Source: an uncultured Desulfovibrionaceae bacterium
GTDB lineage: Bacteria > Bacillota > Dethiobacteria > DTU022 > UBA8154
Assembly: GCA_964603615.1 (NCBI GenBank)
Contig: CAZRVU010000006.1
Span: 12,249-76,248, forward strand
DNA: 64,000 bases
Direction: 5' to 3'
Shown: positions 1-64,000 of the stretch, in pieces
Position numbering within the stretch: position 1 is the stretch's first letter
Layout of the letters: every line of letters starts with the position of its first letter
Notes under the pieces: generated by a model
Seen by the model: the letters and a program-made list of their open reading frames with translations, nothing else
Told to the model about the DNA's origin: nothing
Database searches by the model: none
Translations under genes and position numbers: made by a program

Positions 1-1342
1 GGCTGGTCAGTACACCCTGCGAAGACACAATGCCATGTATATCGTCCGGGGTAGTTTCCAAACGCACGAGGATCACGCTCTCTCCTTCTTGACCTTTCTT
101 TTCGGCTGTATCAGCATCAAAAACAACTTTCCCCATAGCTGCCCCGGGTGATGCAGGCAATCCTTTGGTCAGAACCTCTATCTCTGCTGCCGGATCGATG
201 CGTTGGTGTAATAACTGAACTAATTGTGCGGGTTCTACCTTCAAGAGGGCTTCTTCTTTAGTGGAGATACCCTCCCGTACAAAATCAACAGCGATCTTTA
301 CAGCCGCTTCAGCCGTTCTTTTACCATTCCTTGTTTGCAGTATGTAGAGCTTACCTTTTTCCATTGTAAGTTCAATATCTTGCATATCCCGGTAATGTTT
401 TTCTAAAGTCGAACAGATGGATATAAATTCTTCATAAATATGTGAAAAATTTTTCTTTAAAATCGAAATAGGCAGCGGCGTCCGTATTCCTGCCACCACA
501 TCTTCTCCCTGGGCATTGAAAAGAAATTCACCGTAAAGCTGATTATCGCCGGTAGCAGGGTTTCTGGTAAAAGCCACGCCTGAACCGCTGTCTTCTCCTA
601 GATTACCAAAAACCATCGCCTGAACATTAACGGCTGTTCCCAGGTGATCGGGAATTTGATTCAAACGGCGGTATACAACGGCCCGCGGGGTATTCCATGA
701 AGCGAAAACTGCTTTAATTGCTTCTAATAACTGAGCATGGGGGTCTTGAGGAAAAGCATCACCGCTTTCTTTTGCAATAATCTGTTGATAACGCTCCACT
801 ACCTTTTCCCAGCCATCAAGAGGCAGTTGTTGATCCTTTTTAACTTGGTAATCCTGTTTACACTTTTCAAGAACCCGTTCAAAATGGTTATGTTCTATTT
901 TCAAAACAACATCTCCGTACATCTGTAAGAAACGCCGGTAACAATCCAGGGCAAAAGCTTTGTTGCCGGTAGCAGTTGCCAGGGAATCCATCGTTCTTTC
1001 ATTTAAACCCAAATTTAGAATAGTATCCATCATCCCGGGCATAGAAAAATAAGCACCGGAGCGAATCGAAAGCAATAAAGGGTTTTCCGGGTTACCCAAT
1101 TCCTTACCCGTTTGCTGCTCTAGCTTTTGCAAGGCTTTAAAAACCTCGGCTTTAAATTCCTCAGAAAGGGCCTCTTCCTGCCGGTAATATTCATTGCAGG
1201 CCTCCGTAGTAACAGTAAAACCCGGCGGTACCGGCATCCCTAAACGGGTCATCTCAGCTAAATTGGCTCCTTTCCCTCCTAGTAACTTTTTCATTTCCAT
1301 ATTTCCTTCGGTAAACATATAAACCTGTTTATAATTGCTCAT
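1..1342 (-). CDS. ppdK: Pyruvate, phosphate dikinase, N-terminal part (runs off the window edge; absent from the ORF track)
   Basis: Manual translation from ATG at 1342: MSNYKQVYMFTEGNMEMKKLLGGKGANLAEMTRLGMPVPPGFTVTTEAC...; near position 1: VILVRLETTPDDIHGIVSSQGVLTS. The start overlaps the ppsR stop. Confidence 0.96.
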   Translation of the reverse strand, partial: MSNYKQVYMFTEGNMEMKKLLGGKGANLAEMTRLGMPVPPGFTVTTEACNEYYRQEEALSEEFKAEVFKALQKLEQQTGKELGNPENPLLLSIRSGAYFSMPGMMDTILNLGLNERTMDSLATATGNKAFALDCYRRFLQMYGDVVLKIEHNHFERVLEKCKQDYQVKKDQQLPLDGWEKVVERYQQIIAKESGDAFPQDPHAQLLEAIKAVFASWNTPRAVVYRRLNQIPDHLGTAVNVQAMVFGNLGEDSGSGVAFTRNPATGDNQLYGEFLFNAQGEDVVAGIRTPLPISILKKNFSHIYEEFISICSTLEKHYRDMQDIELTMEKGKLYILQTRNGKRTAEAAVKIAVDFVREGISTKEEALLKVEPAQLVQLLHQRIDPAAEIEVLTKGLPASPGAAMGKVVFDADTAEKKGQEGESVILVRLETTPDDIHGIVSSQGVLTS

Positions 1343-2159
1343 TTTTCTCCGCCTCCTTAACTGCATATAATATTTTACTGGCCACCTCTTCCACTGCCTT
1401 GTTGGAAACATCAAAAATCTGGCATCGCAAACGATGCATGATCCGGCGGGAATAGTCCAATTCTTCCATAATCCTATCCAAATTTGCATAATAAGCTTTG
1501 GCTGTTAACCCCAGGGCATTTAACCTTTCTTGTCGAATTTCCCGTAAGATGACAGGATCTAGGGTTAGACCAATTATCTTGCGGGAGGGAAGCCAAAACA
1601 GCTCTGGCGGAGGTTCCACCTCGGGAATAATGGGCAAATTGGCTACCCGCAGTTTACGCTGAGCAAGATACATACTCAAAGGTGTTTTAGATGTTCGCGA
1701 TACCCCAATGAGAACAACATCTGCTTGCAGCAAACCGCGTGAATCCTTACCATCATCATGTTTGACGGCAAATTCTATTGCGCCCACCCGCCGAAAATAG
1801 TTCTCATCCAGGCGCCGGATTAAACCTGGCTCTAGACGGGGATCTACCGGCATAATTTTGGAGAAGGCGTCCAGCATGGGTCCCATGACATCCACAATGG
1901 GCAAGTTATACTTTTTTGCCTCTAGATTGATAGACTGTCTTAAGTGGGGTAAAACCAACGTATATGCTATCATGCCTTTTCGATCTGCAACTTCCTGGAC
2001 CAGTTCCCGCAAGCGTTCTATATCGGTTAAAAAAGGTTCCCGGCGTAGCTCTACCTGTTCTGAATTAAACTGACTGGCCACAGCATTAACGACAAATTCA
2101 GCCGTTTCTCCGATAGAGTCAGAAACGATATAAACAAGCGGTTTTCTTTTTTCTGGCAA
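1329..2159 (-). CDS. ppsR: PEP synthase/PPDK regulatory kinase-pyrophosphorylase (DUF299)
   Basis: VSDSIGETAE, DDGKD, GVSRTSKTPLSMYLA motifs; adjacent to ppdK. Confidence 0.93.
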   Translation of the reverse strand: MPEKRKPLVYIVSDSIGETAEFVVNAVASQFNSEQVELRREPFLTDIERLRELVQEVADRKGMIAYTLVLPHLRQSINLEAKKYNLPIVDVMGPMLDAFSKIMPVDPRLEPGLIRRLDENYFRRVGAIEFAVKHDDGKDSRGLLQADVVLIGVSRTSKTPLSMYLAQRKLRVANLPIIPEVEPPPELFWLPSRKIIGLTLDPVILREIRQERLNALGLTAKAYYANLDRIMEELDYSRRIMHRLRCQIFDVSNKAVEEVASKILYAVKEAEKNEQL

Positions 2160-2241
2160 GGCCGGGAAAACACCTCCTTTTTACTTTACAATTTATTTTA
2201 TTCTACCCTTGATAAAATAATCCTTCATAAATATATCATAA

Positions 2242-4344
2242 CTAACCCGTGGGAAAAATGATTTTCGAAAAATCGGCCAACTGTAAATAAAGATTTTTGA
2301 TCGACAGCAATAAAGCCAATCTATTGGCACGGATTCTTTCATCCTCCACCATTACTAGCACTTCATCAAAAAAAGTATCCAAGGGGTTTTTTAAGGCCGC
2401 CAGGGCCTTTAGTGTTGCTGCTAAATCATGACTGGCCCAACTATCTTCCACCTTTTTTCTAGTGCTCAGGTACTGCTGGTAAAGCTCTTTTTCCTCCTTT
2501 TCCTGCAGGAGCCCCGGCATATATTCAACTCCGGGTGTTGCCTGCCGGGCCAAATTTGCAACGCGGGTATAAGCGGCGGCAGCCAAAGCAAGATTATCAT
2601 TTTGACGGCTATCTTGCAAAAAAACGACCTGTTGCCAAAGGGAAGCAATTTTCCCCCGGGGCGTATGCAAGACAGCTTCAATTAAATCATAATCTAGCCC
2701 TCTTTCCTGAAAAAGATGGCGCAACCTCTGCCAGGCAAAATCTTTGATTTGAACAAGCAGTTCTTCCCATGATCGCGCTCCGTTCCCCGAAATTTTACTT
2801 TCTGCGAACAGATTTATAGCTTGCCCCAATAATTCCTCAAATGTTATAGGAAAATCATGTTCCAACAATACCTGTAAAAGCCCAAGGCATTGGCGCCGTA
2901 AGGCATAAGGGTCTTGTGAACCGGTCGGGCGCAACCCCAGGGCAAAAAAAGCAGCCAGGTGGTCCGCCTTATCTGCAAGCGCCACTAAAGCCCCCAGTTT
3001 TGTAAGGGGGAGGTTATCACCGGCAAAACGAGGCAGGTAATGCTCAAAAATTGCACAGGCAACAATTTCATCTTCTCCAGATTGAAGAGCATACTCCCGG
3101 CCCATGATTCCTTGAAGCTCTGGAAATTCACCGACCATGCTAGTGGCTAAATCTGCCTTACAAAGATAGGCAGCCCGCTGAATAAAATTTTTTTCTGCAG
3201 GGTCAAGGTTTAGGCGTTCTGCCAAAAATTCACAGGTGGCTACCAGGCGTCTGCTTTTATCATAAAGAGTGCCCAGCCCTTCTTGGAAAAGAATCCTTTT
3301 TAATTTTTCCACTTGTTTACCCAGTGGGGTTTTTAAATCTTCGTTATAAAAAAAACGGGCATCAGCCAGACGGGCCTTCAGAACCCTTTCGTTGCCGCTC
3401 CGGACTGTAGCTGCAGGTGCGACACTATTATTAGAAACAGCAATAAAATAAAAAGAAATATTTCCATGCAGATCCTTTAAAGGAAAATACCGCTGGTGGC
3501 TTTGCATCGTTGTGATCAGGACATCCCGCGGTAACTGCAGGTAAGTTTCCGGAAAAGAACAAAATAAAATTTCTGGTTTTTCTACAAGAAAAGTTACCTC
3601 CTCCAATAGGTCCGCATCGATACAGGCCTTTAACCCTTGTTCTGCCGCAGCTAGCTGCACCTTTTCCTTGATTATTTCACGCCGGTGTTCCGGAGTAACC
3701 AACACGCCGGCTGTTTCCAACAACGGCACATAATCCGCCGGCGTTTCAATTGTTAGGGGTTCCGGTGCCAGTATGCGATGTCCTTTCGTTTGATTGCCGG
3801 CGGTTAATCCGCCATAAGTAAAAGGGATGACCTCTGTTCCGTATAAGCACAGCAACCAACGAATTGGCCTGGGAAACTTGACCTTGCTTTCAGGCCAAGA
3901 CATATTTTTAGGAAAGGTTAGGCTTTTTAATAATGTGGGAAGAAGATCTATTAATATCTTTGCTGTTTTTTTACCGGAAATTTTTTTAATAGCAAACAGA
4001 TGTTCACCTTTTTTTGTTTTTTCAAGACGTAGTTCTTCCACTTTTAAGCCCATCTTACTAGCAAATCCCAGGGCAGCTTTAGTGGGTTTTCCTTCCGGGG
4101 TAAAAGCTACCTGGCGCGCCGGGCCTTTGATTTTTTCTTCCTGGCCACGTTGTTCTTCAGCCAAATCCTTGATAAAAAGGACAAAACGACGTGGCGTCCC
4201 CGCAATTGATACATCTTCAAAGTCAAGACGGTATTCCCGGCAAAGCTTACCTGCTTTTTCCTCTAGTTGTTTTAGCCCTGCGTTCATAAAGCGTGCCGGG
4301 ATTTCCTCACAACCTATTTCTAGTAACAAATCATGCACAGCCAT
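2242..4344 (-). CDS. glyS: Glycine-tRNA ligase beta subunit
   Basis: LLLEIGCEEIPARF, GTPRR, FPRPIRWL, EFPELQGIMGREYA, GSQDPYALRR, IRANRLALL. Confidence 0.97.
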   Translation of the reverse strand: MAVHDLLLEIGCEEIPARFMNAGLKQLEEKAGKLCREYRLDFEDVSIAGTPRRFVLFIKDLAEEQRGQEEKIKGPARQVAFTPEGKPTKAALGFASKMGLKVEELRLEKTKKGEHLFAIKKISGKKTAKILIDLLPTLLKSLTFPKNMSWPESKVKFPRPIRWLLCLYGTEVIPFTYGGLTAGNQTKGHRILAPEPLTIETPADYVPLLETAGVLVTPEHRREIIKEKVQLAAAEQGLKACIDADLLEEVTFLVEKPEILFCSFPETYLQLPRDVLITTMQSHQRYFPLKDLHGNISFYFIAVSNNSVAPAATVRSGNERVLKARLADARFFYNEDLKTPLGKQVEKLKRILFQEGLGTLYDKSRRLVATCEFLAERLNLDPAEKNFIQRAAYLCKADLATSMVGEFPELQGIMGREYALQSGEDEIVACAIFEHYLPRFAGDNLPLTKLGALVALADKADHLAAFFALGLRPTGSQDPYALRRQCLGLLQVLLEHDFPITFEELLGQAINLFAESKISGNGARSWEELLVQIKDFAWQRLRHLFQERGLDYDLIEAVLHTPRGKIASLWQQVVFLQDSRQNDNLALAAAAYTRVANLARQATPGVEYMPGLLQEKEEKELYQQYLSTRKKVEDSWASHDLAATLKALAALKNPLDTFFDEVLVMVEDERIRANRLALLLSIKNLYLQLADFSKIIFPTG

Positions 4345-4397
4345 TTATGCGCCTCTTTTCCATATAGGCTTGTTTTCTTTTGACACAGTGTTTTAGC

Positions 4398-5255
4398 TTA
4401 AAGGGAATCCTTTATTACTTGTTGTTCCAGGTAAAATTTCCCACATTGCCGGGCTAACTCCCTGATGCGGGCAATATAGCCGGTCCGCTCTGTAACACTG
4501 ATTGCTCCACGAGCATCAAGCAGATTAAAAGCATGTGAACATTTCAAAATATAATCATAGGCAGGTAAAACAAGTTTCTTGGGGAGCACCCGCCCGGCTT
4601 CCCTTTCATATAGCGAAAAAAGCTTGAGCAACAGATCCGTATCCGCTTCTTCAAAGCTATAAATGGAATGTTCCCGTTCTGCACTTTGGAAAACATCGCC
4701 ATATTTTACCTGCGGTGTCCATTGCAAATCGAAAACATTGTCGCATTTTTGTATAAACATGGCAATACGTTCCAAACCATAAGTCAACTCTACAGGAATG
4801 ACCTCCAGATCATAACCACCCACCTGCTGAAAATAAGTAAATTGTGTAATTTCCATACCATCCAGCCAGATTTCCCAGCCTAGTCCCCAGGCTCCGAGGG
4901 TCGGGGATTCCCAATCATCCTCAACAAAGCGGATATCATGTTCCCGCCCGTCGATGCCCAACTGCAAAAGACTTTTCAGATAAAGATCCTGAATATCCGG
5001 CGGTGCCGGCTTAAGAACAACCTGGTACTGGGTATGTTGATAAAGCCGGTTGGGGTTTTCCCCATAGCGTCCATCCGCTGGACGGCGCGAAGGTTCTACA
5101 TAGGCCACCTTCCAGTGTTCCGGTCCCAGCGCTCTTAAAAAAGTAGCCGGATTCATCGTCCCCGCTCCTTTTTCCACATCGTAGGGCTGCCACAATAGGC
5201 ACCCTTGTCCTGCCCAGAAATCTTGCAGCCTGAGTATCAACTCCTGAAAAGTCAT
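4398..5255 (-). CDS. glyQ: Glycine-tRNA ligase alpha subunit
   Basis: MTFQELIL..., [56 protein letters not shown]. Confidence 0.98.
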
Positions 5256-5274
5256 TTTCTAAACCTCCTTCAAA

Positions 5275-5470
5275 ATAAAAAAACCCTCATCTTTAGGGAC
5301 GGGAAAAATTCCCGCGGTTCCACCCTATTTCCCATGAAGGGCTCTCAAGTTTAAGGGGTATAATTTTTGGAAGGCCTTTCGCCTGGCGTGCCCGGCCGGT
5401 TTTCACCCTTCCGGCTCTCTGCAGCGAGCTAACAGTGCCAGGACTACTTATTCCAAACCCTGTGCTCTTT
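5275..5470 (-). ncRNA. Glycyl T-box riboswitch leader of glyQS
   Basis: T-box sequence AGGGTGGAACCGCG (5326-5313). AG-box/GGTG motifs (CAGAGAGCC...GGGTGAAA). Specifier context GCACGC..CGAAAGGC with the Gly codon GGC at 5376-5374, resembling the B. subtilis glyQS leader. Terminator hairpin plus T-run before glyQ; TTGACA at 5505-5500. Confidence 0.92.
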
Positions 5471-5558
5471 CTTATAAAATTAACAAAAAAAAGAGAAGGT
5501 GTCAAGAGCAGTTAAAAATCCCTTTCTACCTCCTAGATACACTATACACCCTGCAGGT

Positions 5559-5912
5559 TTAGCGCCAATCCATTTCCAAAGAACAACGCGCCAGTAGCAG
5601 GCTTAAGACACCAAGGGAAACCAGACGGGGAAAAGCTGCTGTGCCAAAGACACCGTAAACAAGTGGAATACGCAGCAATGTTCTTTGCTGCCTGTTTATC
5701 TTAATCTGGATATCACTACTTTTTCTAAGGATCTTTTGCCAAAAACTATTGGCTGTCCCGTGAGAGTCAAAAATAATCTTGCCCCCCTCTTCTAAAAAAT
5801 TTGGAACTTTAAAAAGATCACCCCCTATTTTTTCTAACAGTGCAGCGGCTTCTTAATCGCTTAAGCCGGTTTTTCTACTCAATGATTCGATCCAATCCAG
5901 AACTGCCGGCAT
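5559..5912 (-). pseudogene. DUF4342-like protein (UBA-like N-terminus + DUF4342 domain) interrupted by an in-frame TAA at codon 20
   Basis: Manual translation: MPAVLDWIESLSRKTGLSD*EAAALLEKIGGDLF...IQIKINRQQRTLLRIPLVYGVFGTAAFPRLVSLGVLSLLLARCSLEMDWR*; the stop is at 5855-5853. Confidence 0.7.
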
Positions 5913-5978
5913 AATGATCTGGCCCTTTCAATATTTATCCGCAGCCATATTATTTTGCGTCATAATAAAATTATTATG

Positions 5979-6740
5979 CTAAAAATGATTATTTACCTCC
6001 TCCAAAAAGGAGAGACCCTGCAAGGAACCGGCCGTTGTCCAGTACTGCAAAAATTGACCTGTGAAATATTGTAATTCTTTTTTTTGTTTTATCCCCGCCC
6101 TTATTTTTTCAACCCCGGCCATTTTTGCTGTCAATAAATAATTGGCCAGGGCCAGGGTTCCCCTGGTCAGGATCAAGATTTCCCCCCCTTGGGGGCAACA
6201 GCGTCGACAAAAAATAGCACCTTCTTTATTGTTCCAAAGAAAGGGGCCCCGCTTATCCCCACAATACAGGCAATCCGTTAAATGAGGACGGTATCCCAGT
6301 AACAAGAGCAATCTTAATTCAAAATAGCGTGCCAATAACTCTTCATCAACCTTTTTCCCATTTAGACAAAAATAGCATTCTAAAAGAAGATCGAAAATGT
6401 CCGGAACAGGCTGGCCTTCTTCCACTAACTTATCGATGAGCTCACAAAGATACATCCCAAAAGCATAGGATTTAATGTTCCCCCTAATATGGGCAAAGCT
6501 CATTTCTATCTCCAGTTGGTTAACTGTATATAATGATCTACCCCTGTACAATAAATAAACCCCACAGGTAAAATAATCCACCCCCGCCGCCAGTTTGCTT
6601 TTTACCTTACGGGCACCGGGAGCAACGGCAGATAACTTACCCCTTTCCCGGGTCAGAAGGCTTAAAAGCCGATCCCTTTCCCCCAGAGGGCGAGAGCGTA
6701 AAACAAGCGCTTTCGTCTTTAAGAGCCTCAAAAACCTCAC
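5979..6740 (-). CDS. recO: DNA repair protein RecO
   Basis: KALVLRSRPLGERDRLLSLLT..RGK...A.GARK; CxxC...CxxC zinc motif (CLYC, CRRC); position upstream of glyQ. Confidence 0.93.
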   Translation of the reverse strand: MRFLRLLKTKALVLRSRPLGERDRLLSLLTRERGKLSAVAPGARKVKSKLAAGVDYFTCGVYLLYRGRSLYTVNQLEIEMSFAHIRGNIKSYAFGMYLCELIDKLVEEGQPVPDIFDLLLECYFCLNGKKVDEELLARYFELRLLLLLGYRPHLTDCLYCGDKRGPFLWNNKEGAIFCRRCCPQGGEILILTRGTLALANYLLTAKMAGVEKIRAGIKQKKELQYFTGQFLQYWTTAGSLQGLSFLEEVNNHF

Positions 6741-6855
6741 TCTCCCTGCAGCATCCGGAAATAAACCGTTTCTTATGTTTCTCTTAATACTAGTGTGGCA
6801 GCCAATCTTTTGTTTCCATTGTTTTCAGCAGAGCACAAAGATATCCTGGCTCTTG

Positions 6856-7254
6856 CTATTTATCTTGCAAAGTAAAAGGACAGGGCAACAATTCTTCTAA
6901 TGTAAATATTTTAGGTTTCCCCTTTTTACTGGCAACTGCCACCTTTAGTTCCCGGGAAAATTCCCCAAGGACCTGGCGGCAGGCACCACAGGGCAAGGGT
7001 ACGCTATCTCCTTCGGCAGCCAGGGCAAGCAATGAAAAAGAGCGGTAACCTGCAGCAACGGCAGCACAAAGGGCAACCCTTTCCGCACAAATCGTCAGAC
7101 CCAAGGAAGCATTTTCAACATTTACCCCTTTAAATATTTCCCCTTCTGTAGTCAACAATGCTGCCCCAACCCGGTAACCAGAATAGGGAGCATAAGCAAA
7201 AGGGAGCATCTCCCGGGCGAGCTCAAGCAGCTTATCCACTTCCATTTTTGACAT
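6856..7254 (-). CDS. cdd: Cytidine deaminase (start reassigned to the ATG at 7254 after GGAGGA)
   Basis: AYAPYSGYRVGAAL, NVENAS.GLTICAER, PCGACRQ. Confidence 0.96.
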   Translation of the reverse strand: MSKMEVDKLLELAREMLPFAYAPYSGYRVGAALLTTEGEIFKGVNVENASLGLTICAERVALCAAVAAGYRSFSLLALAAEGDSVPLPCGACRQVLGEFSRELKVAVASKKGKPKIFTLEELLPCPFTLQDK

Positions 7255-7264
7255 TCCTCCCAAA

Positions 7265-8317
7265 TTAGTTCCTGTATTGGGGTAGTACAACGTTTTCTTT
7301 TTCTTCAATTTCTACACGAAAATTGCGGTGAAATTCTAAAGAAAAACGAATAATATCCAGGCCACTGGAGAGAACTTCCGGATCGCCCACCGCCTCAATA
7401 AGCACCGGATTGGCTGAAATTTCTTTTTGATTGACACGAATTACCGGGCCTACACAGCGAATCGGTGAGGTCGTGATCAGGCGTTGCCCGCCTACAGCTA
7501 TTCCTTTTGCTCCTGCAGCGAAAAGTTCATTCACCATATCACGAACATCAGTATCGTGGATGAGATCACCAGCGCTATAACCATCCTGACTATCATATAG
7601 TTTGATTAACACCCCTGAACCGGACATTTCTGCCAGGCCCGCAGTAACACGCAATTCATGCATATGAACGCGTAAAGAATCCAATTCTTCACTTAACGCC
7701 TGCACATAATCCAGGGGGTTATAGGGAACCAACATGCGGCTGCGGCCTTCCTCCATTTCTATCCGGAAAACCCTTTCTTGGGCCATACCCCCTTCCAGGT
7801 AAAGATCCCAAATTTCTTCTAACAAATCATCATGCAGCACCGCAGGATCTGCCAATACCCCGTTACTGGGGGAGACCCGTAGGGTAAACTGAACCTTTCC
7901 AGGTTGTCTTTGCAAGCTTTGATCGCGATCGATGAGCGCCAGTATTTTTTCTCGTAAAAGTGCATCCCATTCTTTTAAAATTGTTTCCTGGACTTGACGG
8001 CCATGGGTAAAAAGTAGACGTGCAAGATCAGCACTATCTTGGGCCAGATCTAACTCATAACAAAAGGTGGCCAACTTTTCTTTAACAGAGGTGCGATCCT
8101 GGACACCCAAATCCTGTGCTAAATGTTTGGTATATTCGATCATCTCATCTACCATGACCTGTTTGGGTACTAAGGCAGCCTGTTCATTTTTATCCATAAA
8201 TTGTGTGTAAAAGATCAATAAATTAAACCCAACCAATACTGTATTTAAAATAAGTACTGCTGCCACCAGGAACAGCATTTTTTTATCAGCAACAAGGTAG
8301 CTGGAACCCGGTTTCAT
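7265..8317 (-). CDS. DUF881 domain membrane protein with extended N-terminus
   Basis: AGLAEMSGSGV.I.L.D, IHDTD..DMVNELFAAGAKGIAVGGQRL...SPIRCVGP.I.VN; N-terminal TM helix. Confidence 0.85.
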   Translation of the reverse strand: MKPGSSYLVADKKMLFLVAAVLILNTVLVGFNLLIFYTQFMDKNEQAALVPKQVMVDEMIEYTKHLAQDLGVQDRTSVKEKLATFCYELDLAQDSADLARLLFTHGRQVQETILKEWDALLREKILALIDRDQSLQRQPGKVQFTLRVSPSNGVLADPAVLHDDLLEEIWDLYLEGGMAQERVFRIEMEEGRSRMLVPYNPLDYVQALSEELDSLRVHMHELRVTAGLAEMSGSGVLIKLYDSQDGYSAGDLIHDTDVRDMVNELFAAGAKGIAVGGQRLITTSPIRCVGPVIRVNQKEISANPVLIEAVGDPEVLSSGLDIIRFSLEFHRNFRVEIEEKENVVLPQYRN

Positions 8318-8350
8318 TTTTACAATAGTGCCTCCTCCGTAAAAATAAAA

Positions 8351-8713
8351 TTAAGGGAGATATTTTAGCCTGCCGGCAAAAACAATATAACCAACGACAA
8401 GTGCAAAAATAGCTGCACATAGAACTGCTCCAGCCGCTATATTTTTAGCCAGGCGTGCCAGAGGATGGAGTTCCATTGTTTTCAGGTCAACAGCAGCCTC
8501 GATAGCCGTATTGATCATTTCGGTGACAAAAACCAGCACAATGGCTGTTAGGACAAAAAGAAATTCAAATTTATCCACCTTAAAATATAAAGAAGCCGCC
8601 AAAACTATTGTTGCGCTGATTAAATGTAACCGCATATTTTTTTCCCTGCGCAAGGCAGAGTAAATACCCCGAAAACTATCCCCCAGGCTGCGTATAAACG
8701 GCCTATTTTTCAT
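8351..8713 (-). CDS. dgkA: Diacylglycerol/undecaprenol kinase (DgkA family)
   Basis: E.NMRLHL, EMINTAIEAAVDL, AKNIAAGAVL. Confidence 0.92.
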   Translation of the reverse strand: MKNRPFIRSLGDSFRGIYSALRREKNMRLHLISATIVLAASLYFKVDKFEFLFVLTAIVLVFVTEMINTAIEAAVDLKTMELHPLARLAKNIAAGAVLCAAIFALVVGYIVFAGRLKYLP

Positions 8714-8798
8714 AATCTTTCATCCTGTCCTCAAGAAATTTTCATTATTTAATAACATTGCTTGTCCCCGCCCGATGCAAGGCAAAATACAGGCATCC

Positions 8799-9245
8799 TT
8801 ACAGTTTAAATTTCTTAAGAACTAGTTCCTTCTTTTCCAGCATTTCTTGCTCTGTTTCCTGGGTATCATGTTCATATCCTAACAGGTGTAGTATCCCGTG
8901 CAGTGCAAGAAATACAACCTCCCGTTCAAAAACATGCCCGTAAATACGGGCTTGTTCCTGCGCTTTTTCCACTGAGATGACAACATCCCCCAGGATTTTT
9001 TCTGCTTCCAAATTTGTAACCTCATCCTCCAAATTAAAAGCCAAAACGTCTGTGGAATAATCCTCCCCCCGGTAGGTAAAATTCAACTCTTGAATATAAC
9101 TATTGTCTACCAGAATGATACTAACCTCACATTTCTGGGATTGCCCCTCTAAGCGCAAAAGAAGATCGCCTGCTTCCTTCAACAAAAGCAAAAGATTTTC
9201 CGATAGTATTATTTTATCTTGTATATCGGTAACCAAGACCGCCAC
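8799..9245 (-). CDS. ybeY: rRNA maturation endoribonuclease YbeY
   Basis: LN..YRGEDYSTDVLAF, LGDVVIS, HGILHLLGYEH zinc motif. Confidence 0.96.
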   Translation of the reverse strand: MAVLVTDIQDKIILSENLLLLLKEAGDLLLRLEGQSQKCEVSIILVDNSYIQELNFTYRGEDYSTDVLAFNLEDEVTNLEAEKILGDVVISVEKAQEQARIYGHVFEREVVFLALHGILHLLGYEHDTQETEQEMLEKKELVLKKFKL

Positions 9246-11354
9246 TTATTTTTTCCCCCTCTCCAGATCTGCCCTTAGCTCCTTTTCCGGGTATTCGATC
9301 CTTTGGTGAAAAACCCCGGCGAGAATATGAACAAAAGTATCTCCAATTTTATCCAGATCCTGTAAGGTCAAGGGTGCTTCATCTAGTTGCCCATCGTTTA
9401 ATTTTTCCTTAATTATCTTTCTGACCATCCCCTCAGTCCTTCCAGCAACCGGGCGCGATAAGGAACGTACTGCAGCCTCTACTGCATCAGCCAGTAAAAT
9501 AATGGCGGCTTCTTTTGTCTGTGGCAAAGGACCTTCGTAGCGAAATTCATCCTCCGGAACCAAAATCCCTTTATCATTTTCTGCTGCCTGATGATAAAAA
9601 TAAGAGATTAAACTTGTCCCATGATGTTGTTGAATGATATCAATTATTGGTAAAGGAAGTTTGGCCTCCCGGGCAAGTTCTACACCATCTTTAATATGAG
9701 AACGAATGATCAGTGCGCTGAGATGGGGAGAAATTTTATTATGGGGATTATCACTGGTAAACTGGTTTTCTACAAACAGGTAGGGGCGTTTGACTTTACC
9801 GATATCGTGATAAAAAGCTGCTACCCGGGAAAGAAGAGGATCGGCACCAATTGCTTCTGCTGCTGCTTCAGCCAGGTTGCCGACTACTATACTATGGTGA
9901 TAGGTGCCGGGGGTTTCCATCAGCAACTTGCGCAACAAAGGATGTCCCGGATCAGCCAACTCTAGAAGTGTAACAGCAGTGGTCAGACCAAAAGCACTTT
10001 CTAAATAAGGCAATAAGCCAATAGCCATCACCGCAGAAAAAAGGCCGTTACCCAAACCCGCCAGAATAGCAATGCTAAATTCCCTTAAAAAATCGTATTC
10101 CAGTTGAAAACCCCTGTTAAGAAGTAAAAGGGAGGTAATACAAAGAATATTAACGCCTCCCACATAAAGCCCTGCATTTGTTAAATCGGAGCGTCTTTGT
10201 AGGCGGGAGACGCTACATATTGCAACCAGTCCGCTGCATAAAGAAACAATCACATAGGTAAATTCCCCATCAACAAGAAAGCCAAAAAGAAGTGCCAAAA
10301 CAATGGTAAGCAGCACCGCCAGGCGCGGTTCAAAAAGAACAGCAATCAAGATTGAGCACATGGCCACAGGCATTAAAAAGCCGGAAAAAAACCGCACAGC
10401 AAGACCAAGTACAAGTGTTAAAATTACGATCAAACCAAGCAGAAAAAGAGAGCTGGTGTTGTCATAAATATCCCTGTTAAAGAGATATAAATATAAAATG
10501 ATGATGGTGAATATAATAGCCAATATAAAAAAAAGACCGGCATATCCTCCATAGTTGAGGCGCGAGCCCAGCAGCCCTAAATCCTTCAATTGCGCAATAT
10601 GCTTCTCTGTAATCTCCTCTCCTTCTTGCACAATTAAAGATTTCTTTAAAATAAGAACCGGTTCAACTGCTTGCTTGGCTGTTTCTTGGTTGGTTTTGGT
10701 CGCAGTTGGATTAAAAATCATGTTCGGTTGCACGAAAGGAGTGAGCAACACTTCAAGGCCCTGCCTGATCTCTGGACTGAAAGGCAACCTGCTAATTTCC
10801 TGCAAAACCTGGTTTAGGGCAACCTGCTGTCCTTCTTCCCTAATTTCCTTAGAGAGAACTTCTTCCATAATATTTTCTGTTCTAGCCTGCAGGTCATTCA
10901 GGTTGTCCTGTTTCTGCGTTAAAAAAACAGAGATTAGCTCCTCCGACAACAAAAGATCCGGGTTGTCTTTACAAAACATTTCAACCTTCTTTTCTGCATC
11001 TTCATTTAAGTTTTGGATTCTTTTAATATCGGCAAAAAAATGTTTTAGGCAAATTTGTCCCTCTTCTAGAACGCCCGGGACATAATCAAAAACTACTGGC
11101 ACAGCGGCAGCAGCTTCTTCCCTCATTCTATTTGTCAAAAAAGTGTCTATTACTTCCCGGGGGGCAATAATTCGTTGCGGACTTGGCTTTCCCAGTTCAA
11201 CAGAAACCCCCAGGGGCATAATAGAAAAAAGCAAACAAACATAAATAAAAACAAAACAACCTGCCACCAGAAAAAACCTGCGGCCGCCTTTATCCTTTAG
11301 CAAAGAAGTTAGGCTGTTTAATAATATTTTAATTTTTGCTCGTAAATTGAACAT
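9246..11354 (-). CDS. pgpH: 7TM-HD phosphohydrolase, c-di-AMP phosphodiesterase PgpH-like
   Basis: Extracellular 7TMR-HDED region, about 7 TM helices, then PGTYHHS, YHDIGK, HHGTS, LADAVEAAVRSL. Confidence 0.9.
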   Translation of the reverse strand: MFNLRAKIKILLNSLTSLLKDKGGRRFFLVAGCFVFIYVCLLFSIMPLGVSVELGKPSPQRIIAPREVIDTFLTNRMREEAAAAVPVVFDYVPGVLEEGQICLKHFFADIKRIQNLNEDAEKKVEMFCKDNPDLLLSEELISVFLTQKQDNLNDLQARTENIMEEVLSKEIREEGQQVALNQVLQEISRLPFSPEIRQGLEVLLTPFVQPNMIFNPTATKTNQETAKQAVEPVLILKKSLIVQEGEEITEKHIAQLKDLGLLGSRLNYGGYAGLFFILAIIFTIIILYLYLFNRDIYDNTSSLFLLGLIVILTLVLGLAVRFFSGFLMPVAMCSILIAVLFEPRLAVLLTIVLALLFGFLVDGEFTYVIVSLCSGLVAICSVSRLQRRSDLTNAGLYVGGVNILCITSLLLLNRGFQLEYDFLREFSIAILAGLGNGLFSAVMAIGLLPYLESAFGLTTAVTLLELADPGHPLLRKLLMETPGTYHHSIVVGNLAEAAAEAIGADPLLSRVAAFYHDIGKVKRPYLFVENQFTSDNPHNKISPHLSALIIRSHIKDGVELAREAKLPLPIIDIIQQHHGTSLISYFYHQAAENDKGILVPEDEFRYEGPLPQTKEAAIILLADAVEAAVRSLSRPVAGRTEGMVRKIIKEKLNDGQLDEAPLTLQDLDKIGDTFVHILAGVFHQRIEYPEKELRADLERGKK

Positions 11355-11369
11355 TATCTTTTATTTTCC

Positions 11370-12341
11370 TTAACTATTCCCATTCTGATAGCTTTCATAA
11401 GCTTTTATAATTTTTTGGACTAAACTGTGCCGGACCACATCTTGATCACTAAGGTGAATAAAAGCTATCTCTGGAATATCTTCCAGTATGTTTATAATTT
11501 CAACTAATCCGGAAAACTGCGAACCAGGAAGGTCTATCTGGGTAATATCCCCCGTAATTACAGCTTTAGAACCGAAACCCATCCGGGTTAGAAACATTTT
11601 CATCTGTTCATGGGTAGTATTTTGCGCCTCATCCAAAATTATAAAAGAATCATCCAGTGTCCTTCCCCGCATATAAGCCAGCGGAGCAACTTCAATTACC
11701 CCTTTTTCCCTATATTTCAAATAGTTTTCTACACCCATTAAATCATAAAGAGCATCATAAAGGGGGCGCAGGTAGGGATCCACCTTTTCGTGCAGATCCC
11801 CCGGCAAGAAACCGAGGCGCTCCCCGGCTTCCACAGCGGGTCTGGTTAAAACTAACCTCTGCACAATTTTATTTTTTAAAGCAAAAACTGCCGTAGCCAT
11901 CGCCAGGTAAGTTTTACCAGTTCCTGCCGGGCCTATACCAAAAACAATATCAAAAGCACGCAGGGCTTCCACATATTTTTTTTGGCCCAGGGTCTTGGGC
12001 CGGATCTTTTTGCCCCGATCAGTGATCAGAACAAGATCGTTGAAAAGAGTTTTAATCTCCCGGCCTTGTCCTCCTTTGGCAAGTTTTAAAGCATATATAA
12101 ATTCTGGTGTAGTTAGAAAGTGCCCCCCCCTGATTACAGCTAAAAGTTCCTGAAAAAGGGTATGCACTATCCCCATTTCTTCTTTTTTGCCCTGGAAAAT
12201 AAGCTCGTTTCCCCGGGGAACAATCTTCACGTCAAAGCTTTCCTCTACTAAAGAAATATGTTCATCAAATTTTCCAAGCAAAGGAAAAACCTCATCCATA
12301 TCTTTCAAAAAAAGCTTACATTCTTCATGCTCCTCCGCCAA
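11370..12341 (-). CDS. phoH: PhoH-like ATPase (start reassigned to the TTG at 12341 after GGAGGG)
   Basis: GIGPAGTGKTYLA, RPAVEAGERLGFLPGD, PLAYMRGRTL, DEAQNTT. Confidence 0.96.
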   Translation of the reverse strand: MAEEHEECKLFLKDMDEVFPLLGKFDEHISLVEESFDVKIVPRGNELIFQGKKEEMGIVHTLFQELLAVIRGGHFLTTPEFIYALKLAKGGQGREIKTLFNDLVLITDRGKKIRPKTLGQKKYVEALRAFDIVFGIGPAGTGKTYLAMATAVFALKNKIVQRLVLTRPAVEAGERLGFLPGDLHEKVDPYLRPLYDALYDLMGVENYLKYREKGVIEVAPLAYMRGRTLDDSFIILDEAQNTTHEQMKMFLTRMGFGSKAVITGDITQIDLPGSQFSGLVEIINILEDIPEIAFIHLSDQDVVRHSLVQKIIKAYESYQNGNS

Positions 12342-12345
12342 GAAA

Positions 12346-13596
12346 TCAGATCCCTCCACTTTCTGTAGGTATTTGCGAAACTGCGATCTCCTCCAGTGCC
12401 TCAATCATCAGCCGGCAACCAACCGTTCCAAGTTCATAAAAATAGTACTCGTCGGCCATTCTTTTATTAATTATAGCATTCTTGGCAAGCTGGGTTTCAA
12501 TTCCTTGAGAAGCCTCTCTTTTAGCTTGTTGCAAGGCTTCATGGGGTGAAAGAGGCTGTATTTCTACCTCAAATTCCCAATAGTTATTGCTTAGTAATTC
12601 GACAGGTAGGCGGAGATTCCTCCAGATTAAAACCCGTTTAATTTTTTCCAATTCATAATTGCGGTAAGGGGATTTCCGGGAGCCCCAAAGGGGATATTCC
12701 CGCTCTTCAACGCGCAGGGAAAAGGAACGGGAATGATTGCCTGACTTTCTTTTTATTACTTTATAAAGGGGTGCTTCGGCAAAACTTTCGTACCAGACAA
12801 GTGCAGTTACCTTCCCTTTGGGTTGTACATCTATTTCCCTTATTTCCTTTTCTACAGGTTCGTCATCGTATTCTTCCCGGCGTGTTATTTTGCCGGTAAT
12901 TAGTGTCTGGCCTTTTTGTACAGTATCCCCTGCCTGCACACAAGCTTCTCCGGCCAAAACTAAAATATCTACGATTAAGCCATCCTTGGCAGCAACTAAA
13001 CTGGCAACCGTGTCCAGGGAAGGGGTTTTGCCCTGTCGCTCTACAACCTGGATATTGAGGCAAACACCATCCAAACTGATACCGATCCACTGTAGCTCTT
13101 TTAGCTCCAGCAGAAACTTTTTTTCCAGTGCAAAAAGATCAATATTATCTTTTAATACACCTTTGTGAACCCCGTTGTTTTCTAAAATAACAGATATTTC
13201 TTCAACGCTTATTATTTTATTCCCTTGGATATCGATCTTCCAAACAAATACTGACAACAAATAGGGGAGCAGGCAAAAAAGAATAATACCTAGCAGTAAC
13301 CCTTTACGTCGCCAGCCCTGCAATAAGAGAAAAAGCGCCCCCCTTTTTTGCAGAATTTTAACCCTGCAACCGGTTTTTTTGAGAAGGGGACGCAAACGTT
13401 TAAAATCCCGCGGCCTGATTTTTACTGTAACTGAATTTGCTAGATAACTAAGATCCCAAAAAACGATCTGGTTCCTTACCGTTAAATTTAACAGTTTGGC
13501 TAGACTTGACCCTTGCAGGGAAATAAGCAGATAACCCGGCCAGAGCCCCCTTCGCTCCAGCACAACCAAATATTTTACCTCCCTTTTCCCGATCAC
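12346..13596 (-). CDS. yqfD: Sporulation protein YqfD
   Basis: IWDL, FVWKIDIQGN, LVAAKDGLI..I.VLAGE..V..GDTV.KGQ.LI.G; yqfC-yqfD-phoH synteny. Confidence 0.9.
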   Translation of the reverse strand: MIGKREVKYLVVLERRGLWPGYLLISLQGSSLAKLLNLTVRNQIVFWDLSYLANSVTVKIRPRDFKRLRPLLKKTGCRVKILQKRGALFLLLQGWRRKGLLLGIILFCLLPYLLSVFVWKIDIQGNKIISVEEISVILENNGVHKGVLKDNIDLFALEKKFLLELKELQWIGISLDGVCLNIQVVERQGKTPSLDTVASLVAAKDGLIVDILVLAGEACVQAGDTVQKGQTLITGKITRREEYDDEPVEKEIREIDVQPKGKVTALVWYESFAEAPLYKVIKRKSGNHSRSFSLRVEEREYPLWGSRKSPYRNYELEKIKRVLIWRNLRLPVELLSNNYWEFEVEIQPLSPHEALQQAKREASQGIETQLAKNAIINKRMADEYYFYELGTVGCRLMIEALEEIAVSQIPTESGGI

Positions 13597-13892
13597 TGAA
13601 ATTCCAGCGAATAAATATCCCCTTCAATAAATATCCTTTCATCGACAAAATGTTTGATAACCAGGTTTTTACCCTTGATCATTATCTCTCCACTCTTTAT
13701 TTTTAGGCGCAAAAGATCTGCACTATATTCAATAATACCATTGTAATTTTCCAGATAAAGCTGGATGTTGCCGATCAACGTCACCCTGGGCAGGTTAAAG
13801 AAAAGTTCTTTGGGCAGCTCGAAAAAATCAACCATATTTTCCGGCCATTTTTTCTTTTTCTCCCCTGATTCCTTTGATTCCTTGCCTTTCAA
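13593..13892 (-). CDS. yqfC: Sporulation protein YqfC (YabP/YqfC family)
   Basis: FELPKELFFNLPRVTLIGNIQLYLENYNGIIEYS...LKI. Confidence 0.92.
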   Translation of the reverse strand: MKGKESKESGEKKKKWPENMVDFFELPKELFFNLPRVTLIGNIQLYLENYNGIIEYSADLLRLKIKSGEIMIKGKNLVIKHFVDERIFIEGDIYSLEFQ

Positions 13893-14032
13893 AAAACAAC
13901 GCCCCCAGCTTTGACCTTCTTTTTATTAAAATTTATGCTCGGAAAACGTAATTATACCATTACGAAGCATTGCTTATTTTTGACCTAGTTTTGAATGTGC
14001 ACCCGGCGGACCGTGTTTTAGGTTTCTGCCTG

Positions 14033-14563
14033 CTATGATCTTCCCGGCCCATAGTTGCTAAAAGGAAAAGTTCTCCTAGCCCGCGGCGGGGAAAGCACCT
14101 CCCGGGCCACTATTCCCCATAAAAGATTATCTTTGTTTAGCAGCCGGGCAGGCCTATGTTCCTGTTCCTGCCGGGCAACTTTTTTCTGCCGGGGAAAAGC
14201 CAGCCCTGCCCGCGGAATATTTCTAGCCGGTGAAGAACCTGCTTCCCAGTTTTTGTTTCTTATTTGGTGCCAGGGCTTATCTTCAATCCCTGTAAGCGAA
14301 GGTTGCAAAATAGGTTTGACTGCAGGCATTTCCACAGGCTGTTTTTCATACAGGCTATTCAGCTCACCGCCTTCATCCGTAGGCATCCTTTCTGTTTTCA
14401 TAATTTTTCCCCCCGGCGGAGAATCCCAAAAATCGGGGGGAAAGGGAGGTGCCGGCAACCTGTGAGGCCTCTGCGGTGGATGCTGTTTTTCCTTCCCGCG
14501 CTGAAAAGATTGGAAAAGTGAATAAATAATCCGTAAAACAATTAAAATAATAATCAGTTCCAT
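14033..14563 (-). CDS. Hypothetical protein with N-terminal TM helix, at the YqfB position
   Basis: Hydrophobic N-terminus; conserved-looking C-terminus LLWGIVAREVLSPPRAR; located between floA and yqfC. Confidence 0.6.
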   Translation of the reverse strand: MELIIILIVLRIIYSLFQSFQRGKEKQHPPQRPHRLPAPPFPPDFWDSPPGGKIMKTERMPTDEGGELNSLYEKQPVEMPAVKPILQPSLTGIEDKPWHQIRNKNWEAGSSPARNIPRAGLAFPRQKKVARQEQEHRPARLLNKDNLLWGIVAREVLSPPRARRTFPFSNYGPGRS

Positions 14564-14730
14564 AAGCTTTTATACACACCTTTCCCTTAGCTACAGCCGC
14601 AAAGTTGCGATTCAACCTTATATAGCTTTTTCCTGCATTCAAAAAGATAACTTTTTATCTAGCAAATTCATATTTTGTACATACTTGCTTTACCCTGAAC
14701 CACGTTTGTATTTGCACCTGAGCGGTGGAA

Positions 14731-15732
14731 TCATTCCTTACGACCCTGGTTCTTTTCGTCGTTATCATCTTTGCCTAATTTGGAAATGGAATCGCGCATC
14801 TGGGTATCGGCAAAAATATTTTGTAAGTTATAGTAATCCATTACACCTAATTTGCCTTCACGCAAGGCTTGGGCCATAGCCTGGGGCACTTCTGCCTCCG
14901 CTTCCACTACTTTAGCGCGCATCTCTTGTACGGATGCTTTCATTTCTTGTTCTCTGGCTACAGCCATGGCCCGCCTCTCTTCCGCTTTGGCCTGGGCGAT
15001 GCGTTTATCAGCTTCAGCCTGGTCCGTTTGCAGCTCCGCACCAATATTTTTTCCCACATCCACATCTGCAATGTCGATAGAAAGAATTTCAAAGGCTGTA
15101 CCGGCATCAAGGCCCTTATTCAATACCGTATGGGAGATTCTATCGGGATTTTCCAAAACCTCTTCATGGCTTTCAGCAGAACCAATCGTGGTCACAATCC
15201 CCTCGCCTACCCGGGCGATGATCGTCTCCTCCCCCGCGCCTCCAACTAGGCGATCAATATTGGCCCGGACCGTTACCCGTGCCTTAGCTTTGACTTCAAT
15301 ACCGTTTTTGGCTACCGCAGCTATGATGGGCGTTTCAATTACTTTGGGATTAACGCTCATGCGTACCGCTTGCAAGACATCCCTGCCGGCTAGATCTATT
15401 GCTGCTGCACGCTCAAAGCCTAGCTCGATATTTGCCCTTTGTGCAGCAATTAGGGCGTTGATAACTCTATCGACGTTTCCCCCGGCCAGGTAATGACCCT
15501 CCAATTTGTTTACATTCAGCTCCAATCCAGCCTTAGTCGCCTTAATAAGGGGTTCAACCACTTTGGCGGGGATAACACGCCGCAAACGCATACCAATCAG
15601 CGTAACGATACTGATCCGTACACCGGCAGCCAAAGCTGCAATCCATAACCTTAAAGGAATAAAACTAAATAAAATAGAAAAACCGATAATAATAAACACA
15701 AGTAGTACTAAAAAAGGTAATGTTCCATCCAA
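14731..15732 (-). CDS. floA: Flotillin-like protein FloA (start reassigned to the TTG at 15732)
   Basis: [66 protein letters not shown]. Confidence 0.96.
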
Positions 15733-15739
15733 AATAGAA

Positions 15740-17116
15740 TCACCCTTTCTGCGTAATATTGACTCCGTTATTACGGGAACGCACCACGATGCGTCTACCC
15801 TCGACTTTGATAACTTCAATACCGGCTCCACTGGGAATATAGGAACCTTCACTGACTACATCATATCTAGAACCTTCGATCTCCACAATACCGGCTGGAC
15901 GGAGAGGAGAGATGCTTTGGCCAGTTTTACCTGTTAAATAGTATAAATCTGCTGAAGAGCTGAAACCTTTTTCCCTGGTGGCTGCTTCGAGAAGAACAAA
16001 ACGCCGTAACGTACCTTTACGCTGAAAATATTTAAAAGCAAGAAACCCCGCCAGGGCGGAGATAAGAAAGGAGATAAGAAGCATTTTCAGGCCCATACTA
16101 GTAGAAGCAGCGGTTAAAATAATAGAGATAGAAACACTTAGCAGGCCCCCAATTCCAAAGATGCCAAAACCTGGTATAAAAGCTTCGACGAGCAACAGAA
16201 CAATGCCAAAAATAAAAAGGAAAATTGCCGGCCAACTGCTTACCCCGGTAAAAAAATGGCCCCCGAAGTAAAGTCCGAAACAAAGGATGCTTAATAACCC
16301 GGAAAGGCCAAAGCCCGCGGTAAGCACTTCTACAATCAGGAAAAGAAAGGCTGCAGAAAGAAGCAGGGTGGCGACTACCGGTTTAATCAACCATCCGCTA
16401 AGTTTTTCCCATTGCGTTGGTTCTAAACGGACCAAAGTGAATTCTTCGAGGTTTAGTTTGGTCAGCAATGTGGTCAATTTGTCGGCTGTTCCATCACTAA
16501 ACCTCAGTTTTTCAGCTTCCTGGGCAGTAAGAGTTAATAACTCCCCGGCAGGAACCACGCCTTCGATAGCTATTTCCTTGCGTACCATGGCTGCTGCCAC
16601 CTGGGGATCCTTGCCTTGCCCCTCGGCTGCTACGCGCATCTCTGCTTCCCAGTAAGAAAGATGCTTTTCATCAGCGGCCTCTTCGCTGGCAATAAGTCTG
16701 GGCTCGGCGGCGCCGATGGTGGCCCCCGGAGCCATGAAATATTTCTCTCCGCTGAGAGCCAGGTAAGCACCGGCAGAAAGAGCATGATATTGAACATAAC
16801 CGTAAACCGGAAAAGGGGCCTCATGAATAAGCTTGCGGGCTCTTACCGCCGATTCAATATACCCTCCGGGTGTATCCAGTTCCAAGATTGCAGCTACAGC
16901 ACCAGCATCGGAGGCCTCCTGCAGGGAACGCTCCAGGAAAACTAACCACCCGGGTTCAATTTCACCTTTCAGCGGAATAATATAAACCGGTTTGGCAACG
17001 GTTGCAGGACCAGCAAAGACACTAGTGACAAAAACAAAAAATAAAAAAAAGAAAATTAAAAGAAAAAATGTTTCGTATCTTTTTTTGCACTGTTGAATCC
17101 TAAAAAAATTAAGCAC
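15740..17116 (-). CDS. nfeD: NfeD family membrane-bound serine protease (YqeZ-like)
   Basis: [18 protein letters not shown] bundle, C-terminal OB fold LRPAG...YDVVSEG.YI..G..IEV..VEG.RIVV. Confidence 0.92.
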
Positions 17117-17325
17117 CTTTTCACCTCCGATGAGCGGATCAGTGCAATATTAACCCTTGGAGAAGAGTAAAACTTGGTATAACCAAGTTTTACAGGGTAC
17201 TATTATCTCTGAATTTTTAATCATATCCGGTTTTCCGTTACCTCAAGGAGTTTGGGAAAAAAGTTGAAAAACTTAAATAATATAGCCTAGGGGGCTAAGA
17301 ATCTCCCAGCATCTTTTAGACCTGG

Positions 17326-17520
17326 TTAGCGATAAGACCTTCTCCCTTTTCCACGTACTTTGCGTGCTGCTTCAGACTTCTTTTTGCGGCGGACACTTGG
17401 TTTTTCATAATGCGCCCTTTTGCGAATTTCGGAAAGAATACCTGTCCGTGCACATTTCTTTTTAAAGCGCCTTAAGGCGCTATCAAAACTTTCGTTTCGA
17501 CCAACTTTAACCTCTGACAC
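17326..17520 (-). CDS. rpsU: 30S ribosomal protein S21
   Basis: [14 protein letters not shown]...[24 protein letters not shown]. Confidence 0.98.
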
Positions 17521-17582
17521 ATAGCTTCCCCCCCCTCAACCCGACCTGCCAAAATAAGGCCCCGTGGAAAACCGTTCAATCT

Positions 17583-17611
17583 ATTATACCTTTAGGCCGA
17601 ATGACTGTCAA
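17583..17611 (-). promoter_or_regulatory. Consensus sigma-A promoter of rpsU
   Basis: TTGACA (17611-17606), 17-bp spacer, TATAAT (17588-17583). Confidence 0.85.
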
Positions 17612-17623
17612 TGAAAGTAAATT

Positions 17624-17968
17624 TTATCCTAAAAGTTCATTCATTGGCCGTCCGCCAAGAAGATGAAAATGAAGATGGTTTACCTCCTGTCCCGCATCCT
17701 GGCCACAGTTCATAATCAAGCGATACCCTTTGTTTTGAAGGTTATGTTGCCGTGCAATCTCCCGGCTTACCAAGAGCAGATGCCCTACCAGCTCTTTATG
17801 CTCTATTTGCAGATCATCAAACGTGGGGATATGAAGGCGCGGAATGATGAGGACATGAACAGGAACTACGGGCGCACGATCATAAAAAGCCACCACCTGT
17901 TCGTCCTGGTAGACAAACTGTGAGGGTATTTCACCGCTGATAATTTTACAAAATATGCAATTCTCCAC
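17624..17968 (-). CDS. hinT: Histidine triad nucleotide-binding protein
   Basis: CIFCKII.GEIP, HVLIIP..HI, GQEVNHLHFHLLGGR. Confidence 0.95.
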   Translation of the reverse strand: MENCIFCKIISGEIPSQFVYQDEQVVAFYDRAPVVPVHVLIIPRLHIPTFDDLQIEHKELVGHLLLVSREIARQHNLQNKGYRLIMNCGQDAGQEVNHLHFHLLGGRPMNELLG

Positions 17969-17997
17969 TACTGTTTTCTCCCCCTTTTTTTATGAAT

Positions 17998-18223
17998 GAT
18001 TCCACTGCAAAAATTACATTCTGCTGCATAAAACGAAATTTGCTGGGGCGGGAGCTGTAAAAATCAGCCCATGAAGACGCCACAATTTTGAAGCAAAAAT
18101 GGCAGGACGCCATTTTTAGGGCCTTTTGAAGAGGACGTTCAATTGGCCCGGGCGAAAAATTGTCAGTCGAAGGGATGCTGATTTCAGCGAACGCCTTGCA
18201 AATAGAGTTTATGTAGTAAAATC
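17998..18223 (+). mobile_element. 226-bp MITE-like element, copy A
   Basis: Reverse complement of 26665-26890 (13 mismatches in 226 by manual alignment, no indels). Imperfect terminal inverted repeats GATTCCACTGCAAAAATT / GAGTTTATGTAGTAAAATC. Flanked by the direct repeat ATGAAT (17992-17997 and 18224-18229). Central hairpin AAAAATGGC-AGGAC-GCCATTTTT (18095-18117). Confidence 0.85.
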
Positions 18224-18232
18224 ATGAATATA

Positions 18233-18811
18233 TTATAACATTTTCTCCTTAAGAATCCCGCATAAAATTATATCGGCATAAAGATCGGCTAGCTCTTCCG
18301 GTTTTATCTGCCCCACCGGCTTGTACCAATGATATAACCAGTTGCACATACCCAATACAGCATAAACGGTAGGCAGAATTTCTATCTTTTTAAGGATATT
18401 TTCTTTTATTCCTTCCTCGAATACTGCGGCTACTGCTTTTTCATAATCCCTCTGCCGCCTACGGATAGAAGCCAAATTCCCAGGTAACAGGTGAGCCTGT
18501 TCTGTAAAAAAAATGGCAATATGCGGGGCCTCATCAAAAACTGCCATAATATGATTATAGATAACTTTTCTAATTCTATCCTCCACAGTAATTTTTTCTG
18601 CCAGGAGCTTGTCTAGCCGCTTTTCCGCGGTTTTCATGGTTTGATCAAAAATAGCGTAGAGGATCTCTTCTTTGCTGGTAATATAATAGTATAATGCTGC
18701 CTTGGTCACGTTTAAATCCTCGGCTATATCCTGTACACTTGTAACGGAATATCCTTTCTTATTAAATAAAGTAACTGCCGTATTGATAATTTTCTGTTTG
18801 GTTAGACCCAT
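18233..18811 (-). CDS. TetR/AcrR family regulator (KstR2/PaaR-like C-terminus)
   Basis: HTH GY..TSVQDIAE.LNVTKAALYYY..SKEEIL; C-terminus VLGMCNWLYHWYKP.G..KPEELAD; last gene of the Mo-enzyme operon. Confidence 0.9.
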   Translation of the reverse strand: MGLTKQKIINTAVTLFNKKGYSVTSVQDIAEDLNVTKAALYYYITSKEEILYAIFDQTMKTAEKRLDKLLAEKITVEDRIRKVIYNHIMAVFDEAPHIAIFFTEQAHLLPGNLASIRRRQRDYEKAVAAVFEEGIKENILKKIEILPTVYAVLGMCNWLYHWYKPVGQIKPEELADLYADIILCGILKEKML

Positions 18812-18826
18812 CTTTTATTCCCCCGG

Positions 18827-21220
18827 CTATATTTTACCCAAAGCATGCAAAACTTTCTCTGGTGTGATCGGCAGGCTGTATATACGTACGCCAGCAGCAT
18901 CATGCACAGCATTAGCGATTGCCCCCAAAATCCCGGCCACACAACCTTCACCGACCTCTTTAGCACCAAAGGGGCCACTGGGTTCAATTGTTGCTACAAG
19001 CCCCTCCACAGATTCCGGCGTATCCAGGGAAATAGGTAGTTGGTAACTAAGAAAGGAAGGGTTGAAAAGCTGCCCTTTTTCAAAATATATTTCTTCAGAA
19101 AGGGCTTGCCCCGCCCCCATAGAGGTACAACCATGAATCTGCCCCTCTACAATTATTTTATTGAGAGGGTAACCGCAGTCGTGAAAGGTAACCGCTTTAA
19201 TAAGCCTTATCCGGCCAGTGAGGGTATCAACTTCCACTTCTGCAGCCTGTGCCGCAAAACCATAGGCGCCGGTAAAGAGCCCCTTACCCTTTGCCAGGCT
19301 GGGGTAACGTTCGGTCCGCGGGTATCCCTTGTAGGAACCATGACCGATGACGGGATTACCATCCCTTTTTAAGACGCTGGCTTGAATGGCCTGGGAAAAG
19401 GTAACGGCAAGCTCCGGATTATCCTCCAAAAAAATCATTTTCTTTTTTGTTTTTAATCTGGCTGGATCATTAATCCCCAAAAGTTCTGCAGCACTTTCCA
19501 GTAGTTGGCGTTTGGCATCTGCAGCAGCCTTTTTAACAGCATTACCGGTAACCAGAGCCGTACAGCTTAAAAAACTACCTAAATCAATGGGGCAAAGGTC
19601 CGTATCACCAGCGGCAATACAGACATCTTCTATGCCGATACCCAGCTCTTCGGCCAAAACCTGGCTTAAAGTAGTATAGCTACCCTGACCGATATCCTGT
19701 GCACCCGTAAATAAAGTTGCCGAACCATCGTCATGCAGTTTCACTACAGCGGCAGAAGCAAAGGGATAATACATTGCCCCGCTAAACATGGAGCAGAGAG
19801 AAATTCCCACGCCACGCCGGTAACGATTGCCATTAACCAGCGTTTTAAGTTGCCTTCTCTTTTTTTGCCAGTCAACCGCCGCGGCAGCTCCCGTAAGGCA
19901 TTCCGTTAAACCGCAACTATCCAAGCGATCGCCGTTCGGTAGGATATCCCCTTCTTTACGCACATTTTTATGCATGATCTCCAAAGGATCTAGGCCCAGA
20001 TCCCTGGCAATCAGATCCAGGTGGGAATCGATAGCAAAGCGTATCTGTGGGGCACCGTGGCCGCGCTGTGGGCCGCGTATGCCATTATTCGTATAGATAG
20101 AAAACCCTTCATAACGATAATTGGGCACGTGGTAAACAGGAAAGCTAAAACCGTGACAAAGAAAAATCACTACCGGGCCAGACCCCCGGTAACCACCATT
20201 ATCGGCTATTACTTTTATATCCTGGGCCAAAAGCGTGCCATCCTTCTGTACCCCCGTTTTAATTATTACGTTGATCGGATGGCGCTGACGGGTAGTCATA
20301 AATACTTCTTCCCGGTCTAGCTCAATCTTGACTGGTCGGCCAGTTTGTCTTGAAAGATAGGCTGCGCAGAATTCATAGGGAAAAAGATCGATCTTCCCAC
20401 CAAAAGCCCCGCCTACAAAACTATGATGCACCCTGATCTTACTGGCCGGCAAATCTAGGGTTCTGCTTAAAAAATGTCTTTTCAAGAAGATACCCTGGGT
20501 TGATAACCAGACATGCAACTTTCCTTCCAGGGAATCAAAATTGGCTACAGCAGCATGCGGTTCCATCTGACAATGGGCCGTAGCTTTTAGCTCAAAGCGA
20601 TCCTCACGGCAATAATCCGCCTCCTGAAAAACTTGCTCCACATCACCAAAATTAACAAAGGTGTGCCCGCTTAAGTTATTAACTGCCTTTTCCTGTTTTT
20701 GCTCCCCTTTTTGTTGCGCGACCCCCCACTCTTCCCAGAAAGAGGTACCTGTTAATTGTTCATCATGGATTACAGGTGCATCTTCCTGCATCGCTTCCTC
20801 CGGATGGTAAACAGCCGGCAAGACTTCGTATTCAACCTTTATTAAAGATAGCGCCTTTTCGGCAATTGCTTCACTTTCAGCAGCTACTGCCGCAACTTCG
20901 TCTCCGATATATCTAACCTTATCGACAGCCAGCGGCTGTTCATCAGCGGGATAACGGGGTGTATCGACAAAAGCATAACGCACCGCACGTACATCTTCAC
21001 CGGTAATTACAGCTTTTACACCCGGCAACTGTTGTGCGGCACTGGTATCTACTTTAAGCAGCCTGGCATGGGGATGAGGGCTACGCAGTATTTTCCCATA
21101 AAGCATACCCGGCAACTCAACATCAACCGTGTAGATAGCCTTGCCTGAAGCTTTGGCCGGTCCGTCGACGCGCGGGATCCCTTTACCAATATAATTATAA
21201 TCTTTCACCAAAAACACCAC
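18827..21220 (-). CDS. Xanthine dehydrogenase family molybdopterin-binding subunit, 4-hydroxybenzoyl-CoA reductase alpha (HcrA)-like
   Basis: RVDG..KASG.A.Y..D, GGAFGGK, RGHGAPQ (RGHG as in HcrA rather than RGFG), GAQDIGQG, GPFGAKEVGEG. Confidence 0.85.
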   Translation of the reverse strand: MVFLVKDYNYIGKGIPRVDGPAKASGKAIYTVDVELPGMLYGKILRSPHPHARLLKVDTSAAQQLPGVKAVITGEDVRAVRYAFVDTPRYPADEQPLAVDKVRYIGDEVAAVAAESEAIAEKALSLIKVEYEVLPAVYHPEEAMQEDAPVIHDEQLTGTSFWEEWGVAQQKGEQKQEKAVNNLSGHTFVNFGDVEQVFQEADYCREDRFELKATAHCQMEPHAAVANFDSLEGKLHVWLSTQGIFLKRHFLSRTLDLPASKIRVHHSFVGGAFGGKIDLFPYEFCAAYLSRQTGRPVKIELDREEVFMTTRQRHPINVIIKTGVQKDGTLLAQDIKVIADNGGYRGSGPVVIFLCHGFSFPVYHVPNYRYEGFSIYTNNGIRGPQRGHGAPQIRFAIDSHLDLIARDLGLDPLEIMHKNVRKEGDILPNGDRLDSCGLTECLTGAAAAVDWQKKRRQLKTLVNGNRYRRGVGISLCSMFSGAMYYPFASAAVVKLHDDGSATLFTGAQDIGQGSYTTLSQVLAEELGIGIEDVCIAAGDTDLCPIDLGSFLSCTALVTGNAVKKAAADAKRQLLESAAELLGINDPARLKTKKKMIFLEDNPELAVTFSQAIQASVLKRDGNPVIGHGSYKGYPRTERYPSLAKGKGLFTGAYGFAAQAAEVEVDTLTGRIRLIKAVTFHDCGYPLNKIIVEGQIHGCTSMGAGQALSEEIYFEKGQLFNPSFLSYQLPISLDTPESVEGLVATIEPSGPFGAKEVGEGCVAGILGAIANAVHDAAGVRIYSLPITPEKVLHALGKI

Positions 21221-21264
21221 CTGTCATTTAATAATTAATTCGAAATAATAAAATGGAGATCTGG

Positions 21265-21732
21265 TTAAGAATCAAGAGAGCGAATTGCTTCGATAATCTG
21301 TACAAAACCGGTGCAGCGGCAAATGTTTCCGGCAATCGCTTCTTTTATTTCTGTCGTCGTTGGATGAGGATTTTGTTCCAGCAAACTTTTTGTAACGAGG
21401 ATCATCCCCGGTGAACAAAAACCGCATTGAATAGCCCCTTTTTCATTGAAAGCCTGCTGAATAGGGTGCAGTTTTCCTGCTTGTGCCAGGCCTTCAATTG
21501 TAGTAACTGACTTTTTATCTGCTCTGATTGCCAATAATGAACAAGAGCTGACCGGTTTACCGTCTAAGAGAACCGTGCAAGCCCCACATTCCCCTTGATT
21601 GCAACCTTTTTTTGTTCCCGTCAACCCTAAATCTTCGCGCAGCACCTCCAAAAGTGTCCGCTGCACATCAATTGTCAGGACTTTTTCTTCACCATTTACT
21701 AAAAGCCGGATCGTTTTTTTCATGATAATCAA
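21265..21732 (-). CDS. 2x[2Fe-2S] subunit (HcrC/CoxS-like)
   Basis: GTKKGCNQGECGACTV, QCGFCSPG, GNICRCTG. Confidence 0.95.
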   Translation of the reverse strand: MIIMKKTIRLLVNGEEKVLTIDVQRTLLEVLREDLGLTGTKKGCNQGECGACTVLLDGKPVSSCSLLAIRADKKSVTTIEGLAQAGKLHPIQQAFNEKGAIQCGFCSPGMILVTKSLLEQNPHPTTTEIKEAIAGNICRCTGFVQIIEAIRSLDS

Positions 21733-22745
21733 ATCCCTCCCGCTTTTTTTAAGGCTTCTGTGATCACGATTTTAGCAATTTCCCGCTTGTAACGCGGAGA
21801 AATAAGAGAGGTCTTAATAGGATGTATCTCAGAAGCAGCTATTTGGGCCACCTTAGACAGCAAGTTCATTTCCAACTCCTGCTGCAAAAGCTCTTTCCGT
21901 GCTCTTACCGCTATCACTGGCGCCGGTTCTGCACCGGTAATCACCAGGCAAGCGTCTGCACATATTACTCCATTTACTCCATGCTTCCCTGGTTTTCCGT
22001 TTGCAAGTTTAAGCATTACCGCAACCCCCAACACTGGGAAATCAATGGACTCCCGCATCCTAAATTTTTGATAAATACAATTCACCTGCGGTGTGGGCAG
22101 CGGCACTTCAATACCCGTTAGGATTTCTCCGCTACCCGCCATAATTTTATGAGGATTGCGGCCTTCTGCGGTGTAGAATTGATCTAAAGGCAGGGTTCTC
22201 GTTCCTTCTGGGCCTGCCAAACGAATTTTAGCACCGTAAGCGATTAAAACCGGCGGCAGATCTGCCGAAAAAGTCGCCACGCAACTTCCCTTTTTATTAG
22301 TTACATGGCAAATATCTCCCCCGGCCTTAAAACACTTTTCTCGTGTTGAACGCCAAAATTGCGATTGATTATAGAAGCGACATCTCGTATTCAGACAAAC
22401 ATTGCCACCAATCGTGGCTAGAGGACGTAAAAGCGGGGAGCCGACTTCCCGGGCTGCATGTTTTAAGGCTGGAAATTTTTCTGCAACCAAATCTGAACAA
22501 AGAAGATCCTCCAAAGTGCACATTGCGCCAATTACAAGCAAGCCGTTTTCTTCTTTAATTTCCTTCAAGGATAAAATTTTATCGAGACTGAGCAGGCCGG
22601 ACGGGGTAATCAATCTCTGCTTTAAAGCCGTCAATAAATCCGTTCCCCCGGCAATAATCTGGTAATTATCCTTCAATTCCCCAACCTTGGCCACTGCCTC
22701 CCCTAAACTTTCCGGTTCGAAATAATCGAATTCTAACAACCGCAC
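21729..22745 (-). CDS. FAD-binding subunit with an HcrB-type [4Fe-4S] insertion
   Basis: IAGGTDL, ATIGGNVC, insertion CLNTRCRFYNQSQFWR...CFKAGGDICHV...CVATFSAD, KFRMRESIDF. Confidence 0.88.
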   Translation of the reverse strand: MRLLEFDYFEPESLGEAVAKVGELKDNYQIIAGGTDLLTALKQRLITPSGLLSLDKILSLKEIKEENGLLVIGAMCTLEDLLCSDLVAEKFPALKHAAREVGSPLLRPLATIGGNVCLNTRCRFYNQSQFWRSTREKCFKAGGDICHVTNKKGSCVATFSADLPPVLIAYGAKIRLAGPEGTRTLPLDQFYTAEGRNPHKIMAGSGEILTGIEVPLPTPQVNCIYQKFRMRESIDFPVLGVAVMLKLANGKPGKHGVNGVICADACLVITGAEPAPVIAVRARKELLQQELEMNLLSKVAQIAASEIHPIKTSLISPRYKREIAKIVITEALKKAGGI

Positions 22746-22869
22746 GTCTAACCCTCCTTGTTAAACATTCTTTTGAATATTTACCTGTTAACTACAAAGC
22801 ATACTTTAGAGCAATTTGGTCCTGCCGTAAAAAATTTAATTATCCAGTTAATGTTATAAAAATTAATTC

Positions 22870-22885
22870 TACTAACCGGTTAGTA
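22870..22885. promoter_or_regulatory. Perfect 16-bp palindrome, candidate TetR operator
   Basis: TACTAACCGGTTAGTA, just downstream of the predicted minus-strand promoter of the Mo-enzyme operon. Confidence 0.6.
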
Positions 22886-22897
22886 ACATCTTTTATT

Positions 22898-22926
22898 ATA
22901 GTAACTTACTTAAAGTAATATGTCAA
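22898..22926 (-). promoter_or_regulatory. Sigma-A-like promoter of the hcrB-C-A-tetR-like operon
   Basis: TTGACA (22926-22921), 17-bp spacer, TACTAT (22903-22898). Confidence 0.6.
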
Positions 22927-22941
22927 GCAGAATTTTTTGAA

Positions 22942-22970
22942 TTGACAAAAAGATCTTCCTCATGTATATT
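22942..22970 (+). promoter_or_regulatory. Sigma-A-like promoter of katG
   Basis: TTGACA (22942-22947), 17-bp spacer, TATATT (22965-22970). Confidence 0.7.
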
Positions 22971-23019
22971 CAGATGTAATAATGTAAGTTTTTCAGATAT
23001 TAAAACTTGAGATTAGTGA

Positions 23020-25224
<2,205 letters not shown>

Positions 25225-25374
25225 TTGGTTAATTGTAAATTTAACCTGGATAAACGCTAGAAGTCATTTTTTTAAAAATCAATATATTTAATTTCTGTTA
25301 AACTTGTTACGTTTTGTATTTTTCTGCTGCCCACCACTTTAAAAATCATTTTTCATACTCGTATTATACTTCTT

Positions 25375-25405
25375 AAACCCTTGTTTTTTTATCATTCAAG
25401 GGTTT
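25375..25405 (+). terminator. Hairpin downstream of katG, possible intrinsic terminator
   Basis: AAACCCTTG...CAAGGGTTT followed by CCTTTTT. Confidence 0.45.
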
Positions 25406-25581
25406 CCTTTTTGTCCCTGCATCATCAGGACTATAAGGACTATAGTTTGAAAATGTTTTTTTATGCAGGTAATTCTGTTATAATACTCATTGAAGGGAAG
25501 TAAAGTTTTATTGGATAGGATATTAGATACAGCCAGCAGGCAGGATTTAAAACAATAAATTATCAAAGAAGGACTGAATAA

Positions 25582-26646
25582 ATGTACGGGGAGCTTACTG
25601 TACCGGAAGCAATTAATCTACCTTTCGCAGTCTTTGTCGACCTGCGTTCCCCGGTCGAATACGCGCGAGGTTCCATCCCAGGCGCTTTGAATATCCCGCT
25701 TTTTAGCGATTCAGAGCGCGAAACAATTGGTTTACACTACAAAAAAGATCGGCAGGGCGCCCGTCTAACAGGCCTGAATTTTATAGCTTCCAGACTTCCA
25801 GAAATAATGGATAAAATTTATAGCCTGGGTGCGCATAAAATACCTGTTTTATATTGCTGGAGAGGAGGCCTGCGTAGTAAAAGCTTTTATAATTTGCTGG
25901 CCGCTTCGGGTATCCCCGCTTATAGGTTGCCCGGCGGTTACAAAGCTTATAGGCGTTATATTCTAGATCAGTTGGCTGTATATGAACTTCAAAAACCGCT
26001 CTTTGTACTAAACGGGTTAACCGGCACCGGTAAAACAAAAATTTTGCACCTGCTGCTAACCAGGGGTTGCCCGGGTATTGACCTGGAAAAACTGGCCTGT
26101 CACCGGGGCTCGCTTTTCGGCCATTTAGGTTTTAAGCATAAACGCGGCCAAAAAGATTTTGATGCCCATTTATGGAGCTGTTTGCATCAACATCGAAATG
26201 CACCCTACTTGTTATTTGAGGGTGAGGGGAAAAGGATTGGACCCGTTTACCTGCCGCCTTTTCTCTTTAAGGCAATGCAAAAAGGAACACATATCCTTTT
26301 GACTGCTCCCTTGGCAAAAAGAGTGGAACGACTGCTACAAGAATACACCCCCTCCTCCCTGCAAGATGAAAGCGAACAAATCGAAGGGGCTATACAATCC
26401 CTAAAAAAATACCTGGGAACAAAAACCGTTGACTATTTCCTATCACTATTAAAACAAAAAAATTATGCCGAACTGGTTAGCTCTCTTTGTCAACTTTATT
26501 ATGATCGTCTTTACAGTGAATCAAAACCGGAACAGACCAATTTTGTCCTAACCGTGGATAGCAGCAATCTCCAAAAAGCGACAGACATAATTCAGGATTA
26601 TGTTCAGCAAAAGTTGAATAAAAACAGGATAAAAACACCTGTTTAA
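25582..26646 (+). CDS. mnmH: tRNA 2-selenouridine synthase (SelU/MnmH)
   Basis: Rhodanese VDLRSP.EY..GSIPGALNIPLF, YCWRGGLRS, P-loop GLTGTGKT, IDLE.LA.HRGS.FG, EGEGKRIG. Confidence 0.95.
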   Translation: MYGELTVPEAINLPFAVFVDLRSPVEYARGSIPGALNIPLFSDSERETIGLHYKKDRQGARLTGLNFIASRLPEIMDKIYSLGAHKIPVLYCWRGGLRSKSFYNLLAASGIPAYRLPGGYKAYRRYILDQLAVYELQKPLFVLNGLTGTGKTKILHLLLTRGCPGIDLEKLACHRGSLFGHLGFKHKRGQKDFDAHLWSCLHQHRNAPYLLFEGEGKRIGPVYLPPFLFKAMQKGTHILLTAPLAKRVERLLQEYTPSSLQDESEQIEGAIQSLKKYLGTKTVDYFLSLLKQKNYAELVSSLCQLYYDRLYSESKPEQTNFVLTVDSSNLQKATDIIQDYVQQKLNKNRIKTPV

Positions 26647-26664
26647 AATAATTTTCCTATACTT

Positions 26665-26890
26665 GATTCTACTGCATAAATTCTATTTGCAAGGCGTTCG
26701 CTGAAATCAGCATCCCTTCGACTGACAATTTTTCGCCCGGGCCAATGGAACGTCCTCTTCAAAAGGCCCTAAAAATGGCGTCCTGCCATTTTTGCTTCAA
26801 AATTATGGCGTCTTCATGGGCTGATTTTTACAGCTTACGCTCAAACAAATTTCGTTTTACGCAGCAAAATGTAATTTTTTCAGTGGAATC
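26665..26890 (-). mobile_element. 226-bp MITE-like element, copy B (inverted relative to copy A)
   Basis: TIRs GATTCTACTGCATAAATT ... AATTTTTTCAGTGGAATC (15/18 match); flanked by the direct repeat TATACTT (26658-26664 and 26891-26897). Confidence 0.88.
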
Positions 26891-26955
26891 TATACTTATT
26901 TTAAACAAAACAAACAAAGTATTGCCAGGTGAAAACCAGAAAGGAGTTGGAATTC

Positions 26956-27330
26956 ATGAACGTTTACGATTATGCTCACAGCTTAGCGAAAGCGATTAAA
27001 TTGTCGCCGGAGTACGCCAGTTTTAAGGAATGCCAGGACAAGTTGGAAAAAGATCAGGGTGCCAAGGAGATGCTAACAGATTTTAGAAAAAGCCAGTTAG
27101 AGCTGCAAAAACAAAAAATATCCGGCCTAGAGGTAGCACCGGAACAGGAAAAACGCCTGACACAAAGGTGGGAGATTATTAACCTGAATCTTATTGTTAA
27201 AGAGTATCTGGAAGCAGAGTATCGCTTTAGTGTCCTGCTTACAGACGTGCAAAGAATAATTGGCGAAGCTCTGGAAGAGATCTTTACCCAACAGGTACCA
27301 GAACAATTTTCCTTCCAGGATGAAGAATAA
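26956..27330 (+). CDS. YlbF/YmcA family regulator
   Basis: MNVYDYAHSLAKAIK.SPEY..FKE...EYLEAEYRFSVLL.DVQRII; RBS AAGGAG before the ATG at 26956. Confidence 0.88.
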   Translation: MNVYDYAHSLAKAIKLSPEYASFKECQDKLEKDQGAKEMLTDFRKSQLELQKQKISGLEVAPEQEKRLTQRWEIINLNLIVKEYLEAEYRFSVLLTDVQRIIGEALEEIFTQQVPEQFSFQDEE

Positions 27331-27496
27331 TCTTAACCCTTGCAGTTAACAGTTAGTTAATGTCATCCGATTTTTTAAAAACTGGACAAACTGAATAGTT
27401 GGCACAAATTGTTTAGCAAAACTAAAGTGAAAGCAAAACAATACTTTGTCATGTACAGAAATTCTCCGGTTTTATCTCGTCCCTAAGTCCATGCTT

Positions 27497-28060
27497 TTAT
27501 TTAATCGTTTCCTGTTCCTCTTGCTCTGTATCTTCTTCCTGCTCGTCTTCCTCTTCCAACTGCCAAAATGGAATAATCCGGCTTAATATCTGGTCTTCTT
27601 GATCGACAAACTGCCAGACAGCATTGTCCAGGTCTACAGCATTGCGATCAACAGTGATCACATGATAAAAATTATCCTTGGGTTCCACCAACACCCTGAT
27701 CTCCGCTTCTCCCAACCCGGGTATAACATTCATACTTTGAATTTCACTATTTACAGCAAACACAGCCACCTCTGCGGCAGCGTTAAAAGGGTAGTCGGGA
27801 AGAATTAACCCCATTTCCTGGGAAACCTTGGCCCATCCTTCATCATCTGCCACAAGATTAAAAGAAGTCGACGTAGTCAGAGCCCCCCAATCGGTAGTGG
27901 TGAAAATTAAGCTGTCTGCATCTACTTTAGACGGCCCGGCGGTTGGTTCAAGCCTAAAAAAATTATCATAGACGGTCAAGCCAATCAATAATGCCAGCAA
28001 AAATAACAGTGGAATGAGCCGGCGGGCTTCCACAACAAAAAACTTGCCTCTCTTTTTCAT
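27497..28060 (-). CDS. Hypothetical membrane-anchored protein with acidic tail; possibly remotely PrcB C-terminal-like
   Basis: TM helix near the N-terminus, RBS GGAGG, E/D-rich C-terminus; the PrcB resemblance is only an impression. Confidence 0.65.
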   Translation of the reverse strand: MKKRGKFFVVEARRLIPLLFLLALLIGLTVYDNFFRLEPTAGPSKVDADSLIFTTTDWGALTTSTSFNLVADDEGWAKVSQEMGLILPDYPFNAAAEVAVFAVNSEIQSMNVIPGLGEAEIRVLVEPKDNFYHVITVDRNAVDLDNAVWQFVDQEDQILSRIIPFWQLEEEDEQEEDTEQEEQETIK

Positions 28061-28090
28061 TGACTTTCCTCCCTCATATTTCCTTCCTTG

Positions 28091-28119
28091 ATCATATGCG
28101 GGGAAAAGTCTGAGTATGA
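28091..28119 (-). promoter_or_regulatory. Candidate sigma-E (mother-cell) promoter
   Basis: TCATACT (28119-28113), 14-bp spacer, CATATGAT (28098-28091); fits the sigma-E consensus (T/G)(C/A)ATA..-N14-CATACA.T. Confidence 0.6.
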
Positions 28120-28367
28120 CTGTTTGTTAATAGCTACTTGAAAATCCGCATACCTTTTGGAGGTGCGGGGGGCAAGCAATAAATTGGAAATATGGAACAA
28201 GAAGCAATATATTGAAAATAATAATTAAAGTGGACACAAATATCAAAAACGGTTTTTAAAAGTTTAAGCAACAAGTGCAGGATAACTTCCTTTTTGCTTA
28301 ACGTCTCTGTTTTTATAATTTTTAAGGGAAAATATCATTTATGCAGCAGGGGCTGAAAATAAAAATT

Positions 28368-29789
28368 TTAAGGAATCAAAATGCCCTGCAGGTAACCGCG
28401 ACAATTTTTTGTAAGATGCACACGGCCTAATTCACCCCTCCATTTCCCCGGGGGCAACAAAGCATGTACACGCAGATAATTAGATGTTAAACCTTCAAAG
28501 ATAAGACTCTTTTCTTCTCCTTCTGTTTTTCCCCTGGCAAAATGTCGGTTGACCTTTTTTCTATTTTCTTCCCCGGGCAAATGCGAAGCGATATCTTCTT
28601 GGCTGGCAGGCCCCAAAAGTTCCTTTTCAAAGAGAACATCAAATTCACGCCCCATATATTTTTGCTGAAAGGCTGCTGAGAGTTCCTCCCCCAGAGAGAG
28701 CATCCGGTGGCTCCTTTCTTCTTTGAGCTGCGGTGAAACTTGTGGACTCATCGCTGCAGCACGGGTGCCAGGACGGGGCGAATATTTAAATACGTGTAAA
28801 CGGCTAAAAGAACACTCCCGGACGAACTGGAGGCTGTTTTGGAAGTGAACGCTTCCTTCTCCCGGGAAGCCAACCATCACATCTGTACTTACGGCCAGAT
28901 CGGGTAGAGCCTTCCGCAACTTTTCTAAAAGTGACGCGTAAGCAGCAAGATCATAATGGCGTCCCATTTTTTTTAAAATAGTGTTATCGCCGCTCTGTAA
29001 AGGAATATGCAGATGGTGGCAAATTTTCGGCTGTGCCTGAAGTACGGCGATTAGTTCGTCACTAAAATCCGTCGGCTCAATTGAACTGAGCCGGATTCTG
29101 TCCAACCTTTCTATAGTTACAGCCTCCTGCAAAAAAACAGCAAGATTAACTGGCGGGTTTAAATCCACGCCATATAGCCCTAGATGAATACCAGTGAGCA
29201 CTACCTCCTTGAAACCGGCGTGGCTGATCTCCTGCAAACATTTTTTCCCCCGTGAAAGCGGTAAACTGCGCAGCGGCCCACGGGCTAAAGGAATAATACA
29301 GTAGCTGCAAAACTGATTACAACCCTCTTGTATTTTTAAAAAAGCCCTCGTCCGATCCTGTTCCGGCAGAAATGATCTTTCTTCAAAGAACACTGTTTCA
29401 CCATAAGGCTCTACTTTGGCATAAATATCATCCCCGGCAAGTTTTCTTTTAATCAGTTGTGGCAAAAAAGGGTGCCCTGTCGTTCCTAGTAATAAATCTA
29501 CTTCCGGCAGAGAAGCAACCCTGGCAGGATTGACCTGGACATAACAACCCAGGGCCACAACCAAAGCCCGGGGATTATGCCTTTTCGCCCGGCGTAGAAA
29601 CTGCCGGGATTTGCGATCGGCCAGGTGGGTTACAGTACAGGTATTTACCACATAAACATCCGCTTTGTCATTAAAGTCGACAACTGTAAAGCCCTCCCGG
29701 CGAAACTCGCTTTTGAGGGCTTCCGTATCATAATAGTTGACTTTGCAACCCAATGTATAAAAAGCAATTTTTAGGGACAATATTTGCAC
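28368..29789 (-). CDS. mtaB: tRNA t6A37 methylthiotransferase MtaB
   Basis: TLGCKVNYYDT, VVNTCTVTHLADRKSRQ, radical-SAM KIQEGCNQFCSYCIIP..RG, LHVFKYSPRPGT. Confidence 0.96.
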   Translation of the reverse strand: MQILSLKIAFYTLGCKVNYYDTEALKSEFRREGFTVVDFNDKADVYVVNTCTVTHLADRKSRQFLRRAKRHNPRALVVALGCYVQVNPARVASLPEVDLLLGTTGHPFLPQLIKRKLAGDDIYAKVEPYGETVFFEERSFLPEQDRTRAFLKIQEGCNQFCSYCIIPLARGPLRSLPLSRGKKCLQEISHAGFKEVVLTGIHLGLYGVDLNPPVNLAVFLQEAVTIERLDRIRLSSIEPTDFSDELIAVLQAQPKICHHLHIPLQSGDNTILKKMGRHYDLAAYASLLEKLRKALPDLAVSTDVMVGFPGEGSVHFQNSLQFVRECSFSRLHVFKYSPRPGTRAAAMSPQVSPQLKEERSHRMLSLGEELSAAFQQKYMGREFDVLFEKELLGPASQEDIASHLPGEENRKKVNRHFARGKTEGEEKSLIFEGLTSNYLRVHALLPPGKWRGELGRVHLTKNCRGYLQGILIP

Positions 29790-29923
29790 CCCTTCTAGGG
29801 TAGAACAATGTGTATAATCAATAAAACTTATTAAACCAATTTATATTCATCGACAGACGCGGGCACATATGTGTCAAAACTCCCATTACCCTGACATTCC
29901 CCACGACACAACCCGGAGACAGG

Positions 29924-30706
29924 TCATAGGTCACCCCAAAGGTAGAGTAACACTGCCAGCACAGCCAGGGGAGCTGTTTCAGCTCTTAAAATACGTGGCC
30001 CCAGGGTTACTGGAAAAACCCAGGGGAGTTTCTTTAGTTTTTCCATTTCCCCGGGCGCAATGCCTCCTTCTGGCCCGGTAAAGATGCTTATCGACCGGGG
30101 AGGGTCTTTAATTGTTGCTGCAAAGTGCTGCAATCTTTTTTCTTTTTCTTCTTCCCAGGGAATGAGCACCGGCTCTTCCCCGGATAATAGGCCAAGCATT
30201 TCCTTAAAATAAAGAGGTTTGGAGATCTCCGGAACAAAACTGCGGCGGCATTGTGCTGCTGCAGCAAAAGCAATATTTTGCCAGCGGTGGGTCCGGGCCT
30301 CCCCTTTTTTGCCGTTTAATTTTACAACTGTCCTCTCTGTTAGGACTGGCACAATTTTCATTACACCTAATTCTACAGATTGACGGATAACTTGTTCCAT
30401 CTTTTCGCCCTTTGTAATCCCCAGAAACAAAGAAACCTCCAAAGGGGGTTCTGAATTTCCCTGCAGTTTGTGTAAAATAGTGGCAACAGCTTTTTGTTTT
30501 CGCGTTTCCAAAATTAGGAGACGGGCGGCAAAAGCGTTGCCCCGCCCATCGGCAAGGACAATATCATCACCATTTTTTAAGCGTGCCGCCTTGATATGGG
30601 CAAATATACTCCCCTGCAAAACAATATTATTATGCTGCAGTTCCCCCGGGGGAAGAAAAAACCAGAAGGACACTTCGTTTTCTCCTGTGTCATGTTTACT
30701 TTGCAT
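29924..30706 (-). CDS. rsmE: 16S rRNA m3U1498 methyltransferase RsmE
   Basis: KGEKMEQVIRQSVELGV, AAAQCRR..VP, FTGPEGG, LGPRILRAETA. Confidence 0.95.
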   Translation of the reverse strand: MQSKHDTGENEVSFWFFLPPGELQHNNIVLQGSIFAHIKAARLKNGDDIVLADGRGNAFAARLLILETRKQKAVATILHKLQGNSEPPLEVSLFLGITKGEKMEQVIRQSVELGVMKIVPVLTERTVVKLNGKKGEARTHRWQNIAFAAAAQCRRSFVPEISKPLYFKEMLGLLSGEEPVLIPWEEEKEKRLQHFAATIKDPPRSISIFTGPEGGIAPGEMEKLKKLPWVFPVTLGPRILRAETAPLAVLAVLLYLWGDL

Positions 30707-31829
30707 TAAAAGTTTTCTTTACACGCCCCAAAAACCCCTTATCCTCTTGTTCCGGAATTTCCAGACCACAAACCATAGCAAATTCTCGTAATAATTTTTT
30801 CTGGTGGATGTCCAACCGGCGCGGTACCTCCACTCTTATTTTTATCAGTTGATCCCCCCGACCAAAGCCATGTAACGAAGGCACCCCTTTTCCCTTAAGG
30901 CGGAAAACAGCTCCGGGTTGGGTTCCCTCGGGGATGCGCAACTTGGCCTTGCCTTCCAGGGTAGGCACGACAATTTCTCCCCCTAAGGCAACTTGCACAA
31001 AATTGAGCGGTATTTCACAAACTAGATCATTATCCTGGCGTTTAAATATTTCGTGAGGGCGAACATGAATGATTACATAAAGATCGCCCGGGCCTCCTCC
31101 TTTTGTTCCTGCCTCCCCTTCACCAGAAACGCGCAACCTTGAGCCATTGTCCACACCGGGAGGGGTTTTTATCTCGATTTTTCTTTCCCTCATTACGCGT
31201 CCCTCTCCCCGGCATTGCGGACAGGGCTTTTCGATAATCCGGCCTTCACCGCGACATTTTTCACAAGTAATTACGCTGACAAGCCGGCCAAAGGCAGTAT
31301 TGCGTATAACCTGCTGTTGCCCTGTACCCCCGCAAGCTGGGCAGGTAACAGGAACGGTGCCTTCCCTGGCCCCTGTTCCGCCACAAACAGGACAATTTTC
31401 TGCTCGTGGAATCTGAATAAAAATTATTTTTCCCTGAACGGCTTCTTTCAAGGTTATTTCCAGATCATAGCGCAAATCTGCACCACGCCGGGCCGCCGAT
31501 GCTGTAGCACGACGGCCCCTGCCTGTGTTAAAACCACCCCCAAATATACTATCAAAAATATCTTCAAACCCGTTGGTAAAACCGCCAAACCCGCCCCCGA
31601 ATCCCTGAAAAACATCCCCGTCATGGCCAAAGCGATCGTAGCTTTCCCTTCTTTGGGGGTCACTGAGAACATCATAAGCTTCTTTGGCTTCCTTAAACCT
31701 TTCTTCTCCATCTTCACCGGAGCTAACATCGGGATGATATTGACGCGCTAGCTTACGGTATGCTTTTTTAATTTCTTCTTGATCAGCATCCTTTTTTAGA
31801 CCTAGGATTTCATAGTAATCTCTCTTCAA
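30696..31829 (-). CDS. dnaJ: Chaperone DnaJ
   Basis: J-domain with HPD, G/F region, four CxxCxGxG repeats. Confidence 0.98.
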   Translation of the reverse strand: MKRDYYEILGLKKDADQEEIKKAYRKLARQYHPDVSSGEDGEERFKEAKEAYDVLSDPQRRESYDRFGHDGDVFQGFGGGFGGFTNGFEDIFDSIFGGGFNTGRGRRATASAARRGADLRYDLEITLKEAVQGKIIFIQIPRAENCPVCGGTGAREGTVPVTCPACGGTGQQQVIRNTAFGRLVSVITCEKCRGEGRIIEKPCPQCRGEGRVMRERKIEIKTPPGVDNGSRLRVSGEGEAGTKGGGPGDLYVIIHVRPHEIFKRQDNDLVCEIPLNFVQVALGGEIVVPTLEGKAKLRIPEGTQPGAVFRLKGKGVPSLHGFGRGDQLIKIRVEVPRRLDIHQKKLLREFAMVCGLEIPEQEDKGFLGRVKKTFNAK

Positions 31830-31859
31830 AATTATTCCGCCCCTTTAAATAAAACCTTA

Positions 31860-33731
31860 CTATTTACCTTCTTCATCCATTACTTCATAATCAGCGTCAT
31901 AAACTTCTTCTTGTTTGCCGCCCGGGGCTGATCCGGCTTGATCGTGTTGCGTATGGGGCCCTTCCCCTGCACCGGCTGAGCCAGCTTGACTTTCCCGCTG
32001 GGCTTGTTCATATAGTTTAGTGGAAACCTCATGCAAAAGACTGCTCAACTGCTCAGAAGCATCTTTAATTTTTTGTAGATCATCACCGGTAACAGTTTCC
32101 CTTAACTTCCCAATTGCCCCTTCAATGCGTTCCTTGGCAGCACTGTCTACTTTATCGCCCAGTTCCCGCAGCGTTTTTTCAGTAGAATATATTAAAGTAT
32201 CAGCCTGGTTACGTGCCTCAGCCAGCTCTTTAATCTTTTTGTCTTCTGCAGCAAATTTTTGAGCATCCCCTACCATTTTGTCGATATCATTTTTATCCAA
32301 ACCGGAAGAAGCAGTAATCGTTACTTTCTGCTCTTTACCGGTCCCCAAATCTTTAGCCGTTACATTGACGATACCGTTGGCGTCAATGTCAAAAGAAACC
32401 TCTATCTGCGGAATACCGCGTGGCGCCGGCGGGATACCGTCGAGCATAAAACGTCCCAACGTTTTATTTCCTGCGGACATAGCCCGTTCACCCTGTAGAA
32501 CATGAATCTCCACGCTGGTTTGACTATCTGCAGCCGTAGAAAATATCTGTTTTTTATCTGTGGGTATAGTCGTATTCCTTTCAATAATTTTGGTAAAAAC
32601 ACCGCCCAGAGTTTCGATGCCAAGAGAAAGAGGAGTTACATCCAGTAGCAAAACATCCTTTACTTCCCCCGCCAAAACCCCCCCCTGGATTGCCGCTCCT
32701 AAAGCAACAACTTCATCGGGGTTAACGCCTTTGTGAGGTTCCTTACCTAAAAGATCCTTGATTACCTTCTGTACTAATGGAACCCTTGTCGAACCGCCAA
32801 CGAGGACTACCTGATTAATTTCTTTTGTTTCCAAACCAGAATCAGCTAGTGCCTGACGTAAAGGGCCCATGCTTTTTTCCACTAAATCCTCGATTAGTTC
32901 TTCAAATTTTGCCCTGTTAAGCGTCAGATCGAGGTGCTTGGGTCCATCAGCCGTAGCAGTAATGAAAGGAAGGTTAATGTTGCTGCTTGTTACACTAGAA
33001 AGTTCAATTTTTGCTTTTTCTGCAGCATCTTTTAGGCGTTGCAGCGCAGTGCGATCCTTGCTCAAATCCACTCCCGTTTCCTTTTTAAATTCGGAAACTA
33101 GATAAGTGATCACTCGTTCGTCGAAGTCATCGCCACCCAAGCGGTTGTTTCCGCTGGTAGCTTTAACCTCCACCACTCCTTCCCCCAGCTCCAAAATGGA
33201 GACATCAAAAGTCCCTCCGCCAAGGTCATAGACAAGAATAGTATGATCTTCTCCTTTGTCTAATCCGTAAGCCAAAGCTGCTGCTGTAGGCTCGTTGATA
33301 ATGCGCATGACCTCCAATCCGGCAATACGACCGGCATCCTTTGTAGCTTGCCGCTGGCTGTCTGAAAAATAAGCGGGGACAGTAATAACTGCTTTATCAA
33401 CTTTTTCCCCTAAGTAGCTTTCAGCATCAGCTTTAAGTTTCTGCAAAATCATGGCAGATATTTCCTGTGGCGTATATTCCTCTTCACCAATTTTAGCTTT
33501 GAAATTAGTGCCCATTTCCCTTTTTATCGAGAGAACCGTCCGCTCAGGGTTGGTAATCGATTGGCGTTTAGCCACTTGACCGACCATTCTTTCCCCTTCT
33601 CTGGTAAAAGCCACTACAGAAGGAGTTAACCTGCTACCTTCAGCATTCGGCATAATTTCCGGCACACCGCCTTCCAAAACAGCAACGGCACAATTTGTTG
33701 TTCCCAGATCAATACCGATAATTTTTGACAT
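31860..33731 (-). CDS. dnaK: Chaperone DnaK
   Basis: [47 protein letters not shown]. Confidence 0.99.
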
Positions 33732-33795
33732 TGATATTCCCTCCTTTGATAAAAACCTTCTTCTTATTTAATAACCCGGCAGATTATTCACCCGT

Positions 33796-34407
33796 TTAAT
33801 CTGCAGAAACCTTGACCTTGCTTGCCCGAAGGACCCTTCCATGCATAATGTACCCTTTTTGCAGCTCTTCCACAACTGTACCGGGCGGATAATCAGAATT
33901 GTCTTCTTTTAAAACTGCCTCATGAAAATGAGGATCAAATAGTTCGCCACTGCTTTTGATCGGAGTAACACCTTCACTGAACAAAATTTCCATAAAATGC
34001 TTTTTAACCATTTCCAGTCCTTCCCTAATGCCAGCAGGGCTTTCTTGCAAAGCTGAGAGGGCCCTTTCTAGATTATCAATTGCAGGTAAAATTTTTTGAA
34101 CAAGATTAAAGTTTGCCAGGGTAAACATTTCTTCTTTTTCAGCACGAACCCGTTTGCGGAAATTATCAAAGTCAGCTTGTAGTCTTAACAGCCTATTCTT
34201 TATCCCGGCGTTTTCTTGTTCAAGTGTGGTTATCTTCTGCTCTAGTTCTTCCACAACCAGAGTTCCGTTTTCTTCACCACTTTTTGAATTATCTATTTCC
34301 TTCCCAGTTGTTAAAATATTATTCTTTATACCGTTTTCCTGCCGGACAGGCAACCCCTTCCCTTCCTCGGAAATGCCTGGAAACCGGTGAAGTTTTTTAT
34401 CCTTCAC
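33796..34407 (-). CDS. grpE: Nucleotide exchange factor GrpE
   Basis: LLRLQADFDNFRKR, FDPHFHEAV, LQKGY.MHGRVLRASKVKV. Confidence 0.96.
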   Translation of the reverse strand: MKDKKLHRFPGISEEGKGLPVRQENGIKNNILTTGKEIDNSKSGEENGTLVVEELEQKITTLEQENAGIKNRLLRLQADFDNFRKRVRAEKEEMFTLANFNLVQKILPAIDNLERALSALQESPAGIREGLEMVKKHFMEILFSEGVTPIKSSGELFDPHFHEAVLKEDNSDYPPGTVVEELQKGYIMHGRVLRASKVKVSAD

Positions 34408-34431
34408 AGTGTTTCACTCCTATCTTTAAGT

Positions 34432-35451
34432 TTAAAGCTTTCGGAGATGGCTTACAATTTGCTGAAGAACAGCCACCGTTTTTGCATATTCCATGCGCGT
34501 AGGCCCTAACACGGCAATCGTCCCCATTATTTCCCTGCCAAGATAATAAGTAGCCATGACCAAACTGCATTCTTGCACTTCTTTCAATATATTTTCTTTG
34601 CCGATGCGGATCACTATATCCCCTACACCGGCCACCGGCCTATCCAACAATGTTGCTAAAAGAGAATGCTGTTCAAATAGGGAAAGCAGGGCCTTAATTT
34701 TCTTAATGTCCTCAAATTCTGGCTGGTTAAGTATATTACTTGTGCCTCCCAAGAAAACACGCCTTTCATCTTCAGCAAGGCTATCTTCCAACAGCATGAA
34801 GGTATCTTCCAGAAATTGAATATGTTGGTAAAGATCACGACGTAGTTCACCAATTAGGCTGGAGGTAATTTTATCAATGGTAAGGCCTTCCAGCCGTTGG
34901 TTGAGATAAGCAACAATGCGACCCAGTTCACCGGAGGAAAGCGTCCGCGGAAGATTAATTACCTTATTTTTAACAAATCCCGTATCAGCCACAAGAACAA
35001 GTAGACCCCTTTGATAATCCACGGGCATAATTTGCAGTTTTTTAAAAGCACTTTTTTTAAGCTGCGGTCCTAAGATAAGCGAAGTATAGTTGGTTAAAAA
35101 GGAAAGAAGCTGTGAAGTATGCTTGATAATTTCTTCTATTTCTTTTAATTTTTCATATTCATATACTTCTTTGATCTTTATTTTTTCTTCTTCCTCCAGA
35201 ACAGGGGCTTCCATCAACCGATCCACATAATAACGGTATCCTTTTTGGGAGGGAACCCTCCCGGCAGACGTATGTGGTTGAAAAAGATAACCGGCCTCTT
35301 CGAGATCAGCCATTTCATTACGAATTGTTGCCGAACTCAAACCTATTTTATAACGCTTGGCAATAGTGCGGGAACCGATTGGTTGGGCAGATTTAACATG
35401 TTCGGCGATAATGGCATGCAGGATTATTTGTTTACGTAAATTGAGACCCAT
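34432..35451 (-). CDS. hrcA: Heat-inducible transcription repressor HrcA (start reassigned to the ATG at 35451, downstream of CIRCE)
   Basis: PIGSRTIAK, SSATIRNEMADLEE.GYL.QPHTSAGRVPS.KGYRYYVD, GPTRMEY. Confidence 0.97.
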   Translation of the reverse strand: MGLNLRKQIILHAIIAEHVKSAQPIGSRTIAKRYKIGLSSATIRNEMADLEEAGYLFQPHTSAGRVPSQKGYRYYVDRLMEAPVLEEEEKIKIKEVYEYEKLKEIEEIIKHTSQLLSFLTNYTSLILGPQLKKSAFKKLQIMPVDYQRGLLVLVADTGFVKNKVINLPRTLSSGELGRIVAYLNQRLEGLTIDKITSSLIGELRRDLYQHIQFLEDTFMLLEDSLAEDERRVFLGGTSNILNQPEFEDIKKIKALLSLFEQHSLLATLLDRPVAGVGDIVIRIGKENILKEVQECSLVMATYYLGREIMGTIAVLGPTRMEYAKTVAVLQQIVSHLRKL

Positions 35452-35468
35452 ATCTTTTCCCCTGTCTG

Positions 35469-35495
35469 TTAGCACTCCACTGAAGAGAGTGCTAA
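35469..35495. promoter_or_regulatory. CIRCE element (HrcA operator)
   Basis: Perfect TTAGCACTC-N9-GAGTGCTAA. Confidence 0.98.
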
Positions 35496-35508
35496 CCATT
35501 CTTTTTTT

Positions 35509-35537
35509 ACAATAACATCCACTAAATATTTTGTCAA
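35509..35537 (-). promoter_or_regulatory. Sigma-A promoter of the hrcA-dnaK operon
   Basis: TTGACA (35537-35532), 17-bp spacer, TATTGT with TG extension, directly upstream of CIRCE. Confidence 0.8.
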
Positions 35538-35679
35538 GTAGAAAACTTGTTTTTCAATCTTTTAATGATGCATCTAGCTTGTCTAATATTTAAATATATG
35601 TGTTTTTTAAGGATTTGATCATAAAATATCAGGCGGGGGTTTTGCTTGATCGCAATTTGTTACTGACCATATTTTTAAT

Positions 35680-37353
35680 TTAACCAAAAAGTTCAATAAA
35701 CCTTGCTACTAGTTCGGGATCAAGCTGTATGCCAGCAGAATGCTGGAGCTCGGCGATAGCTTCCTCGTGTGATAGCGCGCAGCGGTAAGTATGATTACTA
35801 ATCATCGTATGATACGCATTGACAATTGAAAGAACATGATAAAAGCGGGACGTTTCATTCTGCTGCAAGTTTTTACTAGAAGCATTTTTGCCCCACTGGG
35901 CATGATAGGAAGAAAATAAATGCGGGGGAATAGAAAGAAAATTTAATTCCTCCGGCTTTAATCCCACTTTTTCACCAAAAACAAGTGCCATCTTTCGTGC
36001 CTGTTCATTAATAAACAAAGGGAAACCTTTCGCAAAGATAGCAGAAAGAGCCGCTAGCGACGAACGGGGTATTGAATCCTGAGAATACGTTAATTTTTTA
36101 ATTTTATCAAGATACATAACACGATCGGCTTCACGAAAAACATCCATAAGAGAATGCCCGGTCGTAGTAAAAGTACTGGTCCCTAGGGAAATACTTAAGG
36201 GAAGTTGGGGATTGTCTTCGTTATAGGATCTTACACACTCCTTAATGCGTTCACAGGCCTGCTGCGCGATATCAAAAGGGGTGTGAGGTAAAATAACAGC
36301 GAACTCATCGCCACCAATGCGGGCCACAACATCCGAAGAACGAAAAGGTTGGCTCATAACCCTCGCTGTCGCTTGAAGTAGAAGATCCCCCTGATCATGA
36401 CCTAAAAAATCGTTGACGGGCTTCAGGTTATCCACATCACAGACAATAATGCTTACCGGACAGAAACGGGGAGTATCTAGCCGGTGTAGCTCTTCTGCAA
36501 AGTAACCCCTATTGTATAAGCCGGTAAGAGCATCGTGAATACTCAGGTATTCCAGCCTTTCTGCAACTTTTTTACGTTCGGTAATATCTATCTCCATACG
36601 TATGGCCTCTAAACAATATCCTTCCTCCAAAACAGGAAACATACTGAAATAAACCCAACGTTTTTCACCATCAGCCGTCACTATGGAGCACTCCCGTGCT
36701 TCAACAGGGCTTTTTTCCTCAAAAACCCGTTTAAGATCTTCCTTAAACTGCTTGGCTTCTAGACTTTCTAAAAAAAGTTCATGAAAAGGTTTTTCCAGGA
36801 CTTCACGCTTACTTTTTCCATACAACCTTTCAGAAACAGGATTCCAATGGTAGATGCAACCATTAGCATCAAAACTCTGAATGGCTACCAAGGGAGTATA
36901 TTCGATAATTGATTCAAAACGGCCCAGAACATCCGCAAGCGCCTTCTCCGCCCACTTGCGTTCAGTAATATCCCGGGCCACCCCTCTAATTTCTGTGTTT
37001 TTATCATTTTGTCGGTAGACAACAACATTAAATTCTAAGAAACGCTCTTGTTTTTTTTTGGTTAGCAGACAGAGCACTTTTCGAATATAATTCTCTTTAT
37101 CAATTTTTCGCAAATAATGAAAATAGTTGGTTAAAAAACGAGGTGAGATAAAATCTTTTATGCTTTTTTGCAGTACCTCCCGGGGCGTATAATCGAGAAG
37201 CTTTGAAACAAAGGAGTTTACATATATTATTTTTCCTTCTAAATTATGAATAATAAACAGATCTGGGACTTCTTCAAAAATATTAGAAAAAACACTATCT
37301 ACACCACCTGCATCTACCATATTCTTATTCCTTTCATTGTTGATAGTATCCAT
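35680..37353 (-). CDS. PAS-PAS-GGDEF diguanylate cyclase with a degenerate HD-GYP remnant
   Basis: Two PAS/PAC repeats (RDITERK, EIDITERK), HDALTGLYNR, RSSD I-site, RIGGDEF; C-terminus ...YHTMISNHTYR.ALSHEEAIAELQHSAG.QLDPELV..F without the HD or GYP motif. Confidence 0.88.
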   Translation of the reverse strand: MDTINNERNKNMVDAGGVDSVFSNIFEEVPDLFIIHNLEGKIIYVNSFVSKLLDYTPREVLQKSIKDFISPRFLTNYFHYLRKIDKENYIRKVLCLLTKKKQERFLEFNVVVYRQNDKNTEIRGVARDITERKWAEKALADVLGRFESIIEYTPLVAIQSFDANGCIYHWNPVSERLYGKSKREVLEKPFHELFLESLEAKQFKEDLKRVFEEKSPVEARECSIVTADGEKRWVYFSMFPVLEEGYCLEAIRMEIDITERKKVAERLEYLSIHDALTGLYNRGYFAEELHRLDTPRFCPVSIIVCDVDNLKPVNDFLGHDQGDLLLQATARVMSQPFRSSDVVARIGGDEFAVILPHTPFDIAQQACERIKECVRSYNEDNPQLPLSISLGTSTFTTTGHSLMDVFREADRVMYLDKIKKLTYSQDSIPRSSLAALSAIFAKGFPLFINEQARKMALVFGEKVGLKPEELNFLSIPPHLFSSYHAQWGKNASSKNLQQNETSRFYHVLSIVNAYHTMISNHTYRCALSHEEAIAELQHSAGIQLDPELVARFIELFG

Positions 37354-37443
37354 CCTAACATTTCTGACACTAGTTGATGCCTTCTTTATTATAACAGATT
37401 AACCATAAATTGTAGATATAATAAAAATATTACAATTCGGAAT

Positions 37444-37683
37444 TTAACTGCTTGGTTGTGGTTGCCCTAAGCCTAAGCGAAGTATCTTTGCAAACGTTAT
37501 ACAATATTTATTACCGGCAAAAACAATTATTATTTTATCGCATTTCAACTCGCAGCTTAAAGCACCTGCCGGACCCGGAAAAGCAGTAAGCTCTAGCACA
37601 CCTTTTTCGGCAACATAAAGACCGCCGTAAAACAGTATTAAAAATATAAAGATCCCCAATAAAAACAAGGCTGCACTCTTCAT
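37444..37683 (-). CDS. Small membrane protein downstream of spoIIP (YqxA-like position)
   Basis: Hydrophobic N-terminus, G.YVAEKG..EL motif, RBS AAGGAG. Confidence 0.55.
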   Translation of the reverse strand: MKSAALFLLGIFIFLILFYGGLYVAEKGVLELTAFPGPAGALSCELKCDKIIIVFAGNKYCITFAKILRLGLGQPQPSS

Positions 37684-37779
37684 ATCGGATTGTATATCTC
37701 CTTTGTAAACCTTCAGCTTATATTTTTAACCAAAATGCTTTGATTATCCTCTTTTTCGTACCGGCGCCCAAATTTGACC

Positions 37780-38889
37780 CTATCTAAACGCCTCCCCCAG
37801 CACCTCTGCCAAATAAGGAATAGATCCTAGTAGCTCCTCTTTACTATTTTCATGGCCACCGATCTCTATAAGGATGCTACGCGGGTGTAAATGTTGGTTG
37901 TAACAGGCAAAAACATTTTTTAAGATACCCCGGGAAATATCCGGGCATCTTCTTTGCAGGATGTCTTCTAGAAAAAGTGCAAAACGCAGGTTGCTGGACC
38001 ACCCCTGGTGATGAGTTTCAATGACAAAAAGAATTCTGGCGATATCCCGTCCCGAAATATTTGCTGTCGTAATTTTCCGGGAAACACCATCGCGGTGCAG
38101 ATCTAGGACCACTTCTATTTGTGGATTCTGCTGCAGTATTTTTTCTATAACAGGACTAGCTTTCTGATAAGCCTTGCCCCGGGGTTGATCAAATACTTCC
38201 CGGTGGTGCAAAACGGGAATACCATAATCCTCTTGCAATGTTTGGGCCAAAGCTGCACCAAGGAAGACAATAGTCTGTTTTGGATCGGTTGCATATATTT
38301 CCCCAGAAACAGGAAGAAAAGATTCGCTGGTATGCGTGTGGTAGATCAAAAGCAAGGGTTTCTCATCTTTGAAGGTAAAGGGCTTTTCCCGTGCCGGCAT
38401 CGTATTTTCCCCCGCTAAAAAATCAGCATTCTCCTCCGACTCCTTTGCCCCCCATTCCGGGACATTGGCATCCATTTCAACGGCAGAGGAAAAAACCGTT
38501 TTCGAAGCTACTAAGGTCTGAAGACCGGCCAACTCACTACTCAACAACAGATGCGGATAATCCTGCCAAAGGGAAGATTGGGGATAAATATCTGTTTCTT
38601 TAGCGGGTTCTTCTGCTTTTTCCCGGGGAAGCAAGCCTGGCAGGGTATGGGAAATTAAAGTGATATAATCCAGGCAAAAAAATCTGCCTGCAATAATTGC
38701 CTTAAAATTTTCGGGAATTAAAAACAAATTAGCATTCAGAGGAAAAATAAAAAGAATAACAGCTATAATTAAACCAATGGCGATCAAAGATGAAATATAG
38801 CTCCGGCCCGGGAGGATTTTGCAACCAAAATAACGTAAAAAATGTAATTTTCTAGAACGTCCCGCTAAAACACGTTTTTTTAGAATCAA
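37780..38889 (-). CDS. spoIIP: Stage II sporulation protein P
   Basis: LLIYHTHTSESF, VLDLHRDG, YNQHLHPRSILIEIGGHENS.EE. Confidence 0.93.
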   Translation of the reverse strand: MILKKRVLAGRSRKLHFLRYFGCKILPGRSYISSLIAIGLIIAVILFIFPLNANLFLIPENFKAIIAGRFFCLDYITLISHTLPGLLPREKAEEPAKETDIYPQSSLWQDYPHLLLSSELAGLQTLVASKTVFSSAVEMDANVPEWGAKESEENADFLAGENTMPAREKPFTFKDEKPLLLIYHTHTSESFLPVSGEIYATDPKQTIVFLGAALAQTLQEDYGIPVLHHREVFDQPRGKAYQKASPVIEKILQQNPQIEVVLDLHRDGVSRKITTANISGRDIARILFVIETHHQGWSSNLRFALFLEDILQRRCPDISRGILKNVFACYNQHLHPRSILIEIGGHENSKEELLGSIPYLAEVLGEAFR

Positions 38890-38924
38890 AAAAACCCTCC
38901 CCCTTTAAAAAAGTCGCATTTATA

Positions 38925-38954
38925 TAAATATGCGAGGAGAGGGCTTAAATATGC
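38925..38954 (-). promoter_or_regulatory. Candidate sigma-E promoter of spoIIP
   Basis: GCATATT (38954-38948), 15-bp spacer, CATATTTA (38932-38925). Confidence 0.5.
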
Positions 38955-38957
38955 CCT

Positions 38958-39332
38958 TTATTTTGAAACCGTTTTTTTCCTGTAATCGGCGATAGCATTA
39001 CGCAAGGCATCGGCAGCCAGGTTGGAACAATGCAGTTTTGCAGGCGGCAGTCCCCCTAGCTCTTCCGCTACATCCATATTAGTCAAAGTCAAGGCTTCTT
39101 CCACAGTTTTTCCCTTGACCATTTCTGTTAAAGCGCTACTGCTAGCAATAGCTGCACCACAACCAAAGGTTAAAAATTTAATATCTTTGATAACATTATC
39201 TTCCACTTTAATGGAAATTTTCATGATATCCCCACATTGCATATTGCCAATTTCGCCTACACCGCTGGCATTATCTATCTCCCCCACATTACGGGGGTTA
39301 CGAAAATGTTCCAAAACTTTTTCATTATACAA
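38958..39332 (-). CDS. iscU: Fe-S scaffold protein IscU/NifU
   Basis: HFRNPRNVG, CGDIM, FLTFGCGAAIASSS, PPAKLHCSNLA. Confidence 0.96.
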   Translation of the reverse strand: MYNEKVLEHFRNPRNVGEIDNASGVGEIGNMQCGDIMKISIKVEDNVIKDIKFLTFGCGAAIASSSALTEMVKGKTVEEALTLTNMDVAEELGGLPPAKLHCSNLAADALRNAIADYRKKTVSK

Positions 39333-39438
39333 TGTTGTTTCCCCTCCCTAAATATTATTCTCATTGCCACTGCACGGCTTTACAACTTTACTTGCATAAG
39401 GGGGTTACTTCCCGTAGTTATCCAGGCTTGCTTTACTG

Positions 39439-40596
39439 CTATTTAATAATGGGGGACATTTCCCGCAATTTTAAAGTAATATCTTCAATTGCTTTCACTG
39501 CATAATCAAGATCTGCAGGAGTGTTGCCGTGGCCTAGCGTAAGACGCAGTGAACCCTGTGCTACATAAGGATCCAAACCAGCAGCCAGCAGCACATAGGA
39601 AGGTTCCAGCGAGCTAGCGGTACAAGCTGATCCGCTGGAAACAGCAATTCCCTTCAAATCCAGACCTAGTAATAAGGATTCTCCTTCAACATGTAGTACA
39701 CTGACGTTAACATTTCCCGGCAGCCTTTTCTCAGGATGTCCATTTAACCGGACATCTTTTATCTGCAGCAATTTTTTGATCAGGCGATCCCTCATTGTTT
39801 TTAAAGAGCTAATATTTTCTTCGAGATTCGTTTTGGCCAATTCTATAGCACGTCCCAACCCCACAGCACCAGGCAGGTTTTCTGTTCCGGGACGCAGGTT
39901 TTTTTCCTGTGCACCACCGAAAACAAGTTGTTCTATCCCAATATTCTTACGTACATAAAGAGCCCCTACTCCCTTCGGGCCATAAAACTTATGCGCAGAG
40001 AGAGAGAGTAAATCGATGGGTTGTTCTCTTAAATTAATATTCATATTGCCGATAGCTTGAACAGCATCCGTATGCAAATAGACGCCTTTTTGACTACAGA
40101 TGCGGCCTATTTCTTCAATAGGTTGGATAGTGCCAATCTCATTGTTGGCAGCCATAATCGATACCAGGATCGTGTTCTCCGTTATTGCAGCAACTAGTTC
40201 TGCGGGGTCAACCATGCCATATTGATCAACGGGCAAAAAAGTTGTATCAAATCCATTTTGGCCAAGATATCTGACCGTATCTAGAACAGCGTGATGTTCA
40301 ATGGAACTGGTAATTATATGCCGGCGCTTACCGGGAGCAGTAGATCTCGCCACCCCCTGAATAGCAAGATTGATAGCTTCCGTTCCCCCGGAGGTAAAAT
40401 AAATTTCTTCTGGAGAGGCACCCAGAGCCCACGCTACCTTTTCCCGGGCCGTTTCTAAAGCTTGGCGGGATTCCCGGCCCCAAGAATGCAGGCTGGAGGG
40501 GTTTCCAAAAGCCCCCTTCAGGTAAGGAAGCATAGCTGCCAGGACTTCATTGCCCAAGGGAGTAGTTGCAGCATGATCCAAATAAATTCTATGCAT
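39439..40596 (-). CDS. iscS: Cysteine desulfurase IscS/NifS
   Basis: IYLDHAATTP, GNPSSLH, HTDAVQ, SAHKFYGPKG, SSGSACT. Confidence 0.96.
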   Translation of the reverse strand: MHRIYLDHAATTPLGNEVLAAMLPYLKGAFGNPSSLHSWGRESRQALETAREKVAWALGASPEEIYFTSGGTEAINLAIQGVARSTAPGKRRHIITSSIEHHAVLDTVRYLGQNGFDTTFLPVDQYGMVDPAELVAAITENTILVSIMAANNEIGTIQPIEEIGRICSQKGVYLHTDAVQAIGNMNINLREQPIDLLSLSAHKFYGPKGVGALYVRKNIGIEQLVFGGAQEKNLRPGTENLPGAVGLGRAIELAKTNLEENISSLKTMRDRLIKKLLQIKDVRLNGHPEKRLPGNVNVSVLHVEGESLLLGLDLKGIAVSSGSACTASSLEPSYVLLAAGLDPYVAQGSLRLTLGHGNTPADLDYAVKAIEDITLKLREMSPIIK

Positions 40597-40689
40597 AAGG
40601 AAAAGCCCCTTTCAATTTTAAATACACCAACAGCTTAAATATAGATTGGAACTATCGTCCCCAAATTTTGCAAGCATGTCCTGAAAAAA

Positions 40690-40714
40690 ACTGATCGGGA
40701 TCAGTAATCGGGAT
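40690..40714. promoter_or_regulatory. Candidate operator upstream of iscS-iscU
   Basis: Palindrome ACTGATC-GG-GATCAGT (40690-40705) overlapping the direct repeat ATCGGGAT x2 (40694-40701, 40707-40714), just downstream of a minus-strand TATAAT (40726-40721). Confidence 0.45.
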
Positions 40715-40807
40715 AAATCTATTATAAACTAAATTGGACTTGTTGCAAAGATTTTTGCGGGCTAGAACCCGGGTTGTTTCAAAAAACAATAATCTTTTTA
40801 ACAAGCT

Positions 40808-41536
40808 TCATAAAACTTGATTTTCCAGCAACCGTTCCACTCCCACCGGTGCAATCCCGTTGCTGTCTTCCCCGGTATTTTTAAAAGTAAAAGTTCTTTT
40901 AATAATATCGTCAAGCTGTTCGGCTTGCAGGGTAAAAACTATGCGATTAATGAACAAACTATCCGCGTCCAGAAAAAACAAACATTCAAGTCGTGAAATA
41001 TCATCTTGTAGGTAGTTACAAAATAATGCTGTTTCTTTAATTTCCGTAACAGGAATAGGTAAAAAAATAGTTTTCTCCCGTTCCGCAGTATTTTTAACAA
41101 ACTTGGCCTTACAGAAAAGATGCGACCAGGTCGTTAGCTGCTCAAAAGGAGAAATAAAAAAATCTTTTAGGGCATGCAACTCCAAGTCGGTAGTTTTTTT
41201 CCAAACACTATCCTTTAAATCTCTCACATATAGTAATCCGGAAACATGTTTATATACTTCGAGCTCGTAAGCGGGAAACCAACCCCGCATATCATTATTT
41301 TTAAAGCTGCCCTCGAAATCTATTTTGTAGCCTGGACCTTGCTCTTGAATGTCCAGTTTTAAATAATTCTGGCTTTGCTCCATTTTTTGCAGGGCGTTTT
41401 GCAGTATTTTGCCCGGGTAAGCATTCTTCAATAACAGCAGGTGCAAGCAGGTTAAAATAGCAAACAAGAAAAGAAATACAGGCAACAAAGCTATTTCCCA
41501 TTTTAACCCGGTCTTTTTTTTTATGTGTGGTATCAC
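40808..41536 (-). CDS. Hypothetical membrane-anchored/exported protein
   Basis: 242-aa ORF with an N-terminal hydrophobic helix and RBS; no family recognised. Confidence 0.65.
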   Translation of the reverse strand: MIPHIKKKTGLKWEIALLPVFLFLFAILTCLHLLLLKNAYPGKILQNALQKMEQSQNYLKLDIQEQGPGYKIDFEGSFKNNDMRGWFPAYELEVYKHVSGLLYVRDLKDSVWKKTTDLELHALKDFFISPFEQLTTWSHLFCKAKFVKNTAEREKTIFLPIPVTEIKETALFCNYLQDDISRLECLFFLDADSLFINRIVFTLQAEQLDDIIKRTFTFKNTGEDSNGIAPVGVERLLENQVL

Positions 41537-41660
41537 AAAAAATCCCCCCTTTTCAGGCCTTAAATTATTTTATGGCCTGAAAGGGAGAAGTATAACCACT
41601 AGTGCAGAGTTATAAAACCCCAGCACAATACTAACCATCTATCCGTTTTATTTACTTTTT

Positions 41661-43100
41661 TTAGCCTCCTCCCCCCTCCCCTTTGATTACAGCTAAGGGA
41701 GTAAGACGGGCCACTTTTTTAATGATGCCAATTTCGGCCAGGGTATCAACGACGGCATCGATATCTTTGTAAGCACGGGGTGCTTCGTCCAAGATGTTTG
41801 TTTCCCTATCCCCATAAAAAATGATGGAGCCTAGCTGTTCCCGTAACATTTCCACGGTGATTTGCCGGCGCGCTTCACGCCGCGACATTACTCTGCCAGC
41901 TCCATGGTTCACAGAATAAAAAGTTTCCAACACCTGGGGGGTAGCAACAATGATGTAAGAAGAAGTACCCATGCTACCCGGAATAAAAACCGGATGGCCA
42001 CAGGAACGGTAGGCCGCCGGGTTGTCACGGTGCTTCGGGGGCAAAGCGCGGGTTGCACCTTTGCGGTGGATTAAAAGTTTACGCCCCTCCACTTCCTCAT
42101 ATTTGGCAATGTTATGAGCTACATCATAGACTACCCCCAAATCCATCTCCGTAGCGCTACAGTCAAAATAATCACTAAATGCTTCCCTGACGTCATAAGT
42201 GATGATCTGACGGTTGGCAAAAGCAAAGTTGATGGCGGCAGACATAGCTGCAAAGTAATCCTTTCCTTCCGGGGAATGAATGGGCACAGCAGCCAGGCCG
42301 CGCGAGGGAAGCTCTAGCCCGTAGCGTGCCGCGCTTTTTTCCATAATAGCAGAATAATCTGTGCAGATCTGATGCCCAAAGCCGCGACTACCGGTATGGA
42401 TAAGGATGCTTAAGCTACCATTTACTAGTTGAAATAATTTAGCACTTTCTTGATCATAGATCTCCGCTACCTTCCCCAGTTCAATAAAATGGTTACCGCC
42501 GCCAATTGTGGAAAGCTGGTTCCCACGTTTTTGAGCTTTTTTGCTAACCCGGGAAAGGTCAGCTCCAGGGAAAAAACCTTCTTCTTCCATAAAAAAGCGG
42601 TCTTCGGGGCGCGCATAGCCCAGCTTCAAAAGAACAGGAAAACCGGATTCAATAATCTCCTCAAAGTGCTGGCCCAGTCGTGCCTGGTGTTTACTGGTTT
42701 TTCCAATACCAGTTGGAACACGGGAGGCAATTTTCCGCAGCAAGTTTTCCAAATCTTTTTTTCTTAAACTATCAGCCCTAATTGCCGTGCGCAAAAGCCT
42801 TACACCACAGTTAATATCCATGCCCACTGCACCGGCAGAGATCAGGCCATCTGGTACCTTCATAGCCATCACCCCGCCTATTGGTAAACCGTAGCCGGAA
42901 TGAATATCAGGCATACCGAAGACGTACTTGTAAACCCCCGGCAAAGAAGCAGCATCACAAAGTTGTTCTAGGGATTCTTTTTCCAAATAATTTTCAAAAA
43001 GGAAATCATTTAAATATATTTTAACTTCAACCCGCATTTTCCCAAAACAGGGGATTCTATAACAATTTAAAGCATATTTTTCGATCTGCAAGACATTCAC
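41661..43100 (-). CDS. rtcB: RNA-splicing/repair ligase RtcB
   Basis: MPDIHSGYGLPIGG, VGMDINCGVRL, GGGNHFIE, IHTGSRGFGHQ, YDVAHN, HRKGATRA, PGSMG, HGAGR..SR, DEAP.AYKDI. Confidence 0.96.
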   Translation of the reverse strand: MNVLQIEKYALNCYRIPCFGKMRVEVKIYLNDFLFENYLEKESLEQLCDAASLPGVYKYVFGMPDIHSGYGLPIGGVMAMKVPDGLISAGAVGMDINCGVRLLRTAIRADSLRKKDLENLLRKIASRVPTGIGKTSKHQARLGQHFEEIIESGFPVLLKLGYARPEDRFFMEEEGFFPGADLSRVSKKAQKRGNQLSTIGGGNHFIELGKVAEIYDQESAKLFQLVNGSLSILIHTGSRGFGHQICTDYSAIMEKSAARYGLELPSRGLAAVPIHSPEGKDYFAAMSAAINFAFANRQIITYDVREAFSDYFDCSATEMDLGVVYDVAHNIAKYEEVEGRKLLIHRKGATRALPPKHRDNPAAYRSCGHPVFIPGSMGTSSYIIVATPQVLETFYSVNHGAGRVMSRREARRQITVEMLREQLGSIIFYGDRETNILDEAPRAYKDIDAVVDTLAEIGIIKKVARLTPLAVIKGEGGGG

Positions 43101-43135
43101 CCGTATAAAATATTTAAGTGCAACATAATGTTATT

Positions 43136-43912
43136 TTATATTTCCCATTCAATCTCCTGCAACTTTTTAATCAGTTGATAATTAGTTAAATCAAAATGCA
43201 GGGGGGTAATTGAGATATAAGCATTATTGAGAGCCGTCACATCGGTATCCCCTTCGGCCCTATCTTCAATATCAATCGCTTCGCCTGCCAACCAATAGTA
43301 GTTTTTGCCCCGGGGGTCAATTCTTTTTTCAAAAGCATTGCGGTAAAGACGCACGCCAAGCCTGGTTACTGCTACACCGGCGATCTCCTGACGGTCTTTA
43401 GCCGGAATGTTGATGTTCAGCAAGGTATGCTCCGGCAGATTATAAGCCGGGAAATTTTTTAAAAAACGTTGTAGAAAACCTGCTACAAAATGAAAATCTG
43501 GATTTTCTTGTCCTACCAGCGATACAGCCAGGGCAGGAACACCTAAAATAACCGCTTCGATAGCCGCCGAAACTGTTCCTGAATATAAAATATCGGTTCC
43601 TAAATTTTCCCCTAAATTGATGCCAGAAATTACTAAATCTGGTTTTTGGGGAAGCAGATATTCAATTGCTAGTTTAACGCAATCTGAAGGTGTTCCATTG
43701 ACAGACCATCCCCTTAATAAAGGGTTATGATAAAATTTGACTTCTTCCGCCCGCAGAGGGCGGTGCATGGTAATGGCATGGCCCGTTGCGCTGCGCTCAT
43801 GATCTGGAGCCACAATATAAATTTTAGTATCTTTGGCTTGCAGCATTATATCTGCAAGAATCTGAATGCCCTGGGCATGAATCCCATCATCATTAGTTAA
43901 TAAAATAATCAA
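43136..43912 (-). CDS. surE: 5'/3'-nucleotidase SurE
   Basis: ILLTNDDG, VAPD.ERSATGHAIT, GTPSDCV, SGIN.G.NLG.DILYSGTVSAA. Confidence 0.97.
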   Translation of the reverse strand: MIILLTNDDGIHAQGIQILADIMLQAKDTKIYIVAPDHERSATGHAITMHRPLRAEEVKFYHNPLLRGWSVNGTPSDCVKLAIEYLLPQKPDLVISGINLGENLGTDILYSGTVSAAIEAVILGVPALAVSLVGQENPDFHFVAGFLQRFLKNFPAYNLPEHTLLNINIPAKDRQEIAGVAVTRLGVRLYRNAFEKRIDPRGKNYYWLAGEAIDIEDRAEGDTDVTALNNAYISITPLHFDLTNYQLIKKLQEIEWEI

Positions 43913-43961
43913 TTATCTATCCCTCCGGCCAGTCACCTGTTATCTTTTCTATTATATATTA

Positions 43962-45311
43962 TCATTTAGTCAGTTTTTGTGCCCTTGGAGGTATTTCAAA
44001 AAGAATTCTTTCTTCATCCAAAGTTAATAACCGTCCATTCTCCATCAATACCTGCCCGTCGACCATCACTAAAAATACATCGGCTGCTGCAGCACTGTAA
44101 ACCAGGTGGGCCAGAAGGTTATGTGCCGGGTAAAAATGCGGTTTGTTGAATTTGAGCACAGCCAGATCCGCCTTAGCGCCCACTTTAAGTTGGCCCGTCT
44201 CCACGGGAAGAAAAAGGGCGCGGGCCCCGTTAAGTGTAGCCATTTTAAAAGCTGTTTCCGCAGGTATCACGGTAGGATCCTCCAGCCGGCCTTTCTGTAA
44301 CAGCGCAGCCAACCTCATTTCTTCTAATAGATCAAGATTATTGTTGCTAGCAGCCCCATCCGTGCCCAGCGAGATCAAAACTCCCTTTTGCAGCAACTCC
44401 GCCAAAGGGGCCAGGCCACTACCCAATTTTAAATTGCTACCTGGATTATGTGCAATTGCCACATTATTTGCAGCCAGCAGCTCTATTTCCGCTGCTGAAA
44501 GGTGTACACAGTGTGCAGCCAGGAGGTTATGTTCCAGTAAACCAACCTCATGAGCCAGCTCGACCGGGGTTTTTCCGTATTTCTGGCGTGATTCCTCCAC
44601 TTCCGTGCGGGTTTCCGCCAGGTGAATATGAATGGGCACTTCTAGCTCACCGGCCAACTCCCCGACTTTACGCAGGTAGTCCGGGGGGCAAGTATAAGGG
44701 GCGTGCGGCCCCAACATGACGGTTATTCTCCCTTCACCCTGTTTATGCCAGTTTTGAACCAGAGTTCTGCTTTCCCTGAGCCCAAGTGCTCCTTTTATTT
44801 TATCCATCCCCACAAGACCCTGGGCAAGGGAAACCCTGATGCCACTTTCCAGACAGGCACGTGCCACTTCTTCCATATGAAAATACATGTCGGCAAAACA
44901 GGTGGTTCCCCCTTTTAGCATTTCGGCAATGGCTAACAATGTCCCCCAGTAAATATCTTCTTTTTTTAATTTTGCTTCTGCCGGCCAGATTTTATTTTGC
45001 AACCATTCCTGCAAAGAAAGATCGTCGGCAAAACCCCGAAAAAGAGTCATGGCAGCGTGGGTATGGGTATTGATGAAACCTGGTATGACCAGACTGTCCC
45101 GGATAGCGAGCACCCTGGCAAATTTTACAGCGGGGCGCTCCTGACGAGGCCCTAGATAAGTAATCCGACTATCCTCAATTATCATTTCCGCCTGGGATAA
45201 AACTTTTAGTTCTTCATCCCAGGTTAGAATATAATCTGCTTGTAGAAGTATCTCCCCCGTCACTTTAATCATCTCCTCTTGCAGTGCAATTTTGCCGATC
45301 ATGCTGACCAT
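43962..45311 (-). CDS. mtaD: MTA/SAH deaminase (amidohydrolase, MtaD-like); true start probably a few codons inside
   Basis: PGFINTHTH, GGTTCFADMYF, GPHAPYT, HIHLAET, AHNPGSNLKLGSG, LGTDGAASNN. Confidence 0.85.
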   Translation of the reverse strand: MVSMIGKIALQEEMIKVTGEILLQADYILTWDEELKVLSQAEMIIEDSRITYLGPRQERPAVKFARVLAIRDSLVIPGFINTHTHAAMTLFRGFADDLSLQEWLQNKIWPAEAKLKKEDIYWGTLLAIAEMLKGGTTCFADMYFHMEEVARACLESGIRVSLAQGLVGMDKIKGALGLRESRTLVQNWHKQGEGRITVMLGPHAPYTCPPDYLRKVGELAGELEVPIHIHLAETRTEVEESRQKYGKTPVELAHEVGLLEHNLLAAHCVHLSAAEIELLAANNVAIAHNPGSNLKLGSGLAPLAELLQKGVLISLGTDGAASNNNLDLLEEMRLAALLQKGRLEDPTVIPAETAFKMATLNGARALFLPVETGQLKVGAKADLAVLKFNKPHFYPAHNLLAHLVYSAAAADVFLVMVDGQVLMENGRLLTLDEERILFEIPPRAQKLTK

Positions 45312-45948
45312 AATGTAATAAAAAATTATTTTTTAAAGCTGCTACATCTTCCGGATTTAAAACATGGGGCTGCCCTAGCATTCTTGATAAAAGAATTATG
45401 CGGGCATTTCTTTCAATAACCCGGCAGCACCGCAGCGCTGAGGAAAGATCCGCCCCGATGCTGACCAATCCGTGGTTGGCCAAAAGAACGGCGTTGCCTT
45501 CCTCTCCCAATGCTGCCAGGGCATTGGCGGCTAGCTCCGAACTACCCGGCGGAGCATACGCGGCCACTTTGACTGCCCCGCCCACCACTTGGGCCTGTTC
45601 TTCCAGTGCCGGTGGGATCTCTACCCTGCTTACGGCAAAGGCGGTAGCATAAAGGCTATGCACGTGAACGATCGCCTGGCATTTATTTCTCTTTTTATAA
45701 ATCGCCAGGTGCAAGGGAAGCTCCGTCGAAGGTTTCCAACGACCTTTTAGAGTTTTCCCGGAAGCATCAACGTCAACCAGATCAAAATAGCGCAGTTGAT
45801 CATAAGGGATACCGCTGGGTGTAATCACTATGTGGTTTTCTGCCGGCCTACAACTAATATTGCCCCAGGTCTCAAAACCCAACTCTTCCCGGCAAATCTT
45901 GTAAGCAATATTAACCAGTTCCCTTTTTGCTTTTTCCACAGCGTTCAA
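45265..45948 (-). CDS. Class II aldolase, FucA/Ald2-like (candidate methylthio/5-deoxy-ribulose-1-P aldolase)
   Basis: WGNIS, ITPSG, PSTELPLHLAIY, HVHSLYAT, LLANHGL. Confidence 0.85.
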   Translation of the reverse strand: MNAVEKAKRELVNIAYKICREELGFETWGNISCRPAENHIVITPSGIPYDQLRYFDLVDVDASGKTLKGRWKPSTELPLHLAIYKKRNKCQAIVHVHSLYATAFAVSRVEIPPALEEQAQVVGGAVKVAAYAPPGSSELAANALAALGEEGNAVLLANHGLVSIGADLSSALRCCRVIERNARIILLSRMLGQPHVLNPEDVAALKNNFLLHYGQHDRQNCTARGDD

Positions 45949-47036
45949 GAAGTAACCCCCTTTTGCTGGATAAACTCCCTCAATTTCTTTTCACGCGGAA
46001 AAGGCAAAATACCATGTTCGGTAATCAATACCGTAATTAAATGGGCCGGGGTGATGTCGAAAGCCGGGTTTTTCGCCCGGGCCCGGGTGCCAGGTGGTGA
46101 AAGATTAATCCCTCTAAATGTAGTTATCTCCTGTGCCTCTCTCTCCTCCACAACAATATCTTTGCCGGAATTGATAGAAAGATCAATGGTAGAAAAAGGA
46201 ACAGCAACATAAAAAGGCAGGTTGTTGGCCTGGGCTAGAACAGCCAGCATATAAGTCCCGATCTTGTTTGCTACATCACCATTGGCAGCAACCCGATCCG
46301 CACCAACGATCACACAACTGATCTCCCTCTTGTGCATGAAGTAGCCGGCAGCGCTGTCCACAATTATGGAGAAGGGGATTCCTTCCTTTTGTAACTCCCA
46401 GGCGGTTAGGCGGGATCCCTGTAAAAAAGGCCTTGTTTCGCAAGCGTAAACGTGTTTGATTTTACCGGCATTATAAGCACTTTTAAGCACCCCGAGAGCT
46501 GTGCCATAACCTGCCGTGGCCAAAGCACCTGCGTTGCAATGTGTTAAAACATTGGCTGCAGCGCCAAACAACTTTACTCCCCATTGGCCGATTTTTTTAT
46601 TAATGCTGATATCCTCTTCATAAATTCGGAGAGCTTCTTGTTCAAGTTCTTGCCATAAAATATCCGGCGGAACCGCTTTTAAATCCCAACATTTGTTAAG
46701 CATTCTTTTAATTCCCCAGGCCAAATTAACGGCTGTCGGGCGGGTTGCCTGCAAAGCATCGCCAGTCAGCGTTAAATAATTGAACAGGTCGTCAAAGGAA
46801 AGGCTCTTTTCCTTTTTATCCTGCTCAAGAGTACAATTACGTGCGGCCAGCACCAAAGCAAAAGCAGCCGCCACCCCTATGGCCGGGGCACCACGCACAA
46901 CCATTTTCTGAATACACTCCTGGACATCTGCCGGGGTATAACAAGTTATATATATTTCTTTTTCCGGCAAAGCCCTTTGATCCAGTAGCTGCAGCATTTG
47001 ATCCTGCCATACCAGCGGGCGGATTTCTTCTGCCAA
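45945..47036 (-). CDS. mtnA: Methylthioribose-1-phosphate isomerase
   Basis: LLDQRALP, MVVRGAPAIG, TRPTAVNL, LTHCNAGALATAGYGTALG, ETRPFLQGSRLTAWEL, ANKIGTY, NPAFDITP. Confidence 0.97.
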   Translation of the reverse strand: MAEEIRPLVWQDQMLQLLDQRALPEKEIYITCYTPADVQECIQKMVVRGAPAIGVAAAFALVLAARNCTLEQDKKEKSLSFDDLFNYLTLTGDALQATRPTAVNLAWGIKRMLNKCWDLKAVPPDILWQELEQEALRIYEEDISINKKIGQWGVKLFGAAANVLTHCNAGALATAGYGTALGVLKSAYNAGKIKHVYACETRPFLQGSRLTAWELQKEGIPFSIIVDSAAGYFMHKREISCVIVGADRVAANGDVANKIGTYMLAVLAQANNLPFYVAVPFSTIDLSINSGKDIVVEEREAQEITTFRGINLSPPGTRARAKNPAFDITPAHLITVLITEHGILPFPREKKLREFIQQKGVTS

Positions 47037-47064
47037 ACTAATCTGCCTCCTTTTTCTGTAGGTC

Positions 47065-47859
47065 TTATTGTCCCAGGGGATAGTCTTCTTCCTGCCAACA
47101 ACAACATCTTCTCTCCGCCGGCAAGGAAATAAGTGTTTCCAGCAAAACCTCCCTAATTACAGCTAATTTTTCTTGCATCATTTCCACTACTTCCTGATGA
47201 TTGAGAGAGTTTGGTGATATTCCCGCCGCAAAATTAGTTACCAAAGAAAGATTGGCGTAGCATAAGCCAGCCTCCCGGGCAAGAGTGACCTCCGGCACAT
47301 TAGTCATGCCTACAAGATCGGCCCCCAGAAGAGCATAAGCTTTGATCTCCGCTGGTGTTTCATAACGCGGTCCTTCTGTACAGAGATAAGTTCCTTGCCC
47401 GGCATAATAGATATTTTTGCTGCTTAGTGTCGTTTTTAAATGTTCCCTGATCTGTGGACAGTAGGGATCGGTAAAATCGGTATGGACCACGCCTTTTTCG
47501 TCCCCACCGTCATAAAAGGTCTGCGGGCGATTTTTTGTAAAATCAATAAATTGATCGGTAATCACCAGTAACCCCGGCGTTAGCCGTTCCTGTAATGAAC
47601 CTACCGCTGTAGTCGACAGAACCCTTTGGACACCTATCTTTTTGAGGGCAGCAATATTGGCCCGGTAATTAATGCGGTGGGGAGGTAGGGCATGCTGCTT
47701 TCCATGACGGGCTAAAAAAACCAGGGGTACACCCCGATATGTGCCGGCAATCAACAGTGCCTCTCCAAAAACTGTTTTGATTGTGAGCTCCCGGCTGTCT
47801 TGCAAAATGCCAGGATGGTAAAAGCCTGTTCCCCCGATAACAGCCAGATTAATCTCCAT
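47065..47859 (-). CDS. mtaP: MTA/MTI phosphorylase (start at ATG 47859)
   Basis: AVIGGTG, FLARHG..H..PPH.INYRANI, AVGSL, HTDFTDPYCP, TEGPRYET.AE, DLVGMT. Confidence 0.92.
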   Translation of the reverse strand: MEINLAVIGGTGFYHPGILQDSRELTIKTVFGEALLIAGTYRGVPLVFLARHGKQHALPPHRINYRANIAALKKIGVQRVLSTTAVGSLQERLTPGLLVITDQFIDFTKNRPQTFYDGGDEKGVVHTDFTDPYCPQIREHLKTTLSSKNIYYAGQGTYLCTEGPRYETPAEIKAYALLGADLVGMTNVPEVTLAREAGLCYANLSLVTNFAAGISPNSLNHQEVVEMMQEKLAVIREVLLETLISLPAERRCCCWQEEDYPLGQ

Positions 47860-47910
47860 GATGAACACCCGGCAGCAAACAAACCGGGCTCCTCCCTTCA
47901 CCTGTAGTTT

Positions 47911-49155
47911 TTAAAAATCCCAACTTTTTAAATAGGTTTTTTGTTCTGTAGTTAGCGTATCGATATTGATCTTTAATGCTTTTAATTTTAGCCGGGCCAC
48001 TTCCCGGTCCAGCTCTGGCGGTAGCAGTAATACCTCATTGGGTAAACGCCCTTTATTGTCCAGAAGGTATTTTAAAGCCAAAACCTGCAAACCGAAAGAT
48101 AGATCCATGATCTCTATAGGGTGACCATCAGCAGCAACTAAATTAACTAACCGCCCTTCTCCAAGTAAATATAGGCGCCGCCCATCAGGGAAAGTATAGG
48201 CCTCCACGTTTTGACGGGCCGGGCGGGGTGGGCCGGTTGATTCAACCAGAGATTCCTTATCAATTTCGATGTCAAAATGCCCGGCATTACACAGGATGGC
48301 ACCATCTTTCATCACTGCAAAATGCGGTGCGCTTAATACTTTACTGCATCCGGTAACCGTAATAAAAATATCTCCCTGCGCAGCAGCCTGCAACAAAGAT
48401 AGAACCTGGTGGCCATCCATATGTGCTTCCAAAGCCTTGATCTCATCCACTTCACAGACGATCACTTTGGCCCCCAAACCTTTGGCTCTAAGGGCAACCC
48501 CTTTTCCGCACCAGCCATAGCCAATCACAACTACATTTTTTCCGGCAACGATCATGTTTGTCGAGCGCATGATCCCATCCCAAACCGACTGGCCTGTACC
48601 ATAACGGTTGTCAAAAAGGTGCTTACAACGCGCGTCATTGACGGCAATCATAGGAAAACCCAGGGCTTTTTCCCCGGCCATAGACCGTAATCTGAGCAAA
48701 CCCGTGGTTGTTTCTTCTGCACCTCCAATTATTTGGGGAATATCCCGGGAAAATTTTTTATGCAACAGTGAAACCAGATCGCCCCCATCATCGATGATCA
48801 AATGGGGTTTTGTAGCAGCAGTTCGATAAAGGTGCTCTTTGTATTCTTCCGGCGTAGCTCCATGCCAGGCAAAAACCTCCACCCCTTCCCGGGCTAAAGC
48901 AGCAGCCACATCATCTTGAGTCGAGAGAGGGTTACTACCGGTAACAACAACTTTTGCGCCAGCGGCCTGAAGAGTCAGAGCCATAAAGGCTGTTTTAGCT
49001 TCCAAATGGATACATACGGCAATTTTTTGCTCTTTAAAGGTTTTATTTTGTCGCAAAACGTTCCACAATTCCTGCAAGATGGGCATGTGTTCCCGGGCCC
49101 AGGCTATTTTTACCAGTCCCTGGGGGGCAAGATTCTTTTCTCTTATTAATGACAA
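47911..49155 (-). CDS. ahcY: S-adenosylhomocysteine hydrolase
   Basis: HLEAKTA, SNPLSTQDDVAAAL, DDGGDL, EETTTG, FDNRYGTGQS, GYGWCGKG, GEGRLVNL..A.GHP. Confidence 0.97.
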   Translation of the reverse strand: MSLIREKNLAPQGLVKIAWAREHMPILQELWNVLRQNKTFKEQKIAVCIHLEAKTAFMALTLQAAGAKVVVTGSNPLSTQDDVAAALAREGVEVFAWHGATPEEYKEHLYRTAATKPHLIIDDGGDLVSLLHKKFSRDIPQIIGGAEETTTGLLRLRSMAGEKALGFPMIAVNDARCKHLFDNRYGTGQSVWDGIMRSTNMIVAGKNVVVIGYGWCGKGVALRAKGLGAKVIVCEVDEIKALEAHMDGHQVLSLLQAAAQGDIFITVTGCSKVLSAPHFAVMKDGAILCNAGHFDIEIDKESLVESTGPPRPARQNVEAYTFPDGRRLYLLGEGRLVNLVAADGHPIEIMDLSFGLQVLALKYLLDNKGRLPNEVLLLPPELDREVARLKLKALKINIDTLTTEQKTYLKSWDF

Positions 49156-49378
49156 AAGAGATCACCCTTTCCGAATTTGATAAGAAATCCTAAAGTTTTA
49201 TCTACTATTAGTTTGTGCACTTTAACACCTTGATACTTTACTGCATACTTCGAGAAATTGAAAAGTAATTCCTGCAATCTCAATTTTTCCTTGATCGACT
49301 GAAAATGAAAATACTCCCGTAATAAATTCCGGGAGTATACCATACAGACTGGCAACAATGTCGATTATAGATGTCATC

Positions 49379-49410
49379 ACATTTTAAAACGGTGCCTTAA
49401 AATGTCAATT
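49379..49410 (-). promoter_or_regulatory. Sigma-A-like promoter upstream of ahcY overlapped by a 9-9-9 inverted repeat
   Basis: Minus strand TTGACA-16-TAAAAT; ACATTTTAA-N9-TTAAAATGT at 49379-49405. Confidence 0.45.
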
Positions 49411-49546
49411 AATGTATTAAAATATTTTGTAAATGGGGTCTTTGGTTACATCAAATGGAAGCATCGAATAGCCTCCAGTACGAACCCCAAACATTTACTA
49501 TAACTTACACTTTAAAAAGTTAATAAGGATCGGAAATATTTAATTT

Positions 49547-50158
49547 CTAGATATTAATCAGCTTCGTTGCCAGTGCCATTTTTTCTGTAGTGCCATACAT
49601 ATCTGTAACTGTTCCAACAACAAGTTTGTCCTGTAATTCAAAAAAGTTCAAGCAGGTGCCACAGGAAAGTATAACGGTACCCTTTTCCTCCAAAGTTTTC
49701 AAGTCTTCAATAGTGTTAGAACCTTCTGTGGTTAAGTAAACCCCTGTATTAAAAAAAATAAGGTATTGGGGATGATTTTCAAGTTCTGTCAATGAATATA
49801 TAAAGCTTTTCATTAATATTTTTCCCAGTTCATTAGAGCCTGAACCCATATAATTGCTACCGATTGTTACTACCAGGGACTCCGAAGGATCTTTATCCTC
49901 ACGCTTTTCCTTATCTTCCGGTATATCTTTTATTAAATTTGGATGATCCAAGCCTATAAAGGTTTTAAAAGAATTCTCCGCAATCTTCTCATAGGAAAAA
50001 TCATAGCCTTCGCTAGTTGCCATCTTTTTTAAATTTTCTACTGCAGCCATATTGTCTATTAAGAATATAGTCTTTTCTCCACCAGTTTTTGCCAAGGTTT
50101 TTTTTGCCTCAATCACCGGTATAGGACATGGTTTCCCGGATAAATCAATTGTTTTCAT
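49547..50158 (-). CDS. yedF: Selenium metabolism sulfurtransferase-like protein YedF (TusA + DsrE domains)
   Basis: IDLSGKPCPIPVIEAKK, MGSGSNELGKILMKSFIYSL, N.GV.L, SCGTCLNFF, VG.VTDMY. Confidence 0.9.
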   Translation of the reverse strand: MKTIDLSGKPCPIPVIEAKKTLAKTGGEKTIFLIDNMAAVENLKKMATSEGYDFSYEKIAENSFKTFIGLDHPNLIKDIPEDKEKREDKDPSESLVVTIGSNYMGSGSNELGKILMKSFIYSLTELENHPQYLIFFNTGVYLTTEGSNTIEDLKTLEEKGTVILSCGTCLNFFELQDKLVVGTVTDMYGTTEKMALATKLINI

Positions 50159-50188
50159 AATAAACACCCCTTTTAAAAATTTATTTTT

Positions 50189-50482
50189 TCAATCAATATC
50201 TTCCTGTACCAATAAATCTTTATCTGTTATTTCTGTATATGTTGGCTTACTTACACCATTTTTTAACGTTCTAGTATATAATGAAGTTTCATGAATATTT
50301 AGCTTATCCAATATATCAAGGGCAGACCTTATTTCATCGGCACGAATCCTTAAGGTAATTCCACAGCCAGCTTTTATTTGCGGCGGCAATGGAAAAACCC
50401 CTGCATGAAGATTGTTGTCTAGAAAGTTTTGCTCTGCTTTAATGGCTAAATTTGTACTTTCAAATATTATAATATATTCCAT
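50189..50482 (-). CDS. DUF3343 domain protein
   Basis: IIFESTNLAIKAE...LPPQIKAGCGITLR; typical companion of yedF. Confidence 0.82.
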   Translation of the reverse strand: MEYIIIFESTNLAIKAEQNFLDNNLHAGVFPLPPQIKAGCGITLRIRADEIRSALDILDKLNIHETSLYTRTLKNGVSKPTYTEITDKDLLVQEDID

Positions 50483-50483
50483 G

Positions 50484-51614
50484 TTACTGCCCCGTCGATT
50501 CCACAATGTTTTTGACTGCCGAAATACCCATCTTTATTTCTTCTTCCGTATTAAAATAAGAAAAGGAGAACCTTACCAGCCCTGATTCTACAGTATTAAA
50601 ATGTTTATGCAGCAATGGAGCACAATGGCTCCCGGGCCTGGTAGCAATGCTGTACTTGTTCCAAAGCTCTGCCGAAAAATCCGATGCACTTATGCCTTCT
50701 ACCTTAATCGAGACTACCGCCAGTCTGTTTCGAGTTTTAAAATTTCCATAGATTTCTACATTTTCAATCTCTTTAATGCCATTATAAAATATTCTTGCTA
50801 GATTCTCTTCTTTTTTGTGTATCTTATCTACCCCCATAGAATTAATAAAGCTGGCTCCTTTTTGCAGTCCATAAAGACCAGGGCAGTTTAAAGTACCGGC
50901 TTCAAAAACGTCAGGCATAGTCTTAGGTTGTAATTTTTCAAAACTATTTACCCCGGTGCCTCCTGTTTTCACAATCTTAAAATCAAAATCTCCATTAACT
51001 ATAATACCTCCTGTACCCTGGGGCCCAAATAAACTCTTGTGACCTGTAAAGCAAAAAATATCCGCCATACCTAAATTCACCGGATAGGCACCAAAGGTTT
51101 GGCTAACATCTAAAATCATCATAATATTATTCTTTTTGCATAACCTATATAATTTTTCTGCATCTGTCACATTTCCTGTTACATTGGAGCCATGGGTACA
51201 AATCAAAAATTTTGTAGAAGGATTTATCAATTCCTCAAAGGTATCAATCAGTATGTTTCCCTCATCATCACAATCCATAAATACTATGTCGCATTCTTTT
51301 AGATATAATGGCCTTAAAACAGAATTATGTTCTGTTGTAGTTGTAATTACTGTATCTTCTTTTTTGACCAAACTATTGATTACCAGATTAAAGCTTTCTG
51401 TGGCAGAATATGTAAAGGCTACTTTTAAGGGATCCTCTAAACCGATTAGTTTTGCAATTTCAGCCCGGGTGCGATAAATTTCTCTATTAGCATGCATAAC
51501 TGCATCATAAAAGGAACGCCCCGGGTTTCCAAAATTGGCAATGGCATAGGCTACTGCTTCTCCAACCTCTGCCGGTTTCCTTAAAGTTGTAGCACTATTA
51601 TCAAAGTAAATCAT
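50484..51614 (-). CDS. Cysteine desulfurase family protein (selenocysteine lyase-like)
   Basis: MIYFDNSATT..KP, GNPGRS, EHNSVLRP, HGSNVTG, FTGHKSLFGPQGTGG, RPGSHCAP.LH, VRFSFSYFNT. Confidence 0.9.
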   Translation of the reverse strand: MIYFDNSATTLRKPAEVGEAVAYAIANFGNPGRSFYDAVMHANREIYRTRAEIAKLIGLEDPLKVAFTYSATESFNLVINSLVKKEDTVITTTTEHNSVLRPLYLKECDIVFMDCDDEGNILIDTFEELINPSTKFLICTHGSNVTGNVTDAEKLYRLCKKNNIMMILDVSQTFGAYPVNLGMADIFCFTGHKSLFGPQGTGGIIVNGDFDFKIVKTGGTGVNSFEKLQPKTMPDVFEAGTLNCPGLYGLQKGASFINSMGVDKIHKKEENLARIFYNGIKEIENVEIYGNFKTRNRLAVVSIKVEGISASDFSAELWNKYSIATRPGSHCAPLLHKHFNTVESGLVRFSFSYFNTEEEIKMGISAVKNIVESTGQ

Positions 51615-51880
51615 AATTTTCTCCCCTTATGACTGACTATAACAATTATATCCCTTTTTGTCTCCCTATCCAAATTTTCCCGAACAGACGGCAATTGACC
51701 AATACCTGCTGCTAATAAGAAATTGCCAAATAGCGGTTGGTATCCATCCTGCAGCCTGGCTGATAGGGGCAAAGAGTACAAAAGGTAAAAGGAGGTTGTG
51801 CAAAAAGATTAAGATTAAGCATAGCGCATCCCTCCAGTGCAAATCATCTGTATGCGGCGCAACAGACCGTTATAAAATAA

Positions 51881-51908
51881 ATGTCATGAACCCTATAGCC
51901 CATGACAT
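51881..51908 (-). terminator. Terminator-like hairpin after the tRNA operon
   Basis: ATGTCATG...CATGACAT followed by TTATTTT on the minus strand. Confidence 0.55.
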
Positions 51909-51936
51909 CTAAAAAATCCATAATTATCATTAAATT

Positions 51937-52022
51937 TGGTGCGAGAGGGGGGATTTGAACCCCCACACCCTTGCGGACACCAGGTCCTGAACCTGGCGCG
52001 TCTGCCGTTCCGCCACTCTCGC
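51937..52022 (-). tRNA. tRNA-Leu(CAG)
   Basis: GCGAGAG acceptor, anticodon arm CCAGG-TTCAGGA-CCTGG, long variable arm, GGTTCAAATCC, encoded CCA. Confidence 0.96.
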
Positions 52023-52030
52023 AAAAAAAA

Positions 52031-52106
52031 TGGTGAGCCATGGAGGATTCGAACCTCCGACACCCTGATTAAAAGTCAGGTGCTCTGCCAACTGAGCTAA
52101 TGGCCC
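52031..52106 (-). tRNA. tRNA-Lys(TTT)
   Basis: Anticodon arm CCTGA-CTTTTAA-TCAGG, GGTTCGAATCC, CCA. Confidence 0.97.
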
Positions 52107-52241
52107 ATATTACCATCCTTCATAGCCTCTGACCTTTCCCAGCATTACCTGACCTTGCACTAATCTAAACGTCACTAGAAAATAAGACTAGAAGAATATT
52201 AAATTAAAAAATGGAGGCAAAAAACTATTTACTAAATATAA

Positions 52242-52328
52242 TGGTGGAGAGGACTGGATTTGAACCAGTGAAGGCAACGCCAGCAGATTTACAGTCTGCC
52301 CCCTTTGGCCGAACTTGGGTACCTCTCC
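52242..52328 (-). tRNA. tRNA-Tyr(GTA)
   Basis: Anticodon arm GCAGA-CTGTAAA-TCTGC, long variable arm, CCA. Confidence 0.96.
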
Positions 52329-52346
52329 ATGTCAGACAATTTTTCC

Positions 52347-52423
52347 TGGAGCCGACGATGGGACTCGAACCCGCAACCTGCTGATTACAAATCAGCTGCT
52401 CTAGCCTGTTGAGCTACGTCGGC
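52347..52423 (-). tRNA. tRNA-Thr(TGT)
   Basis: Anticodon arm GCTGA-TTTGTAA-TCAGC, GGTTCGAGTCC, CCA. Confidence 0.96.
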
Positions 52424-52450
52424 ATAGGTGTTTCAAGCAAGCCAATCAAT

Positions 52451-52479
52451 AGTATAACTCATTTTTATAGGATCGTCAA
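52451..52479 (-). promoter_or_regulatory. Sigma-A promoter of the Thr-Tyr-Lys-Leu tRNA operon
   Basis: TTGACG-17-TATACT. Confidence 0.75.
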
Positions 52480-52584
52480 CACTTTGAACAGCTAAATAAC
52501 ATGTTAAAATTATTTCTTATAAATCATGAAAAACAAGAAATAATAAAAGTACAAACGGGATTATTTTAAAAGGATGGTAAATAT

Positions 52585-53553
52585 ATGTTTTCTCAAAGCT
52601 TTGCTTCTATTTTTAATTCCATACAAGAAATTGAAGAAGAATTAAAAAACAAACCTGACCAATCGGAAAAAGATATCTTGCTGCAAAGATTACTGGAACT
52701 ACGCAATATCATGGATCAATGTGTTAAACACTGGTTACAATTTGAAGAAAAAATGAACAAATTACAGCTAGAATACAATTTTTGCTTACCAGATATTCTT
52801 CCTGCCGGTTTTTTACAAGATACTGAACTGCGAAACATGGATACGGAAAAAGAAGATTATGTTGAAAATATATCTTATCAAAAAATAACAACCGAAAAGC
52901 ACCCCCTTTTAAAGTTGGAAAGTGAACTGGGCATGGATTCTTTTCGTAAAGGCCTTGGCTTTTGGGATTTGGCCATGTTAGAGGAAGCAATCGGTGAGTT
53001 TGAAAAGGTTATTAAATTGGAGCCAAACTTTATTTTCGGACATTTTTGTCTGGGCATGGCTTATAGCGAGTTGGGACTACATGAACAGGCACTTAGTAAA
53101 CTAAGATTAGTGAAAGCGCTAACACAGGATCCCTATTTAAACACTCTGGTGCATAATGCTATTGGTAATATTTATGCTACCGAAAAAAAGTATGCCGAAG
53201 CCTTAAATGAATTCATCCTCGCTATAGAAGAAGATCCCCATTTTATTATCGGTTATGTTAATTTGGGTGCGATTTATTTTAATTTAGGCCGTTACGAAGA
53301 TTCCATAATAGCTTTTGAAAAAGCCAAATCAGCTCTTCCTTATGATTGGGAGATATATTACAACCTGGGCCGGGCCTACAACTTTGAAGGGGAGCATATT
53401 AAAGCCTTGCAAAATTTCAAAAAAGCACTAAGCATCAATCCCACTGAAACAAAAATTCTTTTTGAAATGGGAGTCCTTTACGAATATTTTGGAGACAGGA
53501 AAAACGCATCCCATTGTTTTAGCTGTATCTTTAAAAGAGATACCAGTATTTAA
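52585..53553 (+). CDS. Tetratricopeptide repeat protein with an N-terminal coiled region
   Basis: Repeated TPR-like units (AIGEFEKVIKLEP, HNAIGNIY, YVNLGAIYFNLGRYEDSI, YYNLGRAY). Confidence 0.88.
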   Translation: MFSQSFASIFNSIQEIEEELKNKPDQSEKDILLQRLLELRNIMDQCVKHWLQFEEKMNKLQLEYNFCLPDILPAGFLQDTELRNMDTEKEDYVENISYQKITTEKHPLLKLESELGMDSFRKGLGFWDLAMLEEAIGEFEKVIKLEPNFIFGHFCLGMAYSELGLHEQALSKLRLVKALTQDPYLNTLVHNAIGNIYATEKKYAEALNEFILAIEEDPHFIIGYVNLGAIYFNLGRYEDSIIAFEKAKSALPYDWEIYYNLGRAYNFEGEHIKALQNFKKALSINPTETKILFEMGVLYEYFGDRKNASHCFSCIFKRDTSI

Positions 53554-53694
53554 CTAATTGTCTAAAAAGACCTGGTACATGGAACTTATCACTGGCATTT
53601 CCGTTTTTAACTGCATGGCAGGAATTTTCAAATTTTTGTCGAATTACTATAATTGGTATATATAATAATATTTACCTATAAAGGAGGTGTTTTT

Positions 53695-53886
53695 TTGCGT
53701 TTTCACAAGGTTTTAGTTCTAGTGGTTCTACTAATGTTGCTGGTCACATTTGCAGCCGGCTGTGGTGAACTAGCTGAAGAAATGAATCCCAATGGACCAG
53801 ACGCAGAGGGACCGGATGCAGGGGAACCGGATGCCGAAGCATTGAATGCCGAAGATTTCAACATCGATAACCTCAATGCCGGATAG
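53695..53886 (+). CDS. Small acidic lipoprotein with pentapeptide repeats; 3' end probably frameshifted
   Basis: RBS AAGGAGG then TTG at 53695; lipobox FAAGC; repeats PNGPD/AEGPD/AGEPD/AEALN/AEDFN/IDNLN. Confidence 0.7.
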   Translation: MRFHKVLVLVVLLMLLVTFAAGCGELAEEMNPNGPDAEGPDAGEPDAEALNAEDFNIDNLNAG

Positions 53887-54100
53887 CCAACGCTGAAGAT
53901 ATAAACGTTGAAAAGCTAGATACCGGAAAAGCTACCGATCCCGGATTATAGGAGAACATTTTAAAATCTAAAGAGCCGATCAAGGAAAAGGTAACCACAA
54001 CCTGATGATAAGGTTACCAGTTTCGGCCTCCTTGTGTTTACGACCGCTAGAAGATTAATCAACGTCGGACAAATTGTAAAAAAAGCAGTTATAGCAAAAC

Positions 54101-54133
54101 TGAGCTGCGCTGGTTTTAAACCAACGCAGCTCA
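54101..54133. terminator. Hairpin between the convergent lipoprotein gene and ndk
   Basis: TGAGCTGCG...CGCAGCTCA stem. Confidence 0.55.
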
Positions 54134-54224
54134 TTCCATGTATATTATTTATGTATATAAAACGTTATATTGGCCTGGCAGCATAAATCAGTCTCCAAAA
54201 ACAACCACATCCCCGACACGATTA

Positions 54225-54689
54225 CTATAAGTCTATTTCTGGCCCATATATCCAATAATCTGTACTTTTAGTATAGTCCATAATTTCCCCCGCAGAAAAA
54301 AAGAGGGAGGTCTCCCTGGCCGCGCTTTCAAGGGAATCGGAGCCATGAACGACGTTGTTGCCTGTGAAAAGAGCATGATCACCACGCAGCGTACCGCAGG
54401 AAGCCTCCTGAGGATTAGTATTTCCCAGCATTTTACGTACGACCCCAACGGCTCCCTTGCCCTCCCAGATCATAGCCACAACCGGACCGGAGGTAATAAA
54501 GGCAACCAGGCCCTCAAAAAAAGGCTTGCCTTGATGTTCCGCATAGTGTTTTTCAGCTAATTCCTTGCTTATTTGCAACATCTTTAGTGCTACTAGTTTT
54601 AGGCCTTTTTTTTCAAACCGACGGATAATTTCGCCGATCAGATTTCTTTGCACTGCGTCGGGTTTAAGCATTACAAAAGTTTTTTGCAT
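54225..54689 (-). CDS. ndk: Nucleoside diphosphate kinase
   Basis: [38 protein letters not shown]. Confidence 0.98.
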
Positions 54690-54779
54690 ATAATCTATCT
54701 CCCTTGGTTTATATTATGCAGCATAGCAGACACAGTAAACAAAATATTATCTAGAATACTATTTTATAAAATTAAGAAA

Positions 54780-55706
54780 TTAAGATAGTTTATAAGAAAA
54801 AAAAGGGTTGTTATCCTCAATAATGCGCTTTTCCCGGGCGCGCATCACCCGTATATCTTTTGTTAAGGAAAAAAGGTTGAGGTGGGTGAGGCCATCATAA
54901 AATTGCAAACCCTGAACGCTTCTTTTATTCAGCCTGTCGTCGATAAAAGAAGGCTGACAGTCCTGCGCAGAGTAATCCTGTGAAGCGTAAATAAAACCCC
55001 ATTTGGAATCAAAAGAAGGGATATAAGCACCATAAGAATCAACATATTTAAAGGCGAGTTTAAGGGTATTATAAAGTGAGCTATGATATTGTAACAGCCT
55101 GGGGTTTAAATCATCGGCTTGTAAGGCAATCCCGCCCTTGGTTTTAACCCTTTGCGCCACTAACTGGTAAAATTCTTTAGTAAAAAGTAAATAAGAAGGA
55201 CTATCATGATCAAGGGGTTCAGTTAAATCAACAATGATGACATCCCACTTTTCATCATTATCCTCCAGGTATTTTCGTGCATCCATAAAGTGGACCTTAA
55301 CCCGTGGATCTTCAAAAACCCCCTGATTCCAGGCAGGCAAATATTTTTGACAAAGCTCTACAACATCCCGGTCAATATCAACCATGACCAGTTTTTCCAC
55401 AGAAGGGTGCCTAAGAATTTCCCTTAAAGCTGCCCCCTCTCCCCCACCCACCACCAGGACTTTTCTGGGCAAAGGATGGATAACCATGGCTGGATGAACC
55501 AACGCCTCATGATAAATATATTCATCAAACTGCGCCGATTGAATCTTTCCATTTAAAATGAGACAGCGGCCAAAAAAATCCGTATCAACAATCTCTATAC
55601 TTTGAAATGGTGTCTGCCCATCGTAAACATATCGTTCTATGCCATACATGTGAGCCTGGCTGGGATGCGTATACTCGATAAACCATTTCCCAGTAAAAGG
55701 TGACAA
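54780..55706 (-). CDS. speE: Polyamine aminopropyltransferase (spermidine synthase)
   Basis: TPFQ.IEI, DEYIYHEALVHP, VLVVGGGEG, VDID..VV, DVIIVDLTEP. Confidence 0.95.
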   Translation of the reverse strand: MSPFTGKWFIEYTHPSQAHMYGIERYVYDGQTPFQSIEIVDTDFFGRCLILNGKIQSAQFDEYIYHEALVHPAMVIHPLPRKVLVVGGGEGAALREILRHPSVEKLVMVDIDRDVVELCQKYLPAWNQGVFEDPRVKVHFMDARKYLEDNDEKWDVIIVDLTEPLDHDSPSYLLFTKEFYQLVAQRVKTKGGIALQADDLNPRLLQYHSSLYNTLKLAFKYVDSYGAYIPSFDSKWGFIYASQDYSAQDCQPSFIDDRLNKRSVQGLQFYDGLTHLNLFSLTKDIRVMRAREKRIIEDNNPFFSYKLS

Positions 55707-55898
55707 GTTAAGGCCTCCTTAATAAATAAAATTTTGGAGAAACGCATAACAGATTCGCTCCCCAAAAGCCCTTTTCATTACAATTTCATTTAGATAGCAG
55801 CTTATTATGGGGATCCTTTGAGCCAAAACCGTTGCCGGTAAAACTTCTCAGATTTGAACCATAAATAACAATTTTGTTCAAAGTACCAACAAGTTACA

Positions 55899-56300
55899 TT
55901 AAACAGCAGATTTTTGCGGGGTAAAATCTGTTTCAATTTCGTTCAACTCGAAAATGCCGCGTTTTATTTCCTTGGCCGCCATCCGTTCAGCTATAAAGTG
56001 CCTTTTTAAATAGTAACAAGACACCCAGGGATCAACAGTAGTCCCGCACGTAAAAACATCCACCGCAGCGTACCCGAATTCCGGCCAGGTATGAATAGCC
56101 AGATGCGATTCGGAAATCACCACTACGCCGCTTACCCCTTGAGGAGCAAATTTATGGAAGACAACTTCCCTTACCTCAGCTCCAGCTTCCAGGGCTGCTT
56201 TTTTCATAATTTGCTCAATCTGGGCCGTGTTATTTAATAGATCTGAAGAACACCCATAAAATTCAGCCAGAACATGGCGGCCTAAAGCGCGCATTTTCAA
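55899..56300 (-). CDS. speD: S-adenosylmethionine decarboxylase proenzyme
   Basis: [50 protein letters not shown]. Confidence 0.97.
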
Positions 56301-56443
56301 AACCCCCTTTTTAAAATTTTGTGTAAGGTCAAATTAAATTGTAACAAATTAAGTGAAAAAGTCAATGATCATGGGATATATTTTTGAAATATGAAGCATA
56401 ATGCTTTAAAACAAAGCCAACGGAATAAATTCATATTAAATGG

Positions 56444-56908
56444 CTATTTTCGAATACGCACAACTAAACCCTGGTTTGCCTTTTGTAACTCCTGTGCAGA
56501 AATTTTAACAAGGGAGTTAGGAGATCCCCCGCCAGTATAAACCAAATCTTTTTCCATCACCCGAGGGTCAACCAAAAAATATCCCTCGTAACCAAACGAA
56601 GGGACACCTCCGGCAGGATAACCTGATTTAGCCAGAATTTCTTCCGGGGTAGCAATCCTAGGCGTTGCAATGCCCAGCGCCTTGCCAACCCTTTTTCTGC
56701 TAACCCGATCCTCACCTTTGACAATGCCGATAACCAAATGGCCACCGGCAGTAACCATGCAAATATTTTTTACCAAATCCTCCGGCGTGGCATTTACCGC
56801 CTTAGCCGCGGCCTCCACTGTATGGCAGGACTCTTCGAAAATCAAATGTTCACCCTCGATCTTGTTTTCAAGCATATAATTTTTAATTCTTTGTTCGTGC
56901 TCATGCAT
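56444..56908 (-). CDS. YbaK/EbsC family aminoacyl-tRNA deacylase (start at ATG 56908)
   Basis: HTVEAAAKA, LVKNI, IATPEEI...SGYPAGGVPSFG, GGGS. Confidence 0.88.
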   Translation of the reverse strand: MHEHEQRIKNYMLENKIEGEHLIFEESCHTVEAAAKAVNATPEDLVKNICMVTAGGHLVIGIVKGEDRVSRKRVGKALGIATPRIATPEEILAKSGYPAGGVPSFGYEGYFLVDPRVMEKDLVYTGGGSPNSLVKISAQELQKANQGLVVRIRK

Positions 56909-57380
56909 TACTTTACCTCCATTTCTTGCTACAGCAAAATATAAATCATTTTTCAAGGATCGAGAACTAAAAAAGTATAAAGCTGTGAGGAAAATAGGGT
57001 TTTCTCAGCGTTTTTTACATAAGGGATCACTATAACACTGGCATTGTGGATCACTTTTTGTCACTTGAATTACCATTTTTGATAAATGTAGGGCGCAATA
57101 GTAATTTATTAGCATTGATGCCCTTGAAATCTTTCTTCCGGCATAATTATACCCTAACTTTGGGAAAAGTGGAAAATAAAATGTGTTTTTTCCCAGCATG
57201 CAACGAAACCAACAGGTAAGAACACCAAATTAGGGAAAGTATAGCCCACATAAAAAAACCCCACAACCTTTGATAGTTATGGAGTTTCTATTTGTTGCAA
57301 GATATATATAAGATATAATATGTATAATAAAGATATGAAACAAAAACCCCCTAAACGCTGATGTTCAGAAGGTTCATAGC

Positions 57381-57457
57381 TGGTCGGGGCGACAGGATTT
57401 GAACCTGCGACCTCTTGACCCCCAGTCAAGCGCGCTACCAAGCTGCGCCACGCCCCG
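57381..57457 (-). tRNA. tRNA-Pro(GGG)
   Basis: CGGGGCG acceptor, anticodon arm CTTGA-CTGGGGG-TCAAG, GGTTCAAATCC, CCA; promoter TTGACT-17-TAGAAT at 57502-57474. Confidence 0.96.
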
Positions 57458-57706
57458 TCATTTTCCCATACGTATTCTACCACTGCTGCCTGGCAAAGTC
57501 AACAATTTTAACGTTTAACAGCATCTACTTTAAATTTACCCCATTAACGCATTGCCTTTACGGCATTGTCCTTACAATCGGGCATAAGCATAGCAAACTT
57601 ATAAATTCCTTAAGTTTAAAAACTTTGTGTTTAGAAATGCATCAATACAATCGGGCAGAATTACTATTTGTTGCTTAAAAGAATTACCACGCACGGCAGT
57701 ATTTCA

Positions 57707-57925
57707 TCAGACACCTCAACCCAGGCCATGATAGCCAATCGACTTGACCTTCCCATTTTCCACTAATACAGGCACAATGCCGGCATTGTACTTTTCCTTA
57801 ATTTCTTTCAACGCACTGTTGTCATTGCTAACATTATACAATTGATATGTAAGGCCCTCCTGCTCCAACTGTTCAATTTGTTTCCGGCAATGGGGGCACC
57901 CCTCCTTAATATATAGCTCAAGCAT
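57707..57925 (-). CDS. Glutaredoxin-like selenoprotein (Uxx-stop type); TGA at 57718-57716 read as Sec
   Basis: MLELYIKEGCPHCRKQ...VPVLVENGKVKSIGYHGLG-TGA-GGT-GTC-TGA-TGA; the C-terminal U-x-x-stop pattern matches the known Uxx-star glutaredoxin-like family. Confidence 0.8.
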
Positions 57926-58155
57926 TTCAGCACCATCCTTCCTGGTTTTATCCAATAATTTGCCTTTGTCCTTTGATATTACTTAAACGGCAAACGTATA
58001 ACGGGACGATAATATTTATATTCCCCATTTGTCCGTACATTATAGAAATTATTTTTCTTTCCTTGTTTCTACCCGGCAAAAGTTAAGGCTAACGCTCCCC
58101 CAGGCGTCAAAATAAAAAAACTTGGATTTTATTGTTGAGGCACAGTAATTTATTT

Positions 58156-58902
58156 TCATAGGATTGAGGAGTCCTTGTCTTCAGACATGGTAACCAGCTT
58201 TACACCCCTGCCACGAAATTGGCTGAAGATTATTCCTTCCGAAACAAGCCTAAGTACAGTCTCCGGCCCGGTAACCATCGTTCCTGAAACCAGGTCCACG
58301 CCGTAATTGAACCATACAGGGGAAAGCGGAGTTGTCGGGCCCAAGACCATTACCAGTGCATCGCTGCGGCAAAGAGCCAACAACCTGTCCATGGTATCGT
58401 TAATCAGAGCAGTGCCGGTAATGGCCAGCACATCGGACTGCGGGATAATCTGTTCAGCTTCTTCTGCCGGTAAATCACCGATCCGGGGATGCCTTTCTAG
58501 AACCCACAGTTCCCCTGCTTCTTTTTTCAAATCGGTAACAAAAGGGAAATGGCCTACCACGCAAACTTTTTTGCCCTTTCCCTTTTGGAAAAGAACTTCC
58601 GAAGCATTAACCTGCCGACAACAGTTAAGGTCTACCTCCATCAAGGAATTTATGGCGGCTAGCCCGACACTGCGCTCCAGCAAACTTCCGCTAAGGACAT
58701 ATGCACATAGTTCAAGCGCCGTTTTTTCTTTCAGACGGCCCGCGTCACGCACCGGTGGACCAGAACTGTGATCACGCTCAGTGATAGTTGAAGCCAGGCC
58801 GCAATGCCGGGTCCAAACTGCTGTCCAGGAAGATCCTACCCTTACATCTTTTACAGGGGCATCTTCTTTCAATGTAGAGATAATATCCTCAATTATTTTC
58901 AA
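58156..58902 (-). CDS. DUF364 family protein (Rossmann-like, putative metal chelation)
   Basis: GLASTI, ERSVGLAAINSL, VVGHFPF, ITGTALIN.T...LL, VLGPTTPL. Confidence 0.85.
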   Translation of the reverse strand: MKIIEDIISTLKEDAPVKDVRVGSSWTAVWTRHCGLASTITERDHSSGPPVRDAGRLKEKTALELCAYVLSGSLLERSVGLAAINSLMEVDLNCCRQVNASEVLFQKGKGKKVCVVGHFPFVTDLKKEAGELWVLERHPRIGDLPAEEAEQIIPQSDVLAITGTALINDTMDRLLALCRSDALVMVLGPTTPLSPVWFNYGVDLVSGTMVTGPETVLRLVSEGIIFSQFRGRGVKLVTMSEDKDSSIL

Positions 58903-59142
58903 AAACTCACCTCGTTTCCACTATGTTTGATAGTGGCATTTCATGATTCACTGCATAATATTTCGCTATCCCTTCCCGGATTTCCTTTTATTTCGTTGAT
59001 ACCAGAACAACGAACCAACACTTCACTAACTTATCTTATCCTAAACAAATTTATGCCTTTTGGGGTAATGTCAATCTACTGTAACTTTGGTGGCTAGCTA
59101 TCCTGTCCCACCATAAACAGTTGTATATTTAGGTTTTTCCGT

Positions 59143-59568
59143 TTAGAACCTACCGGCACCTCCCCCTCTACCACCGCCACGTCCTCCTCCCCTGCCCCCT
59201 TCTCTTCCAAGACCAAAATTGGTCGAAACCGTTGAATTAGAAAGAAGGTTTAATTTACCCTGTTGATATTGTTTGATTGTATCAGCAACTGTTTCACTGA
59301 TTCCGGTATAAACTTTAACGCCCCCTGCATTTAGTGCATTAAAAGCTTTTGGCCCAACATTTCCAGCAAGAACCACATCTACTCCTTTGTTTACCAGCAC
59401 CTGTGTCGCCTGGACACCGGCTCCCCCCGGCGCTGCCACACTGGGGTTGGGGATGGATTCAAATTCCTCAAAGTCTTCACTTACCAAAACAAAATAGTCA
59501 CATCGTCCGAAACGCTGATCCACCAAGCTATCAAGACCTGGCCCTTGAGAACAAACTGCAATTATCAA
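59143..59568 (-). CDS. NifB/NifX family Mo-Fe cluster-binding protein with a Gly/Arg-rich tail
   Basis: VDQRFGRCDYF, GGAGVQATQ, GNVGPKAFNALNAGGVKVY, tail GRGGGRGGGRGGG. Confidence 0.9.
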   Translation of the reverse strand: MIIAVCSQGPGLDSLVDQRFGRCDYFVLVSEDFEEFESIPNPSVAAPGGAGVQATQVLVNKGVDVVLAGNVGPKAFNALNAGGVKVYTGISETVADTIKQYQQGKLNLLSNSTVSTNFGLGREGGRGGGRGGGRGGGAGRF

Positions 59569-59770
59569 TTTTTAGCCCCCATTCATGTTGGTTCATTTGA
59601 TATCTTTTCTACCCTGCTTCGCTTTTTAATGCACTTCAGATTATGCCCTTTTTTTTAAGTTGTAAACATATGTAAGTACTACTTTAAACTTCAAATCTGC
59701 ATCTGTCAATATTATCAAGTTAACCTGTTTTAAAAAAGCGATCGACTTAATAGCAAAACCGGAACAAGGA

Positions 59771-59795
59771 GGGCGCTGTGAAACTCACAGCGCCC
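59771..59795. terminator. Hairpin downstream of spoVS
   Basis: GGGCGCTGTG-AAACT-CACAGCGCCC. Confidence 0.55.
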
Positions 59796-59834
59796 GCTTT
59801 ATAGTAACAAAAGATTATAATAACCGTTCCATCC

Positions 59835-60098
59835 TTAACGTAGCCCAACTATTAATTTTATTGCCGTTCTTTCTTCACCGTCAATTTGTATATCAACAAA
59901 AGCTGGAACACAAACAAGATTTACCCCGCTGGGTGCTACAAATCCCCTGGAGATGGCTACTGCTTTTATAGCCTGGTTAACTGCTCCGGCTCCAATAGCT
60001 TGTATTTCAGCTTTTCCCCTTTCCCTTATCACTCCTGCTAAAGCACCGGCCACAGAATTCGGATTGGACTTTGACGAAACCTTTAATATTTCTAAAAT
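59835..60098 (-). CDS. spoVS: Stage V sporulation protein S with a probable non-canonical ATT start
   Basis: The frame extends upstream of the called GTG: ATT TTA GAA ATA TTA AAG GTT TCG TCA AAG TCC AAT CCG AAT TCT GTG = (M)LEILKVSSKSNPNSVAGALAGVIRE...; SD GGGAGG 8 nt upstream. Confidence 0.9.
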   Translation of the reverse strand: MLEILKVSSKSNPNSVAGALAGVIRERGKAEIQAIGAGAVNQAIKAVAISRGFVAPSGVNLVCVPAFVDIQIDGEERTAIKLIVGLR

Positions 60099-60469
60099 TT
60101 TTAGCGCCTCCCTTTAATAACATATTTGCAAAATAATGGCTTACTAATATTTTTATTGAAGCTTTTTCTGTATCTCGTCTATCTCCCTTAACCTTCCTTT
60201 CTAGTTATTATTTGTAGATACTGCTAAAGAAGAGCTGTTACATAGTTCATTATTATTAACAATTCCACAATATTATGTATATTCCTTCTTTTCTGACGTA
60301 TGAAATTTGCTTTCTTTGATATTTATTTATATGTCGTGTTCTAATTATCCTTAAAAATACCGTAAATCAAAATACAAAATAAAGGTGCCGGCCCATTCAT
60401 ATTTGAAAAATAAAAAGTGGCCACCAAGGGGTCACTAAAACAGGATGTTATCGGTTTCCTAAAAAGCGT

Positions 60470-60502
60470 AAAGGCCGTGAGATATGATTCTCACGGCCTT
60501 TT
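60470..60502. terminator. Intrinsic terminator downstream of tRNA-Trp
   Basis: AAAGGCCGTGAGA-TATGAT-TCTCACGGCCTTTT. Confidence 0.75.
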
Positions 60503-60505
60503 GTG

Positions 60506-60581
60506 TGGCAGGGGAGACAGGACTTGAACCCGCAGCCTGCGGTTTTGGAGACCGCTGCTCTGCCAGTTGAGCTACTCCCCT
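60506..60581 (-). tRNA. tRNA-Trp(CCA)
   Basis: Anticodon arm GCGGT-CTCCAAA-ACCGC, GGTTCAAGTCC, CCA; promoter TTGACA-17-TAAAAT at 60620-60592. Confidence 0.96.
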
Positions 60582-60770
60582 TCGTGACATTATTTTAGCT
60601 TAACGTCCTGTTTTTGTCAAGTTGCCGGTCGCTATAATTATTGTATTAAAATATGTAATTTTTGTTTTATAACTATTCAGGGGCCAGGCACAAACTGTAT
60701 TTCTTTAAGCAGGTAAATGTTTTATTTCCGGGGCAATCGCAGGAAATGACATTTATCACCATCCATGCGC

Positions 60771-60799
60771 TGGACAGGTTAGTTTTCTGATGCTATACT
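60771..60799 (+). promoter_or_regulatory. Sigma-A promoter upstream of the tandem repeat and nitrilase gene
   Basis: TGGACA-17-TATACT with TG extension; palindrome TACTGCAGTA at 60796-60805. Confidence 0.65.
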
Positions 60800-60814
60800 G
60801 CAGTAATGGTCAAT

Positions 60815-61000
60815 GTGTAACAGCTAGAACATAAGGATAGCTCGTCATCGAAATGTAAGCGGGCATATTTGAGCAGGGATGGAGTGTAACGACCAGCTAG
60901 AGCACAAGGATAGCTCGTCGTCGAAATGTAAGCGGGTATATTTGAGCAGGGATGGAGTGTAACGACCAACTAAAGCATAAGGATAGCCCGTCGTTGAAAC
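60815..61000 (+). repeat. Non-coding tandem repeat, about 2.5 x 73 bp
   Basis: Units 60821-60893 and 60894-60966 (69/73 identical), partial unit 60967-61000 (28/34), plus a GTGTAA remnant at 60815-60820. Confidence 0.95.
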
Positions 61001-61119
61001 ATTAGCTGTCCTAGCAGGATTGTTTGGAAAACATCATAAATAATTTTATGAAAGGAGGCAGGGCGATTTCTTTTCCTAGCCCCAACCCAGGGGCCGGGGA
61101 TCAAAGTCGCTTATTTTTC

Positions 61120-61857
61120 ATGAAATTGGCCGTGTGCCAGATGGCACTAAGCAATAATCTGGATAATAATGCCGCCCAAATCCTACGTTTTATGGAAAAA
61201 GCGGCCGCGCAAGAGGTCAAGCTGATTTGCTTTCCCGAGATGTCTTTAACGGGGTACTCTTCAGAGCTACTTTCCAGTCTGGAGCTAAATTTAATTGTGG
61301 GAAAGGTGCAACAGCAAATTGAAGAAAAATGCAATGAGTTACAGCTAGGCGCCGTCATCGGGTATGGTTACCGGAAAGGTGACAACCTTTTTAACAGGGC
61401 GGGAGCTATCCTACCCGGATCCAAGGGGATACAATTTACATACGATAAAAATTATCTAACAAAAATTGAAGAAAAATATTTTCAGCCCGGCCTAGGAACC
61501 CTTGTTTTTCCTTATCAGGGCACTAAGATTGGGATTATCATCTGCCGTGACCAAAATTATCCCCTTTTAACCAAAAAACTAAGGGATGAAGGTGCTGAAT
61601 ACATTTTTATCCTCGCCGCTCATTATTATAATTCCAAAGAAGCGCGCTGGAAGTTGGATAAAAACAAGGCAATTCCCATTACCAGGGCTGTGGAAAACAA
61701 GGTCTATGTTTTGCTGTCAAACACAGTCGGCACTCACCTGGGGATGATTAGCCTTGGCAACAGCTTAATTGCGGATCCGGAGGGCGCTGTCGTCGTGGCA
61801 GCCGATGAATGTCAGGAAGGCTTGCTGTTGCTTTCCACCGGCTATACTTTTCCTTAG
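61120..61857 (+). CDS. Carbon-nitrogen hydrolase (nitrilase superfamily); start uncertain (61048 ATG, 61066 ATT or 61120 ATG)
   Basis: MKLAVCQM, ICFPEMSLTGY (Glu), YDKNYL..IE (Lys), IIICRDQNYP (Cys), GNSLIADPEG. Confidence 0.9.
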   Translation: MKLAVCQMALSNNLDNNAAQILRFMEKAAAQEVKLICFPEMSLTGYSSELLSSLELNLIVGKVQQQIEEKCNELQLGAVIGYGYRKGDNLFNRAGAILPGSKGIQFTYDKNYLTKIEEKYFQPGLGTLVFPYQGTKIGIIICRDQNYPLLTKKLRDEGAEYIFILAAHYYNSKEARWKLDKNKAIPITRAVENKVYVLLSNTVGTHLGMISLGNSLIADPEGAVVVAADECQEGLLLLSTGYTFP

Positions 61858-61927
61858 TCCCTGTCTTGATGCAACAAAATAGGCATTGGGGATAATATTA
61901 GAAAAATACACTTCCTTTTTTACCGAA

Positions 61928-62704
61928 TCAAAACCTAATTTCAAAAGTATGGTTAAACTGTTCCACGACTGCCAATAAATCCGGCGTCAACAATTCCTTG
62001 ATTTTTTTTAATATAAAAAGGGGGATTTTTTTATAGTAAGCCTGGGCAATGCCCCCGGTGATACAAGCAATCGTGTCGCTATCTCCCCCCAAAGAAATCG
62101 CTTTGCGGATGGCATCTTCGTAATCCGTGGATTCCAAAAAAGCCCGGACGGCCTGCGGCACGGAACCCTGGCAGGTCACATCAAAGCTGTAGTGTGGGCG
62201 GATCTCATCCAATGTTTGTTCCAGATCATAGCCGGAGAATTCTGCAAGATATTGCTTGATTTCTTTCTTGCTTGTCCCCTGCCGGGCCATAAAAACTGCA
62301 GCCGCCGTAACCTGGGCTCCTTTAATTCCTTCGGGATGGTTATGAGTCACCTCCGCACTGCGTTTGGCCTCCTTCAGTACTGTTTCCAGGGTGTCACTGG
62401 CAAAACCAACCGGGCTGACGCGCATAGCCGCGCCATTTCCGAAACTGCAGTAAGGTGAGAAGCTATCGGAGAAAAGCCATTTATAAAATGACTTCCCGTA
62501 GCCGGCACGAGGAAAACGCCGTCCATAAGTTTTGAAAGTCGTGGCATAATCCTCGCCTTTTAAAATACATTCTGCCACAGCTACAGTTAAAACCGTATCA
62601 TCGGTAAATGTGGACCCGGAAGCAAACATTTCAAAATCTGTGCTTTTTACGTTTTGCCATTCGTAAACCGAGCCGATAATATCCCCGGCTATCGCGCCGA
62701 ACAT
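61928..62704 (-). CDS. ADP-ribosylglycohydrolase family protein (start at ATG 62704)
   Basis: GAIAGDIIGS.YE, FTDDTVLT, SFGNGAAMRVSP, THNHPEG, GGDSDTIACITG. Confidence 0.93.
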   Translation of the reverse strand: MFGAIAGDIIGSVYEWQNVKSTDFEMFASGSTFTDDTVLTVAVAECILKGEDYATTFKTYGRRFPRAGYGKSFYKWLFSDSFSPYCSFGNGAAMRVSPVGFASDTLETVLKEAKRSAEVTHNHPEGIKGAQVTAAAVFMARQGTSKKEIKQYLAEFSGYDLEQTLDEIRPHYSFDVTCQGSVPQAVRAFLESTDYEDAIRKAISLGGDSDTIACITGGIAQAYYKKIPLFILKKIKELLTPDLLAVVEQFNHTFEIRF

Positions 62705-62739
62705 ATAATACCCTCCCCCCGTTTTACCCAAATACCCTA

Positions 62740-63336
62740 CTATTCGTCCAGGTATCCCTTTTCCAAAGCTTTTTGGATCAATTCCCGGGCATAATTCCAG
62801 AGCACGGCTGAACCATCAGCGATAGTTTTATTGCGAAACATAATCTGTTCGCTGGTGATCCCATGTTCCAGCCATGATTTACCTTTTGTTACATAATTAT
62901 GCAGCAATGGTTGAAACCTATCGAGAGCAGCGGCAAAACCTGCTTCAGGTGTTTGGCGTTGTTCAAATTCCTCCCATAGTTCTTTAAATTCCAGTGCCTG
63001 ATCCTTGGGTAAGAGTCCAAAAAGCCTTTGTGCCGCTTTTTGTTCCCGGGCGGCACTGGCAACCCGCAATTCCTGATCATAACAGTAGGTATCGCCGGCA
63101 TCGATTTCGACAATGTCGTGTATTAGAACCATTTTTAAAACGCGCGTTACGTCCAAATCCTGATGTAAGGCATGCTCTGCAAGCAAAATACTCATCAGAG
63201 CCAGATGCCAGGAATGTTCGGCATCATTTTCCTTTCTAAGGCCATCCGTCAAATACGTCTGCCTGTATACTTGTTTGAGCTTATCAATTTCCACGATGAA
63301 TTCTAACTGTTGTCTGAAGCGATCCGTCATCATCAA
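62740..63336 (-). CDS. HD domain hydrolase (YfbR/YGK1-like 5'-deoxynucleotidase family)
   Basis: KLKQVYRQT, ENDAEHSWHLA, LIHDIVEIDAGD, LWEEFE...TPEA.FA.ALDR. Confidence 0.88.
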   Translation of the reverse strand: MMMTDRFRQQLEFIVEIDKLKQVYRQTYLTDGLRKENDAEHSWHLALMSILLAEHALHQDLDVTRVLKMVLIHDIVEIDAGDTYCYDQELRVASAAREQKAAQRLFGLLPKDQALEFKELWEEFEQRQTPEAGFAAALDRFQPLLHNYVTKGKSWLEHGITSEQIMFRNKTIADGSAVLWNYARELIQKALEKGYLDE

Positions 63337-63475
63337 AGGCCTTCCCTCAGCAGGTATTCACTTCAAGCAGGTTTTCATCCAGGACCAGCCAGGTAATAAT
63401 CATACCCTGACCGCAAGAAATTCTACAGTTTGGTACCGGTCCTTGAATTGTTACCCGGGTTTCGTACAGGCCCGC

Positions 63476-64000
63476 TTATTTCTTTACTTTCAATTTTTTA
63501 ATAGCCTGTTCCAAACCTTCCACGGTCAGTTCATACATGGGGAAAATTTCTTTTATCCGGGCAATGGTATAAGCACCCTCTGTCCAATCCCAATATTCAC
63601 TTAAAATGGGATTGAGCCAGACGGCGTGGTGAAAATGCGCTGCAATGCGCTGCAACCACAGTATCCCCGGTTCGCTATTAGTCATATTCCAATCGATAAT
63701 GCCATTGATCATCAATAGTTCGCTGGGCGCCATGCTAGCATCACCGACAAGGATCAGCTTGTAATCTGATTCAAGCAGATTTAAAAATAATTCTGTTTTA
63801 ATGGCATTGCTTTGCCGGTAAAAAGGATCCAAGTAAATATAATCGTAGATACAGTTATGAAAATAGAAAAAGCGTAGATCTTTAAAATGGCTAGCCCTGT
63901 TCAAAGCGGTGAAAAGCTGGCTGCAAAGGCGGATATAAGGGTTCATTGATCCGCCGGAATCCATTAAAAGAATAACCTTTACCGTATTTTTACGCGATCG
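63476..64000 (-). CDS. VWA domain (CoxE-like) protein, C-terminal part; 5' end lies outside the window
   Basis: The frame is open to the window edge: RSRKNTVKVILLMDSGGSMNPY, FYFHNCIYD, LILVGDASMAPSEL, WLNP. Confidence 0.85.
   Translation of the reverse strand, partial: RSRKNTVKVILLMDSGGSMNPYIRLCSQLFTALNRASHFKDLRFFYFHNCIYDYIYLDPFYRQSNAIKTELFLNLLESDYKLILVGDASMAPSELLMINGIIDWNMTNSEPGILWLQRIAAHFHHAVWLNPILSEYWDWTEGAYTIARIKEIFPMYELTVEGLEQAIKKLKVKK

Follow-up and report, generated by a model that had tools for sequence, protein, structure and literature searches.

A probable MITE of a previously undescribed family at two gene junctions of an uncultured Dethiobacteria-related bacterium

Two sequences of 226 bp face each other in inverted orientation across 8.4 kb in the genome of an uncultured Dethiobacteria-related Bacillota bacterium. 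This arrangement raises the question of whether they are mobile elements that arrived separately or the arms of a larger unit which carried, or flipped, the genes between them. From the analysis of the window, that is, the whole stretch of 64,000 nt studied here, and of related loci, we conclude that the two repeats very probably belong to a hitherto undescribed family of MITEs, DNA transposons that are non-autonomous and do not code for protein.

The inverted pair, its termini and its internal organization

By direct count, 17998-18223 and 26665-26890 are reverse complements identical at 213 of 226 positions, without indels; the differences fall at element positions 11, 24, 31, 46, 48, 50, 54, 55, 86, 144, 210, 217 and 222. 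The repeat search of the window recovered a single inverted pair (17998-18230 / 26658-26890, 94% complementary, 8427 nt apart), and neither further copies nor fragments longer than ~20 nt were found elsewhere in the window. The local density is two copies per ~78 kb, and only these two are proven in this genome. Another repeat, D3 (50576/62868), lies inside coding sequence and was attributed to chance. The pair and its flanking repeats are:

17992..17997, no strand: left target-site duplication of copy 1 (ATGAAT), identical to 18224-18229; the empty site of a relative holds a single diverged copy, ATGCGT (transcribed strand)
17998..18223, + strand: putative MITE copy 1, 226 bp, running from L end to R end; flanked by the - strand genes tetR (stop) and HIT (start)
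18224..18229, no strand: right target-site duplication of copy 1 (ATGAAT), read from the sequence
26658..26664, no strand: left target-site duplication of copy 2 (TATACTT), read as reverse complement
26665..26890, - strand: putative MITE copy 2, 226 bp, in the opposite orientation to copy 1; flanked by the + strand genes selU (stop) and ylbF-like (start)
26891..26897, no strand: right target-site duplication of copy 2 (TATACTT), read from the sequence

The termini of copy 1 read GATTCCACTG and, as reverse complement, GATTTTACTA, and those of copy 2 read GATTCCACTG and, again as reverse complement, GATTCTACTG. Over the first 23 nt, 16 positions match between the two ends of copy 1 and 18 between those of copy 2, and one end consensus fits the four window termini together with the termini of three related copies at other loci (L028-L030). 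An 18-nt end pattern matched all four window termini; it occurred five times in the window against 0.85 expected, the fifth match (32172), inside the dnaK coding sequence, being a chance one. Exact direct repeats, read from the sequence, abut each copy on both sides: ATGAAT (6 bp) at copy 1 and TATACTT (7 bp) at copy 2, the latter lengthening to 8 nt (CTATACTT) on a reading with a shared terminal C. The duplications thus differ in length between the copies (6 versus 7/8), and the probability that both copies carry exact junction repeats of these lengths (6 and 7 nt) by chance is ~2.7e-4 x 7e-5. A sequence-only reading of the window had described the inverted 226-bp pair, imperfect terminal inverted repeats of the GATTC(C/T)ACTG type and a separate flanking direct repeat for each copy, all of which stood up to this examination.

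The core of the element is an imperfect palindrome of ~206 nt, the arms of which end in a terminal motif of ~26 nt (consensus GATTCYACTGCATAAAYTCYATTTGC); at one end, a tandem outer copy of the motif adds 19-20 nt, bringing the total to 226 nt. Copy 1 folds as a rod-like hairpin (-80.5 kcal/mol, z = -5.2). The inner of the two tandem motifs pairs with the R end in folds and is its true palindromic partner. Because the target-site duplication abuts the outer motif, it is the latter that was the functional end in the copy 1 insertion. The central hairpin with an N5 loop, which the earlier reading had also proposed, is present in both copies (hairpin B), and a second hairpin (A) shares its AGGAC loop core, such that the two present the same loop, C-GTCCT-G / C-AGGAC-G. 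The internal features are:

17998..18013, + strand: outer terminal motif at the L end (GATTCCACTGCAAAAA), left unpaired by the consensus fold and missing from the 206-nt variant L030
18017..18032, + strand: inner tandem terminal motif (CATTCTGCTGCATAAA), 19 nt inward of the outer one, with 2 mismatches to the end consensus
18095..18117, no strand: central hairpin B of copy 1, AAAAATGGC-AGGAC-GCCATTTTT, -10 / -11.9 kcal/mol with a 5-bp core of -5.2, nearly invariant in the family
18119..18149, no strand: central hairpin A, GGGCC...TTGAA-GAGGACG-TTCAA...GGCCC, -16.3 / -13.3 kcal/mol
18198..18223, - strand: terminal inverted repeat at the R end of copy 1 (GATTTTACTACATAAACTCTATTTGC, read on the - strand), differing from the 26-nt family end consensus at 2 positions
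26771..26793, no strand: central hairpin B of copy 2, identical to that of copy 1

Family members elsewhere and affinities with known elements

Relatives of the element, 76-87% identical, occupy unrelated loci on metagenome contigs, and in the collections searched the similarity is confined to six metagenome loci. Members of the family lie after nadC, before a pyruvyl transferase gene, and between genes for a hydrolase and an M20 peptidase; contig ERZ773359.840 carries two copies, 9.3 kb apart. A block consisting of CATTTTTGCTTCAAAATT plus ATTGAACGTCCTNTTC is invariant across the family. L028 is flanked by a repeat matching at 5 of 6 positions (AATAAT/AATCAT), in the same 6-bp register as copy 1, and the corresponding repeats are weak at L030 (4 of 6) and not recognisable at L029 (3 of 6). 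The reading frame found intact in the window copies is interrupted by indels and stop codons in L028-L030, indicating that the element is non-coding, and no protein homologue of this frame was found among 5.8 billion clusters.

BLASTN searches of plasmids and phages with the element, a scan of JGI metagenomes for exact 20-mers, and scans of viral contigs (queries: end pattern, open frame, invariant block) gave no match, and the 47-nt end consensus, searched by BLASTN in plasmids (E<=10), returned chance matches only. Searching GTDB species representatives for the exact hairpin 19-mer yielded 16 matches, all due to chance (19-24 nt only); the 19-mer represents the window-type hairpin, from which L028-L030 differ by one base, so that this variant would be missed. 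Loci L025-L027, in which a half-copy is followed by a ribosome-binding site and an ATG, were considered as an autonomous parent and rejected: they contain no transposase ORF, and the copy is a truncated remnant.

Assembly data bear on copy number. In Logan contigs (k=31), the break on the ylbF side is fully explained by 30-mers shared between the two copies, whereas the other three of the four breaks come earlier than the two copies alone explain. These early breaks imply further k-mer-sharing sequences in the respective samples, which are probably metagenomes, such that strain variants rather than extra copies could be the cause. The early break on the HIT side occurs at the 30-mer TATGAATGATTCCACTGCAAAAATTACATT; an excised circle or a tandem junction was rejected as its cause, given that either would need C, not T, before ATGAAT. 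A third copy was sought along the Logan contig, the right-hand end of which (~window 68392) is not MITE-like.

We found no transposase gene with matching ends (GATTCYACTGCATAAAY-type) in the window, at 45 loci, or in plasmids, phages and viral contigs. A transposase encoded elsewhere would bind the terminal motifs and act in trans, presumably by a DDE-type mechanism, either cut-and-paste or copy; it would insert the element where A/T-rich intergenic DNA is cut with a stagger of 6 (sometimes 7) bp, and repair of these cuts would produce the flanking duplications.

Insertion of the Correia elements of Neisseria and of RUP of S. pneumoniae duplicates TA, and that of MITEAba12 duplicates 9 bp, whereas the duplications described here measure 6-7 bp and the element further differs from all three in the tandem terminal motif at one end. 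Its copy number also appears low compared to prokaryotic MITEs generally. The size of the 226- or 206-bp element falls within the MITE range (~50-600 bp), and it carries no transposase gene. The likeness to these three elements extends to the terminal inverted repeats, target-site duplications and non-coding nature, as well as to the intergenic location, the strongly folding transcript and the presence/absence polymorphism between related genomes that characterize prokaryotic MITEs (reviewed in PMC10969869, PMC3184786).

Among known insertion sequences, the IS6/IS26 family (GGTTCTGTTGCAAAGT-type ends) offers a resemblance. The L028 end GGTTCTGCTGCATA agrees with the IS1216 end GGTTCTGTTGCAAAGTTT, verified in pTEF3, at 12 of the first 14 positions, and the element consensus GATTCYACTGCATA agrees with it at 10 of 14; the similarity is short, the best of about ten ends, and may be due to chance. 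IS6 family members generate 8-bp duplications and move via cointegrate formation. By contrast, the duplications here are 6 and 7 bp long, exactly 6 at copy 1, as backed by a gap of 232 nt at the empty site of a relative; at copy 2, a length of 8 requires counting the terminal C twice. Nor was a transposase of the IS6 type found in the vicinity. The ISNCY / ISDol1 group, whose existence as a subgroup is confirmed, is listed in the ISfinder family table with direct repeats of 6-7 bp, which would fit the duplications described here, a likeness in duplication length alone that serves as a lead only.

Insertion sites and alternative origins

The genes bordering the two copies are:

17624..17968, - strand: HIT-family protein, with the start codon 29 nt beyond copy 1
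18233..18811, - strand: TetR-family regulator (Pfam TetR_N, TetR_C_24)
25582..26646, + strand: SelU/MnmH, tRNA 2-selenouridine synthase (PF26341 AAA_SelU; names of homologues)
26956..27330, + strand: YlbF/YmcA-like protein downstream of copy 2 (124-aa product on record)

Copy 1 lies 9 nt from the tetR stop (18233-18235), and the HIT ribosome-binding site (GGGGGAG) is located 7 nt beyond the target-site duplication. In the closest relative, represented by four assemblies (L036-L039) with TetR 83% identical, tetR is directly followed by HIT, without the element. Its tetR-HIT region is shorter by exactly 232 nt, corresponding to 226 + 6, and the alignment gap leaves a single copy of the target rather than both halves of a duplication; the shared block AAAATGTTATAATA lies 33 nt from the HIT start in the window and the relative alike. 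At the other site, the selU stop (26644-26646) precedes copy 2 by 18 nt, and the selU-ylbF spacer of 309 nt (76 + 226 + 7) compares with orthologous spacers of 39-69 nt lacking the element (L031-L035, L040-41). The selU-ylbF adjacency and orientation are kept in every relative, and searches with the invariant block detected no copy of the element at the relatives' tetR-HIT and selU-ylbF loci.

Given that both gene pairs are found in relatives without the element, the junctions predate the insertions. These comparisons show that each window copy inserted on its own where a short spacer separates two co-directional genes, tetR>HIT in one case and selU>ylbF in the other, that both insertions occurred after the split from relatives 80-83% identical in protein sequence, and that the 8.4 kb between the copies were not brought in by them and apparently not inverted either. 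The independence of the insertions and the ancestral orientation of the enclosed DNA, as originally proposed, are supported by the empty sites of both copies and by the conserved gene order around copy 2. The accompanying claim that the element was recently active holds in a relative sense only: in three samples the insertions are fixed, and relatives at the above level of protein identity lack them.

Alternatively, the inverted copies could be the two arms of a unit of 8.9 kb, either a composite transposon that brought in the tetR-XDH-katG-selU block or an invertible segment that flips it. They do bracket a block that varies among relatives in the presence and position of the XDH subunits, tetR and katG, and copy 1 sits exactly at its tetR edge. 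However, this scenario is highly improbable, considering that the duplications match within but not between the copies (ATGAAT and TATACTT on the outer flanks), that the gene adjacency across copy 2 is ancestral, and that the closest relative joins tetR to HIT without an element. No single duplication surrounds the unit, and its junctions are present in relatives, such that a composite origin of the block is largely refuted.

Extremely improbable is the other alternative, namely, that the element is REP/REPIN-like, an IS200/IS605-type palindromic element (PATE) mobilized by a HUH/RAYT enzyme, or a duplicated structured RNA gene. The entire element forms a long imperfect hairpin and a DDE transposase partner was not found, both of which speak for such an origin. 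Yet HUH-type elements and REPINs produce no target-site duplications and lack conventional terminal inverted repeats, whereas here both are present, the duplications being exact and the empty site differing by precisely the element plus 6 bp. Furthermore, no Rfam family matches the element, and an RNA gene inherited vertically could not be present in some genomes and absent from others at junctions that are otherwise conserved. The assignment to MITEs, first made from the window alone, is therefore favoured by the terminal inverted repeats, the duplications, the empty orthologous sites and the members at unrelated loci.

The conserved centre and its possible roles

Relative to the transcription of the genes around them, both window copies point the same way, and they follow stop codons at 9-18 nt, as had been noted; over the five insertions compared, however, orientation is split 3:2 and thus does not constitute a general rule, whereas all five lie 1-18 nt past a stop codon between co-directional genes. 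This placement, together with hairpin B, had led to the suggestion of a portable terminator, for which there is precedent in an interspersed small repeat with a central hairpin and a T-run located after genes, a description that the window element resembles. MITEs acting like terminators are an accepted possibility, as exemplified by SPRITE (PMC10969869, PMC3049150). Compared to the precedent, the hairpin core here is only 5 bp long, with 3 G-C pairs, and fails the terminator scan, and termination would be disfavoured at copy 1.

More broadly, the double hairpin at the centre of the mobile element might have been co-opted at operon junctions, with insertions kept for its activity as an intrinsic terminator (perhaps working in both directions) or attenuator, or as a structure that stabilises RNA or binds protein. 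We consider this unlikely, even though several observations point in its direction. The centre is the best conserved part of the element (84% of its columns are invariant, against 68% and 43% for the arms), positions 56-209 account for just 2 of the 13 mismatches between copies 1 and 2, the GTCCT/AGGAC core is common to both hairpin loops, hairpin B precedes TTTTTGCTTC on the strand transcribed in the window, and the insertions consistently follow stop codons. Against termination, the consensus scan flagged no terminator in either copy on either strand; the G+C core of hairpin B contributes -5.2 kcal/mol (-10 to -12 once A/U pairs are included), and an A-run upstream pairs with the T-run, which would sequester the U-tract. 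Efficient termination at copy 1 would also silence HIT, and the absence of a promoter-like site in the 29 nt up to its start implies that read-through is probably required. The mixed orientation argues against co-option in general, as do compensatory changes in only 2 of 78 pairs and an unfavourable covariation term, and the conserved centre can also be put down to gene conversion between copies or to a palindromic origin. If the MITE affects its neighbours, it would most likely do so as a structured, largely read-through insert in the transcript. It is a doubtful prospect that the hairpin pair, which varies less from host to host than the transposition ends, is an exapted module, spread by the MITE to operon junctions after stops, which could serve as a protein- or RNA-binding site (e.g. 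a CsrA-type GGA-loop decoy in one transcribed orientation) or an attenuator, and that the inverted pair could also reversibly flip the katG/XDH/selU block.

For genome analysis, the 84-aa ORF at 26745-26999 and similar calls within the element should not be annotated as genes, and the two copies explain the breaks in short-read assemblies of this organism at both places. The element could serve as a marker in strain typing, and the inverted pair is a possible substrate for inversion of the block with catalase-peroxidase, molybdenum hydroxylase and SelU. Literature searches found no report on MITEs in Dethiobacter, nor any mention of the sample accessions. The general understanding of MITEs is unchanged, the element being of an ordinary kind; the family is new and gives a little-studied, uncultured Bacillota lineage (Dethiobacteria-like, from metagenomes of the bioreactor/biogas type) a probable MITE whose empty sites are proven.

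Boundaries and context of the two copies

Positions 17998-18230 and 26658-26890 form the single long inverted repeat pair in the window (94% complementary, 8427 nt apart), and comprise two copies of a MITE (miniature inverted-repeat transposable element) with the following features:

17998-18223, plus strand: copy 1, within a minus-strand transcription unit; the stop of a TetR-family gene is 9 nt to one side and the start of a HIT-family gene 29 nt to the other
26665-26890, minus strand: copy 2, separating selU, whose stop is 18 nt away, from a ylbF/ymcA-like gene
18095-18149 and 26739-26793: central double hairpin of each copy, loop core AGGAC/GTCCT, also found at the centre of the metagenomic copies L028-L030

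Over the 226 nt delimited by the sequence-only reading, repeat search and direct comparison bear out 213 identities without indels, the 13 mismatches falling at element positions 11, 24, 31, 46, 48, 50, 54, 55, 86, 144, 210, 217 and 222. The terminal inverted repeats described there are likewise recovered, as all four termini match an 18-nt end pattern; the window contains five matches to this pattern versus 0.85 expected. The fifth lies within dnaK and was rejected as an element end. Each copy has its own matched target-site duplication, as originally read: ATGAAT (copy 1) and TATACTT (copy 2) are direct repeats exactly adjoining the element ends, and the joint probability of finding such exact repeats, 6 and 7 nt long, at both insertions by chance is roughly 2e-8. 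In G+C content the element (43.8%) does not differ from the window (43.4%), and Rfam yielded no match at either copy.

The block between the copies encodes a three-subunit xanthine dehydrogenase-type molybdenum hydroxylase, KatG and SelU. The stop-codon distances of 9 and 18 nt agree with those first noted. The ribosome-binding site of HIT is located 7 nt past the copy 1 duplication. Across five insertions from the window and metagenomes, all lie between co-directional genes, 1-18 nt past a stop codon. The shared orientation relative to local transcription holds for the two window copies but not as a general rule, the ratio over the five insertions being 3:2.

Empty orthologous sites

The host lineage is poorly sampled, with host proteins being singletons at 90% identity; homologues of SelU and TetR come from MAGs named Dethiobacteria, Dethiobacter or 'Bacillota bacterium'. 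In the closest relative, represented by four assemblies (L036-L039) and with 83% identity in TetR, HIT comes directly after tetR. The sequence AAAATGTTATAATA at the tetR end is common to the window and this relative, and the distance from it to the HIT start codon is 33 nt in the relative and also in the window once the element and one ATTCAT are subtracted. The gap in the tetR-HIT alignment spans 232 columns (226 + 6). At the place where ATTCAT occurs twice in the window, the relative has one ATGCGT, the opposite of a site already holding both duplication halves, which the sequence-only reading had set against its own insertion model. The window TetR is 3 codons longer at its C-terminus (192 versus 189 aa; window 18233-18244 versus L036 1952-1963), a difference due to substitutions immediately upstream of where the element inserted.

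For copy 2, every relative has selU next to ylbF in the same direction, and the element-free spacer between them measures 39-69 nt, versus 309 nt in the window (76 + 226 + 7). None of the relatives' syntenic loci searched carries a copy. As judged from these alignments, the element-free orthologous sites for both copies are classical empty sites. Together with the separate duplications, they uphold the proposal of two independent insertions, and the matched duplications and conserved selU-ylbF arrangement support the reading that the enclosed 8.4-kb block is in its ancestral orientation. Composite mobilization, previously entertained for this block, is refuted as its origin. The element is a genuine MITE with clear boundaries; it represents a new family and entered this stretch in two independent insertions.

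The surroundings of HIT and selU are a hot spot of gene-order rearrangement in this lineage (window 17624-26646 compared with L032, L033-35, L036 and L040-42). Among the loci compared, the xanthine dehydrogenase-type three-subunit block with tetR is found to one side of HIT, to the other, or not at all; the closest relative has tetR on its own, and katG occurs in the window only. In L036 (positions 1-59), the sequence just past selU includes a short tandem CTAGCACTACAG repeat, and the contig stops there; given that this sequence differs from the selU-ylbF spacer of L031, another relative's locus, a different repeat or a rearrangement may be present there.

Copy number, family members and parentage

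Three independent short-read assemblies (SRR8925753, SRR20950113 and DRR835046) have identical flanks and all break within the element. In a k=31 graph, the branch point is a shared 30-mer, and the ylbF-side break (26806) is exactly as predicted from two copies, whereas those at 18020, 18189 and 26691 come 62, 12 and 20 nt early, and the DRR835046 break 5 nt early. The stretches affected by early stopping are 17991-18020, 18189-18218 and 26662-26691. Other sequence in those samples therefore shares these k-mers; it could represent further copies or, as the samples belong to metagenome series, co-resident strain variants. The shared 30-mer implied by the HIT-side break takes in 7 nt of unique flank (TATGAAT), beyond what two copies predict. 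Barring tRNAs and a tandem repeat, Logan contigs (k=31 assemblies) otherwise run without interruption from about -9.8 kb to +68.4 kb, so the local density is 2 copies per about 78 kb. The six tRNA genes of the window are located at 51940-52423 (a cluster of four, where a 25-kb Logan contig ends at about 52007), 57384-57457 and 60509-60581; just downstream of the last, a 73-nt unit is repeated three times in tandem (60821-61013; 95% and about 74% identity), breaking the Logan contig at 60939.

Scanning metagenome contigs with the element's open frame, with mismatches allowed and matches confirmed by tblastn, uncovered at least six family loci, and there are probably more. L029, a full-length copy with 87% identity to copy 1, lies 9.3 kb from L030 on a 44-kb contig; L028 (84%) lies on a 50-kb contig; and L025-L027 are one locus from three metagenomes, a diverged, truncated half-copy (76%). 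The neighbours of the metagenomic copies (nadC/asnC; pyruvyl transferase; hydrolase/M20 peptidase) are unrelated to those in the window. In the 6-bp register, the flanking repeats match at 5/6 positions in L028 (AATAAT/AATCAT), 4/6 in L030 and 3/6 in L029.

No transposase with matching ends was found in the window, 45 loci, plasmids, phages or viral contigs. The L028-type end resembles that of the IS6-family element IS1216 in pTEF3, agreeing with it at 12 of 14 positions; the consensus end of the MITE family agrees with the IS1216 end at 10 of 14. However, IS6-family elements produce 8-bp duplications, whereas that of copy 1 is 6 bp, as fixed by the 232-nt gap; IS6-family parentage is only a weak lead. 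An ISNCY/ISDol1-type origin would be another candidate, elements of this type being listed with repeats of 6-7 bp.

Coding capacity, fold and conserved centre

One frame is open through the entire element in both window copies. However, 8 of the 13 differences between them change an amino acid, and the frame is broken by indels and stops in L028-L030; a protein search with this frame against 5.8 billion clusters returned no homologue. An 84-aa ORF (26745-26999, plus strand) begins within copy 2 and extends into the ylbF leader, with gene callers listing 62-63-aa pieces of it on Logan contigs; it was rejected as a gene, being an artefact of the open frame.

Each of the two strands folds into a single rod-like structure (-80.5 and -71.6 kcal/mol; z = -5.2 and -4.6). 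Compensatory change is seen in only 2 of the 78 consensus pairs and covariation contributes unfavourably, so the structure is preserved through conserved sequence, without evidence of selection for pairing.

The proposed role as a portable terminator is conceivable but not new, as terminator-like MITEs are already accepted as a possibility (PMC10969869; SPRITE, PMC3049150). A consensus scan of both copies detected neither terminator nor promoter. In hairpin B, one of the two central hairpins, the core is 5 bp (-5.2 kcal/mol), and -10 to -12 kcal/mol is attained only when the would-be U-tract pairs with an A-tract. In the relative, 42 nt separate tetR from the HIT start. Read-through probably accounts for HIT expression, an argument against efficient termination at copy 1.

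Both fold and motif search indicate that the partner of the right end is an inner terminal motif (positions 20-35) and not the left end's outermost 20 nt; positions 1-16 hold the outer motif, which duplicates the inner one in tandem, 19 nt apart. This makes the core an imperfect palindrome of ~206 nt, exactly the form found in L030. Given that the target-site duplications adjoin the outer motif, it is the functional end in both window copies. L028 (2986-3256) carries a further 33-nt tandem duplication of the left-end motif, so that three end motifs follow one another, and its right end shows a partial duplication of 13 nt, a pattern suggestive of slippage or aberrant transposition where the termini are repeated.

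The two central hairpins have the same loop core, AGGAC on one strand and GTCCT on the other, closed by C-G. Across hosts, 84% of columns are invariant in the centre versus 68% and 43% in the arms, and of the 13 differences that separate the window copies, just 2 are located in positions 56-209. Three features would merit a second look: the conserved centre, whose two hairpins share an identical loop core, the tandem terminal motif and the regular placement just past stop codons.

What the first reader, a model, noticed from the sequence alone, without database searches (positions are those of the whole stretch)
57707..57925. Hidden selenoprotein: glutaredoxin-like CPHC protein ending GLG-U-G-V-stop
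Seen: the track ORF stops at TGA (57718-57716) immediately after the Gly-rich GYHGLG. It is followed by GGT GTC and a double TGA TGA. Established: a family of small glutaredoxin-like proteins ends in C/U-x-x-stop (Uxx-star), reminiscent of the penultimate Sec of mammalian thioredoxin reductase. The window also has selU and a yedF cluster, which indicate selenophosphate use. Inference: a 72-aa protein with an N-terminal CxxC and a C-terminal Sec redox tail, which standard callers truncate. Its substrate is unknown.
Basis: partly seen in the sequence, partly recalled or inferred. Interest (0 to 1): 0.75.

Follow-up and report, generated by a model that had tools for sequence, protein, structure and literature searches.

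The report
Truncated glutaredoxin-like selenoprotein, Uxx-star family
A small glutaredoxin-like gene that gene callers end at a TGA almost certainly reads that TGA as selenocysteine and stops two codons later; the protein family is already described, so this is a correct call and an annotation fix rather than a discovery.

Summary
On the minus strand, ATG 57925 opens MLELYIKEGCPHC…GYHGLG, followed by TGA (57718-57716), GGT, GTC, TGA (57709-57707) and TGA.

Comparative evidence strongly supports selenocysteine:
- In the window plus 33 relatives, the first stop is TGA in 34 of 34. Exactly two sense codons follow, the second always Ile, Val or Leu with synonymous variation.
- The true stop then varies (TAA 16, TGA 13, TAG 5).
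- A hairpin with a conserved CGUGN loop sits 17-22 nt after the UGA and shows compensatory base changes.
- A covariance model built without the window puts its best hit in the whole window exactly there.
- Distant homologues carry Cys at that column, two of them as C-x-x-stop.

The best family match is NCBIfam NF041212, Uxx-star glutaredoxin-like (seleno)protein. The score is 61 bits against a cut-off of 66, and relatives score 56-81. Public records that carry a name call this clade "glutaredoxin family protein" (68-69 aa), so they truncate it.

selU and a yedF cluster are in the window. selA, selB, selD and tRNA-Sec are not, so Sec decoding in this genome is untested.

Function is inferred only. 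Relatives sit beside csoR-copA, CDF exporters or DUF364, which points to soft-metal or redox handling.

Verdict: a new member of a known kind, of modest interest.

The parts
57707..57925 (-). Full coding sequence of the 72-aa glutaredoxin-like selenoprotein: MLELYIKEGCPHCRKQIEQLEQEGLTYQLYNVSNDNSALKEIKEKYNAGIVPVLVENGKVKSIGYHGLGUGV, plus the true stop
   Evidence: Sequence. The ATG 57925 start is inferred from the 68-69 aa homologues, nearly all of which begin at this position (M-L/I-E/D-L-Y). Pfam Glutaredoxin PF00462 scores 45.9 bits. NF041212 Uxx_star scores 61 bits.
57887..57898 (-). CPHC active-site motif (residues 10-13) at the N-terminus of helix 1
   Evidence: C10 and C13 are invariant in 26 close homologues. 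C10 is invariant across Sec and Cys forms. The AF2 model places helix 1 at residues 11-23.
57716..57718 (-). In-frame UGA read as selenocysteine (residue 70), in the motif G-L-G-U
   Evidence: TGA in 34 of 34 loci. Cys occupies this column in P0027-30, P0043, P0051, P0054, P0059 and P0062.
57710..57715 (-). Two-codon tail, Gly-Val, after the Sec codon
   Evidence: The second tail codon is ATC 16, ATT 13, GTC 1, GTT 1, CTG 1, ATA 1. All encode Ile, Val or Leu, with a variable wobble base. The first tail codon varies but is always a sense codon.
57707..57709 (-). True stop codon (TGA here); a second in-frame TGA follows at 57704-57706
   Evidence: The stop position is fixed in all 34 loci while its identity varies: TAA 16, TGA 13, TAG 5.
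57683..57703 (-). SECIS-like hairpin in the 3' UTR. 5' arm 57703-57696, loop CGUGC 57695-57691, 3' arm 57690-57683. The loop starts 20 nt after the UGA.
   Evidence: The hairpin appears in the single-sequence MFE fold. The family alignment and spacing are, and covariation. Model R1, built without the window, has its best hit in the window at 57705-57681 (-), 15.8 bits.
58156..58902 (-). Upstream neighbour on the same strand: a DUF4213 + DUF364 protein ('putative heavy-metal chelation')
   Evidence: Pfam PF04016 143.5 bits and PF13938 67.3 bits. The same neighbour lies upstream in L009, L013 and L016.
25582..26646 (+). tRNA 2-selenouridine synthase MnmH (SelU). Context only: it implies use of selenophosphate.
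   Evidence: NF008750 352.6 bits against a cut-off of 241.
49547..51614 (-). Selenium-metabolism cluster (context only): cysteine desulfurase / SclA-like gene (50484-51614), Se/S-carrier-like small ORF (about 50192-50482), YedF (49547-50167)
   Evidence: TIGR03527 YedF 205.8 bits against a cut-off of 110. TIGR01977 376.1 bits against a cut-off of 377. PF11823 57.6 bits.

Best explanation
The gene encodes a 72-aa selenoprotein of the Uxx-star glutaredoxin-like family, not the 69-79 aa product that gene callers report.

Decoding: the UGA at 57718-57716 is decoded as selenocysteine. A small hairpin lies wholly in the 3' UTR, with its loop (CGUGC) starting 20 nt after the UGA. It would recruit SelB carrying Sec-tRNA. 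Translation then adds Gly-Val and ends at the next stop.

Structure: the protein is a minimal thioredoxin fold (strand-helix-strand-helix-strand-strand) that lacks the usual C-terminal helix. That helix is replaced by a short glycine-rich coil ending in G-U-G-V.

Inferred mechanism: the coil leaves strand 4 beside the cis-Pro loop and the CPHC site. The selenol could therefore pair with Cys10, with Cys13 as the resolving or third ligand. This would give a three-chalcogen centre that either cycles through a selenenylsulfide or binds a soft metal ion.

Inferred function: from the neighbourhoods of relatives, I think the most likely role is redox or metal handling tied to heavy-metal efflux. Examples are keeping transporter cysteines reduced or passing Cu(I)-type ions to them.

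What is shown and what is inferred: UGA conservation, tail translation, the hairpin with covariation, Cys/Sec pairing at the column and the fold are shown here. Actual selenium insertion, the Cys10-Sec70 interaction and the metal-related role are inferred.
For: 1. TGA is the first stop in 34 of 34 species-level loci. The downstream stop varies (TAA 16, TGA 13, TAG 5) at a fixed position. TGA is the least-used stop in the window, 10 of 53 genes.

2. Coding periodicity continues past the TGA. The second tail codon is always Ile, Val or Leu, with a conserved first and second base and a variable wobble base. Information content then drops to about 0.1-0.3 bits in the spacer.

3. The hairpin sits at a fixed distance, with its loop 17-22 nt after the UGA and mostly 20 nt. 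For the 8-pair helix, 84% of cells are paired and 7 pairs show changes on both sides. The covariation score is 0.46 against 0.20 for shuffles (0 of 500 reach it), and slid registers give at most 0.22. The loop G is invariant and the loop U is present in 28 of 33.

4. A covariance model built from the 32 other sequences ranks 57705-57681 (-) first among both strands of the 64-kb window, at 15.8 bits.

5. Cys aligns with the UGA column in distant homologues. P0054 ends …GTCGV and P0062 ends …GRSCVL, both C-x-x-stop.

6. NF041212 Uxx_star is the top NCBIfam hit and aligns to profile positions 2-70 of 70. Including the tail adds 5.6 bits. Relatives score 56-81 bits.

7. The AF2 model of residues 1-69 has mean pLDDT 86.6. 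It has four strands and two helices, with residues 64-69 as coil. The nearest solved folds are BC3987, Grx3, C. oremlandii Grx and NrdH.

8. The window contains selU and a YedF, Se/S-carrier, cysteine-desulfurase cluster.

9. Metal context: a 2xHMA CPC-type P1B ATPase lies within 6 kb in 10 of 35 loci, with csoR just upstream of it in 5. No stand-alone CopZ was found there. A CDF exporter lies convergently downstream in 10 loci. DUF364 lies upstream in 4 loci, including the window.
Against: - selA, selB, selD and tRNA-Sec are not in the 64-kb window. The rest of the genome could not be searched.
- The window protein scores 61 bits, 5 below the NF041212 cut-off.
- The window's hairpin is one of the weaker copies, with two G·U pairs and one A·A mismatch. 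Its model E-value over the whole window is only about 0.08.
- Single-sequence folding of the 76-nt region is no better than shuffles, z = 0.36.
- Rfam reports nothing here.
- The metal association is partial and lineage-structured. The copA-adjacent genes are separated by gaps of 100-520 nt, and the CDF genes are convergent, so no operon is shown. In the window itself the only metal-flavoured neighbour is a domain of unknown function.
Confidence: 0.87

Rival explanations
1. The TGA is an ordinary stop, and the protein is a 69-aa YruB/NrdH-like redoxin. On this view the conserved hairpin downstream is a transcription terminator or another 3' regulatory element.
For: Gene callers and public records end the protein at this TGA. 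A hairpin right after a stop is where an intrinsic terminator would be. Several copies, including the window's, have a T-run soon after the stem. Single-sequence folding is not significant. No Sec machinery is seen in the window.
Against: - An ordinary stop would drift among TAA, TAG and TGA, as the second stop does. Here it is TGA in 34 of 34.
- The two codons after it show amino-acid-level constraint, and a stop is kept at exactly +3 codons by three different codons.
- Most copies lack a T-run, and the terminator scan does not flag this hairpin.
- The loop sequence and its distance from the UGA are conserved.
- Cys occupies the column in homologues.
Confidence: 0.07
2. The UGA is read through, but not as selenocysteine. 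Examples would be near-cognate Trp or Cys insertion, or a reassigned genetic code. The product would be a 72-aa protein without selenium.
For: Translation past the UGA is supported by the data, but the inserted residue was not determined. The Sec machinery was not found in the window.
Against: - The window uses TGA as a normal stop in 10 of 53 genes, and long genes match their families end to end without internal TGA. The code is therefore not reassigned.
- A conserved hairpin with a G-U loop at SECIS distance is the signature of SelB-dependent decoding.
- The family's Cys/UGA alternation is the classic Sec signature.
- Selenium-utilisation genes are nearby.
Confidence: 0.04
3. It is a genuine selenoprotein, but a general-purpose disulfide or peroxide reductase recycled by thioredoxin reductase. 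On this view it has no specific link to metals, and the metal-transporter neighbours reflect inherited gene order.
For: - The nearest structures are thioredoxin-reductase-dependent small redoxins, BC3987 and NrdH.
- In the window the gene stands alone between a DUF364 gene and a tRNA-Pro gene.
- Eight loci have an alpha/beta hydrolase as the nearest downstream gene, and several have an MBL-fold gene upstream.
- The CDF genes are convergent rather than co-transcribed.
Against: A heavy-metal gene is adjacent in 24 of 35 loci, and the type of gene and the arrangement both vary: copA upstream, copA downstream in L001, CDF, or DUF364. That is hard to explain by inherited synteny alone. The copA loci lack a CopZ nearby.
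Confidence: 0.4

Closest known systems
NCBIfam NF041212, Uxx-star family glutaredoxin-like (seleno)protein. The narrower families are NF041114 (family 1), NF041211 (family 2), NF047338 (family 3) and the NF045501 HUGP/GUXX-star fusion.
   Same: About 70 aa on a glutaredoxin fold, with a redox motif at residue 10 and Sec or Cys exactly three residues before the stop, in a G-x-G-U context. It is the top-scoring model and aligns to the very end. The review PMC13188914 lists these families as predicted selenoproteins with a possible metal-ligand role.
   Different: The window protein scores 61 bits, under the 66-bit cut-off. It falls far below the cut-offs of families 1, 2 and 3: 40 against 72, 38 against 100, and 39 against 97. 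It therefore belongs to a separate clade that straddles the superfamily threshold, with relatives at 56-81 bits. Public records that name this clade truncate it to 68-69 aa. According to the review, family 1 has a second Sec in a UxxT motif, whereas this clade has CPxC.
Small thioredoxin-reductase-dependent redoxins: Bacillus cereus BC3987 (PDB 3ZIJ) and NrdH (PDB 1H75, 4FIW). The YruB family, TIGR02196, is the related sequence family.
   Same: These are the best structural matches, with TM-score 0.79-0.81 and rmsd 1.7-2.0 Å over 64-67 residues. They have the same CxxC position and a similar size. TIGR02196 is the second-best sequence model, at 46.7 bits.
   Different: These proteins have no Sec and keep a C-terminal helix after strand 4. 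Here the chain ends in an 8-9 residue coil carrying the Sec. The TIGR02196 score is far below its cut-off of 88.55.
Selenoprotein glutaredoxin of Clostridium oremlandii and other UxxC-type Grx selenoproteins
   Same: A glutaredoxin fold in an anaerobic Bacillota organism that uses Sec. The Cys-homologue structures 4TR0 and 4TR1 are among the top fold matches.
   Different: In those proteins the Sec replaces the first Cys of the N-terminal active site, in a U-x-x-C motif (PMC13188914). Their SECIS lies inside the coding region. Here the active site keeps both Cys residues, the Sec is in the C-terminal tail, and the SECIS is entirely in the 3' UTR.
C-terminal Gly-Cys-Sec-Gly tail of mammalian thioredoxin reductase
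   Same: Sec lies near the C-terminus on a flexible glycine-rich tail that is thought to shuttle electrons to or from a CxxC-type centre. This rests on established knowledge and is an analogy only.
   Different: The fold and size are unrelated. The thioredoxin reductase tail has an adjacent Cys that forms the selenenylsulfide, and the Sec is the penultimate residue. Here the tail is G-U-G-V with no neighbouring Cys, so any partner must be Cys10 or Cys13. The decoding system is also different, being eukaryotic.
CopZ-type copper chaperones of csoR-copZ-copA operons
   Same: In five relatives the gene lies just downstream of a csoR-copA pair on the same strand. No stand-alone HMA protein was found within 6 kb. 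It offers two or three soft ligands.
   Different: The fold is different: thioredoxin fold rather than the ferredoxin-like HMA fold. There is no MxCxxC motif. No metal binding has been shown. In the window itself there is no copA nearby.

Membership tests
Uxx-star glutaredoxin-like (seleno)protein superfamily (NF041212) | Small (about 70 aa) glutaredoxin/thioredoxin-fold protein | tested here: met
   PF00462 scores 45.9 bits against a cut-off of 22.9. The AF2 model has pLDDT 86.6 with strand-helix-strand-helix-strand-strand topology. Foldseek matches Grx and NrdH structures at TM-score about 0.8.
Uxx-star glutaredoxin-like (seleno)protein superfamily (NF041212) | Redox motif (CxxC, CxxT or UxxT) near residue 10 | tested here: met
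   CPHC at residues 10-13. C10 is invariant across the Sec and Cys forms.
Uxx-star glutaredoxin-like (seleno)protein superfamily (NF041212) | UGA (Sec) or Cys exactly three residues before the stop codon | tested here: met
   TGA-GGT-GTC-TGA in the window. The same layout is present in 34 of 34 loci. C-x-x-stop is seen in P0054 and P0062.
Uxx-star glutaredoxin-like (seleno)protein superfamily (NF041212) | HMM score at or above the curated cut-off of 66 bits | tested here: not met
   61.0 bits with U written as C. Ten relatives score 56.4-80.9 bits, and three of them are above the cut-off. The clade is continuous with the family, but the window protein falls just short.
UXX-star families 1, 2 and 3 (NF041114, NF041211, NF047338) | HMM score at or above the curated cut-offs of 72, 100 and 97 bits | tested here: not met
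   40.3, 37.8 and 38.6 bits. The protein is not a member of any of the three named subfamilies.
Bacterial selenoprotein gene | SECIS hairpin a short, fixed distance 3' of the UGA, with G/U in the apical loop | tested here: met
   The loop lies 17-22 nt after the UGA. The helix shows covariation. The loop is CGUGN, with the G invariant. The leave-one-out model's top hit in the window falls at the expected place.
Bacterial selenoprotein gene | Cys-containing homologues aligned at the UGA column | tested here: met
   P0027-30, P0043, P0051, P0054, P0059, P0062, P0100 and P0153.
Bacterial selenoprotein gene | selA, selB, selC (tRNA-Sec) and selD present in the same genome | not testable with these tools
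   None was found in the 64-kb window, and the rest of the genome is not available. selU and yedF imply that selD is present, but not the Sec-decoding genes.
Bacterial selenoprotein gene | Selenium actually incorporated into the protein | not testable with these tools
   This needs 75Se labelling or mass spectrometry.
Classical glutathione-dependent glutaredoxin | C-terminal helix with the GG-x-DD glutathione-binding motif after strand 4 | tested here: not met
   The model ends in coil after strand 4, which spans residues 59-63. The sequence there is IGYHGLGUGV. Grx equivalog models score 17-28 bits against cut-offs of 87-129.
Thioredoxin-reductase-type Sec tail | Gly-Cys-Sec-Gly at the C-terminus, with an adjacent Cys for the selenenylsulfide | tested here: not met
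   The tail is G-L-G-U-G-V with no adjacent Cys. The resemblance is functional analogy only.

The most novel reading that the evidence does not exclude
In this clade the Cys10, Cys13 and Sec70 centre may be a selenium-containing soft-metal site. The protein would then act as a metallochaperone or a dedicated reductase for heavy-metal exporters. In csoR-copA operons of some Syntrophomonadaceae and related Bacillota MAGs it would take the place of CopZ. That would make it a selenoprotein component of copper or zinc homeostasis.
Probability: 0.25. Interest if true: 0.6.

Novelty: new member of a known kind. Interest (0 to 1): 0.3.

Why it matters
The practical result is an annotation correction. 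A whole clade is stored truncated at the Sec codon: at least 26 protein clusters, found in MAGs labelled Syntrophomonadaceae, Dethiobacteria or simply Bacillota. Those with a name are called "glutaredoxin family protein", because they score just under the NCBIfam cut-off. As a result, selenoproteome counts for these anaerobes are too low.

The locus is also a compact example of a bacterial SECIS lying entirely in the 3' UTR, behind a true stop only 9 nt from the UGA. That makes it useful as a test case for Sec-gene predictors.

The recurrent placement next to copA, csoR, CDF and DUF364 genes gives a concrete and cheap hypothesis for a family whose substrate is unknown.

Tried and rejected
- **Rfam.** A scan of the window at gathering thresholds found only tRNAs and no SECIS family at the site.
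- **Single-sequence folding.** Folding the 76 nt after the UGA gave the hairpin, but the energy was no better than shuffles (z = 0.36). The hairpin claim therefore rests on comparative data.
- **Other selenoprotein genes in the window.** A scan for ORF pairs joined by one in-frame TGA found nothing convincing. The one near yedF is a separate Se/S-carrier-like gene that simply ends in TGA.
- **tRNA-Sec.** None was found in the window or in 35 related loci. The 93-nt "tRNA-Gln" that ARAGORN called in L020 is not supported by Rfam and lies in coding-looking sequence, so it is a false positive.
- **Structure prediction with the tail.** Only residues 1-69 were modelled, and no coordinates are returned, so the Cys10-Sec70 distance could not be measured.
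- **PDB sequence search.** The top hits were designed TIM barrels, through a repeated helical peptide, and are spurious. The real relatives are Grx3, A. fulgidus Grx and BC3987.
- **Primary literature.** The paper describing family 2 and the fusion family (Haft and Tolstoy 2025) is not held in the library. I could not check whether the copA or CDF association is already reported.
- **Terminator reading of the hairpin.** Considered and rejected; see the rival explanations.
- **CopZ search.** The HMA query taken from L010 gave the same answer.

Full report
**1. The observation**

On the minus strand an ORF starts at ATG 57925 (MLELYIKEGCPHC…). It runs to GGC CTG GGT TGA (57718-57716), followed by GGT GTC TGA (57709-57707) and TGA. 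The mechanical ORF list ends it at the first TGA. The public protein entry for this sequence (P0001, 79 aa from an upstream TTG) is truncated at the same place. Nearly all of the 68-69 aa homologues begin at this position (M-L/I-E/D-L-Y), so ATG 57925 is the likely start.

**2. Evidence that translation continues past the TGA**

The 26 close homologues in the protein database all end at the same G-x-G. I fetched 37 loci from species-representative genomes and read the DNA.

- In the window plus 33 usable loci the first stop is TGA in 34 of 34.
- Exactly two sense codons follow.
- The next codon is a stop of varying identity: TAA 16, TGA 13, TAG 5.
- The second tail codon is ATC, ATT, GTC, GTT, CTG or ATA. 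That is always Ile, Val or Leu, with a conserved first and second base and a free wobble base.
- Information content then falls to about 0.1-0.3 bits per position in the spacer.

In the window itself TGA is the rarest stop, used by 10 of 53 genes. Long genes match their families end to end, so the genetic code is standard. An ordinary stop would have drifted the way the second stop has.

**3. SECIS element**

Every locus has a hairpin after the true stop. Its consensus is caCCGC-CGUGA-GCGGug, and the loop starts 17-22 nt after the UGA, usually 20 nt.

On a gap-free alignment of 33 distinct sequences, an 8-pair helix is paired in 84% of cells. Seven pairs show changes on both sides. The covariation score is 0.46 against 0.20 ± 0.03 in shuffles, with 0 of 500 shuffles reaching it. 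Slid registers give at most 0.22. Clear compensatory versions include GAAC/GUUC (L031, L033), GCUGC/GCAGC (L032), AUCGC/GCGAU (L034) and GGGCGC/GCGCCC (L028).

A covariance model built without the window sequence was run unfiltered over both strands of the window. Its best hit is 57705-57681 (-), at 15.8 bits and a rough E-value of about 0.08. That is exactly where a SECIS should lie.

The window's copy is one of the weaker ones, with two G·U pairs and one A·A mismatch. Folding the single sequence is not significant on its own, and Rfam has no match. The hairpin is not flagged as a terminator, and most copies lack a T-run.

From general knowledge, bacterial SelB recognises a G-U in the apical loop at about this distance from the UGA, and the hairpin need not be translated.

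**4. Cys/Sec pairing**

Distant homologues carry Cys at the UGA column. P0027-30 read …GRG-C-VVGWGS.

A profile search of 1.84 billion representatives returned many proteins of about 70 aa ending at G-x-G; I did not check their DNA for a TGA. It also returned Cys forms:

- P0054 ends …GTCGV.
- P0062 ends …GRSCVL.
- Both are C-x-x-stop, and the first has the window's own G-V tail.

The Cys forms mostly have a CxxT N-terminal motif, whereas the forms ending at G-x-G have CPxC. The pair conserved throughout is Cys10 plus the C-terminal Cys or Sec.

**5. Family assignment**

With U written as C, the best NCBIfam model is NF041212, "Uxx-star family glutaredoxin-like (seleno)protein". It scores 61.0 bits and covers profile positions 2-70 of 70. 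The truncated form scores 55.4 bits, and the curated cut-off is 66. The three named subfamilies and the fusion family score far below their cut-offs.

Ten relatives score 56-81 bits, three of them above the cut-off. The clade is therefore continuous with the known superfamily but mostly falls just under the naming threshold. This would explain why the NCBI records among the hits are named "glutaredoxin family protein" at 68-69 aa.

A 2026 review lists UXX-star families 1 and 2 and the HUGP/GUXX-star fusion among predicted prokaryotic selenoproteins. It notes that their Sec may be a metal ligand or act on unknown substrates (PMC13188914). The primary paper, Haft and Tolstoy 2025, is not held.

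**6. Fold**

AlphaFold2 on residues 1-69, using the 26-sequence alignment, gives mean pLDDT 86.6. The elements are strand 2-6, helix 11-23, strand 27-31, helix 36-45, strands 53-56 and 59-63, then coil. The usual third helix of glutaredoxins is absent, and the Sec tail stands in its place.

The nearest solved structures are B. cereus BC3987, E. coli Grx3, C. oremlandii Grx and NrdH, at TM-score about 0.8. No solved relative has the tail.

It is an inference from the known geometry of this fold that the tail can reach Cys10.

**7. Selenium context**

The window encodes MnmH/SelU at 25582-26646 (352.6 bits against 241). It also holds a cluster of three genes:

- a cysteine desulfurase / SclA-like gene at 50484-51614;
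- an Se/S-carrier-like ORF at about 50192-50482;
- YedF at 49547-50167.

These imply use of selenophosphate. They do not establish Sec decoding. selA, selB, selD and tRNA-Sec are not in the window, and the rest of the genome is out of reach. No other split-by-TGA gene was found.

**8. Neighbourhood and likely role**

In the window the gene sits between a DUF4213/DUF364 gene ("putative heavy-metal chelation") and tRNA-Pro. It has a 230-nt upstream gap that contains a terminator-like hairpin, so it probably has its own promoter. A NifX-like gene and spoVS lie further upstream.

Across the 35 loci:

- 10 have a P1B ATPase with two HMA domains and a CPC motif within 6 kb.
- In five of these a csoR-family gene lies just upstream of the ATPase. 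In four of the five (L004, L008, L010, L019) the order is csoR, copA, then this gene, on one strand; in L006 another gene lies between copA and this gene.
- 10 have a CDF exporter lying convergently just downstream.
- 4 have DUF364 upstream.
- 8 have an alpha/beta hydrolase just downstream.

No stand-alone CopZ-like ORF lies within 6 kb of the copA loci. The association is partial and partly inherited, and it falls short of showing an operon. It does recur in different arrangements, and it agrees with the metal-ligand suggestion in the review.

I therefore favour a Cys-Cys-Sec centre that handles soft metals, or that keeps metal-transporter cysteines reduced. A general thioredoxin-reductase-linked reductase is the main alternative.

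**9. Verdict**

- The thing itself is a new, systematically mis-annotated member clade of a family that is already described. It is not a new kind of system.
- The confidence that this is a genuine Sec-decoded Uxx-star protein is about 0.87.
- The confidence in a metal-linked role is much lower, at about 0.25 for a direct metal-site or chaperone function.

Noticed in passing
L004, L008, L010, L019 (csoR, copA, then the Uxx-star gene on one strand); L006 and L018; also L001, L002, L005, L011: Relatives of the gene lie next to a copper-type P1B ATPase with two HMA domains and a CPC motif. In four loci the order is csoR, copA, Uxx-star gene; in L006 one gene intervenes, and in L018 copA is adjacent but no csoR was seen within the available flank. 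No stand-alone CopZ lies within 6 kb, so the selenoprotein sits where copZ usually is.
   Followed up: partly
L020-L023, L025-L028, L030, L032: A cation-diffusion-facilitator exporter (PF01545 + PF16916) lies convergently, 20-250 nt beyond the end of the Uxx-star gene, in ten loci. One of them is a contig binned as Desulfovibrio (L020).
   Followed up: partly
window 49547-51614 (-): A selenium-metabolism cluster of three genes: a cysteine desulfurase family / SclA-like gene (376.1 bits against the TIGR01977 cut-off of 377), a PF11823 Se/S-carrier-like small ORF, and YedF. No selD or yedE is adjacent.
   Followed up: partly
window 18233-22745 (-): A three-subunit molybdenum hydroxylase of the xanthine dehydrogenase / 4-hydroxybenzoyl-CoA reductase type, with a TetR regulator. 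All subunits score below their equivalog cut-offs, so the substrate is unknown. With selU and yedF in the same window, a selenium-dependent Mo hydroxylase is conceivable but was not tested.
   Followed up: no
window 59143-59568 (-): A NifX / Nitro_FeMo-Co-domain protein (PF02579) ends in an unusual Arg-Gly repeat tail, GREGGRGGGRGGGRGGGAGRF. It lies two genes upstream of the selenoprotein gene. A homologue lies just downstream of the gene in L034 and upstream of it in L009.
   Followed up: no
window 23032-25224 (+): A full-length catalase-peroxidase KatG (1293 bits) lies next to selU, in what otherwise looks like an anaerobic spore-former (spoIIP, yqfD and spoVS are present).
   Followed up: no
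window 43962-49155 and 54780-56300 (-): A block of methionine-salvage, SAM-cycle and polyamine genes: an MTA/SAH deaminase-like gene, a class II aldolase, MtnA, MTAP, AhcY, then SpeE and SpeH.
   Followed up: no
L020 3722-3814: ARAGORN calls a 93-nt tRNA-Gln(ttg) here. Rfam finds no tRNA, and the sequence looks like coding DNA, so this is probably a false positive.
   Followed up: yes
window 24851-24880 (-): The second-best hit of the SECIS model (13.1 bits, E about 0.4) is an ACCGCCGU…GCGGU hairpin inside katG. No in-frame TGA precedes it, so I take it as chance.
   Followed up: partly
window 41661-43100 (-): The best NCBIfam match for this RtcB-family RNA ligase is an intein-containing RtcB model, but only over the C-terminal extein part (residues 97-474 against profile positions 578-961). 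No intein is evident.
   Followed up: no
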